Of a DNA stretch of 64,000 nt, positions 1-64,000 are shown one piece after another (the first letter of the stretch is position 1; the number at the start of each line of letters is the position of its first letter). The notes below the pieces were generated by a model. It worked only from the letters and a program-made list of their open reading frames with translations, searched no databases and had not been told where the DNA came from. The stretch comes from Candidatus Marinacidobacterales bacterium (GTDB lineage: Bacteria > Acidobacteriota > Vicinamibacteria > Marinacidobacterales > DATDRI01), in the NCBI GenBank assembly GCA_965219415.1, contig CBDCNP010000002.1:3264001-3328000 (forward strand). The letters run 5' to 3'. The position numbers and the translations under genes were made by a program.

Positions 1-1225
1 TGTAGACCGGGGTTCGATCGGCGTTCGGGGGGCCCAGGTAAGTGTCGTAGTAGCCGACCGTCACCGGGTTTTTCGGATCCATCAAGCTGAAGATCTGGAG
101 TCCATCGAGGTAGCCGGATACGAAAACGTACGGCCACCGGATCTCGTGGTTATGGACGAGATTCTTCCAGTTGGCGGTCCATGCACCGATGGGTTGATTG
201 ATGTTCTTCACTTCTCCGTCGAGAGCCGGCTTCAGATCAAAAATGCGGAGCGGCGCGTATTGATACTCGGTCTCCGCCACAACGTAGCGCCCCTCCGACG
301 TGGGAGTGAAGGTATGACCGCTGCGAACGCCTCTGATTCCGGTCAACGAAACGACGAGCTGGGGCTCTTCGAGATCGGTGACGTTGTAAATGTAGTACCC
401 ACCCGTTCCGCCTCCGTAGAATCTGTCCTGGCCGGTATCCTTGTGGTAGCCGACGTAAAAGTCGTGGTAGCCCATCCGGCGTGCCAGAAAATTCGCAGCT
501 TCGCCTCCTCCCTCTCGCACCGGCCTGTACTGGTCGCCCGATGCGTCCGGCACCGGGACCTTAGCGACCAACATGTCGTCGTGGAAGCCTTCGACCACGT
601 ACCCTAAGTCATAGACGTGCGCGAACGGTCCGCTAACCGTTGTGAAGAGGAGCACGCGGCCATTGGTGTGCTTGTAGACGAAGATGTTATGGAATCCCTC
701 GGGAGTATCCGGCGCTCGGATACGGGCGACTTCCTTGACCTTGGACGGGTCGGGGAGGCCGGTCACGTCCAGAACGACGGCGCCGAGGTCGGCGTCCGGC
801 CCGCCTTGCCTGAATTGCAGGGACTGTACGACGTAATTGCGTCCCTTCCACTTGAAGTGCTTGACGTCCATCCCGCCCAGCCCCACATGGAGATCTTGGT
901 TCTCGATCCTCCACTCGTAGATCCGCTGGGGTTTGGCCGGATCGGAAATGTCGATAATGTCCATCCCCCGCTCGCCCTCGTCACCGTAGACCATGCGGCC
1001 CACATAGGCGTAGGGCCGGTCGAGCTCCTGCTCGACGTCGATATCGGAGACGTTGAGTCGGGGCCCGAGTGGCAAGTGGGAGATGACCTTGATGTTGGGG
1101 CTCCCCGGGTTGTCGGCCGTCCATTCTTCGGAATAGACGGCGGGAGTATTGGAAATGAAGACCAGCGAGAATGCGAAGGCAAGCGCCAGACCGCCCCCGG
1201 CTATTGTTCCCGATTTTTTTCTCAT
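1..1225 (-). CDS. Secreted LVIVD-repeat / choice-of-anchor-B-like beta-propeller protein, paralog 2 (3' end runs off window)
   Basis: ATG at 1225 gives MRKKSGTIAGGGLALAFAFSLVF..YSEEWTADNPGSPNIKVISH, near-identical to the mature part of 1222..2580; ATGA overlap with the upstream stop. Confidence 0.7.
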   Translation of the reverse strand, partial: MRKKSGTIAGGGLALAFAFSLVFISNTPAVYSEEWTADNPGSPNIKVISHLPLGPRLNVSDIDVEQELDRPYAYVGRMVYGDEGERGMDIIDISDPAKPQRIYEWRIENQDLHVGLGGMDVKHFKWKGRNYVVQSLQFRQGGPDADLGAVVLDVTGLPDPSKVKEVARIRAPDTPEGFHNIFVYKHTNGRVLLFTTVSGPFAHVYDLGYVVEGFHDDMLVAKVPVPDASGDQYRPVREGGGEAANFLARRMGYHDFYVGYHKDTGQDRFYGGGTGGYYIYNVTDLEEPQLVVSLTGIRGVRSGHTFTPTSEGRYVVAETEYQYAPLRIFDLKPALDGEVKNINQPIGAWTANWKNLVHNHEIRWPYVFVSGYLDGLQIFSLMDPKNPVTVGYYDTYLGPPNADRTPVY

Positions 1226-2580
1226 TGATCGTTTCCTTCCGGTCCGGCCGGTCCGGCCGGTCCGGTTTCCCAATCCTGCGCGCTCGAGACGTCGGGTACG
1301 CCCCAGTCCGAGCCTTTCCAACCTTGGAAACCATCCATGCGAAACACCCAAAACCCGGTGGTCATGTCGCTGACGACGATCAGGCCGTCGGCGTTGCGGA
1401 TGTCGACACCGAACGCTCCGTTGAAGACGGCAGTTCGATCGCTGTTGGGAGGGCCCAGATAGGTGTCGTAATAGCCGACCGTCACCGGGTTTTCCGGATC
1501 CATCAAGCTAAAGATCTGGAGCCCATCGAGATATCCGGAGACGAAAACGTACGGCCAGCGGATCTCGTGGTTGTGGACGAGATTCTTCCAGTTGGCGGTC
1601 CAGGCGCCGATAGGACGGTTGATGTTCTCCACTTCTCCATCGAGCGCGGGCTTTAGATCGAAGATGCGAAGCGGCGCGTATTGATACTCGGTCTCCGCCA
1701 CAACGTAGCGCCCATCCGACGTGGGAGTAAAAGTATGGCCGCTGCGAACGCCGCTGATCCCGGTCAATGAAACAACAAGCTGCGGCTCCTCGAGGTCGGT
1801 GACGTTGTAAATGTAGTAGCCACCCGTGCCGCCGCCGTAAAACCTATCTTGGCCGGTATCCTTGTGGTAGCCCACGTAAAAGTCGTGGTAGCCGCGCCGC
1901 TCGCGCGACGCATCCGGCAGGGGAACCTTGGCCACCAACATGTCATCGTGGAATCCCTCGACCACGTACCCTAGGTCGTAAACGTGCGCGAACGGTCCGG
2001 TAACGGTCGTGAAGAGGAGCACGCGGCCGTTGGTGTGTTTGTAGACGAAAATGTTGTGGAATCCCTCAGGCAGATCGGGGGCTCGGATGCGGGCGACTTC
2101 TTTCACCTTGGACGGGTCGGGGAGGCCGGTCACATCGAGGACGACGGCGCCGAGATCGGCGTCCGGTCCGCCCTGCTTGAACTGCAGTGACTGGACGACG
2201 TAATAGCGTCCCTTCCACTTGAAGTGCTTGACGTCCATACCGCCGGTGCCCAGATGGAGATCTTGGTTTTCAATCCGCCACTTGTAGATTCGCTTGGGAT
2301 TGGCGGGGTCGGAAATGTCGATGATGTCCATCCCCCGGTCTCCTTCGGTGCCGTAGACCATGCGGCCCACGTAGGCGTAGGGCCGGTCGAGCTCTTGCTC
2401 GAGGTCGATATCGGACACGTTGAGCCTGGGCCCGAGCGGCAAATGAGAGATGACCTTGATGTTGGGGCTCCCCGGGTTGTCGGCGGTCCACTCTTCGGAG
2501 TGGGCCGGCTGGGTTCCCGGAAGGAAGACCACGGCCAGCAAGAACATTGCGGACCCTGTGAGGGCACGGCGGAAAGTCAT
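1222..2580 (-). CDS. Secreted LVIVD-repeat beta-propeller protein, paralog 1
   Basis: 452 aa with signal peptide; repeats MDIIDISDPANP, VVLDVTGLPDP, YIYNVTDLEEP, LQIFSLMDPENP; HN/HD His motifs. Confidence 0.7.
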   Translation of the reverse strand: MTFRRALTGSAMFLLAVVFLPGTQPAHSEEWTADNPGSPNIKVISHLPLGPRLNVSDIDLEQELDRPYAYVGRMVYGTEGDRGMDIIDISDPANPKRIYKWRIENQDLHLGTGGMDVKHFKWKGRYYVVQSLQFKQGGPDADLGAVVLDVTGLPDPSKVKEVARIRAPDLPEGFHNIFVYKHTNGRVLLFTTVTGPFAHVYDLGYVVEGFHDDMLVAKVPLPDASRERRGYHDFYVGYHKDTGQDRFYGGGTGGYYIYNVTDLEEPQLVVSLTGISGVRSGHTFTPTSDGRYVVAETEYQYAPLRIFDLKPALDGEVENINRPIGAWTANWKNLVHNHEIRWPYVFVSGYLDGLQIFSLMDPENPVTVGYYDTYLGPPNSDRTAVFNGAFGVDIRNADGLIVVSDMTTGFWVFRMDGFQGWKGSDWGVPDVSSAQDWETGPAGPAGPEGNDQ

Positions 2581-2737
2581 TGGATTACCTCGCTAGGAAG
2601 CTAAAAAAATGGCTAGGCCCTCGAACCATGGGATTGCCATACTCAGGGCACCCAAACGACGGGATTGCTAAATCCCAACCTAGTCAGGCCTATTCTATAT
2701 GACGCATCGCCGTTCCAGAAGCGCCCTGCCTAGGGCA

Positions 2738-3798
2738 CTAGGGGGTCACCGGGGTCATCGGGTTCAGGGGCGGGGCGGCTGGGCCTTCCAGGCCTGTCGG
2801 TGGAGCGGGGGACTCGAGAAGCTCGCCGAGCTTCGGGTACTGCGTTCCGAAGAAGTGAAGCGCGTAGGCCTGGAAGAAGACCATCGCGGGCGCATAGACG
2901 AGCGCCATGAAAAGAGGATCACGAGAATGATGACGCCGCCGAGCACCGAGACCAGGGCGATGGTGACGGGGCTCCAGCTGATCCCCGCCGCCTGTCCCAC
3001 GAAGGCGGCGATGATGCCCGGGAACAGTACGGCGAGGAAGAGCATCAACGCCACCATGACATAGAGGATGGTGAAGAAGATGGCGCTGCCGAGAGCGAGT
3101 AGCGCTTTCATTACCACAAACAAGAGGTAGGCCGATTTGTTCACGCTCACCATCGGCCATAGCCGGCGCCAGTCTTCAAGCGCGCCAATGTTCTCGAGCG
3201 CCATCAGCGGGACGACCCAATCCTTCACTGCCAGCCCGGCCACGACGGTTGCGATGATGAGAGCCAGGAATGCGAAGAACAGGATGACGCCTCCGATCAC
3301 CAGGAGGACGATGTGCTCACCCGGCGCGTCAAAGACACCGGCTGCCCAGGCCAAGCCGGCCGGCACACCGAACAAGACAGTGAAGACGATCATCACGACG
3401 ATGGTGAATCCGATCCACCAAAGGAAGAGGCTGCGTCCCTGTTGTTGCCAACGGGCCCAACCCTCCGCGATCGAACATCGGTCGTTGAGAACGGAATCGA
3501 ACAGAATAAACCGGAACACGCTTGCGACATAGGTTAAGAACAACATCAGGATCATCGCCGCGACACTCGCGCCGATGATGATGGGGGCGGCCGGCGTTGA
3601 CGCCAGAAGCTCTCCTGAGGTGTCGCTCGGTCCGCTGGAGCCGGGAAAGTTGAAGCCCCCGCCCGCGAACTCCCAGGTCAGAAGAGATACGACACCGAGG
3701 CGAAGCCAATGGCCGAGACGGAAAGGCTTGAAGAGCTGTTTAATGGTTCGTTCGAACGCAGGGCCTATGGTATCGACCGCCTGCGAGGATGAGCCCAT
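2738..3798 (-). CDS. Multi-pass membrane protein (frameshift near 2905)
   Basis: Hydrophobic 344-aa ORF; its natural C-terminus (FFQAYALHFFG..Pro-rich tail) continues in the 2738..3160 frame. Confidence 0.6.
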
Positions 3799-3826
3799 GA
3801 AAAGATTATCTCATACGCGCAGCTCG

Positions 3827-5155
3827 TTATCGGATTCTCCAGCCGTTCACCGGCCCGCCGTGGAGAAACTTCTCCGGCTCCATCACGCCGTTTCGTTTGA
3901 AGATCAGCCCGTCTTTCATCACGAATTGGACGTTGCGGAGGGCATCGATGTCGTCCAGCGGGTTTCCCGGCACCGCGATGATATCGGCGGCTAGCCCCGC
4001 TTTGATCGGGCCTCGCTCGTTCTCGGTTTGAGAACACTTGTATCCGTTGATGGTCATCGCCTTGAGGATCTCGGGAGCTGGAATCCCGGCGGCCTTCCAC
4101 GTAAGGAGAAAGTCGATGGCCACCTCACCGCGACTCATGCCCGGGACGTAATAGTCGGCATCGGTGGAAAACGTGAGCGGAACCTTATTCTGGTAGGCGT
4201 TCTGGAGCCCGGCCACCGTCGCCTCGAACTCTTCCTGACTTCCGCGATAGGCGGTGAAGGGGGTTTCGGTTCCGGCGCGCCAGATTCCCTTCGCCGCCAT
4301 CTGCTTGTGAGTCTCGTCGTCGAGGGCCTCCGAGTGCGCGATGGACCAGATGCCCGCTTCGATGGCACGACGAGCCCCATCGGGGGTTTGTACGTGGCCT
4401 TCGACAACCATGCCGGCCTTCGCCGCCTCGTCGATAAAGAGCTTCATCTCGTCTACCGTGTATCCGTAGGGCTTGGAGTCCACCATGATCTTGATGACTT
4501 TGGCCCCAAAGAGGATGTTTTGGCGAACCGCCTTGACGATCTCATCGTTGGTGTCTGCGTCGAGGTACTCGGGGTAGACGATGTTGTGATCGAGCGCCAT
4601 CTCGGGCGTGGGCCAGAACTGCCCCCCCATTCCACCAATGATCAGGCCGGAGTTAATGATGGTAGGACCGGGCACCCAGCCTTGCTCGATGGCGACCCGG
4701 TGTGCGGTGTCCGCATAGTTCCCGGCGTTGCCCATGTCGCGGACGATCGTGAAACCCGAAGACAGCATCTGCATCCCGTTCGAAACGGCCTGGATGGCGC
4801 GTATCGGGGTGGAGTCGAGGACATAGGTTAGGTAGTAGACGTCGTTCTCGGGAACCTTCTTGTAGGTGAGCGCGAGGTGGTTGTGAGTGTCGACGAGTCC
4901 CGGGAGGACGCTGAGCCCCGATAGGTCGATCCATTCGGCTTCTCCAGGCACCAAAAAGTTTGCGCCCACCGCGCGGATCTTCCCGTTTTCGACGAGAATC
5001 ACCTGGTTTGCGGTCGAAGTTCCGGACTCAGGGTCGATGAGACGGCCGGCGCGGATGGCGGTGATTTGGGCGGAAAGGGGGATCGGGGCGTTTGCCAAAA
5101 TGATCGGCACGGCGAGCGCCAACAAGCGACTGCGGAGCGAGAGTCTATCTGACAT
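3827..5155 (-). CDS. Amidohydrolase family protein (secreted)
   Basis: AIRAGRLID, LPGLVDTHNH, GFTIVRDMG, FSTDA, G-IKAGLAADIIAVPGNP motifs. Confidence 0.9.
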   Translation of the reverse strand: MSDRLSLRSRLLALAVPIILANAPIPLSAQITAIRAGRLIDPESGTSTANQVILVENGKIRAVGANFLVPGEAEWIDLSGLSVLPGLVDTHNHLALTYKKVPENDVYYLTYVLDSTPIRAIQAVSNGMQMLSSGFTIVRDMGNAGNYADTAHRVAIEQGWVPGPTIINSGLIIGGMGGQFWPTPEMALDHNIVYPEYLDADTNDEIVKAVRQNILFGAKVIKIMVDSKPYGYTVDEMKLFIDEAAKAGMVVEGHVQTPDGARRAIEAGIWSIAHSEALDDETHKQMAAKGIWRAGTETPFTAYRGSQEEFEATVAGLQNAYQNKVPLTFSTDADYYVPGMSRGEVAIDFLLTWKAAGIPAPEILKAMTINGYKCSQTENERGPIKAGLAADIIAVPGNPLDDIDALRNVQFVMKDGLIFKRNGVMEPEKFLHGGPVNGWRIR

Positions 5156-5241
5156 CAGTCATCTCCTCATTAATAAAGACGAAAAAACAGAAAGAGGCTA
5201 TGCGGCGGTCATTATATAAGGAGCTTGTCTTTGGAGTACTG

Positions 5242-5823
5242 CTATGTGGAGGCGGGTCGGCGGGAGCGCCACGCCAGAAGCTTCCGCGCTAGGAGAACCA
5301 GGAGAAGCACCACCAGCGCGAACGCAATGACCGGCAGAACGATGGCCAGAATCGCAAACGCGAACGAGTTTGCTGCTTCCACGGTCGAGACGATCGGGTT
5401 CGCCAGCCCTCCGGTTGTGAGGGTCGACGCGTGGCGGATGGCGGTGGTCGCGGTCTGGACGATGCCGGCTACCCCGCCACCGCCGATGGCGGCCAAGGTC
5501 CATTTCAGGAACGGGTCGACGTCGGTGAGAGCGGACGCGGTAACGATGGTTCCCGCGACAACGGCCGAGGGAGCGGCAAGCGTGTCGAGGAGGTTGTCCA
5601 CCCACGGGATGTAATAGGCCGCGATCTCGAGGATGGTTGCGGCGGCGAACGCTACCAGCGCGGGAGTCGTCCCGATCCACTGGAAGCCGCCACCGAGCTC
5701 CAAGTACCCACTGTGGGCCGCGATGCTCATGATGAGGAAAGGGACGAAGACCCGAAAGCCGCATGCGGCCGCGAGGCCCAAGCCCACGAAGAGGCTGGTG
5801 AGCGTCCCCATCGAGAATTCCAT
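5242..5823 (-). CDS. DUF4126-like membrane protein
   Basis: GLGLAAACGFRVFVP, EIAAYYIPWVDNLLD, STLTTGGLANPIVSTVE. Confidence 0.8.
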   Translation of the reverse strand: MEFSMGTLTSLFVGLGLAAACGFRVFVPFLIMSIAAHSGYLELGGGFQWIGTTPALVAFAAATILEIAAYYIPWVDNLLDTLAAPSAVVAGTIVTASALTDVDPFLKWTLAAIGGGGVAGIVQTATTAIRHASTLTTGGLANPIVSTVEAANSFAFAILAIVLPVIAFALVVLLLVLLARKLLAWRSRRPAST

Positions 5824-5925
5824 CCTTACATTATATAGGAGTCTTCAGCCCGCGCGCAGTCGCCTGCCGACGTAGCGCGAGGCGTGGGGGTGGGGGCCCC
5901 GCGCCACTGAGTTAAGATAGCGTCA

Positions 5926-7240
5926 ATGAAACGACTTGGGGTCATCCTTAACTACTGCCATGGTCGCTTCGTGCTCTCCCAGGGAGGAGCAAGCGAAGGA
6001 ATCCCCTACAATGGAAGCTATGAATCAGGTTGCCGAAGATTATGTGAAGCTGGCGCTGGCGATGGGGCCGCACGACGCGGACTACGTGGATGCCTACTAT
6101 GGACCGGAGGAGCTGAAGGCGGCCGGCGAGGCCGAGTACACCGATCTCGATGCCATTCGGAACAAGGCAGGGAGTGTGCTCGAGGAGCTCCAGACGATAG
6201 ACGTTTCTCGGAAAGAGGAGATGATCGGGCTCCGCCATCGATTCTTGACCCTTCAGCTTCAGTCTCTCGTCGCCCGCGCCCGGATGTTGGGTGGCGAACG
6301 GCTGACCTTCGACGAGGAGTCGCAGGCGCTCTACGATGCCACCGCTCCGACCTATCTGGAGTCTTACTTCCAGGTCACGCTCGATCGGTTGGGTGAAGTC
6401 CTTCCCGGGACCGGCTCCCTGGTGGAGCGTTACGAGGCGTTTCGAGGCCAGTTTTTGATCCCACCCGACAAGCTCGATACGGTCTTCCAAGCCGCCATCG
6501 CGGAGTGCCGCACGCGAACCGCGCCTCACATCGAGCTTCCCGAGGGCGAAAACTTCCGCATCGAGTACGTCACCGACAAGAGCTGGTCTGGCTACAATTG
6601 GTACGAAGGGAACTACCAGAGTCTCATCCAGGTGAACACCGATCTCCCGACCGCCATCGATCGCGCCGTCGACCTGGCCTGTCACGAGGGCTATCCCGGC
6701 CACCATGCCTACAATGTAATGCGAGAAAAGCATCTGGTGAACGATCGAGGCTGGGTGGAGTTCACCGTCCAACCCCTGTTCTGCCCGATGGGCCTCATTT
6801 CGGAAGGCACCGCTAACTACGGGATCGAAGTCGCGTTTCCCGGCGAGGAGCGTATCGCCTACGAAAAAGAGACGCTCTTTCCACTCGCCGGCCTCGATCC
6901 TGGAGAAGCCGAGCTCTTCTATGAAATCGAGTCCCTCATGGGAGATCTCTCCTACGCAGGAAACGAAGCCGCCCGGCGCTATCTGAACGGCGAAATCGAC
7001 GCCGACGAAGCCGCTCGATGGCTGGTCCGTTATGCCCTATCGACGCCCCCGCGTGCCCAACAGAGAATTCGTTTCATCGACCAGTACCGGAGCTACGTGA
7101 TCAACTACAACTTGGGAAAGGATATGGTCGCCGACTACATCGAGGGTCGGGGCGGTACGGAAGACAACCCAGCGAAACGTTGGCGGGAGTTTGAGGACTT
7201 GCTCTCCTCACCGCGAGTGCCCTCCGGACTGAAAGAATAG
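5926..7240 (+). CDS. DUF885-like metallopeptidase-type lipoprotein
   Basis: CHEGYPGHH and SEGTANY motifs; start MKRLGVIL at 5926 joins the 5936 frame (lipobox-like VASC) via a probable 1-bp indel. Confidence 0.65.
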
Positions 7241-7318
7241 TCCCCCCGCTGAACCTTTTTCAGTCTTTCCTCGTCCAAATTAAGGGAGAGGGTTTGAATC
7301 CCGCCCTAGGAGTGAACC

Positions 7319-9785
7319 ATGTCCGATCTCAAACGTGATCTCGCTTACGCCGTCCGCATGCTTTCCAAGGGCAAGGGAACCACCGCCATTGCCGTGCTGA
7401 CCCTGGCACTCGGCATCGGAGCCAACACTGCTATTTTCAGCGTCGTCACCGGTGTCTTGACGCGGACCCTGCCTTATGAGGACTCCGAGCAGTTGGTTTA
7501 TCTTTCGGAGAACAGCGCTCAGATGCCGCTAATCTCCGTCAACCCGATGAACTTTGAGGACTGGCGCGAGCAAAACGAAGTCTTCTCCAAGATGGCTATT
7601 TACCGGGGCGGCACCCTCAATTTCATTAGTGACGGCGAGCCGGAACGGCTGGAAGTGCTCCAAGCGTCATCGGAGCTCTTTGCCGTTCTAGGTGTGACCC
7701 CTGTTTTCGGCCGTACTTTCTTGCCCGAAGACGATCGACCGGGAGCGGGACGGGTGACCCTCTTGAGCTTCGGATTTTGGGAGCGTCGCTTCGGCTCCGA
7801 TCCAGAGATCGTGGGACGTGTAATAAGGCTCGATGGGGAAAGCTTCACGGTGGTTGGCGTGTTACCACGTTCTCTCGAGGGCGAGTTGCTGAAGTGGTAT
7901 CTGACCGGAGATCTGTGGGTGCCCTTGTGGCTCTATCGTGACGAGCTGCCTCCCGGCCGACAAGGCGGGCCGGGCACTCTCGTGGCGGCGCGGATGGAGC
8001 CCGGGATCGACGTAGCGAGGGCCCGGGCGGATATGGATACAATTGCCTCGCGACTTGCCCAGGAATATCCCGACACCAACGAGGGCAAGGGCGTCAACGT
8101 GGTGTCGTTCCAAGAAGAAGAGATCGGTGCCATTCGCCCGGCGCTTCTCACGGCGATGGTGGCGATCGGGTTCGTTCTGCTCATTGTCTGCGCCAATGTG
8201 GCGAACCTTCAATTGACGAGAGCCTCGGGCCGCCGAAAGGAGATCGCGATACGTTCGGCGCTGGGCGCAGGGAGGTCGATCCTCATTCGCCAGCTTCTCA
8301 TCGAGAGTACGGTGCTCGCTTTGTTCGGAGGGATCCTCGGAACACTCGCCGCCGCTTGGGGTGTTCGCTTGATGGCGGCGGCGCTTCCCAGTTGGGCGAT
8401 CCGACCCGAGATCCTTGCCTTGGACATCGGCGCTCTTTGGTTTGCGCTAGCCGTCTCTATCTCGACCGGAATCTTCTTCGGGATGGCGCCGGCGCTGCAA
8501 GCCTCCAAAACCGATCTGCGCGAAGTGATGGGAGAGAGTGGTCGATCGTCGGCGAGCCGGGGTCGGCTTCGCTTGGGAAACCTGCTCGTGAGTGGGGAGG
8601 TTGCGGTGGCGCTCGTGCTCTTGATCGGCGCGGCGCTCATGATCAAGAGCTTTGTCGCTCTCAGGAGCGTCGATCCAGGGTTTCGCCCCGAGGGTGTGGT
8701 GACGATGCAGATCACGCTTTCGCCGGGGAAAGTACGAGCAAGATTTTCGGTGGCAAGATTTCTATCGAAATCTGGTGAATCGTGTCGAGGAGCTGCCAGG
8801 GGTGGAGGCGGCGGGCATCAGCACACTCTTACCGCTCGCCGGACCGAGTAACGAGTCCATTGTTATTGCGGAAGGAGAGCCGCTTCCCAAGAGCATCGAT
8901 GAAGTCAGAAGCGTCCTCTGGGAGATGGTGAGCGCAGACTACTTTCGAACGATGGGCATCCAGTTAATTCGGGGGCGCGGTTTCACCGATGGGGATAGCT
9001 CCGATACACCGCGCGTGGCGGTCATCGATGAGAAAATGGCCGAGACTCTTTGGCCGGGTGAAGATCCGATCGGAAAACGCCTCGCCTTCGAGTTCGAGCG
9101 ACACGATCTTCGGGATCCGGGACCTATCTTCCGCGAGGTCATAGGTGTGGTGCGGCATGTGCGACACTATCGCTTGGAAGAGGATTCCAGAGTCGAGGCT
9201 TACGGGCCCTTTACGCAGGTAAATACCGGTGACTCGGGGGCATGATGAGGATGTCGTTGGTGGCGCGAACCCCCGGGGATCCTCTCGACCTGGTGGGCCC
9301 CATCCGCGGCGAGATCTTGGCGCTAGATCCCCGAACAACCGGTCGATTCCATCTGCACCATGTCCGCGATCGTAGCCAACCACTGGGCTCGAGCGCAGAT
9401 GGTGTCGCGGCTCCTGGGAGCCTTCGCCGCCGTGGCAATGTTACTCTCTGCGATTGGCCTCTACGGTGTGATCGCTTACTCGGTCAGCCAGCGAACCCGC
9501 GAGATTGGAATCCGCATGGCGTTGGGAGCTGGACGCCGACAACTATTAAGGATGGTGGTGCGCCAAGGGCTGAAGCTGGTCTTGGCTGGGGTCGCCATCG
9601 GGGCGGTTTCTGCGCTCGGTCTGACCAGGCTCTTGTCCAGCATGCTCTACGGTGTGGTACCTCATGACCCGGCCGTCTTCATAGGCCTTTCTCTTTTCCT
9701 TGTGGGCGTCGCCTTGGTGGCGACGATTCTTCCCGCCCACCGAGCGACCCGAGTGGACCCTATGGTGGCGCTACGGTACGAGTGA
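7319..9785 (+). CDS. ADOP-family ABC permease (frameshifts near 8727, 9235, 9335)
   Basis: [79 protein letters not shown] spread over 4 ORFs. Confidence 0.88.
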
Positions 9786-9985
9786 GCGAATCAACTCGCT
9801 GTGCTAAAACAAGTTAGCGAAACCTACACCGGCCGAGGTTGCACCGGGCGCCTGGCTGAACTAGAATACGTTTTCTAGCTCTCGGAAGACCCTCGCGACG
9901 AGTTTATCGGCCTGGCCCAACGACGGAGGTCTCGGCTATTGATCCTCGGGTCAGGCAACCCGTTCGGATTAAGGGAGGTCAAGTT

Positions 9986-10258
9986 TTGTCAAACCGTAGT
10001 CGACAAACGTTCCTCAAGCGCCAAAAAGAGCTCCAGCGGCAGGAACGGCAGCGGGCAAAGAACGAAAAACGTACCCAGCGTCGCACAGCCGAAAAGGACA
10101 AGCCGCAGCTAGCGGGCGGCGGCGACGATCCGGACATCGCTGGAATCGTTCCCGGACCGCAGCCATTGCCGTGGGACATCGAAGAAGAAGAGGCGGTCGA
10201 GGAATCGACGGAGGAAGCAACGGAGGAAGCCAAAGCGGAAACCGCTTCACCGGAATAA
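9986..10258 (+). CDS. Small hypothetical protein (basic N-terminus, DPDIAGIVPGPQP, acidic tail)
   Basis: RBS AAGGGAGG upstream of TTG; 90-aa ORF. Confidence 0.6.
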   Translation: MSNRSRQTFLKRQKELQRQERQRAKNEKRTQRRTAEKDKPQLAGGGDDPDIAGIVPGPQPLPWDIEEEEAVEESTEEATEEAKAETASPE

Positions 10259-10414
10259 CCTCCTCGCTCTTCGTATAATTGCCTAGGCGATCCGCCTTCG
10301 CCGGCACCCCTCTCTCCGCGACTTTACCAAAGCCGAGAATCTCGCAACTCCACTCTATTCTGAAACCCTGTCTCCGTATTAGAATAACCTGCCCTTTTCG
10401 AGGAGGCTGCGGCG

Positions 10415-11212
10415 GTGGCGATTGAACGGACCGAGTTGGTTCGACTACTGGAGGAAGCCCTCTTCTTGATGCCGACCGATCGCGCCGACATTGCGGAGCT
10501 CGGAATTCCTGGTGTGCGTGGCCGCATGACACCCATCTCCCATCCCATGGCGAATCTCGTGGGGAGCGTCCCGCGAGCCGAAGAGTTATCCGATGCCACC
10601 ATCCAAGAAGTCGTGGAGCGCTTCCGAGCTGAAAACAAGTCGTTCGGTTGGGTAACTGGTCCGCTGTCGCCGGAAGGGCTGGAGCGCCAGCTCATCGGCA
10701 ATCGCCTGGTCAGGATCGACGAGTTCAGCGGTATGGTCCTGTCCGATCTTGGCAAGCCGATCGTAACCCGCCCCGGAGTGCGAGTGGTCGAAGTATCTGT
10801 CGAGGAGCGTGACAAGTTCCAAGCGCTCTTGTCGATGGCATTTCAGCTTCCGCCCGACGTCGCAGCATTTATGTCCGACGTCTTGTACTTCAACCCCTCG
10901 CATCTCAAGGTGCGGAATTATTTCGCCTTCCTTGTGGGCGTGGATGAACCGGTTGGCCTAGGCAGTACGATGTACATGCCCGATTCGTCAGTGGTCTTGT
11001 TGGCAGGCTCGGCGACGCTCGCCGACTACCGCCACCGCGGAGTCTATCGTGGGCTGGTGGCGCGACGGGTGGACGATGCTAGGAAAGACGGTGTGGCGGC
11101 GGCTATCATCCAGGCGGCGCGAACCACGTCGGCTCCGATCTGCCAGAAGATGGGTTTCGCTGAGGTCTGCCGGCAAGCGCTCTATATGTGGGAGCCCGAC
11201 GTCCCCGCCTAA
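10415..11212 (+). CDS. GNAT-family N-acetyltransferase
   Basis: ATLADYRHRGVYRGLV acetyl-CoA motif A; SAPICQKMGF. Confidence 0.8.
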   Translation: MAIERTELVRLLEEALFLMPTDRADIAELGIPGVRGRMTPISHPMANLVGSVPRAEELSDATIQEVVERFRAENKSFGWVTGPLSPEGLERQLIGNRLVRIDEFSGMVLSDLGKPIVTRPGVRVVEVSVEERDKFQALLSMAFQLPPDVAAFMSDVLYFNPSHLKVRNYFAFLVGVDEPVGLGSTMYMPDSSVVLLAGSATLADYRHRGVYRGLVARRVDDARKDGVAAAIIQAARTTSAPICQKMGFAEVCRQALYMWEPDVPA

Positions 11213-11226
11213 AATGGTCTCTTCGT

Positions 11227-11333
11227 CCTTTACCCCCTCTCCCTTCCGCCTTCGCTGAAGCTTCGGCGGACCCGCCGAAGTCCTTGGAATAAGAGCGGAC
11301 GGAGGCGGGTTGGGAGAGGGCCGGGGTGAGGGT
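11227..11333. repeat. Nested REP-like palindromic repeat between convergent genes
   Basis: CCCCCTCTCCC...GGGAGAGGG outer stem enclosing CCGCCTTCGCTGAAGCTTCGGCGG and TCCGCC..GGCGG stems. Confidence 0.55.
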
Positions 11334-11339
11334 GGTCCC

Positions 11340-13830
11340 TCACTCATAACGCAGCGCAACAACCGGTTCTACTCTGCCGGCTCGGCGTGCGGGGAGATAC
11401 GACGCAGCCAGCGCCACCACCATGAGCAGTACAGAGATGCCCACGTAGATCAGCGGATCGCTTGGGCTTACTCCGTAAAGGAGCGTCGAGATGAAACGCG
11501 TCATCGTGAGTGCGGGCACCAAGCCGATCGCAAGACCGGCTAGTGTCAGCGTGACGCCTTGGCCGACGACGAGTCGCAAGATATCCCCGCGCTGGGCGCC
11601 GAGAGCGAGTCGAACACCGATCTCTCGTGTCCTTTGTGTGACCGTGTAAGCGAGCACGCCGAAGATCCCGAGCGAGGCCAGGACTACCGCTAACGCGGCG
11701 AATATCCCGAACATCACCATGTTGAATCGCCAAGGCGCGAGCTCGCTCGCAACGATATCCTCCATCGTCGTGACTTTGCCTACTGGAAGAAGGTCGTCGA
11801 TGGCTTTGATCTGCGCCCTTACCGCTCCTGCAAGAGTTAGCGGATCGGAGCTGGTTCGGACCACCAGATGCCCAATCGCCAAAGGAGATTGAAGGTAAGG
11901 TAAATACAGATCCAATCGCGGTGCCTCGAGCTCCCGGAACCTGGCGTCCTCGACGACGCCGACCACCGTCCTCCAAACGACATTGCCCTCGTCATCCCAG
12001 TTGGTGGGGTAGGTGATGAGTCTCCTTCCGATCGCGCTCTCCTCGGGCCACATGCGTTTGGCGAGTGCCTCGCCGACCATCGCGACCGGAGGAGCTTCGG
12101 CGGTGTCCCGCTCGCTAAAGGTTCGACCCTCTAGAAGCCGTGTTCCCATGGCCCGGAAGTAGTCCGGCGTCACCGCCTCGTAATTCACCAAGGGATTCTC
12201 GTCGTAGGCCGCGACATCGGGAACCAAATGGACTCGAGTCTCGCCTTCTTCCTCGACGGTGATCTTGTCCCACGCCTTGGGCTGGCCCTCTACGATGTAC
12301 CAGAAGTCCCACCCGATGGCGCCAGATGCGAACGGGCGGTTCAGCACCGCGCCTGCGGTGTCGACCCCCGGAAGGGCGCCGATCCTCTCCAGGATTTCAT
12401 GCACCAACCGTCGCTTCTCGTCGATGGTCGGATACTTTTGGTCGCGATGGCCGACGATCATCGTTAGCACGCTCTCCGGTCGATAGCCGAGGTTCAGTCG
12501 TCTGAGGTTCCGGAAACTCTCCAGCATCAGGCCGGCGCCGACGAGCAAGACCAGCGCCATCGCGATCTCGAAAACGACCAGGAGGTTGCGAAGAAAGCGG
12601 CCGCTACGATCCTCCATCGCGCCCCTCGCGCCTTCTCTCAGGGAATCCGAGGCGCTGGCTCTTGACATCTCCCATGCTGGGAGGAGGCCGACCAAGAGAG
12701 CGGTCACCAGTCCAAGGCCGATCGTCACCGCCAACGCGATCCCGTCGATCGCCACAGCGTCGATTCGCGGCACGTCGCCGGGAGTCAGCTTCAGCAGCGT
12801 AGCCAGACTCCACGAAGAGCACCGCGCCTGCCAGGCAACCCGCCAATCCCAACAGCGAGCTCTCGATCAAGAGCTGGCGAATGATCCGCAGCCGACCGGC
12901 GCCCATCGCCAAGCGAACCGCAATCTCCTTTCGTCGGGAGACGGCTCGAACCAGGAAGAGGCTGGCCACGTTGGCACAGGCTGTGAGGAGAACGAGTCCC
13001 ACCGCGACCCAAAGTGCCAACAAAGCGGGACGCGTGTCGCTGCCCAGAAAGTGATCCCTGAGCGGTGTGATAGCTGCGCCTCTGGTTTCTGGAGCCGTCT
13101 CGTATTCCACAGACAAGCGGCTCGCGATGCTGGCAATTTCGCTCCTGGCTTGCTCGAGGGCCACGCTCGGCTTCATGCGGCCGATGACATACAAAACACC
13201 GAGGTTGCGTTTTTCGGCGAGCTCCGGTCCTGCCAAACCCCAAAGCTCGGCTCCCTTGGGGTACTGGAAATCGGGGGGCATGACCCCCACGATAGTGTGC
13301 GGGTTCCCAGAAAGATTGACGGACTTGCCGACGATATCGGCGTCGCTACCCAAGTGGCGTTGCCAAAAGCCGTAGCTCACCACGACGACCGGAGATGCGC
13401 CGGGGACATCTTCCTCGGCCCTAAACGTCCGACCGAAGTCGGGTGCCACACCGAGGGTCTCGAAGAAAGACGCCGATACACCGCGGAAAGCCACCGCGAC
13501 GGGATCGGTCTCCATCTTCAAGACCTTCGGCCAATTGCTGGAACCGAAGGCGGCCATGTCTTCGAAGAGTTGGCTCTGCTCGCGCCAATCGCGGAAGTTT
13601 GGATAGGAGACTTCAATGAGCGGGTTATCTGGTTCCTCTTCCCACAGAATGACCAGTCGTTCCTGGTCTTCGAAGGGAAGCGGACTGAGGAGCACGGCGT
13701 TGACAACGCTGAATATCGCGGTGTTCGCGCCGATGCCCAGGGCGAGCATCAAGACGGCAAGTGCGGTGAATCCCGGAGTCTTGAGCAGACTCCGGGCTCC
13801 GTAGCGGACGTCTTGCCAAAGGGTTTCCAT
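11340..13830 (-). CDS. ADOP-family ABC permease (frameshift near 12800)
   Basis: [33 protein letters not shown]; C-terminus [15 protein letters not shown]. Confidence 0.88.
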
Positions 13831-14275
13831 CACCAGAACCGCTTGTGGATCTCCAGGCCTTCTTCTTCGAGAATCGGGCCGCTCACTTCGATCTTGGGGA
13901 GCATGCGGCCGTAGGTGTCGCGACTCGAGATGTACCACCCCGCGCCACCCAAATTGGCCAGTGAGGATCCCCGAACCCCGTATACGATCTTGGGGATCCC
14001 CGCCCAATAGATCGACCCTTGACACATCAGGCAGGGCTCGGTGCTCGTGTAAAGGGTGGACTTCGCTAGCGTCTCGGGGTCGAAACGCTGGCCCGCCATC
14101 CGCACCAAATTGAGCTCGGCATGCCCGGTGACGTCCTTCTCGGTGACGACGGTATTCTCGGCCTCGAGAAGGGTCTCTCCATCCTTTAATAAGAGGGCGC
14201 CAAAAGGTGGTTCCCCTGCTCGATCGCTGTTTCGGCGAGGGCATAACATCTTTTTTTAATGAGATGGTCGTGCAT
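13830..14275 (-). CDS. Nucleoside/CMP-dCMP-type deaminase (frameshift near start)
   Basis: [23 protein letters not shown] zinc motifs. Confidence 0.85.
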
Positions 14276-14447
14276 TGCTCTCCTAGACTGTGGCTGATGG
14301 GGAATGGCCGCAGGCCTGCAAACAGGCGGGGCTCGCCGCAAGGGCGAAAATAAGGATCACCCGCCGAAGGAAGTCCAAAGCGACACCTCCACAGATAATA
14401 GGAACTTAGGTCAGGCGACCTGCGTATAGTATCGCGAGGGGAGCACG

Positions 14448-15576
14448 ATGCGATATTCGAGAGTTCTCTTCTTCGGCTCAAGCATGCTGCTTGCGGCCGT
14501 GCTCCACGCCGGACAATACGAAAAAATCTCCCCTGAGTGGGCCGAGAAATGGCGTGAGGACTTGACCTTCGCCCTCGAGAAATTGCCCGAAGTACACGCC
14601 AATCTGTATCACCGGCTCGGTCGCGATGAGTTAGAGGGAGCGGTCGTCCAGCTCGGGGCTCGGGTTCCGTCGATGACTCACTACGAGATCATCGTCGAGC
14701 TCGCCCGGATCATAGCGTCGGTGGAAGACGGACATACACCTGGAGGACACGCGGACCGTCTATTTCCAGTACAACGAGGTGTACGACAAGGAGGACGAGT
14801 CGATACCCGAGTTCGCCGACAGACTCTTCGGATTCATAGAGGAGAATCCGGTCGATAAGCTCGTCATCGATCTGCGCTTCAACCCGGGTGGTGACAACAG
14901 CCTGAATCAACCGTTCCTCCATGGCCTCATGCGGTGTTCGAAGGTCCAGAGAATCGGACAGCTCTACACCATCATAGGGCGAGGAACCTTCTCGGCCGCG
15001 ATGATGTTTGCGGTCGATCTGGAGAGACACACCAACACGATCTTCGTCGGCGAGCCGACCGGATCGCGTCCCAATCACTATGGCGATTCCCGGAAGCTAC
15101 GACTGCCCAACTCCGGAATTACGATTCGAGCGAGCACACTTTATTGGCAGTATTCCGATCCGCGAGACGACCGGCGGGCCATCGAACCACACATTCCGGC
15201 TGAACTGTCTTCGGCGGACTACCGAACCCAACGCGACCCCGCTCTGGATGCCATTCTATGGCCCCCGAAATCGACGTCGACCGATCCGGCTGGAAGGTGG
15301 AAGGGAACGATCAAGCCTGGCTATGGCACTCTGCCTATCGTCGTGGTTTTCGAGGAGCGTGAAGCCGAATGGCGCGCCACGATGGATATTCCCCAGCTCG
15401 ATGCAACGGGGCTGGCGCTCCAGGAGGTTGGCTTCGAGTCACCTACCGTGCGGTTCGGTTTGCCAGACGAGAGTGGTGTTATCTCCTTCGAAGGGGAAAT
15501 GGAAGGGGAGAGATTAATGGGAGAGGCGTCGCAAGGCGGGCGGCTCTTCCCGTTCGCCCTGTTTCGCGAACACTAG
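14448..15576 (+). pseudogene. S41-like secreted peptidase, internally deleted near 14737
   Basis: N-terminal WREDL..HANLYH..EDGHT joined out of frame to LVIDLRFNPGG..GRGTFSAA..VGEPTG catalytic half; middle region missing. Confidence 0.65.
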
Positions 15577-15586
15577 ATACAGGACA

Positions 15587-17467
15587 CTAGCTGCGGCCCT
15601 TTTGTCGGATCGGAAGGCGTATGTGGAAGGTGGTCCCTTGGCCGATCTGGCTCGCCACTTTGATATCGCCGCCGTGCTTCTTGATGATGTTGTAAGTATT
15701 GGACAGCCCCACGCGCATCCTCATCCGAGAATCCTTCTGGCTGAAGGTGATCTCGAACGGATTGGCGAGCTTCTCGGCGGGAATACCTCTCCCGGTGTCG
15801 GAGCTCTCGATGTAGACGTGGTCATCACCGGCCGAGGTCTTGATGGTGATCGAGCCGTCGCCGTCGAGCGCGTCGGAAGCATTGACGAGGAGTGTCATGA
15901 AGCACTGGTTGAGCTCACTGGCGTAGCACTCGATCTTGGGGAGCTGCGCCAGCTCTCGCTTTATGTCCACCCCTGGCGCCAGCTGGGGCCTTAGTAGCGT
16001 CAGTGTGCTTTCAATCCCTTGTGTGATATCGGCCAACTGAAGCTCGGCCTCATCGAGGTGGGAGAACTGTTTTAGGCTCGTAACGAGGTTCGAGATTCTC
16101 TCGCTTGCGACCACCGTGGTGCGCGCGGAGGAGTCGAGGATGTCGATTGCTCGTGTCCACGGTCCATTTTTTCTAAGGCGTTCTACCAATCCTTCTTTCT
16201 CGAGACCTTGCCGCATGAGATCCAGCGCTTGCCTTGAAAGGTTGGCATTGTTCTTGATGACCCCAATCGGCGTGTTGACCTCGTGAGAAATCCCTGCAAC
16301 CAAGCTTCCGAGCGCTGCCATCTTCTCCGACTGGACGAGCTGTGCCTGCATCCCCGCCAGCTCCACATAACGTAGCCGGTGGATCTCGGCCTCTTTCTCT
16401 GCGGTCTCCACGTTCACACGGATCTGGAGGTTCTTGACCTTGGTCGTGCTCTCGTCGTTGAAGATCTCATCCTTGAGTTGGTGGAACCGCTTGTGATGCT
16501 CGAGAGCCTTGTCGAGCTCACCGGTCGCTTCGTAAAGCGATGAGAGTGCTTCGTGGATCTTCAGCTCCGTCGGCTTGGCCTGGGTCTCCATGATCTCGCG
16601 AAGTGAGCTTTGAAGTGTGTCGCAAGCCTTGGCATTGTCACCCATTGCCAGGTAGACGTTACCGAGAGTCAGGAGAGTAATCGCGTTGACCTCTCGATTA
16701 GCGATGTTCTTGCCCGACTCCAGGCTGCGCAGACAATAATCCAATGCCTTGTCGATTTCGCCCATCTTCAGGTAGGCCTGAGCGACGTTCGCGAGGGCCG
16801 CCGCTGCGCCGAGGTGGATCCCTTGTTCTTGGGCTTTGCTGACCGCTTGTTGGTGGTGCTCCAGAGCCTTATCGTACTCCCCGATTTTTTCGTAGAGAAT
16901 CCCCAACATGCCCAACGCTCGACCCTCGCCAACCGGATAGGGAATCTCTCGGAACAAATCTAGCGCCCGGTGATGGTTCTCTAGGGCTAGTTGATGGTCA
17001 CCGGTCTCGGTATAGATGAACCCGATGTTGTGCAGCGCCCAAGCCTCGCCCAGTTTCGAGCCAACCTCTTTGCTGATAGCCAAGCAAGAGAGGGCTGCCT
17101 TCAAGGCTTCAGGGTAGCTGCCGAGCCGAGAGTAGATTAGCGATAGGGTGTTGACGGCCGTCGCCTTCCCGAGCTTCTCGTCGAGCTCTCTGATAGCGGT
17201 GCGGGTGTATTGCGCGGCTTCTTCGAGATTCGAAAACACCAACTGGCAATAGCCGATCGTCCGGTTCCCGAGGCCGACGCCTTTCTTGTAGTCGACCTGC
17301 CCCGATAGCCGTGAGGCCTCTTGGGCAAGTTCCAAGGCCCGTTTGGTCTGGGTGAGGCCGATCTCCCAGGCGAGATCATTGAGCGCATCGATCCGTGCGG
17401 TCGATTGAGGATCGCCTGCGGAGAGCTCCTGCAATCTCGCTTCGAGCTTTTCGACGGTCTCGTTCAT
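15587..17467 (-). CDS. TPR-repeat sensor histidine kinase
   Basis: Multiple TPRs; QLVQSEKMAALGSLVAGISHEVNTP H-box; N, G1 (DTGRGI) and G2 boxes. Confidence 0.9.
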   Translation of the reverse strand: MNETVEKLEARLQELSAGDPQSTARIDALNDLAWEIGLTQTKRALELAQEASRLSGQVDYKKGVGLGNRTIGYCQLVFSNLEEAAQYTRTAIRELDEKLGKATAVNTLSLIYSRLGSYPEALKAALSCLAISKEVGSKLGEAWALHNIGFIYTETGDHQLALENHHRALDLFREIPYPVGEGRALGMLGILYEKIGEYDKALEHHQQAVSKAQEQGIHLGAAAALANVAQAYLKMGEIDKALDYCLRSLESGKNIANREVNAITLLTLGNVYLAMGDNAKACDTLQSSLREIMETQAKPTELKIHEALSSLYEATGELDKALEHHKRFHQLKDEIFNDESTTKVKNLQIRVNVETAEKEAEIHRLRYVELAGMQAQLVQSEKMAALGSLVAGISHEVNTPIGVIKNNANLSRQALDLMRQGLEKEGLVERLRKNGPWTRAIDILDSSARTTVVASERISNLVTSLKQFSHLDEAELQLADITQGIESTLTLLRPQLAPGVDIKRELAQLPKIECYASELNQCFMTLLVNASDALDGDGSITIKTSAGDDHVYIESSDTGRGIPAEKLANPFEITFSQKDSRMRMRVGLSNTYNIIKKHGGDIKVASQIGQGTTFHIRLPIRQKGRS

Positions 17468-18204
17468 GGGGATTTACTCATCACGTAGAACACGTAGCCG
17501 TACGCGTCCGAATAACGGCGATAGAGATCGATTTCCTTCTGCTCGCCTTCCAGAGCTTCGAAGATGGCTGGTTCTTGAGAATGTTGTTCTCGAAGCTCAG
17601 AAATCCGTTTCTCCATGGGCCCATAGTAGCCATCCCACCATGCCGTTTCAGGGAGGGTGAAAGAGTCGATAAGCGAATATCCGGATTCCTCGATTGTGTC
17701 CGCGTTCCCGGCTATGGTCTGCATCGCGGGATAGGCCTCTCCAAAGAAACTAGTCACCTCTTCCGGAGAAGAGTCGACGAGCCAGCTGAGCTCGGTCACC
17801 GCCATAGAACCAAGGGGCCTCAGATACGGCCTCCAAGAGGTCAGCCCCTTTTGGAACCCAATGATATAGATGGACCCTTCCGCCCAAACAAGATCGAATG
17901 ACGCATCATCGAAACGCATGTCCTCCATGGAACCGCATTTGGAATGGACCCGCTCGTCGAGTCCCTGATTTCGAGCGCGGGTTTGGAGCTCGTCGAGGTA
18001 GGGTTGGTGGTTATCGACGGCGGTGATTTCACCATCGGTCTCCCTCGCCAAGATGAGGGTTTGTCGTCCCGGGCCACATCCCACGTCGAGGATCTTCGGT
18101 CGCGCCGGCAGACTAGGCACCAGAGAAAGTGCCCTCACCGTCGAGTCTTCGGAGCCCGGTGCCTCTTGGGGGAGACCTTTGTGAATCTCGAAAAAGACGT
18201 CCAT
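17464..18204 (-). CDS. Class I SAM-dependent methyltransferase
   Basis: ILDVGCGPG motif I; FDLVWAEGSIY. Confidence 0.9.
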   Translation of the reverse strand: MDVFFEIHKGLPQEAPGSEDSTVRALSLVPSLPARPKILDVGCGPGRQTLILARETDGEITAVDNHQPYLDELQTRARNQGLDERVHSKCGSMEDMRFDDASFDLVWAEGSIYIIGFQKGLTSWRPYLRPLGSMAVTELSWLVDSSPEEVTSFFGEAYPAMQTIAGNADTIEESGYSLIDSFTLPETAWWDGYYGPMEKRISELREQHSQEPAIFEALEGEQKEIDLYRRYSDAYGYVFYVMSKSP

Positions 18205-18258
18205 GACGCGTTCCGCCTTGCCGCTATAATACCGCAGCCAAAATAAGGAGCACTTGCC

Positions 18259-20358
18259 ATGACAAGCCTACGGCACGGTTTAGCTTTCTGTATAGCGAGC
18301 ATCACATTGGCCGGCCCGGCCACGTTGGGGTTTGCCACTGAAGAGACTGAAGAGACCGAACGATGGGACGATCGAATCAATCCGCTCGATGTCTTTCAGT
18401 TGGAGTGGGCCACCGATCCCCAGATTTCGCCTGACGGCAATCGAATCGTCTACGTCAGGAACTTCATGGACATCATGAAGGATCGGCGACGATCGAACCT
18501 GTGGGTGGTCTCGGTCGATGGGTCAGACCATCGGCCGGTTACCACCGGCAACGAGAACCACTCTTCGCCCCGATGGTCTCCCGATGGGAAGCGCTTGGTT
18601 TTCGTGTCGAACACGGACGGCTCGGTTCAAGTGTATATGCGCTGGATGGACACCGGGCAGACGGCCAAGCTGACTGATCTAACGACCGCGCCGAGTGGGC
18701 TCTCCTGGTCTCCGGACGGAAAAAAGATCGCGTTTTCGATGCAGCTGCCGGAGAGCACCAAACCTTACGTGAACCTCGAGGCCAGCCCCGAAGGAGCCGA
18801 TTGGGCCAGCCCACCTAAGATGATCGACAAACTCATCTATCGTTTCGACGGCCGAGGCTATTTGAGGGATGGCTATCATCATTTGTTCGTTCTTCCGGCC
18901 GAGGGTGGTACGCCTCGCCAGCTAACCACCGGAAAGTACAACCACCGAGGCCAGCCGCGCTGGACGCCGGACGGAAAGTCTCTGATCTTTTCTGCTAACC
19001 GTCACCCCGATTGGGAGTACGAGTCGAGAGACTCGGAGCTCTACGAGGTGTCCTTGTCCGATCGCTCCATCCGCGCGTTGACCGATCGGAGGGGACCCGA
19101 CCACAGCCCCGCCATATCCCCGGATGGGAAGCGGATCACCTATCTAGGCTACGACGATCACTATCAGGGCTATCAGGTGACGCAACTCTACGTGATGGAT
19201 CGAGATGGGGGCGACAAGCAACGGATCGCCACCGATTTCGATCGCAGTATTGCGAGCCCGGTGTGGAGTAGGGACGGGAAGGGCCTTTTCTTCCTCTACA
19301 ACAACGAGGGCAACGGCAAGATCGGCTTCGTCTCGCCCAGCGGGAAGGTGGAAACGCTGGCGGAGAACGTCGGTGCCAGCATCGGTCGTCCGTACTCCGG
19401 CGGATCGTTCTCGCTGGCGTCGGACGGCAAGTTTGCCTTTACCGAGTCGCGTCCCCATCAGCCTGCGGACGTCGCGGTGGGCAGCAGAGCCGCCTCCGGC
19501 ACGCGACGCGTGACGTCTTTGAACCAGGATCTGCTGGGGCACAAGGAGCTAGGTCGCGTGGAAGAGATCTGGTACGAGTCTTCCTTCGATGGCAGGAAAA
19601 TTCAGGGTTGGATCGTCGAGCCACCGGGGTTCGATCCCGCAAGGAAGTATCCGCTCATTTTGGAGATTCATGGTGGTCCCTTCGCCAACTACGGCGATCG
19701 TTTCTCGGCCGAGGTGCAGCTCTTCGCGGCGGCGGGGTACGTCGTGCTCTACACCAATCCCCGCGGTAGTTCGAGCTACGGTGAAGAATTCGGGAACCTC
19801 ATCCATCACAGCTATCCCGGACAAGATTACGATGACTTGATGTCCGGGATCGACGCGGCGATCGTGCGTGGCAATGTAGACGAAGACAACCTCTTCGTAA
19901 CGGGCGGAAGTGGCGGAGGTGTGTTGACGGCGTGGATCGTCGGGAAGACCGATCGGTTTCGCGCCGCGGTTTCCGCCAAACCGGTCATCAACTGGTATAG
20001 CTGGGTGCTGAACGCGGATATACCGATCATGTATAAGTATTGGTTTCCTGGATTCCCTTGGGACGAGACGGAGCATTACATGAAGCGCTCGCCGATCTCG
20101 TTGGCGGGAAATGTCACGACACCGACGATGGTCCTGACCGGCGAGGCCGATCACCGTACGCCGATGTCGGAGTCGGAGCAATTTTACATGGCACTCAAGC
20201 TGCGCAAGGTCGACACTGCACTCGTCCGAGTTCCCGATGCCTCGCACGGTATCGCCAGTCGCCCGAGCAACCTGATGGCCAAGGTGGCCTATATTCTCAA
20301 GTGGTTCGAGTCCCATCGGACGACGGAGGACGTCGAAGCGACGACCGCGCCGGACTAG
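18259..20358 (+). CDS. S9 family peptidase (acylaminoacyl/dipeptidyl peptidase)
   Basis: PD40 repeats (SPRWSPDG), IHGGP, GGSGGG nucleophile elbow, GEADHR, ASHG. Confidence 0.92.
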   Translation: MTSLRHGLAFCIASITLAGPATLGFATEETEETERWDDRINPLDVFQLEWATDPQISPDGNRIVYVRNFMDIMKDRRRSNLWVVSVDGSDHRPVTTGNENHSSPRWSPDGKRLVFVSNTDGSVQVYMRWMDTGQTAKLTDLTTAPSGLSWSPDGKKIAFSMQLPESTKPYVNLEASPEGADWASPPKMIDKLIYRFDGRGYLRDGYHHLFVLPAEGGTPRQLTTGKYNHRGQPRWTPDGKSLIFSANRHPDWEYESRDSELYEVSLSDRSIRALTDRRGPDHSPAISPDGKRITYLGYDDHYQGYQVTQLYVMDRDGGDKQRIATDFDRSIASPVWSRDGKGLFFLYNNEGNGKIGFVSPSGKVETLAENVGASIGRPYSGGSFSLASDGKFAFTESRPHQPADVAVGSRAASGTRRVTSLNQDLLGHKELGRVEEIWYESSFDGRKIQGWIVEPPGFDPARKYPLILEIHGGPFANYGDRFSAEVQLFAAAGYVVLYTNPRGSSSYGEEFGNLIHHSYPGQDYDDLMSGIDAAIVRGNVDEDNLFVTGGSGGGVLTAWIVGKTDRFRAAVSAKPVINWYSWVLNADIPIMYKYWFPGFPWDETEHYMKRSPISLAGNVTTPTMVLTGEADHRTPMSESEQFYMALKLRKVDTALVRVPDASHGIASRPSNLMAKVAYILKWFESHRTTEDVEATTAPD

Positions 20359-20379
20359 AGTTCTTGTTAGAGTGTGAGC

Positions 20380-21534
20380 ATGAACCGTTGGGTTAAGAGG
20401 GGCGCCGTTGCAGTCGGGCTGATAATTCTTATCATTCTGCTCCAGTTTACTATCTTTGCGCCGGAACCGGTGCCGGTGGAAGTCGTTACCGTCGCGCCGG
20501 GCCTGGTCGAAGAAACGGTGACGAACTCTCAGGCGGGAACGGTCCGTGCTCGGAAAAGGGCGAAGCTTTCGCCAGAATTCGGCGGGACGGTGGTCTCGAT
20601 TCCCTTTCGAGAGGGAGCCCGAGTTTCAAAAGGCGCGGTGGTGCTTCGGCTCGACGATCAGCTGCAAAAGGCGGAGCTGAGCCTCGCCGAACGTGAGCTC
20701 GAGACCGCAGACGCGCAGCACGACCAGGCGTGCTTCGCCGCGGAAAGGGCGGCCCGGGAGAAAAAGCGCTTCAGCCGGTTAGCCGAGGATGAGATAGCGT
20801 CACAGTCGCTACTGGACGAAGCGAGCACCGAGGCCGATCGAGCGGCGGCTGCTTGCCAAGCCGCGGCGGCAAGTGTTGAGCGGGCGAGGGCTTCGATCGT
20901 ACTCGCCCGCACGAAGTTGGAGAAGACCGTACTGCGCGCGCCGTTCGACGGGGTAGTCGCGGAGCTGACGACGGAGGTGGGTGAGTGGGCGTCGCCCTCG
21001 CCCCCGGCACTTCCCATACCTCCCGTCGTCGATATCCTCGATCCCGAGACCATCTACATAAGTGCCCCCATGGACGAAGTGGACTCGGCGCAGATCGTTT
21101 CCGAACAGCCGGCGCGAGTGACCGTCGACTCTTTTCGGGGAAAAGGCTTCTCCGGCCGAGTGAGTCGAGTGGCGCCCTATGTCCTCGACCTCGAAGCGCA
21201 GAACCGCACGGTGGAGATAGAGGTGGAGCTCGATGACACGGCGATCTCCCATCGTTTGTTGCCGGGAACGTCGGCCGACGTGGAAGTGATTCTCCAGAAG
21301 CGAACGGGAGTCCTGCGTATCCCTACCCACGCGCTCCTAGAAGGGGAGCAAGTTCTTCTCGTGGAGGACGATCGGCTCGTAGCACGAGACGTCGAAATCG
21401 GGCTCAGCAACTGGGACTATACGGAGATCGTGAGTGGGCTCGGGGCCGGCGAGGAGGTCGTCGTCTCGCTCGACCGCCCCGAGGTTCAGCCGGGCGCGTC
21501 GGCGGTAGTCGAGAAGAGCCAAGGCGCACCGTGA
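20380..21534 (+). CDS. Efflux periplasmic adaptor (MacA/HlyD-like)
   Basis: G-V-KG barrel, helical hairpin, LRAPFDGVV, LLPGTSADVEV. Confidence 0.88.
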   Translation: MNRWVKRGAVAVGLIILIILLQFTIFAPEPVPVEVVTVAPGLVEETVTNSQAGTVRARKRAKLSPEFGGTVVSIPFREGARVSKGAVVLRLDDQLQKAELSLAERELETADAQHDQACFAAERAAREKKRFSRLAEDEIASQSLLDEASTEADRAAAACQAAAASVERARASIVLARTKLEKTVLRAPFDGVVAELTTEVGEWASPSPPALPIPPVVDILDPETIYISAPMDEVDSAQIVSEQPARVTVDSFRGKGFSGRVSRVAPYVLDLEAQNRTVEIEVELDDTAISHRLLPGTSADVEVILQKRTGVLRIPTHALLEGEQVLLVEDDRLVARDVEIGLSNWDYTEIVSGLGAGEEVVVSLDRPEVQPGASAVVEKSQGAP

Positions 21535-22256
21535 TCCGTCTGGAGGGAATCGGCCGAACCTTCGTCGTCGGTGGCCGGCCGGTTCACGCGCTGGTCGATG
21601 TTCACGAGCGGATCGAGTCGGGTGAGCACATCGCCATCATGGGCCCTTCCGGCTCCGGAAAGTCGACCCTGCTCAATGTCATTGGGCTCCTCGATCGACC
21701 TTCCTCCGGCTCCTACTGGCTCGATGATCGAGAAGTGTCGAAGCTCGACGAGCTCGAGCTGACCCAAGTCCGGCGCCACCGCATCGGATTCGTTTTTCAG
21801 TTCTTTCACCTCGTTGCGCGTCTCACCGCCCTCGAAAACGTGGAGCTTCCGATGATCTTTGCCGGGATCTCTCGTGAGGAGCGAAGGAAGAAGGCATCCG
21901 AGTTGCTGAAAGCCGTTGGCATAGGCGACCGGATCGATCATCGCCCGGATCAACTCTCGGGCGGGGAACAGCAACGCGTCGCGCTCGCTCGTGCCACGGT
22001 AATGGGCCCCGGGCTTTTACTGGCCGACGAGCCCACCGGTAACCTGGACACGGCGCCCGGGAAACAGGTACTCGATCTGCTGGGCGAGATGAACGACAAC
22101 GGTCTGACCCTAGTGGTGGTGACTCACGATCCAGACGTCGCGCGCCGGGCCGACCGCATTCTCATACTCGCCGACGGGCGAATCGCGCGCCGCTTGAGTG
22201 GCGTTGAGATTGCACAGGTCGCTGGTTTTTCCGATCTGGCCGGTGGGCGAACGTGA
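21531..22256 (+). CDS. ABC transporter ATP-binding protein (MacB/LolD-like)
   Basis: [33 protein letters not shown]. Confidence 0.93.
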
Positions 22257-23455
22257 GTTTCCCGGATCTACTGCGCTACGCGGTCCGTGCCCTGGTGGGG
22301 CGTCGCTTGCGCGCCGTGTTGAGCCTGCTGGGAATGGCGATCGGCGTCGCGTCGGTAGTGGTGCTGACCGCGTTGGGTCAAGGAGCGCTCACCTACGTCT
22401 CCGATCAGTTCGGAAACATCGGCACCAATATCCTAATCGTGGTTCCCGGAAAAACGGAGACCACGGGAGGTTTTCCGGGGGCGGGTGGCACACCGAACGA
22501 CCTGACGCTCGACGACTTCGAAGCGCTGGTCCGCAGCATGAGGGAAGTGCAACGAGCCGCACCGATCGCGATGGCCACCGCCGCCGTCTCCCATGGAGAA
22601 CGTTCACGGCAGGTGGCGGTCGTGGGCACGACCGATCAGTTTCTGGCGGTTCGCAATCTGGCGCTGGGGCGAGGACGGTTTCTACCCGAGGGGGAGATCG
22701 ATCGCGGGACGGCGGTCGCGGTCATCGGAGAGAGAGTAGCCCGGGAGCTCTTCCCCGCACAGGACCCGTTAGGCGAGGTCATTCGAATCGACGACGCACG
22801 CATGAGAGTGATCGGACTCCTGGCCCCGAAAGGAGTGCAGCTCGGTCTCGATCTCGACGACATGGTGGTGGTTCCGGTTTCGTCGGCGATGCGCCTATTC
22901 AATCGCAGTACCCTTTTTCGCATTATCTTGGAAGTTCGGCCCACTGCCGATCTCGGACTCGCCTGCGACAAGGTCACACGAATCATGGCCGAGCGTCATG
23001 ATGAAGAAGACGTCACCTGTATCAGGCAGGACGCGGTGGTCGAGACGTTCTCTTCTATTCTCGGAACACTGACCTTGGTGCTGGTGGCGATCGCCTCGAT
23101 CTCTCTCACCGTTGCCGGCATCGGGATCATGAACGTCATGCTGGTATCGGTCTCGGAGCGTAGGCCAGAAGTCGGTTTGTTGAAAGCAGTGGGTGTCGCG
23201 CCCAGGCAGATTATTGCGGTGTTCGTAACCGAGGCCGCCCTGCTGTCGACCGCGGGAGGTCTCGTGGGCCTTGCAATCGGTTGGTTGGTGGTCACGGTAC
23301 TGGTCGGAATCTATCCCGATCTGCCGGCGAGCCCGCCGGCCTGGGCGGTGGCCGCTGCGTTGGCTGTCTCCACGGTCGTTGGAATGATTTTCGGCGTGCT
23401 ACCCGCTCGTCGCGCCGCTCGCCTCGACCCCATCACCGCGTTGGCCCGCCGGTAG
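22253..23455 (+). CDS. ABC transporter permease (MacB/FtsX-like)
   Basis: SLLGMAIGVASVV; GIGIMNVMLVSVSERRPEVGLLKAVG. Confidence 0.9.
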   Translation: MSFPDLLRYAVRALVGRRLRAVLSLLGMAIGVASVVVLTALGQGALTYVSDQFGNIGTNILIVVPGKTETTGGFPGAGGTPNDLTLDDFEALVRSMREVQRAAPIAMATAAVSHGERSRQVAVVGTTDQFLAVRNLALGRGRFLPEGEIDRGTAVAVIGERVARELFPAQDPLGEVIRIDDARMRVIGLLAPKGVQLGLDLDDMVVVPVSSAMRLFNRSTLFRIILEVRPTADLGLACDKVTRIMAERHDEEDVTCIRQDAVVETFSSILGTLTLVLVAIASISLTVAGIGIMNVMLVSVSERRPEVGLLKAVGVAPRQIIAVFVTEAALLSTAGGLVGLAIGWLVVTVLVGIYPDLPASPPAWAVAAALAVSTVVGMIFGVLPARRAARLDPITALARR

Positions 23456-23464
23456 GGTTAGAAG

Positions 23465-24661
23465 ATGCGGGATCTATTGACGTTCGCTTTCGGTGCCCTG
23501 GCCCGTTATCGATTGCGCTCGATGCTTTCCATGCTCGGGATTGCCATCGGTATCGGTTCGGTCATTCTGCTGACGTCGATAGGTGAAGGGACCCGCCTGT
23601 ATGTCCTCGATCAGTTCACTCAGTTCGGGACCAACCTATTGCAAATCAATCCCGGCAAGGCGGAGACGATGGGTATCCCGGGCGTTTTGGGAGGGACAAC
23701 GCACAAACTGTCGATCGGCGACTCGCTTGCCATTTCTCGCCTTCCTCAGGTTGAGACGGTTGTGCCACTGGCCTTCGGGATGGCACGCGTCGAGGCGGAA
23801 GGACGTGGGCGTAGCGTGTACATCTACGGTGTGACCCCCGATGTGCCCGCGGTTTGGAAGTTCCACGTGAGGCAGGGCTCGTTCTGGCCCGCAGCCGATC
23901 CGCGGCGTGGCCATTCGATGGCGGTACTGGGGCCTCAGCTCAAGCGGGAGCTCTTTGGAAACGCCAACGCGCTCGGTGGTTTCGTTCGCATCGGTGGAAC
24001 GCGCTTCCGAGTGGTGGGGGTTATGGAGCCCAAGGGGCAGTTTCTAGGTTTCGATATCGACGACGGAGCCTACATACCGGTGGCTTCCGCGATGAGGATC
24101 TTCAATCAGGATGAGCTTCAGGAGATCGATGTCGTTTTTTCGAGCTCTGCCTCTGTCGACGCGATAGTAGATCGCATTACTCGTCTTTTGATCGATCGAC
24201 ACCGCGGCAACGAAGACTTCACCATCACGACGCAGGCGGCGATGATGGATGTGTTTGGCAACGTCATGAACATCATTACCATGGCGGTCGGCGCCATCGC
24301 TGCGATCTCACTGCTCGTCGGCTCCATCGGAATTCTGACCATGATGTGGATCGCAGTAGGAGAGCGCACCGCCGAGATTGGATTGATTCGTGCTATCGGC
24401 GCTTCACGACGGCAGGTGCAGACGGTGTTCCTCGTGGAAGCGGGAGCGCTTGCCACGGTGGGAGGCCTCGCGGGTTTGCTCGGGGGGTTGGGAGTCTGCG
24501 CTCTCCTCCGAGGGTTCGTTCCTGGCCTACCGGTTCACACCCCGGTGCTCTGGGCGGTCTTGGCGGTATTGATTAGCTTCACCACCGGCTTATTGTCCGG
24601 TGTGGCGCCGGCGCGTCGCGCCGCCTCACTCGATCCCATCGAGGCGCTCCATACCGAGTAG
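23465..24661 (+). CDS. ABC transporter permease (MacB/FtsX-like)
   Basis: SMLGIAIGIGSVI; GILTMMWIAVGERTAEIGLIRAIGA. Confidence 0.9.
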   Translation: MRDLLTFAFGALARYRLRSMLSMLGIAIGIGSVILLTSIGEGTRLYVLDQFTQFGTNLLQINPGKAETMGIPGVLGGTTHKLSIGDSLAISRLPQVETVVPLAFGMARVEAEGRGRSVYIYGVTPDVPAVWKFHVRQGSFWPAADPRRGHSMAVLGPQLKRELFGNANALGGFVRIGGTRFRVVGVMEPKGQFLGFDIDDGAYIPVASAMRIFNQDELQEIDVVFSSSASVDAIVDRITRLLIDRHRGNEDFTITTQAAMMDVFGNVMNIITMAVGAIAAISLLVGSIGILTMMWIAVGERTAEIGLIRAIGASRRQVQTVFLVEAGALATVGGLAGLLGGLGVCALLRGFVPGLPVHTPVLWAVLAVLISFTTGLLSGVAPARRAASLDPIEALHTE

Positions 24662-25774
24662 CGCATAAGCTTCACAGATCACTCTGTCCGGAAAGAGTGG
24701 AAACGACGGCTTCGGTTCACGGACCCGGTCGGCGGAACGGCGGTACCGCTCCATCTTGTCTTTGCCGTAGTCCATCTCCGCCATGTAGAGATTGTGCGGA
24801 CGACATAGAAGTCTGACATTGTCGGCACTTCGATCGCCCCCGAGCCCATGGGGGTCGTCGTGATGGAACTGTAGCCCTAGGCGTTCGGGACATCGTCTAC
24901 CGTCGCCACTCTCAAACGTGCATTGACCCTGGTCGCGCTCCCACACGAAGCGCCTCACAGGAGCGGGAATTGCTCGCCCTCCCGGCGACGTGTCGGCTTC
25001 TTCGAGTCTCTTTCTCGGATTCTTGACTTTGCCGAGACGCTTGGCCTCCAGCCGTTCGATTTTTTCCGTCACGGACGCTTCGAGCATGGAAGCGAGGTCG
25101 GCACCCGGCATGAGCGCGGCGAGCCGTTGGAGCTTCTCGTGAAGCTCGGCGCTCGCGGTGAACTGCACTTTGTAGCGCGCAGGTGCCAGCGGCTCGACGA
25201 CCGGAGGCTTGTCAGCCGCTTCGGGAGCCGGGGCCCGCTCAGGTTCAGGGGCTGGACTCTTTCCGGACGGAGTACTTTCGGCGCCTGACGTACGGTGTTC
25301 GCTTTCCGGCTTCTGTCGCCGCTTCGGAAGCTTCCGGATGGAGGGCGAGACATCCGGTTTCGGCGTAATCTCCGCCATCATCACCGGGAGCTCGCGCTTG
25401 GTCCTGTGAGTTGCTCGAGTCAAGAGCTCCTCGCAATTGGTGTCGGTAAGATGCGGCGCCAGCACCGCGATGCCGCTCAAGTGAAGACGCCCATCGTCGG
25501 GCATCGTCAGCAGCGCCGGATGTCGGCGCGATGCACGTGCGGCGGCTATGCGTAGGTAGGCTTCTGCCTCGGACAAGTGCAACACGTCGACGCAATACTG
25601 AAACATCGATGACGATGCTTCACGGGCATACAGTCGGCGTGCGTCGACTTCGGCGATATGCGCAACGAGAACCGACTCGACACGCCGCGACTGTTTCAAA
25701 ACGTTCGACAGTCGAACAAGAAGCTCATCATCCGATAGTCGGGAAAGTGATTTCAATCCGTATTTTTTGCTCAT
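24626..25774 (-). CDS. DUF222-like / HNH endonuclease domain protein
   Basis: AHIAEVDARRLY..SSMFQYC..LSEAEAYLRI N-terminus; IPAPVRRFVWERDQGQC..C..LQFHH..GG..NVRLLCRPHN HNH C-terminus. Confidence 0.8.
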   Translation of the reverse strand: MSKKYGLKSLSRLSDDELLVRLSNVLKQSRRVESVLVAHIAEVDARRLYAREASSSMFQYCVDVLHLSEAEAYLRIAAARASRRHPALLTMPDDGRLHLSGIAVLAPHLTDTNCEELLTRATHRTKRELPVMMAEITPKPDVSPSIRKLPKRRQKPESEHRTSGAESTPSGKSPAPEPERAPAPEAADKPPVVEPLAPARYKVQFTASAELHEKLQRLAALMPGADLASMLEASVTEKIERLEAKRLGKVKNPRKRLEEADTSPGGRAIPAPVRRFVWERDQGQCTFESGDGRRCPERLGLQFHHDDPHGLGGDRSADNVRLLCRPHNLYMAEMDYGKDKMERYRRSADRVREPKPSFPLFPDRVICEAYALLGMERLDGIE

Positions 25775-26170
25775 GCGTTCTTATAGCACGGACTTTTTTG
25801 ACGCTCTGTGCTCGCGCGTGTTGAACGCGAACGCACCGAGACACTTTCGAAGTCTATCCAAACAAACGAGCGTGCCTGTCGTTTCTCTATCGCGCACAGA
25901 TCCACTCCAGATCGTACCCGCCATGTTTTTGATGTCGCTTTGAAAACGCTGTCAAGCAAAAAGCGAATTATTTTTCTCAGCGACCTTTATTCTTGCAAGC
26001 CGCGTACTCCGTCCGGACGGAGTTGTCAGACGCGTGCGCAAAATCGGATCCGACCCATGTGCGCAGGCCCATGCGTAGGGCCGCTTAACAGCTCCTCGAG
26101 AGCGATCCCCGAATCAGCAAGCTGCACAATTGCTGCACAGTGGCCGGGAGCACTCCACACCGGTGTGACG

Positions 26171-27549
26171 CTACTTGGGCTCTTCCTCCTTTTGCGTGAC
26201 GAACACGTTCGGGATCTCGATGTCTTCCGTTAGAGGCCACTCACGTACCAGCTCCGGTTTGTGGCCCTCCGGATACCACAAGTCGGGTCTATCTCGTTGG
26301 CTTCGATGGGTCTCGTTGATGACGTCATAGATTTGATGCTTTGGAGCAGGGAACGTGATGGTCTCGCTCGTGAATACGGGCCTTGGGGTCTGTGCCGAAT
26401 CTGTCGCTACGCCGTCGCGCCACCATATCTTGCCGCCGCTGTGGATATTAAAAGTCACGAGATCCGGCGCTCCAAAGGCGAACGCTCCCTTCCAGTGGTG
26501 TCGGACTTCCGCTACCGTCTCGTTGTTGAAAACATCGTCGTAGCTGTAGTGCGACGCTACGCATACCCTTGGTGCCGCCTCCTTGCATATGTAGCCGAGA
26601 CCATATCCGGGCGTGTGCGACGTGTCGATTGTGTGGGCGCTCATAGCTGGCGGCATCCCTGAGCCTGCGACGTCAGGGAGATGGTGGCCGTCTGCACTTC
26701 GCTGATCAGCATGTCCACGCCCTTGCAATATTTAATGGTCAGGCTGTTGGGCCGGTTGTCGCCGGTGTAGCAAAGACTCCGACCGTTCCAGTCCAACCTG
26801 TGGCTGGAAGCGCCGTCCTTGGTGTGGGAGGTCGGCCAGTGAGTGATCTTCACGCCGTTTCGGTCGTAGGCGACCCCACCTTCGTCCATGTAGTCGAATT
26901 CATGCACGACCGGATTGTAGCCTTCCCCAATCGGAAAACCGTTGAAGCTGTCCTGATGCCAGGCGGTCATCTCCATCATGCGATTGATCATGTGATCGAT
27001 GCCATACTTCGGCTCGGAGCCGCTGGGGCCATAGATCGAAAGCGGCGTCCATCCTCCCATGAACCCCCGGAACATCATGAAGTAAGGGAGGTCACTCATA
27101 TGATCCATGTGCAGGTGAGTGAAGAAGACGTGATTGATCGCATTGAAAGGAACGCTGAACGAGTTGTAGTTGCGCAGCGACCCGATACCGAGGTCGAACA
27201 CGAAGTTGTCCCCATTGCCGAGTTCCACGAAAATGCTCATTCCCGATTGCGACTGATTTGGATAGAAGGTGGAGCCCATGAAGATTACTTGGACTTCGTC
27301 GGGTTGGAGATCTTCGGTTCCGGGGTAGTACAGCATCGCAGCCTTGAAATGCTTCGCAGGCATCACGTGCGGGGACATCGTTTCGCCCTCGGTCCACTTG
27401 TCGCTCGGAATTCCGGCTGTACCGAAAAACTGCATCGCCTTCTGAAGTTCGTCTTCTTGGGCGATTCCGAGGGTGGGGACGAGCACCACCGTCAGGACCG
27501 CGACTGTCCGCATGAGAGACTTCGTTTCTATCATCCAATCCTCCATCAA
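26171..27549 (-). CDS. MBL-fold hydrolase, RNase Z/arylsulfatase-like, secreted (frameshift near 26660)
   Basis: THLHMDH motif, SHTKDG, YTGDN, TSHT, ASHY across two ORFs. Confidence 0.8.
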
Positions 27550-27737
27550 CAGGAAATCTTGGCCAAGCCATCACAAAAGAGTAGCTGTTACGTGATGCGA
27601 CAACAAGAACGGCCAAGAATCGTATCAGGCTCTGACTACCGCCGGTATCGGGGAAACTACTGGTTTTCACCGTAACAATTACGGGTAGGCCAGGCGAAAC
27701 TACGCCTAACGCATCGGAGTTCCTGGGCCCGTCTGGC

Positions 27738-28655
27738 TCAATGCTCTCCGGCTGTCGAACGATGGGCGGCGAGAGCTACTCCGACGATGACCAGAGCTGC
27801 GCCGGCGAGGAGTCGAGGGTGCAGTAGCTCCTCGCCTCGAAGGATACCTACCCCAACCGCGATCAAAGGAATGATGTACGCAGTCAGGGCTAAACGTTTC
27901 GCTGGAATAAAGGTGAGCAGCCAGTAATAGAGAAAAAACGTCACCGCCGACCCGCAGATCGCAAGGTAAAGTAAGGCACCGATGGACTCCGAGTTCCAAA
28001 CGAGAGTCTTCCCACGCTCGAGCCACAGCGCGATGCCTCCCATGATCACCGCGGTGACGGCCATGGGTCCTCCGGCAAGCGAGAACGGATGGATATCCGT
28101 TCCCCAACGTTTGACGACGACGGTGCCGAAGGCGGCCGATATCGAGGAGAGCAACATCACTAGCGCCCCGGCATAGACGTTTTCTCCACCGAGCGCCGCG
28201 AGGTCTTCGGAGAAGATCACCCCGACGCCGGCAAACCCGACGACGATGCCGAGGATCTCGCCGAGGGCCAATTTCTCCCCGGGAAGGACGAAATGGCCAA
28301 CGCCCGTTACTACGAGTGGATAGATAGCGAACAAGATAGCCGCTAGACCCGAGGGCACCCATTGTTCGCTCCAACAGACGGCGCCATAAGCGATGGTGAA
28401 AGAGAGAATGCCATTTGCGAACCAGATGGTGATCTCTTTGCGCGTCTTACCGACCTTGATTCCTAGGGCGGCGGCCACAGCGAAAAGAAGTGCGGAGGCG
28501 AGCGCGAATCGGATGGCAACGCCGCTGAAGGGTGGGGTGCCGCGTAGCCCCACCGAAATGACCGCCCAGGTCGTGCCCCAGATCAGACAAACGACGGTAA
28601 AGGCCAGAACAATAAGCAATGTGCCGGGCGCACGTCTTGCGGGTGAGGCGAGCAT
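27738..28655 (-). CDS. EamA/DMT family transporter
   Basis: LIWGTTW..PPF..IRF, VPSGLAA, YLAICGSAV; about 10 TM segments. Confidence 0.88.
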   Translation of the reverse strand: MLASPARRAPGTLLIVLAFTVVCLIWGTTWAVISVGLRGTPPFSGVAIRFALASALLFAVAAALGIKVGKTRKEITIWFANGILSFTIAYGAVCWSEQWVPSGLAAILFAIYPLVVTGVGHFVLPGEKLALGEILGIVVGFAGVGVIFSEDLAALGGENVYAGALVMLLSSISAAFGTVVVKRWGTDIHPFSLAGGPMAVTAVIMGGIALWLERGKTLVWNSESIGALLYLAICGSAVTFFLYYWLLTFIPAKRLALTAYIIPLIAVGVGILRGEELLHPRLLAGAALVIVGVALAAHRSTAGEH

Positions 28656-28905
28656 GACCCGCCAAGTGTAACCATTTCGTTCCGTGGTGGCTGGTGAATG
28701 CTCCGGGTAAATGGCGAAATGACTTGTCCCGATCACATGACCGGTAGCGGACAAACCGGTCCCAGCGGCGAACAACCCGGGCGTCGCCTTCGCGGACCCG
28801 TTCGCCCTATCTCGCTGATTTCTAAGCCCGAATGTGTCGGTGTCTCATGGCATGACCCGTGCATTTGTAGATTCTCTACAGGAAGCGTAGAAAGGGGTAG
28901 GACTC

Positions 28906-29616
28906 ATGAAACGAAGAGATTTCATCGCCGGGAGCGGTGCTTTGGTCGCGGGGGTCACGGCCGCCGGAGTCGGGAAGGCCTTCGAGAAAAGAGAAACGGG
29001 AGATTTTCCCCGGATCGAACACCTCGCCGATGAAAAGATCGGTGTCGCAGTCGCGATGGCAAACGGTGCGACGGTGATCGATTTTGCGGGGCCATGGGAA
29101 GTGTTTCAGGATGTCATGATTCCGAGCCCGGACGGAACGCGGTCGCCTTTCGAGCTCTTCACCGTCGGTGAAAGCCGTGAGCCGGTGCGTGCGACCGGCG
29201 GTCTCAACATCATCCCCGATTACACTTTCGAGACGGCGCCGACCCCGAACGTCATCGTGGTTCCCGCTCTTCGCGGCTCGGAGGCTCTCTTGGATTGGTT
29301 GAGGAAAACTCACGAGAAGTCCGATATCACCACGTCTGTTTGCACCGGTGCGTTCCAACTCGCGCGGGCGGGGCTTCTGGACGGCAAGTCTGCGACCACC
29401 CACCACGACTTCCTAGACCGGCTAGAGAGCGATTTCCCCGAGGTCGACGTGAAACGGGGCGTTCGGTTGGTGGACAACGGAGACATCGCGACCGCCGGGG
29501 GGCTTACGTCCGGCATCGACATGGCTTTGAGAGTCGTGGCGCGATACTTCGGCCCGGAGGTTGCCGAGACAACGGCGGTCTACATGGAATACGAAGGAAA
29601 AGGCTGGAGGTCGTAA
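28906..29616 (+). CDS. DJ-1/PfpI family protein with Tat signal
   Basis: MKRRDFI twin-Arg; [30 protein letters not shown]. Confidence 0.88.
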
Positions 29617-29618
29617 TA

Positions 29619-30198
29619 ATGAGAGCACTCTGGCAGGACCTGCGTTACGGCGCGCGCGTGCTCGCGTCTAGACCCGGAATTACCGCCATCACCATCGTTA
29701 CCCTGGCGATCGGAATTGGGGCCAATACGGCCATCTTCAGTGTCGTCCATGGGGTCTTGTTACAACCCCTTCCCTACGAGGAGCCGGATCGTCTAGTTCT
29801 CGTCCGTGCCGACGCCGAAGGACTCGAGTCGATCGCTTCTATTTCGGCGCCCGAGCTCCGAGACCTCCAAGAGCGAAGTCGGTTGTTCGAGGAGTTCGGT
29901 GGCGTATGGTCGCAGCAGGCGAGCATCGTCGACGATGAGCCAGAGCAGATCTGGCACGCTTGGACGACCGCAAACCTCTTCTCTTTGCTCGGGAAGGATC
30001 CCATCCTCGGGAGACACTTCTTGCCGGAGGAGGAAGCCGAGAACGGCCCCGACGTAATGATTCTTGGATACGGGATCTGGCAGCGCCGGTACGGTGGTGA
30101 TCCGAAAATCGTCGGGAAACCCATACAACTTGATGACACCGTTCGTACGGTGGTCGGAGTGATGCCGGAGGGTTTTCGAATTCTTTTGGGAGACGATA
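29619..30198 (+). pseudogene. ADOP permease 5' fragment truncated by mini-element
   Basis: [36 protein letters not shown]; homology ends at 30199. Confidence 0.85.
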
Positions 30199-30267
30199 GG
30201 CGTTGTTGCACGGCCCGGCGCAAATCGCTGACCTCCCTGTGCCGGCCAAGAGCGGTGCAACAACGCC
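30199..30267. mobile_element. 69-bp mini-element with 13-bp perfect TIR (IS6-like)
   Basis: GGCGTTGTTGCAC ... GTGCAACAACGCC; resembles the IS26/IS6 TIR GGCACTGTTGCA. Confidence 0.65.
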
Positions 30268-31160
30268 GCTCAAAGTCGATGTATCCATGCTCCATGGCTT
30301 CGACGGCCTCAACGACCTCTGTGTTTCCCTCCACAACATTCGTTTTGCCGTAGTTCATGTGGAGTCCGAGCTCGCCCAAAAGGTCATTCAGTCGCAGCTG
30401 AGCCTTCCCTCAGCTCGCGCGGGTCGTGCCCAAAGAGCCAGATGTCATCCATCCACCTGACCGCTCGGGTGTCGAAGTGTTTGATGAGATCCGAATCGTC
30501 CGGCAGCTTGAAAGTTGCAAGGAAGTCGTCAACGGGACTTAAGTACATATTCGCTAGAACGGACGAGCTGCGGAAGCGTTGCGGCAACCCTGAGCGAAGG
30601 AATATGCGGTCCCATTCTTCAAGAAGCTGGCCAATGCGTCTGACGACGTCTCCTGTACCGGCTCTCGATTCTAAAGCTTCGATGACCCTGGAAACCGGCA
30701 CGGATGCGAAGAACGACACGATGTCCGTTTTGAGAACAGACGACGACTCGATGGCAAGTCGCCGCAATCGGCAGCGGTAGTTATCCCATTGCCAAGCGGT
30801 TCGTGCGTAAATGCCATTCTTTGGCTTATCCGGAACCAAGCGCCAACCGAAGACAAAGTCCTTCAGCGCCCCGATGGCGGACTTGCTGACGGTATCGACG
30901 AGACTTTGGTAAACGAGGCGGTCGACGGGGTCAATGACTACGGCGGGTCGGACACCAAAGTTTGGTTTGGGTACATTGATACGCGAAGCTCGCCCGACCC
31001 CGGTCCCATCCAAACGAGCGAGCAGCTGCTGACCATCTTGCTCATTGACAATCCACGCGAGTTCGGGCCATCCCCACGGGTCATAGAACCAGTCGCCAAT
31101 GATGTCAGTACGACAGTTGTCGAGGGCTCGCTTGATATCGATGACGCTGAGCCAATCCAA
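30268..31160 (-). pseudogene. Reverse transcriptase (unknown-group/Abi-DRT-like), C-terminally truncated, +1 frameshift near 30408
   Basis: VPKPNFGVRP, DRLVYQ, KTDIVSFF, GLPQ..SSVLANMYL, RWMDD; [11 protein letters not shown] in the next frame. Confidence 0.85.
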
Positions 31161-31501
31161 CCGTGGTCTCCGTCGGCGCGGCGGTGAACGTTGCTAATGC
31201 GGCACGCCAGGCACGCCCCATGTGCAGCCGGCTGGATTCCACCAGGTGAGCGCTGAGGACGCGGCGTTCCGTGAAGAGCTTGATATCCTCCGTAAACTCA
31301 TCTTATCAAGTTCAGAGCAGAATGCAGGAAATGTGGATCGTTTCCCAGCGGGAGCAGCGAAATGACATTGGGGTCGTTGTGTGACACCCGCTTGTGCTTC
31401 TAGCCGTCGCTGGCGAGGCGCAGGCGCGAGCATAGAACTTCCAGAAGCCCCACCGTGGTGGATGCCAGTTCTCCCGTCTCAGAAAAAGGGAGATCGAGAT
31501 C

Positions 31502-31696
31502 ATGGCAAATGAACGTCAGACACAAGTGATAGACAGCATTATCCAGCAGGTGAAAGACAGCATTTTGAGTGACTCCTCCGTCATATTTATTCAGAAAGAC
31601 GAGTCGGATGAAACAATCGTCGGTTCCGGAACGTTAGTTTCAATCGGCGATACCACCGCGATCCTGACTGCTGATCATGTCTTAGAAAAACTTCCG
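31502..31696 (+). pseudogene. Trypsin-like serine protease N-terminal fragment
   Basis: GSGTLV..ILTADHV catalytic His motif; cut by MITE at 31697. Confidence 0.7.
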
Positions 31697-31861
31697 GGTG
31701 CTTCCGCTGTTTACTGTTGGTAATATGTACGCATCCCTTTGCAAAAGAGGCACTTACGCTCCATTTAGCGCGCGGGGAAGGTCACAAGCGCTATTTTGAC
31801 TGTAACTTAATGCACTGTAAGTCTTAGCGTCATCTCACCAACACTTGATGGCGGAAGCACC
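31697..31861 (+). mobile_element. MITE-A (IS1-derived, about 165 bp) copy 1
   Basis: GGTGCTTCCGC..GCGGAAGCACC TIRs shared with IS1 at 38080. Confidence 0.85.
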
Positions 31862-32149
31862 ACTTCGTCCGATCGCACGGAGCTCTGAAGTTCGGACGTG
31901 AGATCCGAACTCCGGCTATGCAGGCCGGTCTGACCACGCGACGGCTCACCTTTCGAGACATCTTCTTGGCGACGACGATTCCTTTGTGGTCGCGGATCGA
32001 GGTTTTCTTGCTCACTGGGGCGCGCAACCCGGTCTCTTCCGCACCTGAACCACTGCCCGCAGCCGCGTAGCAACATATCTGGACTCCTCTAGTCAAGCCC
32101 CTTTCTTTCTAGTCACGCCCCTTTCTTAATAAATCTTCCATCGAAGCTG

Positions 32150-32375
32150 CGCATCCATCGCGTCGTGACGAGTGGGTCAGACTGCAAACGTATCTTCGGC
32201 CTCAGTGAGGAGCGTCTTGGGTGCTCCGGGCCATGATGGAAAATCCGCGCGCGAGGAGCCAATCACTTTGAACGACCTCTTAGGGCCAGTGTTGCTATTG
32301 GCTTGACCCCGCGCCGGTCCGACCGGTACGCCATCAGTTGGATGGGTATCGTCGCAGCCTCTTTTGGAAGGGAAA
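32150..32375 (-). ncRNA. Predicted bridge/seek RNA of IS1111 copy 1 (also about 51485-51710, 59920-60145 and in the duplicated end 51201-51410)
   Basis: Target loop closed by GCCAAT/ATTGGC with AGTGTTGCTA (rc of target TAGCAACACT) and CACTT; donor loop with ATGATGGAA (rc of junction TTCCATCAT) and CGTATCT; boundaries approximate. Confidence 0.75.
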
Positions 32376-32405
32376 AAGGAAAACACGAAAGTGGAGCCTC
32401 TAAAT

Positions 32406-33437
32406 CTAAGCGGCCACCGGCGACTGGAATTCACTCTCGCGGGTGGAGACGGCCCAGACGATCCGGGCGAGTTTGTTGGCGACAGCAATCACGGCCTTGT
32501 TGTGTCCCCGCGAGCGGTGGACCTTCCGAGCCCAGGCGCGGAGCTTGTCGGGCGGGCTCTTGCTGACGTTCGCCGCGCGGAGCACGGCGCGCCCGCCCTG
32601 GGTGAGGAGCATACGGAGGTAGGAGTCGCCACGCTTGGTGATGCGTCCGAGGCGGCGAATGTCGCCACTGGAGTTTTCCTTGGGAACTAGGCCGAGGTAG
32701 CTCGAGAAGCGGCGCCCCGATGGGAAGCGGCGAAGATCGCCGACGAAGCCCACGATGGCGGTCGCGGCCAGAAGTCCGATGCCGGGAATGGCGAGAAGTC
32801 GTTGGACTTCAGGAAGCTGCTTGGTGAGCGCCTTGAGCTCGTGCTCGATGCTAGCGCACTTGTCCTTGAGTTCTCGAATCTCGGAGCAGGCATCACGGAG
32901 ATGCGAACGGAGCACGTCGGGCAAATCAGAATCAGCGTCTTCGACGAGTTCGAAGAGGGCGGGCACGACGAAGTGAGCGCCCTTTGGGATGATGAATCCG
33001 AGTTCGCGCAGGAGCCCGCGTACGGCATTGATGCGTGCGGTCCGTGTGGAGAGCCATCCTGAGCGCAGGCGATGGAGCGCAGCGAGGGTGTGCTGGTGCA
33101 CGGACTTGATGGGTACGGGAAGAAGCTCCTCGTTCCTGTAGGCCTCGAGCAACGCCTTCGTGTCGGCGCGGTCGTTCTTGCTCCCGCGTCGATACGGCCT
33201 CACGAGGTGAGGTGGGAGCAGGACGACGTCGTGTCCCAACCTTCGGAACGTCCTTGCCCAGAAGTGAGCCGAGCCGCAGGCTTCGAGAAGCACGGTGGCA
33301 GCGCTCTGTTTGGCAAAGAACGACACCAATTTGGGTCGACTCACACGGAGTTGCTTGGACACCTTCCCCGCTTCTCCCGAGATGGCAATCTCGAAGACGT
33401 TCTTTGCAAGATCCACAGCGATTGTCGTATCTTTCAT
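32406..33437 (-). CDS. IS110-family DEDD recombinase/transposase
   Basis: VDLAK, LEACG, KNDRAD; IPGIG, YLGLVP..SSG, AVANKLARI; RBS AGGAGGAG before MKDTT. Confidence 0.95.
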   Translation of the reverse strand: MKDTTIAVDLAKNVFEIAISGEAGKVSKQLRVSRPKLVSFFAKQSAATVLLEACGSAHFWARTFRRLGHDVVLLPPHLVRPYRRGSKNDRADTKALLEAYRNEELLPVPIKSVHQHTLAALHRLRSGWLSTRTARINAVRGLLRELGFIIPKGAHFVVPALFELVEDADSDLPDVLRSHLRDACSEIRELKDKCASIEHELKALTKQLPEVQRLLAIPGIGLLAATAIVGFVGDLRRFPSGRRFSSYLGLVPKENSSGDIRRLGRITKRGDSYLRMLLTQGGRAVLRAANVSKSPPDKLRAWARKVHRSRGHNKAVIAVANKLARIVWAVSTRESEFQSPVAA

Positions 33438-33538
33438 TCGGACTCCTCCTTTTCGATGCGTATTCGACTGACTTTGGCACATCGATGCCGTCTATGTCAG
33501 TGGAGGAGTCCATTCCATCACTTGATGGCGGAAGCACC

Positions 33539-33719
33539 TGCGGCGGTCGAACAACGGTGCACGGAGATGGCCCTCCAGCATGCGGATGCGGTGGGCGACG
33601 GCGGCCGGTGTGACCTGAAGTTCCTCGGCGGCGCGTACGAAGTTCTCGTGCCGTGCGGCAGCGTCGAAGAAGCGGAGGCAATCGAGCGGTGGCAGGGCCC
33701 GCATGGTGCCCCACAGCAT
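33539..33719 (-). pseudogene. LysR (GcvA-like) HTH fragment
   Basis: LPPLDCLRFFDAAARHENFVRAAEELQVTPAAVAHRIRMLE; cut at the IS1 end. Confidence 0.85.
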
Positions 33720-34466
33720 ACAAGTCTATTTTGTGTTGACATAAATTGTTTTTCTCATGTTTCAGGCTCAACTTGCTGCGTTACTGCGCCCTAGCGTGCG
33801 CGATACGTGCTGGCAGACATAGTAGTAGCGGGCGTTGGGGGGTGCGTCGTCAGGGCCTGTGACTTGTGATGATGACTAATTTAAATTATGTCTATGTAGT
33901 AGAAAACTATTACTGTAAATAACTTACAGAATTGTATATATAAAGGCAACAGGATGTGTCGCCAGACTATCTGATGAGGCACATCCCTCTGGCGGGGTGG
34001 TAGGGACAGCACGATGACAAGGACATGCCAAGCAACTGGAGAAGCCGTCCTCGTCCCTCGGATTCCAAGGGCGTCTAAGCTGCTGATTTGTGGTCTATTT
34101 CAAAAGGGCCGAGTTTTGGCACAGGACGGGATGACGCGGGCGTATCGGTCATCGAATACACCCTTCAATCCGGCACCAGCCACGAAACCTGGCAGCGCAA
34201 ACAGCGAGCGGATCGACTGGGAATTTTTCACTCGGTTAGCCTATCCTAAAAATGGACCACTTTTCAGCACCTGATGAAGTACTGGATACCTTTTCCACAC
34301 AATGAGTTACACTGTTTTCCGTCAGGACTTACCCACACGAATCCGCGTAGACCCCTTATTACTAACGACTTATTCTTGTGGACCCTTAATTTCTGTCTTA
34401 GATTCTTGTTTGGTAGTCCTGCCGGTATCCTTAGATCGTTCAACTTATTAAAAAGGGGGACGTACC

Positions 34467-35680
34467 GTGGACTCGGATCCGAAACAGTCTCTCTCGGCTT
34501 CAGACCCAACTGGCTCGTGGGGCGCGCACCCAGAGCTCAAAGCCGCTAGCGCGGTCGCGCCCTTTGCCGAATCCTCTCCTGCGCCAGTGGTGCATCCGGT
34601 CGTTGCGGCGACAGCGCGCAAGAAGGCGCAGCCTAGCAAAGGCCGTATCATTGCGGTTGGCGGCGGCAAAGGCGGCGTTGGCAAGAGCATCATTACGAGC
34701 AGCGTCGGGATCTCCCTTGCACGGCACGGCAAGAAAGTGGTGGTTATCGATGCCGACCTCGGCGGAGCGAATCTCCATACTTGCTTGGGCTTGTCCACAC
34801 CGTCGCTCACGCTACGAGCAGCGTCGGGATCTCCCTTGCACGGCACGGCAAGAAAGTGGTGGTTATCGATGCCGACCTCGGCGGAGCGAATCTCCATACT
34901 TGCTTGGGCTTGTCCACACCGTCGCTCACGCTGAGCGATTTCATCAGTCGGCGCGTCGAGTCGATTGACGACGTGATTCTCGAGACTGGCGTCAAGAACC
35001 TCGGACTCATCAGCGGCGCACACGACCATCTCGCCGCGTCGAATCTGAAATATGGTCAGAAAACCCGACTCTTGTCCTGTATCGCTGCCGTGGACGCCGA
35101 TTTCGTCTTGCTCGACATCGGTGCTGGGATCTCGTTCAACATCGTCGACTTCTTTCTCATTGCGGAGCAAGGGCTCCTCGTCGCGATCCCCGAGCCGAGC
35201 TCGATCGAGAACGCCTACCGCTTCCTAAAAATGAGTTTTTACCGTCATCTGTGGCGCGCTTTGAAGTCGAGCCCGGTGCGCAAAGTAGTTGAGCAAGCGA
35301 TGGACCAAAAGAATCGCGACGGCATCCGCACGCCCATCGATCTTCTCGACGCTGTGGAGCGTCGCGACAGTGCTACCGGACGCTATCTCAAGGAGCAAGC
35401 CTTCTCGTTTCGGCCGCGGCTTCTGATCAATCAGGTCCGCTACCCCGAGGACGAGGGTCTCGGCGCGTCGATGGCCAGCGTCTGCCGTCGCCATCTCGGA
35501 ATCGCTATCGACGCCATCGGCTCGGTGCGCTTCGACGAGAGCGTTTGGAAGGCGAACCGCAAACGCAGACCTTTCATGCTCGACTTTCCCGAATCCGCAG
35601 CAGGAAGCTCCCTTGAGCGTGTGGCACAGGCTTTGATGTTCGGGCCACCCACTTTAGCGCGCACGGAGAGACGAAGTTGA
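34467..35680 (+). CDS. FlhG/MinD-like ATPase (119-bp internal tandem duplication causes frameshift)
   Basis: GGGKGGVGKS deviant Walker A, IDADLGGANLH, DIGAG, PEPSSIENAY. Confidence 0.85.
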
Positions 35681-36372
35681 TGCTAAGACGGCTCAGCGAG
35701 CAAGACCATTATCAAGTTCTCGAGGTTTCGTACGACGCGAGCTCCGAAGAGATCCAGTCGGCCTTCGAGACGGCCCGCGACATCTACTCTCACGAAGCGC
35801 TCGTTTCCAGCTCGATTCTGTCGGACCGCGAGCGCCGTCGCACGTTCCACCGGATCTCGGAGGCGTATCAGATGCTCATTGCTGAAGAAAGCCGCCGTCT
35901 CTACGATAAGAGGCTCGGGGTTCCGGAACCGGTCGTGCGCCGGGAGCAAGGGTCGAGGTTCGCCACCGCCGACAACGTCGAGGCGACGTCCACGAATGGC
36001 GACGTCGCTCCGTCCGAGGCCCACGCTGAGCGGGAGCACGTCTCCGCCGACGATGTCGAGACGCCCGAGAAAGCGGCGGGCTCGGAGAGTTCCGTGCGCG
36101 AGTGCCCGCTACAACTCGAGACGTCCGCAGAAGCGACTGGAGCGTTTCTTAAGGCGGCGCGACAGGCGATGGGACTCGAGTTGGCAACCATCTCTAAAGA
36201 AACGAAAATCGGCTGCTCCATGCTCGGATATATCGAGAACGAGAGACTCGATCGCCTCCCGGCCGCGGTCTATTTGCGCAATTTCACCAGGCAATTTGCC
36301 CGTTGTCTCGGGCTCGACGAAGATCAGGTTTCGACGACCTACTTGGAGCGCATCCACCGCCTCCAAAGCTAA
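35677..36372 (+). CDS. J-domain-like plus RodZ-type HTH protein
   Basis: DHYQVLEVSYDASSEEI..ISEAYQML; GAFLKAARQ..ISKETKI..IENERLDRLPAAVY. Confidence 0.75.
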   Translation: MMLRRLSEQDHYQVLEVSYDASSEEIQSAFETARDIYSHEALVSSSILSDRERRRTFHRISEAYQMLIAEESRRLYDKRLGVPEPVVRREQGSRFATADNVEATSTNGDVAPSEAHAEREHVSADDVETPEKAAGSESSVRECPLQLETSAEATGAFLKAARQAMGLELATISKETKIGCSMLGYIENERLDRLPAAVYLRNFTRQFARCLGLDEDQVSTTYLERIHRLQS

Positions 36373-36432
36373 CGCCCGATCCCGCGCTCACAAGCTGCTA
36401 TAGTTAGGAGCTTTGGACGGGAGGTCTCTCTT

Positions 36433-36784
36433 TTGCCCACGCTCTCCGTGGTGATCCCTTGCTACAACGAGGCGCTTACGATCGAGACGATCGTCGACGC
36501 GGTTTCGAAGAGTGAGATCGAGGATCTCGAGATTCTCGTGGTGGACGACTACTCGACGGACGGAACCCGCGACAAACTGCGTGAGATCCAGGAGAAACGT
36601 TCGATCGAAGTCGTGCACCACGAGCGCAACATGGGCAAAGGCGCCGCGCTCCGCACCGGGTTCGCACGCGCGACGGGCGATATCGTCATCGTTCAGGATG
36701 CCGACCTCGAATACGACCCCCGCGATTACATGAAGCTCGTTGCACCCATCCTGGAAGGCAAGGCCGATGTCGTCTTCGGTTCCC
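36433..36784 (+). pseudogene. GT2 glycosyltransferase, 3' truncated
   Basis: [29 protein letters not shown]; cut at TGTGCCTTCT end at 36785. Confidence 0.85.
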
Positions 36785-37005
36785 TGTGCCTTCTATTTAT
36801 TCATCCGCGCGCCCCGAACTTGATTAACCTCCGGTCTGCCAGCATCATGCCGACATGGCCGACATGATTTCGTCGTTGGTTCCCGCTCTCATCTCTGCCT
36901 TCAAGGCTCGTCGTGAGTTAACTCTCGAAGATGTCGCCCTTCGGCAGCAGCTCGCCGTCCTCCGCTGTTCGGTGAAACGGCCGCGGCCCTCGAATGTCGA
37001 CCGCC
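36785..37005 (+). mobile_element. Left end and N-terminal remnant of rve-integrase IS (also about 37974-38079, 50806-51038, 59690-59779)
   Basis: TGTGCCTTCTATTTATTCATCCGC end followed by MISS..SAFKARREL.LE.VALRQQLAVL..KRPR. Confidence 0.7.
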
Positions 37006-37054
37006 CAAAGGTCGGTGGCTAGGCCGCGGAACAGCTCATCGTATCAAGCGTCGA

Positions 37055-37719
37055 TCAGATCCAAATCGGGGGATTTTGGAAACTGCCGGTGTTGGAGGCG
37101 CTGGTGGATGCCGCCCATCGGGCTGGCATTGGAGTGGACGCCGAGGCGCGGCACGTGAGCGCCATGCGCACCGCGGTTCGGGCCGGTGTTGACAGACTGC
37201 ACGTTGTCTTCGCAGCCAGTCCATTATCCGAGTACAGCGACGAGGACATGAGGCTACTCGTACGGGGTGCGAAGCCGGTGGCCCTGGGTCCCTCGTCGAA
37301 CATTCTCCGCGGTCCCTACTTCGTCTCTACGATGGAGATGCGCCAGTCCTACGTCCGTGTCCTGGATTTTCCAGAGATTCTGGATCACCCTCTGCTTCCG
37401 GAAGCAGTTTCCTCCAGACATTTACGATTATATGCGCCGAGGTGGGATTGTCTCCGATGGAGGCGATACAGAGCGCGACCTTACGAGGTCTTGGAGTAGT
37501 CCCCAATCCATTCCATGGGCGATCGGTGCGCGTCACGATGAATCGACGGAACTTTTGCTTGACAACCTTCATTCGCTCACCGTCAACTTCCACGTCCCGT
37601 TGCCTCAAGAACTCGCGAACTTGGTCGAACCGGCACAGATGCAGGGGGTAGACGCCGATCTAGGAACGATCGAGGTAGGGAAATTTGCCGACCTGATCGT
37701 CGTCGATGGCGACCCGTGA
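37055..37719 (+). pseudogene. Degraded amidohydrolase fragment
   Basis: ALVDAAHRAG..H, GLSPMEAIQSAT, LGTIEVGKFADLIVVDGDP in shifting frames. Confidence 0.6.
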
Positions 37720-37806
37720 GGTCAAAATACTCATGCGGCTTCCCGATGGTAGAAACGTAGCAACCCGCAAAGCCGTTCGAGGGAGCGCACCTTGCGCTCG
37801 GACTGA

Positions 37807-37973
37807 GGTGCTTGCGCTGTTTGCTGTTGGTGATGTGTACGTATCCCTTTGCAAAAAAAGCGCTTACGCTCCATTTAGCGCGCGGGGAAGGTCGCGAGCG
37901 CTATTTTGGCTGTAATTTAATGCAGCATAAAGTCTTAGCGTCATCTCACCAACACTTCAATGGCGGAAGCACC
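37807..37973 (+). mobile_element. MITE-A copy 2
   Basis: Same TIRs and internal sequence as 31697. Confidence 0.85.
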
Positions 37974-38079
37974 CGTAACAGCACCCAAAACTCGCGGTCG
38001 ACATTCGAGAGCCGCGGCGGTTTCACCGAACGGCGGAGCACGGCGAGCTGCTGCCGAAGAGCGACATTCTCGAGAGCCA

Positions 38080-39277
38080 GGTGCTTCCGCAATTAAGTGT
38101 TGGCGGCCAGCCCCTAACCGGTCTGCGTGCTAGAGTTTGAACCAGAATTCCGAAGACACAGTTCTCTCATCGTCAGGGCCGAGCCAAAGTGAAGAATCGC
38201 AGATGTCTCAATCTCATGTCCGTTGCGGGGCAAAGTCAGTTCCGGAAACATCGTTCGCCACGGATTCTACCGAACCAGGTCCGGGAAACGCCGTCGATAC
38301 CGGTGCGGCGAGTGAGGAAAGACGTTCTCCTCGACGAAAGGCACGCCCTACTATCGTCTCCAACATCGAAGAGCTACTTTCGATGTGGTCATCGCTCTCA
38401 GAGTCGAGGGTGTCAGCATTTCCGCGATTTCCCGGATCAAAGGGATTGCCTGGAACACCGTCGCCCGCTGGCTCGAGAAGGCAGCCCAAGTGTGTCGTCG
38501 ACTCAATCACAGAAGGATCGCTGGCTTCGCTGCCGAAGAGCTTCAAGCCGACGAGATTCGCACGTTCGCGGGCAACAAGAAGACACCGAGTTGGGTCTTC
38601 GTTACAATCGAAGTCTGGTCTCGGCTCTGGCCATCGACGGTGACGGGAAGGCGAAGCTACCGGAACACTCACGCTCTGTTTCGCGACCTTTCGAGACGGA
38701 TGAATTTCGAGCGTCTTCCCTTGATCGTCACGGATGGATTCGAATTCTACCAGAAGGTCATCCGTCGCTTCTTCGGTCCAGCGTGTCTCTACGGCCAGGT
38801 CCTCAAAACGCGCAGGAACGATCGCATCATCAAGGTCGAACGGAGAGCGCTGCACGGAGCCGCGTGGCGATTCGAAGACGCGCTCAATAACTCCGAGGAC
38901 TCCTCGACATTGAACACGTCGTTCATCGAGCGGTTGAATCTGACCATCCGGCAAAGCTCGGCATACCTTTCGAGACGAACGCTTTCCCACGCTCGCTCGA
39001 CGGAGAGGCTCGATGAGCACCTGGAGTTGCTCCGTTGCTATTACAACTTCGTCCGACCGCACGGAGCTCTGAAGTTCGGACGTGAGATCCGAACTCCGGC
39101 TATGCAGGCCGGTCTCACCACGCGACGGCTCACCTTTCGAGACATCTTCTTGGCGACGACGATTCCTTTGTGGTCGCGGATCGAGGTTTTCCTGCTCAGT
39201 AGGGCGCGCAACCCGGTCTCTTCCGCACCTGTACCACTGCCCGCAGCCGCGTAGCAACACTTGATGGCGGAAGCACT
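38080..39277 (+). mobile_element. IS1-family element (full length, transposase damaged)
   Basis: TIRs GGTGCTTCCGCAATTAAGTGTTG / CAACACTTGATGGCGGAAGCAC. Confidence 0.85.
38189..39254 (+). pseudogene. IS1-family transposase (Zn ribbon, HTH, DDE)
   Basis: QADEIRTFAGNKK, VTDGFEFY, TSFIERLNLTIRQ, YYNFVRPH; frameshift near 38215 and TGA at 38313. Confidence 0.85.
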
Positions 39278-39597
39278 ACTTTCCCCAAAACTTAGGTCCA
39301 ACTTCAGAGTAAGAAGTTTGGCGAATTGTCCCCACCGTGGAAGCCGTGGGAAAGTAGAAAACTCGAAGAGTTTTCCAAGGTCGCAAAGCGACCGGCTGGA
39401 TGCATACCCAATCCTGTGGAAAAAGGAACGGCGCACCCCCACTTCGTGGTGAAGGTATCAGATCAAGCGGCGATCCATCAAGCGGCGACGTCGCGTCAGG
39501 CAAGACCATCGGCCAGGTGTTTATAGCGGTCGATGCGCCGTAGCCGGATTTGCCCGGGGAGGCGATGAGGCCAAAGAGCAGAGCGACGGCAGATTCC

Positions 39598-39841
39598 GGT
39601 GCTTCCGGCATCAAGTGTTGGTGGCTGCCGCGTAACCCGCTCGTGTGCTAGAGTTTGAGCCTGATTTCGAGAGACGCAGTTCTTTCGGCGATGCGGGCTG
39701 GGCTGACCACACGGTGCCTGACGTTCAGAGACACCTTCGTGTGCACGCCGACATCCTTATTGATGGCGTTCGCCGACACAGGCAGGCCAACTGACACTAG
39801 CATTCAAACACGGCGTAGCAACACTTGATGGCGGAAGCACC
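39598..39841 (+). mobile_element. IS1 internal-deletion derivative (244 bp) with an empty IS1111 target
   Basis: Both IS1 TIRs; ends GTAGCAACACTTGATGGCGGAAGCACC. Confidence 0.8.
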
Positions 39842-39850
39842 GGATCGAGC

Positions 39851-40489
39851 ATGAAGAAACGTTCCCTCCGATACGCTGGCGACAAGGCCGTTCGCGCTCT
39901 ATTGGAACGTTATGCGTGCCCGACGTCATTCCATGTCATCCGCACACGACTCCTCGGCAACATCGCGACGCCCAGGCTCGACGCATCGCCACTCCGAGCT
40001 ATAGAGAGCTGTTGGGAAGGTGAGTTGCCGGGGTTCGACAATGTCGGCGCAGCCAGTGAGCTATTCGAGTCCCTGATGGGGCTTTGGAACGAACTGGCAA
40101 GGCATCAATCGGCAACCAAGCCATTCCGTTTGACACGGATGGAGGCTAAGCCGGATACGGATGACATTCGCCGCTTGTGCCGGACCCGCACCGAGGAGCT
40201 TGAAGGCTTCATCGACGGACTGTTCGGTGACGTGGAGCTCATGGATCTGCCCGAACGGGCCAACGAGGCTCTGGACAACCTCGGCAAGATCTATGCCATG
40301 ACCCGCGGTATCATCGATCTCCTGGAGAGAGAGTCGGCGTCAGAGAGGGACCTTAGGGGAATTCTCAAGGACGTTGGGGAGCTCTCACACATCGCAGAGA
40401 AAGAACTGCACGCAGTAATGCTTGCCTGCAAGCGCGCCCGCCAACAGACCCTTTCCACTATCGCCGTGGGCAAACCCACCGTCCATTGA
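39851..40489 (+). CDS. Hypothetical helical protein
   Basis: Intact 212-aa ORF ending ..KPTVH. Confidence 0.65.
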   Translation: MKKRSLRYAGDKAVRALLERYACPTSFHVIRTRLLGNIATPRLDASPLRAIESCWEGELPGFDNVGAASELFESLMGLWNELARHQSATKPFRLTRMEAKPDTDDIRRLCRTRTEELEGFIDGLFGDVELMDLPERANEALDNLGKIYAMTRGIIDLLERESASERDLRGILKDVGELSHIAEKELHAVMLACKRARQQTLSTIAVGKPTVH

Positions 40490-40910
40490 AGGGAAGTGTC
40501 ACGAGCAGCCGGAAGTAGTTCTCACCAGGGCGATGTCCCGGAAGTGGCGTCGCTCAGATGCCGATTTGTAACGTTGCCAGTGGATCAAGTTTTGGCACAG
40601 GACGGGATGTACCGGCAAGAGAGAGATTGACGATATGAAGAACAGAATGAAGGCACGAGCGACGACAGCCCTGCTAAACCTCACAATTCAATTGCCGGTC
40701 GTTCTTCTCACCGCGTACCTTACAGCCCACTTCACGGTTAGGAAAGCCCGCCACGGAGCAAGAGGAGCAGGAACAGGAATACGTAGAAAACTTGCAGGAA
40801 GCGGGTCCGTAACGAGGCAGAGCTGAATGCCAGGAGCATTCGCAGGTGGATCCCAAAACTCTTGCCTATTGCAAAGGACCTAGAGGACTTCGTCAACGAC
40901 AAAGGACTAT

Positions 40911-41060
40911 CCCGTCCTGTGCCAAAACTCGGCCCTTTTGAAATAGACCACAAATCAGCAGCTTAGACGCCCTTGGAATCCGCGCAGAATCCAGGGTATT
41001 TCGCGCCGCAGGGCTGACTTCCGACCCATGGGGCTGGCGGATGAATAAATAGAAGGCACA
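40911..41060 (+). mobile_element. MITE-C (150 bp; ends of rve-integrase IS)
   Basis: CCCGTCCTGTGCCAAAACTCGG ... GAATAAATAGAAGGCACA. Confidence 0.75.
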
Positions 41061-41273
41061 GCCAAAACTCGGCCCTTTTGAAATAGGCCATAAATCAGCA
41101 GCTTAGAGTCTGTGTTTGCGACCGGGCCAAGGGCCGTAGGCTTTACAATCGTCTGGCCCGAGGGTGTTATCTTCAGATCCATGATGACGTACCACTCGCC
41201 GCCGCGAAACGGCCAATCCTGGCAGGTCTAAACCGCGGAATCAATGACGGATCGAGTTTTTGCGGAGCACAAG

Positions 41274-41438
41274 GGTGCTTGCGCTGTTTACTGTTGGTCA
41301 TATGTACGCATCCCTTTGCAAAAGCGACGCTTACGCTCCATTTAGCGCGAAGCGAAGGTCGCGAGCGCTATTTTGGCTGTAATTTAATGCAGCGTAAAGT
41401 CTTACGTCATCTCACCAACACTTAATGACGGAAGCACC
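41274..41438 (+). mobile_element. MITE-A copy 3
   Basis: Same TIRs and body. Confidence 0.85.
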
Positions 41439-41498
41439 CTGCGTTTCGTTTATCGCCCAGGACAGTGACGACTGGTCTAAATGCGCCCTGGATCGCGA

Positions 41499-43151
41499 TT
41501 ACGAGCAGCCTGGGATCCGGAGCTGCTGTCCCACCTTAATAAGGTAGCGGGGGGCGCGGACGTTGTTGACCTCGGCCAGCTCCTGGGTGGTGACACATCG
41601 ATACCGGGAGGCAATGCGCCACAATGTGTCGCCTCGGCGAACGATATAGATTTCCATCTTGCCGTACGGGTAGTTGGCTTCGTGAAGCTCGAAAGCCGTT
41701 TCGACCAAATCTCCCCCAACACATCGCTCCTCGTAGTAGGGCACGAGTAGTTTCGGAATGGTAATGGTGGCGCCGGCCTCTGCCCGTTCGCCGGGGCTGA
41801 GGCGAGGATTAAGATTGCGTAGCGTGCGGAACCAGCCGTTCGCGCTTTCGACTTGCCCCAAGCAGATCGTGAGCTCGCCGAGGGACGCTGCTCTTTTGAG
41901 AATGAGCTCGGTCAGCCCGTTTTGGTAAACCGGGAACTCGAGGTTGTAGTCCTCAGGGTGAAGAAAGAGCCACGTTGCTGCCAGTATGCGAGGGACATAC
42001 TCCCGGGTCTCCCTGGGGACACGATAGTAGACTCGCTGATCCCAAAAGCCGGTCTTGTATCGCCGTTGGAGTCTCTTCATGCGAGACTCGCCACCGTTGT
42101 AGGCGGCGAGCGTCATCTCGAAACTTTCGTTCAGGATTTCGAACTGTTCGTTGATGTACGCAACGTTGGCACGCGTCGCTGCTTCCGGATCGAGACGCAT
42201 GTCGAAACCATCTACCTCTCGAAGACCGTAACGCTGCCCGGTCGAGCGAATGAACTGCAGCAGGCCGGTCGCACCGGCGTGTGAAAAGGAATGAACTCTG
42301 CCGCCGGTCTCGGTGGCGATCATCGCGAAGAGTAAGGCTTCCGGAAGACCCGCTTCTTCATAAATGGGCGCGATCTTGTCCCGAAGGTATTGGTAGTATT
42401 CGTAGGAGCTCATCAGCATCGGGCGGTTCCATGTGAGCCAATCGTCGAGTGCTGCCTTCACCGGTCCGTTGAGGCTGATCATCTCGCGAAGGTCATTGCC
42501 GCGAAGAAGCGCCACCGTGTCACCGAGCTCCGGCATCGCATTCAGGAGCGACGGCGCTCCAGCCTCCAGCGAAAGATCCTCGTCGATCTTGTCGCCCTCA
42601 TTACTCAACGCCTCCAGCTGCGAAGCCTGATCGGCGAGCGTCACGTTTTGCTCCTCGACGAGCCGTCCCATGACGTCGAAGAATCGGAGGGGATCGCATC
42701 CTTCGGTCTCGACGCACTGGTGAGCACCTACCTGAAGCCGCTCTCCGAGTCGGACCAGTTCCTCATCGGCTGCAACTTCGCCGGTCGAAAGCCGTTCGAG
42801 AATAGCGCCAAACTCGTCTTCCACTTGGGCGAGTTCCCGATAAAGTGCCTGGACCTGTTTCGAGGGATGCGGTCGCGCCTCTTCGGCGGCTTGGGCAGGC
42901 GGAGCTGCTGACGCCGGAGCGGGCGGGGGGGCAGAAACGTCTTTCCTTCCGCCGCAGCCGGTGATCGCCACCGCGAGAAACACTGTGAGAACTAAGTGCG
43001 TGCCGTATCGACGATGGAGTTGGACAAGCTCACGGACCTGCATTTCAGCGCGCACCTCGTGGACATGATGTTGGAATATCGGGCTATCGGCACCCGCTAT
43101 ATTAGCTTGCAGCAAAGCTGCTCTCGAGGCAACTCGCTGCGGCAGATTCAC
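41499..43151 (-). CDS. MltD-like lytic transglycosylase with LysM (lipoprotein; true start probably near 43040)
   Basis: MIATETG, ATGLLQFI, LAAYNGGE, ETREYVPR; LysM YIVRRGDTLWRIA; lipobox ITGC. Confidence 0.88.
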   Translation of the reverse strand: MNLPQRVASRAALLQANIAGADSPIFQHHVHEVRAEMQVRELVQLHRRYGTHLVLTVFLAVAITGCGGRKDVSAPPPAPASAAPPAQAAEEARPHPSKQVQALYRELAQVEDEFGAILERLSTGEVAADEELVRLGERLQVGAHQCVETEGCDPLRFFDVMGRLVEEQNVTLADQASQLEALSNEGDKIDEDLSLEAGAPSLLNAMPELGDTVALLRGNDLREMISLNGPVKAALDDWLTWNRPMLMSSYEYYQYLRDKIAPIYEEAGLPEALLFAMIATETGGRVHSFSHAGATGLLQFIRSTGQRYGLREVDGFDMRLDPEAATRANVAYINEQFEILNESFEMTLAAYNGGESRMKRLQRRYKTGFWDQRVYYRVPRETREYVPRILAATWLFLHPEDYNLEFPVYQNGLTELILKRAASLGELTICLGQVESANGWFRTLRNLNPRLSPGERAEAGATITIPKLLVPYYEERCVGGDLVETAFELHEANYPYGKMEIYIVRRGDTLWRIASRYRCVTTQELAEVNNVRAPRYLIKVGQQLRIPGCS

Positions 43152-43295
43152 CAGTCAGATAGGCCGGGCTATCCCTTCCTGTGCCAAAACCCGGCCCTTT
43201 TGAAATAGGCCATAAATCAACAACTTTCCTGCCGCTCACCATTGACGGTGTATGGAGGGCGCGGGGTACAAGAGTGGGAGCAGCACCACCAAGCC

Positions 43296-43390
43296 GGTGC
43301 TTCCGCCTTCGCTGCGCATTAAATGGAGCGTAAACGCCTCTTTTGCAAAGGGATGCGTGCACATCACCAACAGTAAACAGCGCAAGCACC
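43296..43390 (-). mobile_element. Mini MITE-A (95-bp deletion derivative)
   Basis: GGTGCTTCCGCC..CGCAAGCACC. Confidence 0.75.
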
Positions 43391-43555
43391 CTTGGGTCCG
43401 GAAACCGATGCAACGTGTCCACGGACTTGAGAAAAGCCAGGAACTTGGGAGGTTTCAATGAAAGACAATAGAATGATTGCCGAGTTGATATCGGAGTTTG
43501 TAGCGCAGTTGGAGAAGCAGCTGCATGAGCTAAATTCACGAATTACTACTGTTCT

Positions 43556-45219
43556 TGCTGAGCCGGAGGCTTCTGAACCGGAGGCTGCTGGGCCAGAGGC
43601 TGCCGAACCAGAGGCTGCCGAGCCAGAGGCTGCTGAGCCGGAGGCTTCTGAACCTGGGCTTGATCCAGTTTCGTGGACACTTTCTGAAAGGCGGATACGA
43701 TGTCCACAATGGCAAAGACAACGCAGCCCCGGCGACCCCGCCGGGAGTTTGATGACGAGTTTAAGGCAGGCGCGGTCCGGCTGGTGCTTGATGAGGGCCA
43801 GAGCGTGGGTCGGGTGGCCCGGGAGCTTGACCTCACCGAATCGGCGTTTCGCAACTGGGTCCGTCAGGCCCGGGCCGATCGGACGAAGGGCCGGACGGGC
43901 TTGACGGGCGTGGAACGCGAGGAGCTTCGGCGGCTCCGCAAAGAGAATCGGCGGTTGCGGGTGGAGCGCGACGTTTTAAAAAAAGCCGCGGCCTTCTTCG
44001 CGAAGGAGAGCGAGTAAGATTCGCGTTCATCCAGGCGGAGAAGGCCACCGTACCGGTCGTTCACCTGTGTCAGATTCTCAACGTCTCTCGGAGTGGCTTT
44101 TATGCCTGGGTACGTCGGCCGCCGTCGGCCCACGCGCGCCGGGACCGCCAGTTGCGCGTGTTGATTCGTGCCTCCCATGAGGCGAGTCGCCGCACCTATG
44201 GGAGTCCGCGGATTTATCACGACCTGCACGAGCAGGGGTATCGAGTGAGTCGGGAAGCGGGTGATTCGGTTGAAACAGGCAGAAGGCCTCATTGCTCGAG
44301 TACGCAAACGCTTCAAGCGCACGACGGTAAGCGGTCATGGCCAGCCCGTCGCGGCCAATGTGCTCGGGCAAGACTTCGTCGCCGATGCGCCGAACCAACG
44401 GTGGGTCGGGGACACGACCGAGTTCGTGATCGGCAGCGGCGGGAAGCTTTATCTCGCGGCGCTCCTCGACCTCTACTCGCGATTCCTCGTTGGATGGGCC
44501 GTAAGTGCTATTAACGACCGTCACCTGGTTATCAAGGCGTTGCGGATGGCACTGAAACGTCGCCAACCGGCCGCGGGGCTCTTGCATCACTCCGATCAGG
44601 GCAGTCCGTATGCCAGCAAAGACTACCAACGTCTCCTTGAGACGCATGGCATGACCGGGAGCATGAGCCGACGGGGCAACTGCTACGACAACGCCGTCAT
44701 CGAGAGCTGGTTCTCCACGGTCAAGCACGAGCTTGGGGAGCATTTCCTCAGTTGCGGCGAGGCCAAGATGGCCCTCTTCGACTTCATCGAGGTATTCTAC
44801 AACCAGAGACGACGACACTCGACCCTCGGCCAGGTCAGTCCGGCCGAGTTTGAACGACGGATGAGGACTTCGCCAGCTTAACTAAACCGTCTACGAAACC
44901 GGATCAAGCCCAACCGGAGACTGCTGAGCCGGAGGCTGCTGAGCCGGAGGCTGCTGAGCCGGAGGCTTCTGAACCGGAGGCTTCTGAACCAGAGGTTGCT
45001 GAGCCGGAGGCTTCTGAGTCAGAGGCTGCCGAACCGGAGGCTGCTGAGCCAGAGGCTGCTGAGCCGGAGGCTGCTGAGCCAGAGGCTTCTGAGCCAGAGG
45101 CTTCTGAGCCGGAGGCTTCTGGGCCGGAGGCTTCTGAGCCGGAGGCTGCTGAGCCGGAGACTTCTGAGCCAGAGACTTCTGAGCCAGAGACTTCTGAGCC
45201 AGAGACTTCTGAGCCAGAG
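43556..45219 (+). repeat. 15-bp tandem repeat (CTGAGCCRGAGGCT[GT]), about 27 units, split by IS3
   Basis: About 6.5 units at 43556-43654 and about 20 units at 44913-45219. Confidence 0.9.
43655..44912 (+). mobile_element. IS3-family element (orfA about 43700-44017, orfB to 44881)
   Basis: TIR TGGGCTTGATCC / GGATCAAGCCCA, 3-bp TSD ACC; KKAAAFFAKE, WVGDTT, HHSDQGSPY, CYDNAVIESWF. Confidence 0.93.
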
Positions 45220-45443
45220 GTAGACGATGGCGATTCGCAATCCCAGGAAGACCGCGCAAAGTAATGGACGGCAATAGAACTGAGACAGGGGATAGGCGTT
45301 AGTGCATGAAATCTGTGATCCGCAAAAAAGAAGATCGCGTACCGCCTGGATCGACTTTTTGCGGAGCACAGGAGGTGCCAACGGGCGAGGGAGATGTTGG
45401 CGAACGGGTTGCTACCCTTGAACAATCCTTCGCCAGCGAGTCG

Positions 45444-45887
45444 ATGATGCACCACTACAACCTATCGACGCGCCACGTGTTCCAGACGCGACGCTCGGAT
45501 ATTCGCTCCGAGACGTTGGCTGCGTCGCGGTCCACCATCGAGGTGGCCACCCGCGGGCATGCGGTGCCGTTACCCGGATTCCCCGAACACTTTCTAAGCA
45601 TCAGGAACACTTGGCTCGGCGCAGTGGGCTGGCTCATCCAGGGACCCGAGCACCGGGTCATGGTTCAGTGCGTGACAGCCTGGACGATTGAGGGCGCAGC
45701 AAAGGGCGTGCGCTGGTTGGGGACGGAGCTACCGGAGGAGTTGGACTTGCCTTGTTGTCTGGTCAAGCTTGGACTACCCCTGCTTAAGGAGCCCGATTCG
45801 GCAAGTTGGCTTGAGGATGCCGAGCGGTGCATTAGCTGGGCGATGCTACCTACGCCTCCTCTTGGCAATGGCACAGGGTCGCCCTGA
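45444..45887 (+). CDS. Hypothetical protein, paralog A
   Basis: MMHHYNLSTRHV..WLEDAERCISWAMLP; close paralog at 49103-49509. Confidence 0.65.
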   Translation: MMHHYNLSTRHVFQTRRSDIRSETLAASRSTIEVATRGHAVPLPGFPEHFLSIRNTWLGAVGWLIQGPEHRVMVQCVTAWTIEGAAKGVRWLGTELPEELDLPCCLVKLGLPLLKEPDSASWLEDAERCISWAMLPTPPLGNGTGSP

Positions 45888-45896
45888 TGGGTGTAT

Positions 45897-46004
45897 TGAA
45901 CCGCCCCGGGTTTCCCGGAGACTCTAACTCTTGAGAGGATGGAGTCATGACAAGACGAAGCAGGTATTCACCGGAGGTGAAAGAGTGCGCAGTGCGGATG
46001 CTTT
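45897..46004 (+). mobile_element. IS3-family left-end remnant
   Basis: TGAACCGCCCCGG IRL followed by MTRRSRYSPEVKECAVRM. Confidence 0.7.
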
Positions 46005-46170
46005 GGTGCTTCCGCCATTAAGTGTTGGTGAGATGATGCTAAGACATTACGGTGCATTTAATTACAGCCAAAATAGCGCTCGTGACCTTCGCTGCGCATT
46101 AAATGGAGCGTAAACGCCTCTTTTGCAAAGGGATGCGTGCACATCACCAACAGTAAACAGCGCAAGCACC
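46005..46170 (-). mobile_element. MITE-A copy 4
   Basis: Reverse-orientation copy. Confidence 0.85.
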
Positions 46171-46399
46171 AGAGTGTGCACTAGGCGCCGTGCTCTGCCT
46201 GCGGGCGTTGATTGATCAAATTCTCGCGGCGGGGCAAACCAAGACCTATCGCTATGCCAAGCGATACCTTGATCGCCTTGTCGCACTGGATGGCTGCGTG
46301 AGGGACTACCGTGAGGTACCCGACCACCGAGGGTATCTGGAGCACTTGCGAGAAACGCATAGCCGCAAACGGAGCTTCTGGAAGCTCGTCGACGGGTGA
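46171..46399 (+). pseudogene. C-terminal fragment, DUF6880-like protein
   Basis: RALIDQIL..TYRYAKRYL..YLEHLRETHSRKRSFW. Confidence 0.5.
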
Positions 46400-46565
46400 C
46401 CGCCGTCCTGTGCCAAAACTCGGCCCTTTTGAAATAGACCACAAATCAGAAGCTTAGACGCCCTTGGAATCCGCGCAGAATCGAGGGTATTTCGCACCGC
46501 AGGGCTGGCTTCCGACCCCTGGGCTGCGGGTGGCGAGCGACAGGCCCACCGGGGGTGCGCACGGC

Positions 46566-46767
46566 GTGAAGAAAATCCGTTGCGCCATCTATACGCGAAA
46601 GAGCGCGGAAGAGGGTCTCGAACAGGATTTCAACTCCCTCGATGCGCAGCGAGAAGCCTGCGCCGCGTATGTCGCGAGCCAGAAAGCGGAGGGCTGGGTG
46701 CTGCTGCCAACTGTCTACGAGGACGGAGGGATCTCGGGAGGAACCCTGGAGCGCCCGGGCCTACAGC
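46566..46767 (+). pseudogene. Large serine recombinase N-terminal fragment
   Basis: RCAIYTRKSAEEGLEQDFNSLDAQREAC..YEDGGISGGTLERPGL. Confidence 0.85.
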
Positions 46768-46916
46768 TGTGCCTTCTATTTATTCATCCGCCAGCCCATG
46801 GGTCGGAAGTCAGCCCTGCGGTGCGAAATACCCTCGATTCTGCGCGGATTCCAAGGGCGTCTAAGCTTCTGATTTGTGGTCTATTTCAAAAGGGCCGAGT
46901 TTTGGCACAGGACGGG
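46768..46916 (-). mobile_element. MITE-C copy 2
   Basis: Reverse complement of 40911-41060. Confidence 0.75.
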
Positions 46917-47190
46917 ATACTCAACACACACGTTCCAAAACCTTCCGACACAGTGCGTCTCCATTAGCAGGAGCGGATCGGACGTTCGTGAGGCTGGCCT
47001 TCGTATCAGTAGGCCAGGAGCATTTTGGGGTGGTGTAGGAGTTGCGACCGCTGGCATCGTGATGATGCTACTTCCAGAACAAGCGAGAGTGGACATCGCC
47101 TTTTCGCCTCATGAGTTGCGCGTATCAAAGACCGTTGGATTTTAAGGAAAGATAGCACAACACGTTCTTAAATCTAGGAGAGAGGGTACA

Positions 47191-47409
47191 ATGCCAGACT
47201 TCCAGTTCGGTTCGGTACTGCATGAGATGTTATTTGTGGTTTCACTGTACGCATTCATGCGGGCAAACTATATCATCGTGCGTGAGGGACGTGAAGCTAA
47301 TGTCGGCCAAGGAATGCGTATTATGGCGGTGGTTTACTCGGTTGTTTTTGGATTTTACGCGATCGCTGGATTACTTACTGTCACAGGTATTGCCCAAACA
47401 CTCAAATAG
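47191..47409 (+). CDS. Small 2-TM membrane protein
   Basis: RBS AGGAG; 72-aa hydrophobic ORF, low GC. Confidence 0.5.
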   Translation: MPDFQFGSVLHEMLFVVSLYAFMRANYIIVREGREANVGQGMRIMAVVYSVVFGFYAIAGLLTVTGIAQTLK

Positions 47410-47414
47410 CGTCG

Positions 47415-47621
47415 CTAGCCAGTGTCCGCCTTGACTTTAGCGCGGTCCCACCGTGCCCGGACGGCTTTTCTTGCGATGGCCTGTCGCTGTTCTGGTGTGA
47501 GCTTGGCAGCGCGGGCCTTGCCTAGCATGACGGCGGCGGGGTTCTTGCCTTCGGCCTCTGCCTTGGCGATGAGTTCCAAGAGTTCGGCGCTTACCTGATC
47601 TGTCATTTCACGCCCCCCCAA
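47415..47621 (-). CDS. Small basic protein (ARAAKLTPEQR..IARKA motif)
   Basis: Motif shared with the next ORF. Confidence 0.6.
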   Translation of the reverse strand: MGGREMTDQVSAELLELIAKAEAEGKNPAAVMLGKARAAKLTPEQRQAIARKAVRARWDRAKVKADTG

Positions 47622-47708
47622 TCATCGGTTTGATTCTATCAGGCGTGGGCTAGCCGCTCAACTACCTTTGCGCATTTTGCTACATAATTTCCAAATTGAA
47701 ACTAGGAG

Positions 47709-47957
47709 CTAGGGTTTCCATCTAGCGTTAGCGGCTTTCCTGGCGATCTCGGAGCGCCGCTCTGGGCTCAACTTCGAGGCCCTGGCGCGGCCACCGACGA
47801 CGCCTCCCTTGCGGGCGCGTTCCGTCAGTTTCGGATTCGTCGGCTTGGCTGGCTCAAGCGGAGTCCCGTCCAGCCGCTCGCCGATCACCTGCTCCAATAC
47901 GGAGCGGGCATTGACGGCAAAATCGTAATCCTTGGGAAGTCCTTTGCGTCTAGGCAT
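47709..47957 (-). CDS. Small basic protein (GRARASKLSPERRSEIARKAANARW)
   Basis: MPRRKGLPKDYD..KGG..ARASKLSPERR. Confidence 0.65.
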   Translation of the reverse strand: MPRRKGLPKDYDFAVNARSVLEQVIGERLDGTPLEPAKPTNPKLTERARKGGVVGGRARASKLSPERRSEIARKAANARWKP

Positions 47958-48022
47958 GGTCGCGATACTGCCAGACGGCGAGGCCGGAATCAAGCCCTCT
48001 AATTTCAAAAGACCCCACTACC

Positions 48023-48272
48023 CCGTTGCTTGGTTCGCAGTCCCAGACGGTCCGCCTCGGCCTTCACCTGCCGGAGCGTTCCGTGCTTTCGGTACAGCGC
48101 ATAGAGAGTCTGGACCGTTTCGGCCTCAGCCTCGTTGATGCGCAGCGTGCGCCCGTCCTGCTCGTAGCCGAGCGGTACATGGCCGCCCATCCATAGTCCC
48201 TTGCGCTTGGAGGCAGCGACCTTATCGCGGATCCGCTCGGCCGTGACCTCTCGCTCGAATTGCGCGAAGGAC
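48023..48272 (-). pseudogene. Large serine recombinase middle fragment
   Basis: FAQFEREVTAERIRDKVAASKRKGLWMGGHVPLGY. Confidence 0.85.
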
Positions 48273-48438
48273 GGTGCTTGCGCCGTTTACTGTTGGTGAT
48301 GTGTACGCATCCCTTTGCAAAAAAGGCGCTTACGCTCCATTTAGCATGCAGCGAAGGTCACGAACGCTATTTTGGCTGTAATTTAATGCACCGTAGGGTC
48401 TTAGCGTCATCTCACCAACACTTAATGGCGGAAGCACC
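48273..48438 (+). mobile_element. MITE-A copy 5
   Basis: Same TIRs and body. Confidence 0.85.
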
Positions 48439-48760
48439 CAAATACGTCGACTACTATCATTCGTGCCGGACTCATTTGTCGCTTGAGAAGGACGCGCCTG
48501 AGCCTCGCCGGGTAGAGTCACCGGCGATGGGCAAAGTGAGAGCCATTCCAAAGGTCGGTGGTCTCCATCATTAATTACACTCGACGCGCTGCTTGAGTCC
48601 GATCCGCTCGGAACGGCTGCCGGACTTCGCACCAGCTTACACCTCTACCCCTGAGTAGAGTCGACGCCGGCTCTTAAAACGTCCTACATGAAGACGACCA
48701 AAGCATTCCGGTTGCAGGAAGTTCGCCAATCTCATACAGCTCGAGTTTATGGAAGGGACA
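48439..48760 (+). mobile_element. rve-integrase IS 3' remnant
   Basis: YVDYYHSCRTHLSLEKDAP..VGGLHH; trailing region repeated inverted at 50599-50707. Confidence 0.7.
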
Positions 48761-49102
48761 GGGACGGATCCGCAACAAGCTCCTCACACCTCTGTCGGCA
48801 AGCGCGAATGACGCTTGGCCCCATCGTGTCGCGAGAGCGACTTGGGGGCATTCTCAACTACTACTGCCGTGCTGCGTAGATGGTCGCCGGCGACGGTAGC
48901 CCCTCGGCGGGCTCGACCGGCGTAGCGTGGAAACAGCACACGCTTCGATATTCGCTCTCGACTAGGTGGTCATCTGCATGGTGACGACCCGCCCGCCCAA
49001 GACGATTGTAAAGCCCACGGCCCTTGGCCCGGTCGCAAACACAGACACTAAGTTGCTGATTTATGGCCTATTTCAAAAGGGCCGAGTTTTGGCACAGGAC
49101 GG

Positions 49103-49509
49103 GGTAGCAACGCCCAGCTAATGCACCGCTCGGTATCATCAAGCCAACTTGCCGCGCCGGGATCCTCAAGCAGTGGTACTCCAAGCTTGACCAGACAACA
49201 GGGCAAGCCCAACTCCTCCGGTAGCTCCGTCGCCAACCAGCGCAAGCCCTTCGCTGCGCCTTCGACCGTCCAGGCTGTCACGCAACGAACCATGACACGG
49301 CGCTCGGCTCCCTCGATGAGCCAGCCCACCGCGCCGATCCAGATGTTCCTGATGCTTAGCGAGTAGTTGGGGAATCCGGGTAACGGCACCGCCTGGCCGC
49401 CGATGGCCACCTCGATGGTGGACCGCAACGAGGCCAGCGTCTCGGGGCGAGCATCCGAGCGTGGCGTCCGGGCTACGTGGCGCGTCGATAGGTGGTAGTG
49501 GTGCATCAT
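49103..49509 (-). pseudogene. Hypothetical protein, paralog B (C-terminus clipped by IS end)
   Basis: MMHHYHLSTRHV..WLDDTERCISWALL. Confidence 0.65.
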
Positions 49510-50432
49510 CAACTCGCCGCCGCTCAATTCTGGGGCATCCTCGCCCACCTGGGGGCCTTTGTCGGACGCCGCCGCGTTGCCGTACTTCTTGCTGGGTTGT
49601 GCGCCGTCGGGGGAATCGAGCATCAAGGGCAAGCCTCTCTCCAGTACTGCTCCGCTCAAGTCTGATTTTACAGCACATCGGGTGCTTCCGCCATCAAGTG
49701 TTTGCTACACGGCTGCGGGCAGTGGTACAGGTGAGGAAGAGAGCGGGTTGCGCGCCCCAGTGAGCAGGAAAACCTCGATCCGCAACCACAAAGGAATCGT
49801 CGTCGCCAAGAAGATGTCTCGAAAGGTGAGTCGTCGCGTCGGGTGCTTCCGCAGTCAAGTGTTGGCGGCGGCCGCGTAACCTGTTCGCGTGCTAGAATTT
49901 TAGCCTGATTTCGAGAGGCGCAGTTCTTTCGTCGATGCCGGCTGGGCCGAGTTTTGGCACAAGACGGGATCTACAACTCGTCGGCCCGTCGTCTAGAACA
50001 AACCGCGAAGCGAATAGCTTGGCCGTCGTGTCCCAAAATACAAACGAACTCTAGGACCCGTGCGCCGGGCCGTAGCCGAGATTATCATGGAGAGCGCAAC
50101 CATCAAGGGCTTGGCAACGCCTTTGTGTTATTGGACACGACGGGGTTGGCCGCCAACACTTCATTGCGGAAGCACCGCTCGTTACCTTCGCTGTGCCCAA
50201 AATGTCCCCCGCCCCACGATTTCTTTGGACAGTGATTTGAGAAACTAAATCAGACGAGGATGACGATATGTCCAGAGGAATGAAGGGGGAATCTGTGGTT
50301 GCGCAGGGAGCCCGGAGGGTGACCGAAGTGCTCTCAGATTCAGCGCGTGGCGTCAAGGGCTGGTGGTCGTCGCGGCGCAAGGTGAGCTTGGTATTGGAGC
50401 TGTTGCGTGGAGCCGAACTGGAGACGACGAGC

Positions 50433-50598
50433 GGTGCTTCCGCTATTAAGTGTTGGTAAGATGACGCTAAGACTTTACGCTGCATTAAATTACAGCCAAA
50501 ATAGCGCTCACGACCTTCGCCGCGCGCCAAATGGAGCGTAAGCGCTTTTTTTGCAAAGGGATATGCACACATCACCAACAGCAAACAGCGCAAGCACC
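50433..50598 (-). mobile_element. MITE-A copy 6
   Basis: Reverse-orientation copy; truncates a transposase-like fragment at 50268-50432 (WSSRRKVSLVLELLRG). Confidence 0.85.
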
Positions 50599-51126
50599 GG
50601 AATGCTTTGGTCGTCTTCATGTAGGACGTTTTAAGAGCCGGCGTCGGCTCTACTCAGGGGTAGAGGTGTAAGCTGGTGCGAAGTCCGGCAGCTATTCCGA
50701 GCGGATCGCGTCGTGTCCAAAAACACAAACGCACTCAAGGCCCACGCGATCATGGCCGGTCTAGACCGCGCAATCAACGCTGGATCGACTTTTTGCGGAG
50801 CACAACCCGCAACAGCACCCAAAACTCGCGGTCGACATTCGAGAGCCGCGGCCGTTTCACTGAACGGGGGAGGACGGCGAGCTGCTGCCGAAGAGCGACA
50901 TTCTCGAGAGCCAGCTCGCGACGAGCCTTGAAGGCAGAGACGAGAGCGTGAACAAACGACGAAATCATGCCGGCATGGTGCCGGCAGACCGGAGACTAAT
51001 CAAGTTCGGTGCGCGCGGATGAATAAATAGAAGGCACAGGTTGCGGATCGAGGTTTTCCTGCTCAGTAGGGCGCGCAACCCGGTCTCTTCCGCACCCGTA
51101 CCACTGCCCGCGGCCGCGTAGCAACA

Positions 51127-52855
51127 TATCTGGACTCCTCTAGTCAAGCCCCTTTCTTTCTAGTCACGCCCCTTTCTTAATAAATCTTCCATCGAAGCTG
51201 CGCATCCATCGCGTCGTGACGAGTGGGTCAGACTGCAAACGTATCTTCGGCCTCAGTGAGGAGCGTCTTGGGTGCTCCGGGCCATGATGGAAAATCCGCG
51301 CGCGAGGAGCCAATCACTTTGAACGACCTCTTAGGGCCAGTGTTGCTATTGGCTTGACCCCGCGCCGGTCCGACCGGTACGCCATCAGTTGGATGGGTAT
51401 CGTCGCAGCCTATCTGGACTCCTCTAGTCAAGCCCCTTTCTTTCTAGTCACGCCCCTTTCTTAATAAATCTTCCATCGAAGCTGCGCATCCATCGCGTCG
51501 TGACGAGTGGGTCAGACTGCAAACGTATCTTCGGCCTCAGTGAGGAGCGTCTTGGGTGCTCCGGGCCATGATGGAAAATCCGCGCGCGAGGAGCCAATCA
51601 CTTTGAACGACCTCTTAGGGCCAGTGTTGCTATTGGCTTGACCCCGCGCCGGTCCGACCGGTACGCCATCAGTTGGATGGGTATCGTCGCAGCCTCTTTT
51701 GGAAGGGAAAAAGGAAAACACGAAAGTGGAGCCTCTAAATCTAAGCGGCCACCGGCGACTGGAATTCACTCTCGCGGGTGGAGACGGCCCAGACGATCCG
51801 GGCGAGTTTGTTGGCGACAGCAATCACGGCCTTGTTGTGTCCCCGCGAGCGGTGGACCTTCCGAGCCCAGGCGCGGAGCTTGTCGGGCGGGCTCTTGCTG
51901 ACGTTCGCCGCGCGGAGCACGGCGCGCCCGCCCTGGGTGAGGAGCATACGGAGGTAGGAGTCGCCACGCTTGGTGATGCGTCCGAGGCGGCGAATGTCGC
52001 CACTGGAGTTTTCCTTGGGAACTAGGCCGAGGTAGCTCGAGAAGCGGCGCCCCGATGGGAAGCGGCGAAGATCGCCGACGAAGCCCACGATGGCGGTCGC
52101 GGCCAGAAGTCCGATGCCGGGAATGGCGAGAAGTCGTTGGACTTCAGGAAGCTGCTTGGTGAGCGCCTTGAGCTCGTGCTCGATGCTAGCGCACTTGTCC
52201 TTGAGTTCTCGAATCTCGGAGCAGGCATCACGGAGATGCGAACGGAGCACGTCGGGCAAATCAGAATCAGCGTCTTCGACGAGTTCGAAGAGGGCGGGCA
52301 CGACGAAGTGAGCGCCCTTTGGGATGATGAATCCGAGTTCGCGCAGGAGCCCGCGTACGGCATTGATGCGTGCGGTCCGTGTGGAGAGCCATCCTGAGCG
52401 CAGGCGATGGAGCGCAGCGAGGGTGTGCTGGTGCACGGACTTGATGGGTACGGGAAGAAGCTCCTCGTTCCTGTAGGCCTCGAGCAACGCCTTCGTGTCG
52501 GCGCGGTCGTTCTTGCTCCCGCGTCGATACGGCCTCACGAGGTGAGGTGGGAGCAGGACGACGTCGTGTCCCAACCTTCGGAACGTCCTTGCCCAGAAGT
52601 GAGCCGAGCCGCAGGCTTCGAGAAGCACGGTGGCAGCGCTCTGTTTGGCAAAGAACGACACCAATTTGGGTCGACTCACACGGAGTTGCTTGGACACCTT
52701 CCCCGCTTCTCCCGAGATGGCAATCTCGAAGACGTTCTTTGCAAGATCCACAGCGATTGTCGTATCTTTCATTCGGACTCCTCCTTTTCGATGCGTATTC
52801 GACTGACTTTGGCACATCGATGCCGTCTATGTCAGTGGAGGAGTCCATTCCATCA
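51127..52855 (-). mobile_element. IS1111-type element copy 2 (51411-52855) with a 284-bp tandem duplication of its non-coding end (51127-51410)
   Basis: Flanks GTAGCAACA | CTTGATGGCGGAAGCACC. Confidence 0.92.
51741..52772 (-). CDS. IS110-family recombinase copy 2
   Basis: Protein identical to copy 1. Confidence 0.95.
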   Translation of the reverse strand: MKDTTIAVDLAKNVFEIAISGEAGKVSKQLRVSRPKLVSFFAKQSAATVLLEACGSAHFWARTFRRLGHDVVLLPPHLVRPYRRGSKNDRADTKALLEAYRNEELLPVPIKSVHQHTLAALHRLRSGWLSTRTARINAVRGLLRELGFIIPKGAHFVVPALFELVEDADSDLPDVLRSHLRDACSEIRELKDKCASIEHELKALTKQLPEVQRLLAIPGIGLLAATAIVGFVGDLRRFPSGRRFSSYLGLVPKENSSGDIRRLGRITKRGDSYLRMLLTQGGRAVLRAANVSKSPPDKLRAWARKVHRSRGHNKAVIAVANKLARIVWAVSTRESEFQSPVAA

Positions 52856-53334
52856 CTTGATGGCGGAAGCACCGCCTCCTTCACGTCGCACCGGCGTGGA
52901 GCCCACGAACTTGTAATCTAATAGACGCGCTCAACAATCCCAGCTGGATAGAAAACGCAATTTGGGGTACGCGCAGGACTCCCAGCCAAACTTGACAACG
53001 GGCTCAGTCGCACCAACGTTGAGCCGACCTCTGAGCCGGTGCCACCCACAGAGACTACCGCGTTTCATTCATTCGGGGTGGCCGTCAGGCCGTGAAAAAC
53101 TTGACAGTACCTCGGCCGTACCCAACAACGTCTCGCGCGCGGGAAAATCTAAATCTGTAAAACAAACTATTGAAGCGGAACCGTGGCGAACGGCTGGAGC
53201 CCGGAAACGGCGGGCGCGCCAAGCCAATTGGACACGACGAGATCTCTGGAGGAAAACTCATGGCCCGACACCATACCTATAGCATCGAGTTCAAGGGTCG
53301 AGGTCGAACTAATGGCCTCGATTTCGCCTATGAG

Positions 53335-54399
53335 CTAGCGGCGTCCAATCTCGACGTTCGAGTAGGTGACGCCTTGAATCGACTCCGCGCGCTCCTGAAT
53401 CCCGAGCTCGACGTAGTGCTGGCTCGGACTATACGATCGGCGGTAGTTGACGGTAATCATCCGATTGCCGTTCATGAAAACGTTGGCCTGATTTCCAGAG
53501 CCTGACGGTCCCCACGCAATATTCCAAGTGTAGGTCGTGGAGGGGTCCCAGTTCAGGAAAGAGTTGCCCTCGTCGTGCTGCTCACCTTGCGCAATCCATC
53601 TTAGGCGGAGATAAGGTCCGTTGTGCCTCGGGTCCAGCTTTTGAAGGTGCACGCGGAACGGGTTCGCCCGATAGTCCCCTCGGGTGGGGTCCCACATTCC
53701 GAACAGCATGAATTGATCGAGGCTGGGGTTGGAAGGTTGCATGCCCCAGGTGTCGAACTGCACGTAGCCGGAGACCACCGGACGGATAACGTAGCGGATG
53801 AAGTTATTCTTCTTCTGGACCTGCCAACCTTGGGACGTGAACGTCCCGCCCGAGACTTGCCCGATCGAGCCACCATTGGTGAGGGCATCGGTGAGGATGG
53901 CGTTCCCGTCGCCGCCGAGGATCGGTTCCGGTTCCTCGGGAACGATGAAGTTGGCGATCATGGAAGTGAGGCGAATGGTGCCTAAATCCGCGTAGGCACG
54001 CCAGAAATGCTTCTGCGCGCTCAGCTTCTTCTGAATCTGCCAGGACGTCTGTCCGTCCGAGCCTTCGGGGATACCCCCCGCCCTAGCCACGATGTCGTTG
54101 AAGCCGCGGTCGGACGCCACCTGGAAGGTGTAGGTCGGTTCCCCGTCGGTCGTGGCATTCTTGACTGTCAGTAACGGGGATTGCGAGCTGACTTCTTCGC
54201 CCGACTCGGGGCTGACAATTGCTGGTGGAACGGTACTCGGGGCGGTAGCTAGTGTTGGCTGGCCCTCGCTGCTTCCAACCTCCGTGGGAGAGCTCGAAGT
54301 GGGCGACGGCCCTTCCTCCAAGGTGCAGGCTCCGAATAGAACCACGAATCCGAGTGCGAATCCGGCTAAAATCAACTGTTTAAGTCGGTTGGCGTACAT
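53335..54399 (-). CDS. Hypothetical lipoprotein (Ig-like plus beta-sandwich domains)
   Basis: Lipobox LFGAC, Ser/Pro linker, YTFQVASD..YW-type Ig/FN3 pattern. Confidence 0.65.
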   Translation of the reverse strand: MYANRLKQLILAGFALGFVVLFGACTLEEGPSPTSSSPTEVGSSEGQPTLATAPSTVPPAIVSPESGEEVSSQSPLLTVKNATTDGEPTYTFQVASDRGFNDIVARAGGIPEGSDGQTSWQIQKKLSAQKHFWRAYADLGTIRLTSMIANFIVPEEPEPILGGDGNAILTDALTNGGSIGQVSGGTFTSQGWQVQKKNNFIRYVIRPVVSGYVQFDTWGMQPSNPSLDQFMLFGMWDPTRGDYRANPFRVHLQKLDPRHNGPYLRLRWIAQGEQHDEGNSFLNWDPSTTYTWNIAWGPSGSGNQANVFMNGNRMITVNYRRSYSPSQHYVELGIQERAESIQGVTYSNVEIGRR

Positions 54400-54561
54400 G
54401 CTCGCTCCTCCGTCACCGCCGGGGGGCTCAAGCTAGAGGACCATCGGCAGATGTTGGCAAACCTCGGATCCGTTCCGGTTTCCGTGGAAATAAAAATGGC
54501 GTCACCTCCTTTTAGCGAAAAGAAAAACTCGCTAGGAAAGAGCGAGAATGAGGATTACGCC

Positions 54562-54800
54562 ATGAAGAAGCCTACCACCATAACGTCCGGGTTGGTCAGA
54601 GAGTACCGGGGGTTCATAGAGCTACGACTTCGGAGACGAGTGCCCGAAGCGATCGAGCTGGTGATGGAGGAGGAAGTGGCCCAGGCGCTAGGCTGCCCAG
54701 CTTGGGAGCGCACGGAAGAGCGTCGCGGCTACCGGAATGGAGCCGAGATCCGTCGAGCGACCACGTCGGTGAGGACACGGGAGCTGCGCGTGCCGCGGGC
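54562..54800 (+). pseudogene. IS256-family transposase N-terminal fragment
   Basis: IELVMEEEVAQALG..ERTEERRGYRNG..ELRVPR. Confidence 0.75.
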
Positions 54801-55454
54801 GTCGTGTCCAAAACCACAAACGAACTCAAGACCGGCGTGTCGCGGGCGTTTTGGATGAGAGGTGTCTAGGCTTGGTTGGCAATGGGAGCTAGAAAGAGAG
54901 GTCTGCTCGGGCGCGCCTATCACAGAGCCAGTGCCGCGTCGGCTGGTTTCTGCGAATTTCGAGAACGCCTCTAGGATTCGAGCTTTCAGGCTCCGTTCGT
55001 ATTTTCGGACACGACGGGATGCAAGCGGCCTTGGGAAAGGCGCAAGGTGCTGACCCGCTGGGCATTCGAGTATTTGGACCACACGGGAGATCGAGACGAC
55101 CGAATCTCCTCTCGCAGGTAGTAGAGACACTAAACTGCTGATTTATGGTCTATTCCAAAAGGGCCGAGTTTTGGCACAGGACGGGGACAGGGCGTCAGCG
55201 CTTGGTGCCGCGGCCTTCGCGTGGGACGGTCAATGAAGATTCAGCCGATATCCTTCAGCTTGGGTTGGGCGGCCCGGCGTATCTCTGTAGCAGCGACGGC
55301 CGTGCGCTCAGACACGTCTAATCTGAAACGTCCCGGCGAGCGGGGCTTGAGTTCGTTTGTGTTTTTGGACACGACGGCAAACTGCTGACCCGCTGGGCGT
55401 TCGAGTATTTTGACCAGACCGGGTCAGTGAGCGTAATTCAGCACAATTCTCTTT

Positions 55455-57849
55455 TCATCGCCATCTCTCGTATTGTTGCCGCATCGTCGGGAGCGCTCGT
55501 TGAAATCGCGCATCGATCTGTTGGTACAGGGCAATCAACCGCCGCTCCTTTTCTAGACGGCTCAACTCCGGCGATGCTCGGATGCGATCTCCGTTACAGC
55601 GTGCGTTGGCCGCCGCGCCTCGGATGCGGTTGATGGAAGCCCTGATCCGCCGGGAGGGATGTTGTCCGGAAACGGTGTTCGCGAAGGCGTTGAACCAATT
55701 CGAGATCTCGTAGAACTCGTTGCTGTATCGGGTAAACGTTCGTAGCGAAGGCGGCTGAAGGCTGGTGAAGCCAGTGATCAGGCCGGCCGTGCGGGGAAAC
55801 GGTTTCGGCCCATTCTGTTGTGTATTCCACATCAGCTCGTCGAGACCAGTGATGACCACATTACCGAGATGGCCTGTCCAGCTGCGGACGAACGTCTGTA
55901 TGTGAAGCGGGGATATCCCGAACGACCGGCCGACGAGGCGGTAGGGTTCCGGCGTGGACCGCGGAAAGAATTGCTGCTCGGGCAGCCAGCTCTGCATATA
56001 CGCGGGAATGATCTCGTCACCGAAAAAGTTCCGATTCGTCCGGACCTCGACAACTGGCTGCGCGACAGCCGGAATCCAGCCGATTGCCAAGTTGCCGTGA
56101 ATCAGCGACCAGACGAATCTCCAGCCGGCCAGCGAGTTGACACCGGTGGCGAGATCAAGGGCCACCTCAGGAACTTTCATGAACATGGCACCGATCTGGA
56201 ACGGCGTGGGGATGCGGATGTCACTGTCGCCGGCCACGTCGTAGAGGGTGAGCCAGGATGCCTTGTCGTATTGTGTCTCCGCCTGATAGGCAGCGAGCCG
56301 GGCGTCGTCAGACGTGTTGTGGAGCCAGACAGCCCACGTCATGACGCTGAGGCAGAGCCCGGCCAGCAGTGTCTTGTGCGCGTGCCGCGTCCGTTCGTCG
56401 TCCCACCAGGAGTCACTTCGGTGGAGCCGTGCTCGCGGCCGAACGATCTCGTAGAGCTGGTCGAAGCCCTGGATAGCCGCGTTCATGAACGGGACTGTGT
56501 GCACGTACATGCGTCACGCTCGTGAGGCACCGATGTTGGCGAAGTCCGCCGAGATCATCCGCGCCGATCGCGCGGCCGCGTAGTTGGTCGCGCCACGCGC
56601 GCGGGCCTTCTGGAACTGGTTGACGCGCCTGCCAGCCTCCCCAATCCACGCGGGGCGTGTCAGCAGGTAGACGAGTCTCGAGCCCCACCGCCGGACCTTG
56701 GCCGCAGTGACGGTCGTCTGGTCTTCGATATGTGTCTCGGATTCGACCAGTGCGGAGAAGAACCCGCCCTGCAGGACGTACTCGCGCATCACCTCGGAGC
56801 GGTCGGTCGCGAGGTCCTGGATGGCGTGCACGCTAACCGGCAAGCGTGGAAAAGAACGGGATCTGCCAGTAACGCCCGGCCACGAAACCCGACAGGGTGT
56901 CGCGAAAGAAGTTCTTGATAATGAACATTGGCATCGTGGTGATCATCGCGGACACGGCCGTCTTGAAGGTGGAGAGCCAGCGGATCACCGACGGCATCGG
57001 TTCTTCGTCCAAGCTCTGAAGCATCGCCGCAAGCGCATCGTCGTGAATGGCGAACCGTGTGCGTCTGTGCTGCACAATGGCCGCTATCGTGTATTGATCG
57101 CGCGAGGGCCGTCCCATCACCATGGTGGCAAAGGTTTGGCCCTCTCGATGCTGGACAACGGTTTCCAGGAGTTCCGCTTGCGCGCGCGCGACAAGCGCGT
57201 TGTAGATGTTCCGTGCGAACATGCCGCGCAGAGCAGAGGTCAGATCGTCGGTGGATGCGGCGGCAACAACGTTGGACAGTAGTGATCCAGCGGCTCGGTT
57301 GGAGGTGCGACGTAGCGGCGTGACCAACGGTATCGCACCAGCCCTGTAGCGCTTGGCCTCGACCGGCGTAAGGTACCGCATCTGCACGTAGTAGCGGAGC
57401 ATCGCACGATGGAGGGCAATGATTCCGGCAGCGAACGACTTGATGTCGGGATGCTGTTCCGCATACCGCTGGAGCGCCGCGCTGTCAGTCGGAACGGGAG
57501 CGCTTGTACCGCTGCCGTGCGATTCGGCTCCGCCTCCTCCGTGCCGCGCAGCGCTCAGCGCGTACCAGATCGCGAGGAACAGGTGGTTGCGTCCCTTGGC
57601 CGCCACGGGCGTGACGAGATCGCGAAGACTGTACGGAATGTCCCGGCGCGGAACTCGGCCGGTCCCATCGGCAGATTCTTCGAAAGCGCCGTAGCGCCAG
57701 ACGTACTCGGCCAGGGACTTTGCGTGGTTGATGTGTTCGAAGCGCTCACCGACCGCGTCGTTGCCGAGCCGCTCGCCGATCGTCTGCGCCGCATGCCAGC
57801 GATGGACGAACTTCGTGCGAGCGGTTCGCAGTTGTTCTTGCGTGAGCAT
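55455..57849 (-). pseudogene. Large polyvalent protein C-terminal region with LPD38-like domain (frameshifts near 56835 and 56515)
   Basis: PMFIIKNFFRD, SADFANIG, VPFMNAAIQG, YQ..DK..W..IRIPTPFQIG, NRNFFGDEIIP. Confidence 0.65.
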
Positions 57850-58510
57850 TGGAGCTTTCTCGCGTCCGGCGTCGGCCGGTGTACGTTCCCTCCAAGGGCT
57901 GGTGTCTGTCGCTGGAGAATACCCTCCATACTACAGTCGCGCGCGTGACTCTAGCACGAGCGACTGCCAACTCAGGAAAGTACGCGGGTGCGCATTCTTG
58001 GAGACGTTTGCGAGCGATATCAGGGAGGACTCGAACCGCGTCGTCACGGCTCGTATCGCCAGGTCAGCGACCGAGACGAGCAGATCAAGCACACACGGAA
58101 GTCAGCGAAGGCCTTCTCTTGGGCTTCGACCACTTCTCACAACGGATCCGAACCGACCAATCGAGCAGGTAATAGGAATTATCGGCCGAAAGCCGTGACC
58201 AACCCTCAGCCTCTTGTATCCTCATAGCTGGCTGCTGGCTCCAAGCCAAGAGCTGCCACCTCGGCGAGTCGCGTCTCCTGTTCCGACGTACGAACGAAGC
58301 GCGCAGATGTCAGAATCTCGGCCACATTACGTGGCTGCAATGGAAGTCTCACCAGACGCACCGGCGTCAATGGCACCCCTGAAAGTGGCGGGGCCACGAT
58401 CTATCGGTGACGATGACATGGAAGATCGTTCCGGGCCGAACCTTCACCGATCCGCGGTCGCTGGTGAAGAGGAGGTCTGGACGGTCAGCCGTTCATCCAT
58501 CAGGTGGCTG

Positions 58511-59063
58511 TCATGACTGCTCCTCCGCAGACCGCTGCTGTGCCTCGTCGGTCAATGTGATCGACTCGCCAGGCATGAGCGGGAGGTCGATGGTAGTCTC
58601 AATGCCATCGGCATCGGTAACGATGAGACTGTCCGGCCCGTATTCGTCGGCGGGGACGAAGGCAGTCACCTTGAGATGCTGATCGCCAAACAGCGTGGTC
58701 CGGTACACCACGTCGGAGCCGACCAGCGGCACGTCGTACTCGCCGAGCCGCGCGTTCGCAAAGGGCACGGGCACCTCCGGGGGATACGCGGTATCGACTG
58801 CCTCCTGTTGCGCTGGCCTCCCCACCAGCCACGCCGCCCCCAACAACCCCACGAACACCGCCAACGCCAACACCGGCATTGGCGATATCGCCCCCGGCGG
58901 CAGCACCCCCGCATGCTCCAACAGACGTACCAACGCCATGCCAGGCAGTAGCACCAACAACATCGCCACCGGGACCGTAAACGTGATCCTCACCAGCACC
59001 AAATCCATCGTCCACTTCATCCACTTCATCGACCACACGTAGGTCCGCTTCGCCATCGTCTGC
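58511..59063 (-). CDS. Hypothetical 2-TM membrane protein
   Basis: Two hydrophobic segments followed by a soluble acidic domain. Confidence 0.45.
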
Positions 59064-59845
59064 ATCGTCCCCCGAGAATGCCGCAAGGAGCGCAGGCGTG
59101 CGCCCGCCCGCGTCGCCAACACCCCCGGCACCAGTACCGGGGTTCCACTGGCGACGTGCAGTAGGGGACACGCCGCCGTCCCTTCCAACGCCTCACCCTG
59201 AGCGCGACGGTTCGCCCATTGCTGCATGTCGGCAGCGACGCGCCGCCCTTCGGCCGTGTCCGAGCGTGTCAGCGCCTCTCTGACGCCGCCTTCCATGCCT
59301 CTTTTGTGGTCGTTCCCGTCGTGTCCAACAACACAAACGGACTCGAGACGCGCGCGCCAAGCCGTCGCCGAACTCATCCATCATTATCATAGAGAGCGCA
59401 AACATCAAGGACTTGGGAACGCGTTGATCGCAGCCGAAGAATGCGTCGGCAGTCCTCACGGTAACGTGCCGATGTTGTACGCGATGGGGCGGCTTGCTCA
59501 TTTATTCCACCGCGCCGCCGCATAGGAGTTCGGGCGCGCCAAGCTGGACGGAACGGATGCTCCGGAGGAGAGTTCTGCTCGGGCTCGCCTATCGAAGACC
59601 CCGTCCTGTGCCAAAACTCGGCCCTTTTGAAATAGAGCATCAATCAGCAGCTTAGTGTCTGTGTTTGCGGCCGTGCCAAGGGCCGAGCGCGAACAAACGA
59701 CGAAATCATGCAGGCATGGTCCCGGCAGACCGGAGACCAATCAAGTTTGGGGCGCGCGGATGAATAAATAGAAGGCACAACTCAGTTGGGCGCGCAACTC
59801 GGTCTCTTCCGCACCTGTCCCACTGCCCGCAGCCGCGTAGCAACA

Positions 59846-61290
59846 TATCTGGACTCCTCTAGTCAAGCCCCTTTCTTTCTAGTCACGCCCCTTTCTTAAT
59901 AAATCTTCCATCGAAGCTGCGCATCCATCGCGTCGTGACGAGTGGGTCAGACTGCAAACGTATCTTCGGCCTCAGTGAGGAGCGTCTTGGGTGCTCCGGG
60001 CCATGATGGAAAATCCGCGCGCGAGGAGCCAATCACTTTGAACGACCTCTTAGGGCCAGTGTTGCTATTGGCTTGACCCCGCGCCGGTCCGACCGGTACG
60101 CCATCAGTTGGATGGGTATCGTCGCAGCCTCTTTTGGAAGGGAAAAAGGAAAACACGAAAGTGGAGCCTCTAAATCTAAGCGGCCACCGGCGACTGGAAT
60201 TCACTCTCGCGGGTGGAGACGGCCCAGACGATCCGGGCGAGTTTGTTGGCGACAGCAATCACGGCCTTGTTGTGTCCCCGCGAGCGGTGGACCTTCCGAG
60301 CCCAGGCGCGGAGCTTGTCGGGCGGGCTCTTGCTGACGTTCGCCGCGCGGAGCACGGCGCGCCCGCCCTGGGTGAGGAGCATACGGAGGTAGGAGTCGCC
60401 ACGCTTGGTGATGCGTCCGAGGCGGCGAATGTCGCCACTGGAGTTTTCCTTGGGAACTAGGCCGAGGTAGCTCGAGAAGCGGCGCCCCGATGGGAAGCGG
60501 CGAAGATCGCCGACGAAGCCCACGATGGCGGTCGCGGCCAGAAGTCCGATGCCGGGAATGGCGAGAAGTCGTTGGACTTCAGGAAGCTGCTTGGTGAGCG
60601 CCTTGAGCTCGTGCTCGATGCTAGCGCACTTGTCCTTGAGTTCTCGAATCTCGGAGCAGGCATCACGGAGATGCGAACGGAGCACGTCGGGCAAATCAGA
60701 ATCAGCGTCTTCGACGAGTTCGAAGAGGGCGGGCACGACGAAGTGAGCGCCCTTTGGGATGATGAATCCGAGTTCGCGCAGGAGCCCGCGTACGGCATTG
60801 ATGCGTGCGGTCCGTGTGGAGAGCCATCCTGAGCGCAGGCGATGGAGCGCAGCGAGGGTGTGCTGGTGCACGGACTTGATGGGTACGGGAAGAAGCTCCT
60901 CGTTCCTGTAGGCCTCGAGCAACGCCTTCGTGTCGGCGCGGTCGTTCTTGCTCCCGCGTCGATACGGCCTCACGAGGTGAGGTGGGAGCAGGACGACGTC
61001 GTGTCCCAACCTTCGGAACGTCCTTGCCCAGAAGTGAGCCGAGCCGCAGGCTTCGAGAAGCACGGTGGCAGCGCTCTGTTTGGCAAAGAACGACACCAAT
61101 TTGGGTCGACTCACACGGAGTTGCTTGGACACCTTCCCCGCTTCTCCCGAGATGGCAATCTCGAAGACGTTCTTTGCAAGATCCACAGCGATTGTCGTAT
61201 CTTTCATTCGGACTCCTCCTTTTCGATGCGTATTCGACTGACTTTGGCACATCGATGCCGTCTATGTCAGTGGAGGAGTCCATTCCATCA
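59846..61290 (-). mobile_element. IS1111-type element copy 3
   Basis: Same ends and same IS1-TIR target as copies 1 and 2. Confidence 0.92.
60176..61207 (-). CDS. IS110-family recombinase copy 3
   Basis: Protein identical to copy 1. Confidence 0.95.
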   Translation of the reverse strand: MKDTTIAVDLAKNVFEIAISGEAGKVSKQLRVSRPKLVSFFAKQSAATVLLEACGSAHFWARTFRRLGHDVVLLPPHLVRPYRRGSKNDRADTKALLEAYRNEELLPVPIKSVHQHTLAALHRLRSGWLSTRTARINAVRGLLRELGFIIPKGAHFVVPALFELVEDADSDLPDVLRSHLRDACSEIRELKDKCASIEHELKALTKQLPEVQRLLAIPGIGLLAATAIVGFVGDLRRFPSGRRFSSYLGLVPKENSSGDIRRLGRITKRGDSYLRMLLTQGGRAVLRAANVSKSPPDKLRAWARKVHRSRGHNKAVIAVANKLARIVWAVSTRESEFQSPVAA

Positions 61291-61308
61291 CTTGATGGCG
61301 GAAGCACC

Positions 61309-61673
61309 GGAGCGACAATCAGAAGATCGTGTAGATGAACGGCGCCTCGGTCAGTTTCGTCGAGGTCATGAGCGCTGTGATCACCGCCAGTTGAGATTGG
61401 TGTCGTTTGAAAAAGGTTTCTTGCCCCACGCTGGATCTTGGTCCACGGAACCGTATCTTTGGCAAAGGCTGCGTTCCAGAGCGACAGATGGGTGCCGACC
61501 CATAACTCAAGGCCAATCCATGCGAACATCGCCAAGAGTGGGATGATGATGACGGGCTGTAAGAACAGCTTGAGGACGCCGCAGAGGCCCGATCTCTGCT
61601 TCGGTTGGAACAGCAGCCAAAGCGTAGCGACGCCTAACCAGAGAAGGACCGCGATCTCACGGTTGTTGAGCAT
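61309..61673 (-). pseudogene. Membrane protein 5' fragment
   Basis: MLNNREIAVLLW..KDTVPW; cut at the IS1 end. Confidence 0.5.
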
Positions 61674-62247
61674 TGGAGAAACACCGCCGCTGTTCTGATT
61701 GCGTCTGGACCGCGCTCGAGAACTCGGGAGCTATAATCGGTGAGCGCTCTTCCTCCCGGCTTCGCTGGCAGCGATGCAGACGGTTGTCCTCTATGAAGTT
61801 TCAATTTTCTCTTAAGCGGGGGGCCTTATCCTCCATCGCTACCCTCCCCGCTATCCAGCAGGCCGAGGCTGTAGCCCAACCGGTAGTTTTGCCCCGTCTC
61901 GGACGACCCGAAGCCGACCCGCGGTGTTCCGACGAAGCGGTGTCCGACCAGCCATCCCGTAACCGAGGTCTGCGAGGACGCCCGCCGGATGCTTGGCTGC
62001 TGCGGGCTGTCAGCCCGGTCATCGTCTCCCGGCCCCACAGCGCCCCCTGTGGCTTGCCCGCCCCACGAAGGCGCCACACCCCCGTGCCGTAAAGCTCAGC
62101 GGCGTCGAGGGTGTCGGGTCGAAGCCCGACACGCCCCGGTCCCGGAAGCCTTCGGCCTCGTGCACTAGCAGCATCCGCACCCGCACGTCCGCTGACAGGC
62201 CCAGCGAAGGGTCCGACACTACCAGACCGCTGCCGAGCCCTCGGTGC

Positions 62248-62446
62248 GCTCGACCGGCGTAGCGTGGAAACAGCTTCAGGAACACGCTTCGATATTCACT
62301 CTCGACTAGGTGGTCATCTGCATGGTGACGACCCGCCCGCCCAAGACGATTGTAAAGCCCACGGCCCTTGGCCCGGTCGCAAACACAGACACTAAGTTGC
62401 TGATTTATGGCCTATTTCAAAAGGGCCGAGTTTTGGCACAGGACGG
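62248..62446 (+). repeat. About 195-bp IS-end repeat (also 48910-49102; partial copies at 41061 and 59600)
   Basis: Near-identical blocks ending GGGCCGAGTTTTGGCACAGGACGGG. Confidence 0.75.
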
Positions 62447-62788
62447 GAGCGGGAAGGTGGCTTCGCCTCTTTCCTTTACCGCCCGCTTCCTACGCCAGCG
62501 CCCCTTGTTGCAACACCGTGAGGTCAAAATACTCATGCGGCTTCCCGTTGGAAAGGTGCAAACTGCTGACCCGATGGGCGTTCGAATATTTTGACCAGAC
62601 GGCTAGTTGTCAAGACCTTAATCTAGGAAATTCCGATTTCTAAAGGGCCGAGTTTTGGCACAGGACGGGGTAGTAAGTTGGGCGCACGAACGAATTCATG
62701 CACCAACGCCGATAATTTCGGGTGGGAATCGATATTCGTGGTAACTCAGCAAGTTGGGTCGCATCGGTCCATTGTGTCGATCACCTTC

Positions 62789-63636
62789 TCAATTTGACTT
62801 ACCCTTCGGCGCCAAGATCGGTTCGGGTAAGCCCTCGACGATGCGCGTTGATTCCACGCTGACATGGACGATGCGGCGGATCATCGCGATCAGCTCGCGT
62901 GGATCGTCGAACCAAGCATTGGGATCGTTGACGATGCCACTTTCCTTGTCTCGCGTGATTCGGTAGCGGTCGATGAGCCACTCTAGCGGTGTCCGCCCGT
63001 TGACCTGGTACTGGTGCACCCCTAGCGGTATCCCGCCGAGTCGGAGATGGTCGTTGACGATAAGGATCGTCCTGTCGTTATCGGAATATCGCATCGCCCG
63101 CTCACCGACTCGGAATTGCTCCGGTCGCGGTTCTCCGAGTTGTGTGAAGGTAACGTCTAGCGGATATTCCTGGCAGGTCTCATAGCTGAGATGAAGTTCT
63201 GCAAGCTCACGCCCAGCTCTCGCAAAGGCATGGAAATCGTGTGCGAGCGGGAGGCGCGGCAGCTCCTTCGCTAGGTCGTTGGCGAAGTGCTCCCGGTAGC
63301 TGGGCGCATGCAGAACGCCGTAGACGTAATCGAAAATCACATCCTTGGTGATTGAGTTGTCGCTGTAGCGTACGCGGAAAGCGCGCAACGCCGTGTCCGT
63401 GATGTTGTCGATACGCTCCAATTCCTGTCCGACGCCCGGAAGGGTGCCCTGCGCATCCGTCGGTTGCTGATACCTGTAGCGCGGGAAGCATTGTCCGTTG
63501 AACATCAGTTGGATATCCGGCATCAAATCGACCACGAGGGCGGAGAACGGCTTGGTCGAGCCGATGCCCGGGACGCAGATCGCCCGGTTTTCGATCGCGC
63601 TGTTCGGGAAAATCCGGTCAAGTTGATGTTTTCGAT
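62789..63636 (-). pseudogene. Type ISP restriction-modification enzyme C-terminal (target-recognition) part, cut by IS6
   Basis: QCFPRYRY, ITKDVIFDYVYGVLH..YR..FANDLAKELPRLP, YQVNGRTPLEWLIDRY..KESGIVNDPN. Confidence 0.85.
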
Positions 63637-64000
63637 GGTATTGTCAAATTGAGCTGGTGACTGACAGAATGGTCCAATGAAGACCGATGCGCCAAGCTAC
63701 CACGGCTATCGATTTCCACCGGAAATCATCAGCCACGCCGTCTGGCTCTACCACCGATTCTGCGTGAGCTTTCGAAACGTCGAAGAGTTGCTCGCTCAGC
63801 GAGGCATCACGGTTTCTTACGAAGCGGTCCGACTGTGGTGCATTAAGTTCGGGCCGGAATACGCTCGGCGACTGAAGCGTCGGCAGGGTCGTCTCGGTGA
63901 CACATGGCACCTGGACGAGGTCTTCATAAAGATACAAGGTGAACGCCAATACCTCTGGCGCGCGGTAGACCAAGATGGTGATGTAATCGATATCCTCGTC
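63637..64000 (+). mobile_element. IS6-family element, left part (transposase from 63677, runs off window)
   Basis: IRL GGTATTGTCAA; YHGYRFPPEIISHAVWLYHRF..SFRNVEELLAQRG..WHLDEVF..YLWRAVDQDG. Confidence 0.9.

What the first reader, a model, noticed from the sequence alone, without database searches (positions are those of the whole stretch)
32076..33520. IS1111-type bridge recombinase whose guide RNA is programmed against the terminal repeat of another transposon (IS1)
Seen: three copies (32076, 51411, 59846) all lie at GCGTAGCAA-CA-CTTGATGG in the IS1 right TIR; empty sites exist near 39251 and 39815. The predicted circle junction is TTCCAT-CA-TATCTGG. In the 3' non-coding end, a loop closed by GCCAAT (32258) / ATTGGC (32297) holds AGTGTTGCTA (32288-97), the exact reverse complement of target TAGCAACACT, opposite CACTT (32264). 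A second loop around a GGCC-GGAGC/GCTCC-GGCC stem holds ATGATGGAA (32233-41), the exact reverse complement of donor TTCCATCAT, opposite CGTATCT (6/7 match to CATATCT). Known: IS110/IS1111 use bridge/seek RNAs with target- and donor-binding loops. Inference: a recently active RNA-guided recombinase with a CA core that uses IS1 ends as a multi-copy safe harbour and probably disables them. It is also a candidate programmable tool.
Basis: partly seen in the sequence, partly recalled or inferred. Interest (0 to 1): 0.88.

Follow-up and report, generated by a model that had tools for sequence, protein, structure and literature searches.

The report
IS1111-type insertion sequence targeting IS1-like ends
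This is a recently active IS1111-type mobile element whose own small guide RNA matches the end of another, IS1-like transposon, so it inserts there again and again; the mechanism is already known from related elements, which makes this a clear natural example and not a new kind of system.

Summary
Window 32076-33520 is a 1445-bp IS110-family element of the IS1111 group. It has subterminal inverted repeats, a 330-nt non-coding end downstream of the transposase gene, and a GL-P----SG motif. Its closest named relative is ISPa25 (46% identity).

The genome holds 30 copies with both ends, 17 of them identical to the window copy. All lie in one orientation, 20 bp from the outer end of the right terminal repeat of a 1.2-kb IS1-like element or its 245-bp MITE.

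Of 451 scorable repeat sites, 29 of 108 with a perfect TAGCAACACT are occupied, against 1 of 343 imperfect ones.

The 3' end encodes a structured RNA kept in relatives 46-62% identical: 39 pairs, 90% paired, 21 with compensatory changes. Its 10-nt 5' loop strand follows each relative's own flank (0 of 20000 permutations reach the observed match).

The target loop is therefore well supported. Three points are weaker:
- The donor loop is ambiguous, because CCAUCA also pairs with an upstream left-end mimic in the RNA.
- "Disables IS1" is doubtful, because 22 of 23 repeat positions survive insertion.
- Expression is untested.

TIR-targeting IS1111 elements (IS4321/IS5075) and seekRNA/bridge RNAs are already described, so this is a new member of a known kind.

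The parts
32076..33520 (-). IS copy 1: 1445 bp counting one copy of the CA/TG core at 33519-33520. The left end (transposase side) is at 33518 and the right end at 32076.
   Evidence: It is identical to 16 other genomic copies.
51411..52855 (-). IS copy 2, full length.
   Evidence: 100% identical.
59846..61290 (-). IS copy 3, full length.
   Evidence: 100% identical.
51127..51410 (-). Tandem extra copy of the right-end module: the first 284 bp, which contains the whole structured RNA. It is joined directly to copy 2.
   Evidence: In IS orientation the junction reads CCAGATA|GG-CTGCGACG, a pseudo-target inside the element itself.
32406..33440 (-). Transposase gene: 344 aa from MKDTT, with an alternative upstream ATG at 33482 giving 358 aa. 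It has a DEDD RuvC-like domain, a Transposase_20 domain and the motif GLVPKENSSG.
   Evidence: ORF; PF01548 45.7 bits, PF02371 85.5 bits; NF033542 302.6 bits, cut-off 140; distant match to the ISCro4 and IS621 transposases.
32175..32361 (-). Structured non-coding RNA, equivalent to a long seekRNA/bridge RNA (187 nt). Seven helices: P0, US:DG5, P1, P2, P3, the apical target hairpin and the donor-side hairpin.
   Evidence: 39 pairs, 90.2% of cells paired (27-44% when slid), 21 pairs with compensatory change (7-12 when slid), 0/500 shuffles reach the observed values. G-U pairs fit only this strand.
32288..32297 (-). 5' target guide. The RNA reads UAGCAACACU, complementary to AGTGTTGCTA on the top strand in IS orientation (2 nt of left flank + TG core + 6 nt of right flank).
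   Evidence: Covaries with the right flank in relatives. Occupancy test.
32264..32268 (-). 3' target guide. The RNA reads AAGUG, the same sense as the left flank AAG + TG core, so it would pair with the bottom strand.
   Evidence: Weak covariation with the left flank: own mean 3.69 against 3.07, 219/20000 permutations.
32233..32241 (-). Proposed 5' donor guide. The RNA reads UUCCAUCAU, the reverse complement of A-TG-ATGGAA (core + left end). Its CCAUCA part also pairs with the upstream UGAUGG.
32331..32336 (-). Upstream left-end mimic in the RNA (UGAUGG = core + first 4 nt of the left end, same sense). It forms a 6-bp helix with CCAUCA.
   Evidence: pair 29/144: GC 11, CG 4, AU 1; 6/6 pairs in 11 of 17 sequences.
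32189..32195 (-). Proposed 3' donor guide. The RNA reads AGAUACG, the same sense as the right end AGATA + CG. The real junction in this element is TG, so there is one mismatch.
   Evidence: Right end CAGATA goes with AGAUA in the 12 elements where that end was found, and CATATA with (A/G)UAUA in 4 of 4. ISPa25 behaves likewise.
32080..32089 (.). Right subterminal inverted repeat TGGACTCCTC, 4 bp from the right end.
   Evidence: Read.
33503..33512 (.). Left subterminal inverted repeat (GAGGAGTCCA on the + strand), 6 bp from the left end.
   Evidence: Read.
32065..32075 (+). Inner half of the target, GCGTAGCAACA. TAG (32068-32070) is the stop codon of the host IS1-like transposase.
   Evidence: the ORF ends ...PLPAAA*.
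33521..33538 (+). Outer half of the target, CTTGATGGCGGAAGCACC: the outermost 18 bp of the host right terminal repeat. Unrelated DNA follows.
38080..39277 (+). Uninterrupted host element: IS1-like, 1198 bp, with an in-frame stop in this copy. Its right end carries an empty target.
   Evidence: An intact copy (L058) was scored.
39598..39841 (+). 244-bp MITE derived from the host element, with an empty target at its right end.

Best explanation
The element is an autonomous IS1111-group member of the IS110 family.

Proposed mechanism:
1. Its DEDD transposase acts together with an RNA transcribed from the 330-nt end downstream of the gene (minus strand, about 32361 to 32175).
2. The RNA folds into a conserved scaffold.
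3. An internal loop between the GCCAAU/AUUGGC helix and a small apical hairpin presents two strands. UAGCAACACU (5') pairs with one strand of the target. AAGUG (3') pairs with the other strand. The two overlap at the TG/CA core.
4. This directs a circular copy of the element, in one orientation and without target duplication, into GCGTAGCAA-CA-CTTGATGG. That site lies 20 bp from the outer end of the right terminal repeat of an abundant IS1-like element and its MITE, 6 bp past the host transposase stop codon.
5. A second region flanking the invariant GGCC hairpin (UUCCAUCAU and AGAUACG) matches the element's own left and right ends. It may read the donor, but in the free RNA part of it is paired with an internal left-end mimic.

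Shown here: the anatomy, copy number, site and orientation specificity, the dependence of occupancy on a perfect 10-nt match, the conserved RNA structure, and guide-flank covariation.

Inferred from the family: transcription of the RNA, its binding to the transposase, the circular intermediate with a junction promoter (TTGACT in the right end, TGaTGGAAT across core and left end), and the recombination chemistry.
For: Family:
- PF01548 and PF02371 score above their cut-offs.
- NF033542 "IS110 family RNA-guided transposase" scores 302.6 bits against a cut-off of 140.
- 45.9% identity over 99% of the length to an annotated ISPa25-family transposase.
- ISPa25 has the same left end TGATGGAATGGACTCC and the same RNA scaffold.
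- IS1111 hallmarks are visible in the sequence: a 10-bp subterminal repeat, a long NCR downstream of the gene, and GLVPKENSSG. The criteria come from PMC11187229 (sections 4, 6) and PMC11208160 (passages).

Site specificity:
- 27 full-length and 3 internally deleted copies all have the flanks ...AGCAACA | IS | CA-CTTGATGGCGGAAGCACC in one orientation.
- The repeat 18-mer (up to 2 mismatches) occurs at 454 sites, 33 of them occupied. Three occupied copies are truncated and cannot be scored.
- Of the remaining 451 sites, 29 of 108 with a perfect TAGCAACACT are occupied against 1 of 343 imperfect ones (Fisher p 1e-18). 0 of 40 single-mismatch sites are occupied (p 4e-5).

Independent insertions:
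- The insertions lie in at least three host contexts: 14 in the IS1-like element, 11 in the MITE, 2 others.
- Those host flanks differ by substitutions and indels, while the IS copies are 99.93-100% identical.

RNA:
- 17 relatives (transposases 46-62% identical, from 16 genomes) share the scaffold.
- 39 pairs in 7 helices, 90.2% of cells paired against 27-44% when slid, 21 pairs with compensatory change against 7-12 when slid, and 0/500 shuffles reach the observed values.

Guide covariation:
- The longest Watson-Crick run between each element's 5' guide and its own right flank averages 6.93 over 15 elements (8, 9, 3, 10, 4, 6, 8, 7, 7, 10, 10, 4, 5, 4, 9).
- Permuted flanks average 3.95, and 0 of 20000 permutations reach the observed mean. 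The result is the same (0 of 20000) after collapsing three same-target elements.
- The order (top-strand complement 5' of the bottom-strand match) is the one reported for IS1111 seekRNAs (PMC11187229, sections 4, 9).
Against: - No evidence of expression and no circle junction. All runs found are kept as contigs, and the only joints are empty sites that any uninterrupted host copy would give.
- Rfam has no matching family.
- Single-sequence fold energies are not exceptional.
- 5 of 15 relatives have an own-flank run of 5 or less: L019 3, L032 4 (9 if G-U is allowed), L041 4, L043 5, L046 4. L046's guide matches L038's target, not its own flank.
- The short 3' guide covaries only weakly (219/20000).
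- One insertion sits at a site with 3 mismatches, the left-repeat type CGCCAACACT, so specificity is not absolute.
- The 3' donor guide reads CG where this element's junction is TG.
- The donor-guide segment CCAUCA follows its intramolecular partner at least as well as it follows the DNA: 6/6 pairs in 11 of 17 sequences, against 6/6 in 4 of 15.
- Copies within one genome and related genomes are not statistically independent, so the p-values overstate the case.
Confidence: 0.88

Rival explanations
1. Hitch-hiking instead of self-targeting. The element inserted once or a few times into an IS1-like end, and its copy number then rose because the host element or MITE transposed with the IS inside it. 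On this view the common site reflects the host's mobility and not RNA-guided choice.
For: After insertion the host repeat is almost intact: GGTGCTTCCGCCATCAAGTG-ATG against -TTG, 22 of 23 positions. The host ORF is not interrupted. A composite could therefore still move. Ten 1.69-kb MITE+IS composites exist.
Against: - Host parts next to the IS differ from copy to copy by substitutions and indels, while the IS copies are 99.93-100% identical. This is the reverse of what co-mobilisation predicts.
- The IS sits in at least three different host backgrounds.
- Only sites with the exact 10-nt guide match are occupied, 29/108 against 1/343, even though left-end and other repeat variants are more numerous.
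- Relatives with other guides sit in other sites.
Confidence: 0.05
2. Protein-determined specificity. The transposase or its subterminal repeats recognise the IS1-like end directly, and the complementary stretches in the 3' end are by-products, for example target sequence captured at the ends.
For: - The IS ends and part of the donor-side sequences are conserved across relatives, so some complementarity is inherited and not informative.
- Nothing here shows an RNA exists.
- How IS1111 ends are recognised is stated to be unknown (PMC11187229, section 14).
Against: - The guide positions are the hypervariable columns of an otherwise conserved, covarying scaffold, and they follow each element's own flank (0/20000 permutations).
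- seekRNAs were shown to co-purify with, and be essential for, four IS1111-family transposases. ISPa25, the closest named relative here, was predicted in that paper to carry an ISKpn4-like seekRNA (PMC11187229, abstract and section 9).
Confidence: 0.04
3. Target loop only. The RNA guides target choice as in the best explanation, but the "donor loop" is not a DNA-reading loop. UUCCAUCAU and AGAUACG would be scaffold of the long precursor (helix US:DG5 plus P0), and the ends would be recognised by the protein through the subterminal repeats.
For: - The UGAUGG:CCAUCA helix has compensatory changes (GC 11, CG 4, AU 1 at one pair).
- In the ISPa25-like clade CCAUGA pairs perfectly with UCAUGG but mismatches the TGATGG left-end junction.
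- A short seekRNA of 82 nt was sufficient for ISEc11 movement (PMC11187229, sections 10, 14).
Against: - The 5' part of the segment follows the left end in some relatives: ATGGGA with UCCCAU in G008, and ATGAAG with a G-U pair in L041.
- The 3' segment follows the right end (CAGATA/AGAUA against CATATA/UAUA, 4 of 4, plus ISPa25).
- Durrant et al. predict bridge RNAs, with target- and donor-complementary loops shown for example elements, in the right end of 93% of IS1111 elements (PMC11208160, passages).
Confidence: 0.3

Closest known systems
IS4321 / IS5075 (IS1111 family; Partridge and Hall 2003, seen only as a title in reference lists; target logo mentioned in PMC11187229 section 13)
   Same: An IS1111-family element with subterminal inverted repeats that inserts, site- and orientation-specifically, into the terminal inverted repeat of another transposon.
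   Different: The target there is the 38-bp repeat of Tn21-family (Tn3-type) transposons (the 38-bp length is recalled; the title gives only the target). Here it is the 23-bp right repeat of an IS1-like insertion sequence and its MITE. Sequence relatedness to this element was not measured here.
ISPa25 / ISKpn4 / ISPst6 (IS1111 elements that target attC sites)
   Same: ISPa25 is the closest named relative: 45.9% identity over 99% of the transposase. It shares the left end TGATGGAATGGACTCC, the same RNA scaffold and the same guide positions. The seekRNAs of ISKpn4 and ISPst6 co-purify with their transposases, and ISPa25 is predicted to have the same fold (PMC11187229, section 9).
   Different: The target is an integron attC site (here ...TTGAG-TG | CG-ACTTGTTAGCC). 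The right end is CATATA instead of CAGATA. The guide reads UAACAAUGCC instead of UAGCAACACU.
ISEc11 / ISXne4 (natural and experimental reprogramming of the seekRNA)
   Same: Related elements keep the RNA stems but change the target-matching bases together with the target (PMC11187229, section 10). The same pattern is seen here across 15 relatives.
   Different: A different clade with different targets. Here the evidence is comparative only.
IS621 bridge RNA (IS110 group; PDB 8wt6)
   Same: A DEDD recombinase plus an RNA with an internal loop whose two strands read opposite strands of the target around a 2-nt core, and a second loop proposed for the donor (PMC11208160 passages).
   Different: - The RNA lies upstream of the gene in IS621 and downstream here.
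- The protein match is only distant (E 9e-8, C-terminal domain only).
- The subterminal repeats are long here.
- The donor-side strand is here paired with an internal left-end mimic.
ISPpu9 of Pseudomonas putida (PMC12288879; abstract start only)
   Same: An IS110-family element in repeated sequences with a small-RNA gene downstream of the transposase gene, extra copies of the RNA module, and several circular forms. The tandem right-end modules here (51127-51410, and L022 in G034) resemble that modularity.
   Different: Its target is REP sequences. No test of relatedness was done here.

Membership tests
IS110 family (DEDD transposases) | N-terminal DEDD/RuvC-like domain and C-terminal Transposase_20 domain | tested here: met
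   PF01548 scores 45.7 bits (cut-off 29) and PF02371 85.5 bits (cut-off 21.3). NF033542 scores 302.6 bits (cut-off 140).
IS110 family (DEDD transposases) | Site- and orientation-specific insertion with no target duplication beyond a shared 2-nt core | tested here: met
   Empty sites read ...GCAACA-CTTGATGG. Occupied sites read ...GCAACA|IS...TTCCAT-CA|CTTGATGG. All 30 two-ended copies are in one orientation.
IS1111 group | Subterminal inverted repeats (7-17 bp in PMC11208160; usually 11-13 bp in PMC11187229) | tested here: met
   TGGACTCCTC at 32080-32089 and its complement at 33503-33512. It is 10 bp perfect, or 12 bp with one mismatch.
IS1111 group | Asymmetric terminal extensions beyond the repeats (7 and 3 bp, or 6 and 3 bp) | tested here: inconclusive
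   Here the extensions are 6 bp (ATGGAA) and 4 bp (GATA), not counting the 2-nt core. They are asymmetric, but the numbers depend on where the core and the repeat edges are drawn.
IS1111 group | Long non-coding region downstream of the transposase gene | tested here: met
   330 nt downstream (32076-32405) against 38-80 nt upstream.
IS1111 group | GL-P----S(t)G motif and transposase of about 330-350 aa | tested here: met
   GLVPKENSSG is present in the ORF. The protein is 344 aa from MKDTT; the start codon was not determined experimentally.
IS1111 group | Full-length relatedness to a recognised IS1111 transposase | tested here: met
   45.9% identity over residues 2-340 to an annotated ISPa25-family transposase. 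ISPa25 is treated as an IS1111-family element in PMC11187229 section 9.
IS1111 group | Circular intermediate with abutted ends that creates a promoter | not testable with these tools
   Only contigs of public runs were available. The junction promoter (TTGACT, 18 bp, TGaTGGAAT) is read from the ends and is an inference.
seekRNA / bridge RNA | Conserved structured RNA in the long non-coding end | tested here: met
   39 pairs, 90.2% of cells paired, 21 pairs with compensatory change, 0/500 shuffles, slid controls 27-44%.
seekRNA / bridge RNA | [quoted passage not shown] In IS1111 elements the top-strand complement comes first. | tested here: met
   UAGCAACACU (5') is complementary to the top strand AGTGTTGCTA. 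AAGUG (3') matches the top strand and so pairs with the bottom strand. Covariation of the 5' guide: 0/20000 permutations. Covariation of the 3' guide: 219/20000.
seekRNA / bridge RNA | Donor-binding loop that reads the element's own ends | tested here: inconclusive
   Complementarity exists (9/9 and 6/7). The right end covaries with the 3' segment in 4 of 4 changed elements. But CCAUCA also forms a covarying helix with the upstream UGAUGG.
seekRNA / bridge RNA | RNA is made, binds the transposase and is required for movement | not testable with these tools
   No raw RNA reads were available.
IS1 family (the host element) | Transposase matches the IS1 family models above their curated cut-offs | tested here: inconclusive
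   For the intact copy L058, NF033558 is the best family at 84.5 bits, E 9e-24, but its cut-off is 100. PF03400 scores 21.6 bits against a cut-off of 24.1. The IS1/IS1595 zinc domain scores 19.8 against 28.
IS1 family (the host element) | Short element with about 23-bp terminal inverted repeats and an N-terminal zinc-finger/HTH followed by a DDE domain | tested here: met
   The element is 1200 bp. Its 23-bp repeats differ at 2 positions. The ORF carries a C..C...C..C-like N-terminus, an HTH and a DDE region. That classical IS1 is 768 bp with two frames is recalled, not tested.

The most novel reading that the evidence does not exclude
The long form of this RNA carries a built-in mimic of the element's own left end (UGAUGG), which base-pairs with the strand that would otherwise read the donor DNA (CCAUCA). 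Donor recognition would then work by strand displacement, as a switch. The free RNA is closed, and the left end of the element (or the left junction during excision) opens it. This could set the order or direction of excision against insertion in IS1111-type elements.

Together with a host repeat that stays 22/23 intact after insertion, the element would be a hyperparasite that keeps its IS1-like or MITE carrier mobile and rides with it.
Probability: 0.15. Interest if true: 0.6.

Novelty: new member of a known kind. Interest (0 to 1): 0.4.

Why it matters
This is a clean natural data set on the specificity of an IS1111-type RNA-guided recombinase. One genome offers 451 scorable near-identical sites, and only those with a perfect 10-nt match are used (29 of 108, against 1 of 343). 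That is the kind of on-target versus off-target information normally obtained from library experiments.

It adds IS1-like ends and their MITEs to the list of repeated "safe harbours" used by this family, alongside REP sequences, attC sites and Tn21-family repeats.

A set of 17 alignable relatives with different guides could serve to define the scaffold and the programmable positions of this clade.

The internal left-end mimic, the CG/TG discrepancy at the core and the tandem right-end modules are small open points about how IS1111 elements treat their own ends. Siddiquee et al. state that this question is unresolved.

It does not reveal a new kind of system.

Tried and rejected
- Rfam 15, permissive scan of 31500-34000: only a chance miRNA-model hit inside the coding region. 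There is no family for this RNA.
- Single-sequence folding: the loops appear as described, but z-scores of -2.33 and -1.28 are not evidence by themselves.
- Public runs: all 24 runs are stored as contigs. RNA-library contigs cover parts of the transposase gene of relatives and little of the non-coding end. This gives no verdict on transcription, RNA ends or a circle junction. The "skips 1445" joints are empty host repeats and do not show excision.
- First occupancy count: it used a 1500-bp look-back and so took the inner junction of the tandem copy as a flank, giving 28/107 against 2/344. Searches corrected this to 29/108 against 1/343.
- Ungapped identities of host flanks (means 0.73 and 0.63): these are depressed by indels and by host parts shorter than 130 bp. 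I use only the visible substitutions, not those figures.
- L019 (G026, 54% identity, one in-frame TGA): its ends could not be placed and its guide does not match the flank found. It is kept in the right-flank counts as a miss and left out of the left-flank test.
- L042 had no recognisable right end. L044 and L047 end at contig ends. L045 and L053 lack the non-coding end. These could not enter the right-flank test.
- I considered that the 284-bp tandem module was an ordinary slippage duplication. This is less likely because it starts exactly at the element's end, and a second case in G034 also joins the right end to an internal AG-TG site. It is not proven.
- The Partridge and Hall 2003 paper is not held. 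Supplementary figures of PMC11187229 (seekRNA folds of ISPa25 and ISKpn4) and the figures of PMC11208160 could not be seen. They may bear on the donor-loop question.
- No search was made that would show an IS1-end target is unreported. The two literature searches found none, but ISfinder was not available.


Full report
**What is there**

Window 32076-33520 is a 1445-bp element that occurs three times in the window (32076, 51411, 59846). The window also holds an extra tandem copy of its first 284 bp at 51127-51410.

On the minus strand it carries one ORF, 32406-33482. From MKDTT the protein is 344 aa. The protein has the two Pfam domains of IS110-family transposases, PF01548 and PF02371, both above their cut-offs. 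It scores 302.6 bits on NCBIfam NF033542, "IS110 family RNA-guided transposase", against a cut-off of 140.

**Which group**

The element shows the features that PMC11187229 (sections 4 and 6, read) and PMC11208160 (passages) use to separate IS1111 from IS110:
- Subterminal inverted repeats: TGGACTCCTC, 6 bp from the left end and 4 bp from the right end.
- A long non-coding region downstream of the gene: 330 nt, against at most 80 nt upstream.
- The motif GL-P----SG (GLVPKENSSG).

The closest named relative in the plasmid collection is an ISPa25-family transposase, 45.9% identical over 99% of the length. ISPa25 has the same left end and the same layout of its 3' end.

The only solved relatives are the ISCro4 and IS621 transposases. 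The match is distant and covers the C-terminal domain only.

**Where it sits**

The window's genome (8.05 Mb, three contigs) has 27 full-length copies and 3 with small internal deletions. Of the 27, 17 are identical to the window copy, 8 differ by one base, and 2 are 99.4-99.6% identical. There are also three truncated copies.

All 30 two-ended copies have the same flanks and orientation...AGCAACA | IS | CA-CTTGATGGCGGAAGCACC. Unrelated DNA follows on the right. GGTGC... is therefore the outer end of a host element.

That host comes in two forms. One is a 1.2-kb insertion sequence, with 28 intact-length copies listed; the window has one at 38080-39277. The other is a MITE of about 245 bp; the window has one at 39598-39841. 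Ten 1.69-kb units are MITE plus IS.

An intact host copy (L058) encodes a single ORF whose best family is IS1. It scores NF033558 84.5 bits, E 9e-24, below the cut-off of 100. PF03400 scores 21.6 bits, below 24.1. The zinc-domain hit is weak. "IS1-like" is the right word.

The ORF ends ...PLPAAA-TAG, and this TAG is the TAG in GCG-TAG-CAACA. The target is therefore the right repeat, 6 bp beyond the host stop codon and 20 bp from the outer end.

**Specificity inside one genome**

The outer 18-mer (up to 2 mismatches) occurs at 454 sites, 33 of them occupied. Three of the occupied sites are truncated copies whose inner flank is lost.

| Site class (10 nt spanning the insertion point) | Occupied | Total |
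|---|---|---|
| Perfect TAGCAACACT | 29 | 108 |
| Any mismatch | 1 | 343 |
| Exactly one mismatch (subset of the row above) | 0 | 40 |

Fisher's test gives p 1e-18 for perfect against imperfect sites and p 4e-5 for the single-mismatch class.

The single exception is a left-repeat-type site, CGCCAACACT. The abundant CACCAA class (176 sites) and CGCCAA class (78 sites) are otherwise untouched.

These copies are not independent draws, so the p-values are generous. Even so, the pattern is what a 10-nt guide predicts.

The insertions lie in at least three host backgrounds. Their host flanks differ by substitutions and indels, while the IS copies are 99.93-100% identical. This points to recent, separate insertions, not spread of a composite.

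Near-identical elements (93-98% transposase identity) sit in the same site in three other genomes of the same order (G034, G016, G018). A few G016 copies lie in other or nested contexts.

**The RNA**

Searches of 41 relatives and 401 genomes of the phylum gave elements with transposases 46-62% identical. Their 3' ends align into a conserved scaffold with sharply variable blocks (alignment A1 of 17 sequences).

I specified seven helices: the RNAalifold consensus, plus a small hairpin (P1) and extensions of P0 and P3. Results:
- 90.2% of 663 cells pair, against 27-44% when the partner is slid by 1-3 columns.
- 21 of 39 pairs show compensatory change, against 7-12 when slid.
- 0 of 500 shuffles reach the observed values.

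Invariant or common G-U pairs (U146-G198 in 17 sequences, G68-U114 in 13, U79-G99 in 15) fit only the transposase strand.

In the window the RNA runs from about 32361 to 32175 on the minus strand.

**Target loop**

The loop lies between the GCCAAU/AUUGGC helix and the apical hairpin. Its 5' strand is UAGCAACACU (32297 to 32288). This is the exact complement of AGTGTTGCTA on the top strand in IS orientation: 2 nt of left flank, the TG core, and 6 nt of right flank.

Its 3' strand ends in AAGUG (32268 to 32264). This has the same sense as AAG+TG, so it would pair with the bottom strand.

This order is the one reported for IS1111 seekRNAs (PMC11187229, sections 4, 9).

Across 15 relatives with a usable right flank, I measured the longest Watson-Crick run between each 5' guide and its own flank. 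The values are 8, 9, 3, 10, 4, 6, 8, 7, 7, 10, 10, 4, 5, 4, 9, with a mean of 6.93. Cross-pairings are mostly 2-5, and the permutation mean is 3.95. None of 20000 permutations reaches the observed mean, and the same holds after collapsing three elements that share a target.

With G-U allowed, the own mean is 8.2.

Misses are real:
- L019 has uncertain ends and a broken gene.
- L041 and L043 match poorly.
- L046's guide matches L038's target, not its own flank.

The short 3' guide follows the left flank only weakly (3.69 against 3.07; 219 of 20000).

**Donor side**

UUCCAUCAU (32241 to 32233) is the complement of A-TG-ATGGAA, that is, core plus left end. AGAUACG (32195 to 32189) equals the right end AGATA plus CG.

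The right-end match covaries. CAGATA goes with AGAUA in the 12 elements where that end was found, and CATATA goes with AUAUA or GUAUA in 4 of 4, and in ISPa25.

Two observations cut against a simple donor loop:
- This element's junction is TG, not CG. Among relatives, the base pair after the right end is mostly CG, while the pair before the left end is TG in most (13 of 16 readable left junctions).
- RNAalifold pairs CCAUCA with an upstream UGAUGG (32336 to 32331), a same-sense copy of core plus left end. That helix shows compensatory change: GC 11, CG 4, AU 1 at one pair.

Head to head, CCAUCA makes 6/6 pairs with the RNA partner in 11 of 17 sequences. It makes 6/6 with the DNA in 4 of 15.

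Siddiquee et al. found a short 82-nt seekRNA to be sufficient for ISEc11 and state that end recognition is unresolved (sections 10, 14). I therefore treat the donor loop as possible but unproven.

**Effect on the host**

The insertion does not touch the host ORF. The repeat reads GGTGCTTCCGCCATCAAGTG-ATG after insertion instead of -TTG, so 22 of the 23 positions shared by the two host ends survive. "Disables" is thus not supported. Riding along is possible, but I found no identical composites that would show it.

**What is not shown**

- Transcription, RNA ends, protein binding and the circle were not tested. Public runs were contigs only, and Rfam has no model.
- The junction promoter (TTGACT in the right end, 18 bp, TGaTGGAAT over core and left end) is read from the ends. 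It is an inference based on the promoter described for the family (PMC11187229, section 4).

**Comparison and novelty**

Three things are already described:
- IS1111 elements that insert into the terminal repeats of other transposons (IS4321/IS5075; title seen, target logo mentioned in PMC11187229 section 13).
- seekRNA and bridge RNA guidance.
- Natural reprogramming of the guide.

This element is a new member of that kind with a new target class, an IS1-like end and its MITE. It also offers an unusually informative within-genome specificity record.

Several relatives sit beside GTTAGG or GTTAGC motifs that look like attC sites. The guide here differs from theirs at few positions (UAACAACCGU against UAGCAACACU). 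A shift from an attC-type target is plausible, but I did not test it.

Noticed in passing
window 51127-51410; L022 (G034): There is a tandem extra copy of the right-end or RNA module directly before a full copy. In the window the joint (IS orientation) is CCAGATA|GG-CTGCGACG. That internal site resembles the target (6 of 8 right-flank bases). In G034 a 326-nt module is joined at an internal AG-TG site. This looks like recombinase action on pseudo-targets inside the element and recalls the extra RNA modules of ISPpu9.
   Followed up: partly
whole genome; window 31690-50610: The host repeat 18-mer occurs 454 times in 8 Mb. It falls into several end classes: CACCAA 176, TAGCAA 112, CGCCAA 78, TACCAA 32. 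The window holds 16 of them, many as nested fragments and MITEs, so this is an IS graveyard.
   Followed up: partly
window 33492-33719 (minus strand): The N-terminal 60 residues of a LysR-type regulator (PF00126, E 7e-16) are cut off exactly where the host element's outer end begins. The host element inserted into, and truncated, a LysR gene.
   Followed up: partly
L031, L034, L039, L041, L046, L054; L059: Relatives 53-62% identical sit next to GTTAGG or GTTAGC motifs, with a ...CTAAC... motif about 100 nt upstream. This is what insertion into integron attC sites would look like, and it is how ISPa25 sits in a class 1 integron. It suggests the clade is attC-targeting and that this element was retargeted.
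   Followed up: partly
L046 (G304) against L038 (G353): The 5' guide of L046 matches the right flank of L038 over 10 nt but its own right flank over only 4 nt, while its 3' guide fits its own left flank (6 of 7). This could be an off-target or hybrid-site insertion.
   Followed up: no
window 33445-33500 (minus strand; left end / 5' UTR): A palindrome GGCATCGATGTGCC, flanked by GACTGAC...GTCAGTC-like arms, lies between the left subterminal repeat and the start codon. It is kept in most relatives (visible in the UP rows). Its function is unknown.
   Followed up: no
relatives: The base pair before the left end is TG in most relatives (13 of 16 readable left junctions), and the pair after the right end is mostly CG. 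In this element both are TG, and both target guides read TG while the 3' donor segment still reads CG. It is unclear how the core is treated in this clade.
   Followed up: partly
window 43503-45288: A long array with a 15-nt period (24 registers reported) lies inside ORFs. It is probably a repeat protein with a 5-residue unit.
   Followed up: no
window 34694-34931: An exact 119-bp tandem duplication lies inside overlapping ORFs.
   Followed up: no
window 32096-32140: The right end carries a direct repeat of about 23 bp (GAAAGGGGC-G/T-TGACTAGA...). The 98% relative in G034 has only one unit and is 32 bp shorter.
   Followed up: no
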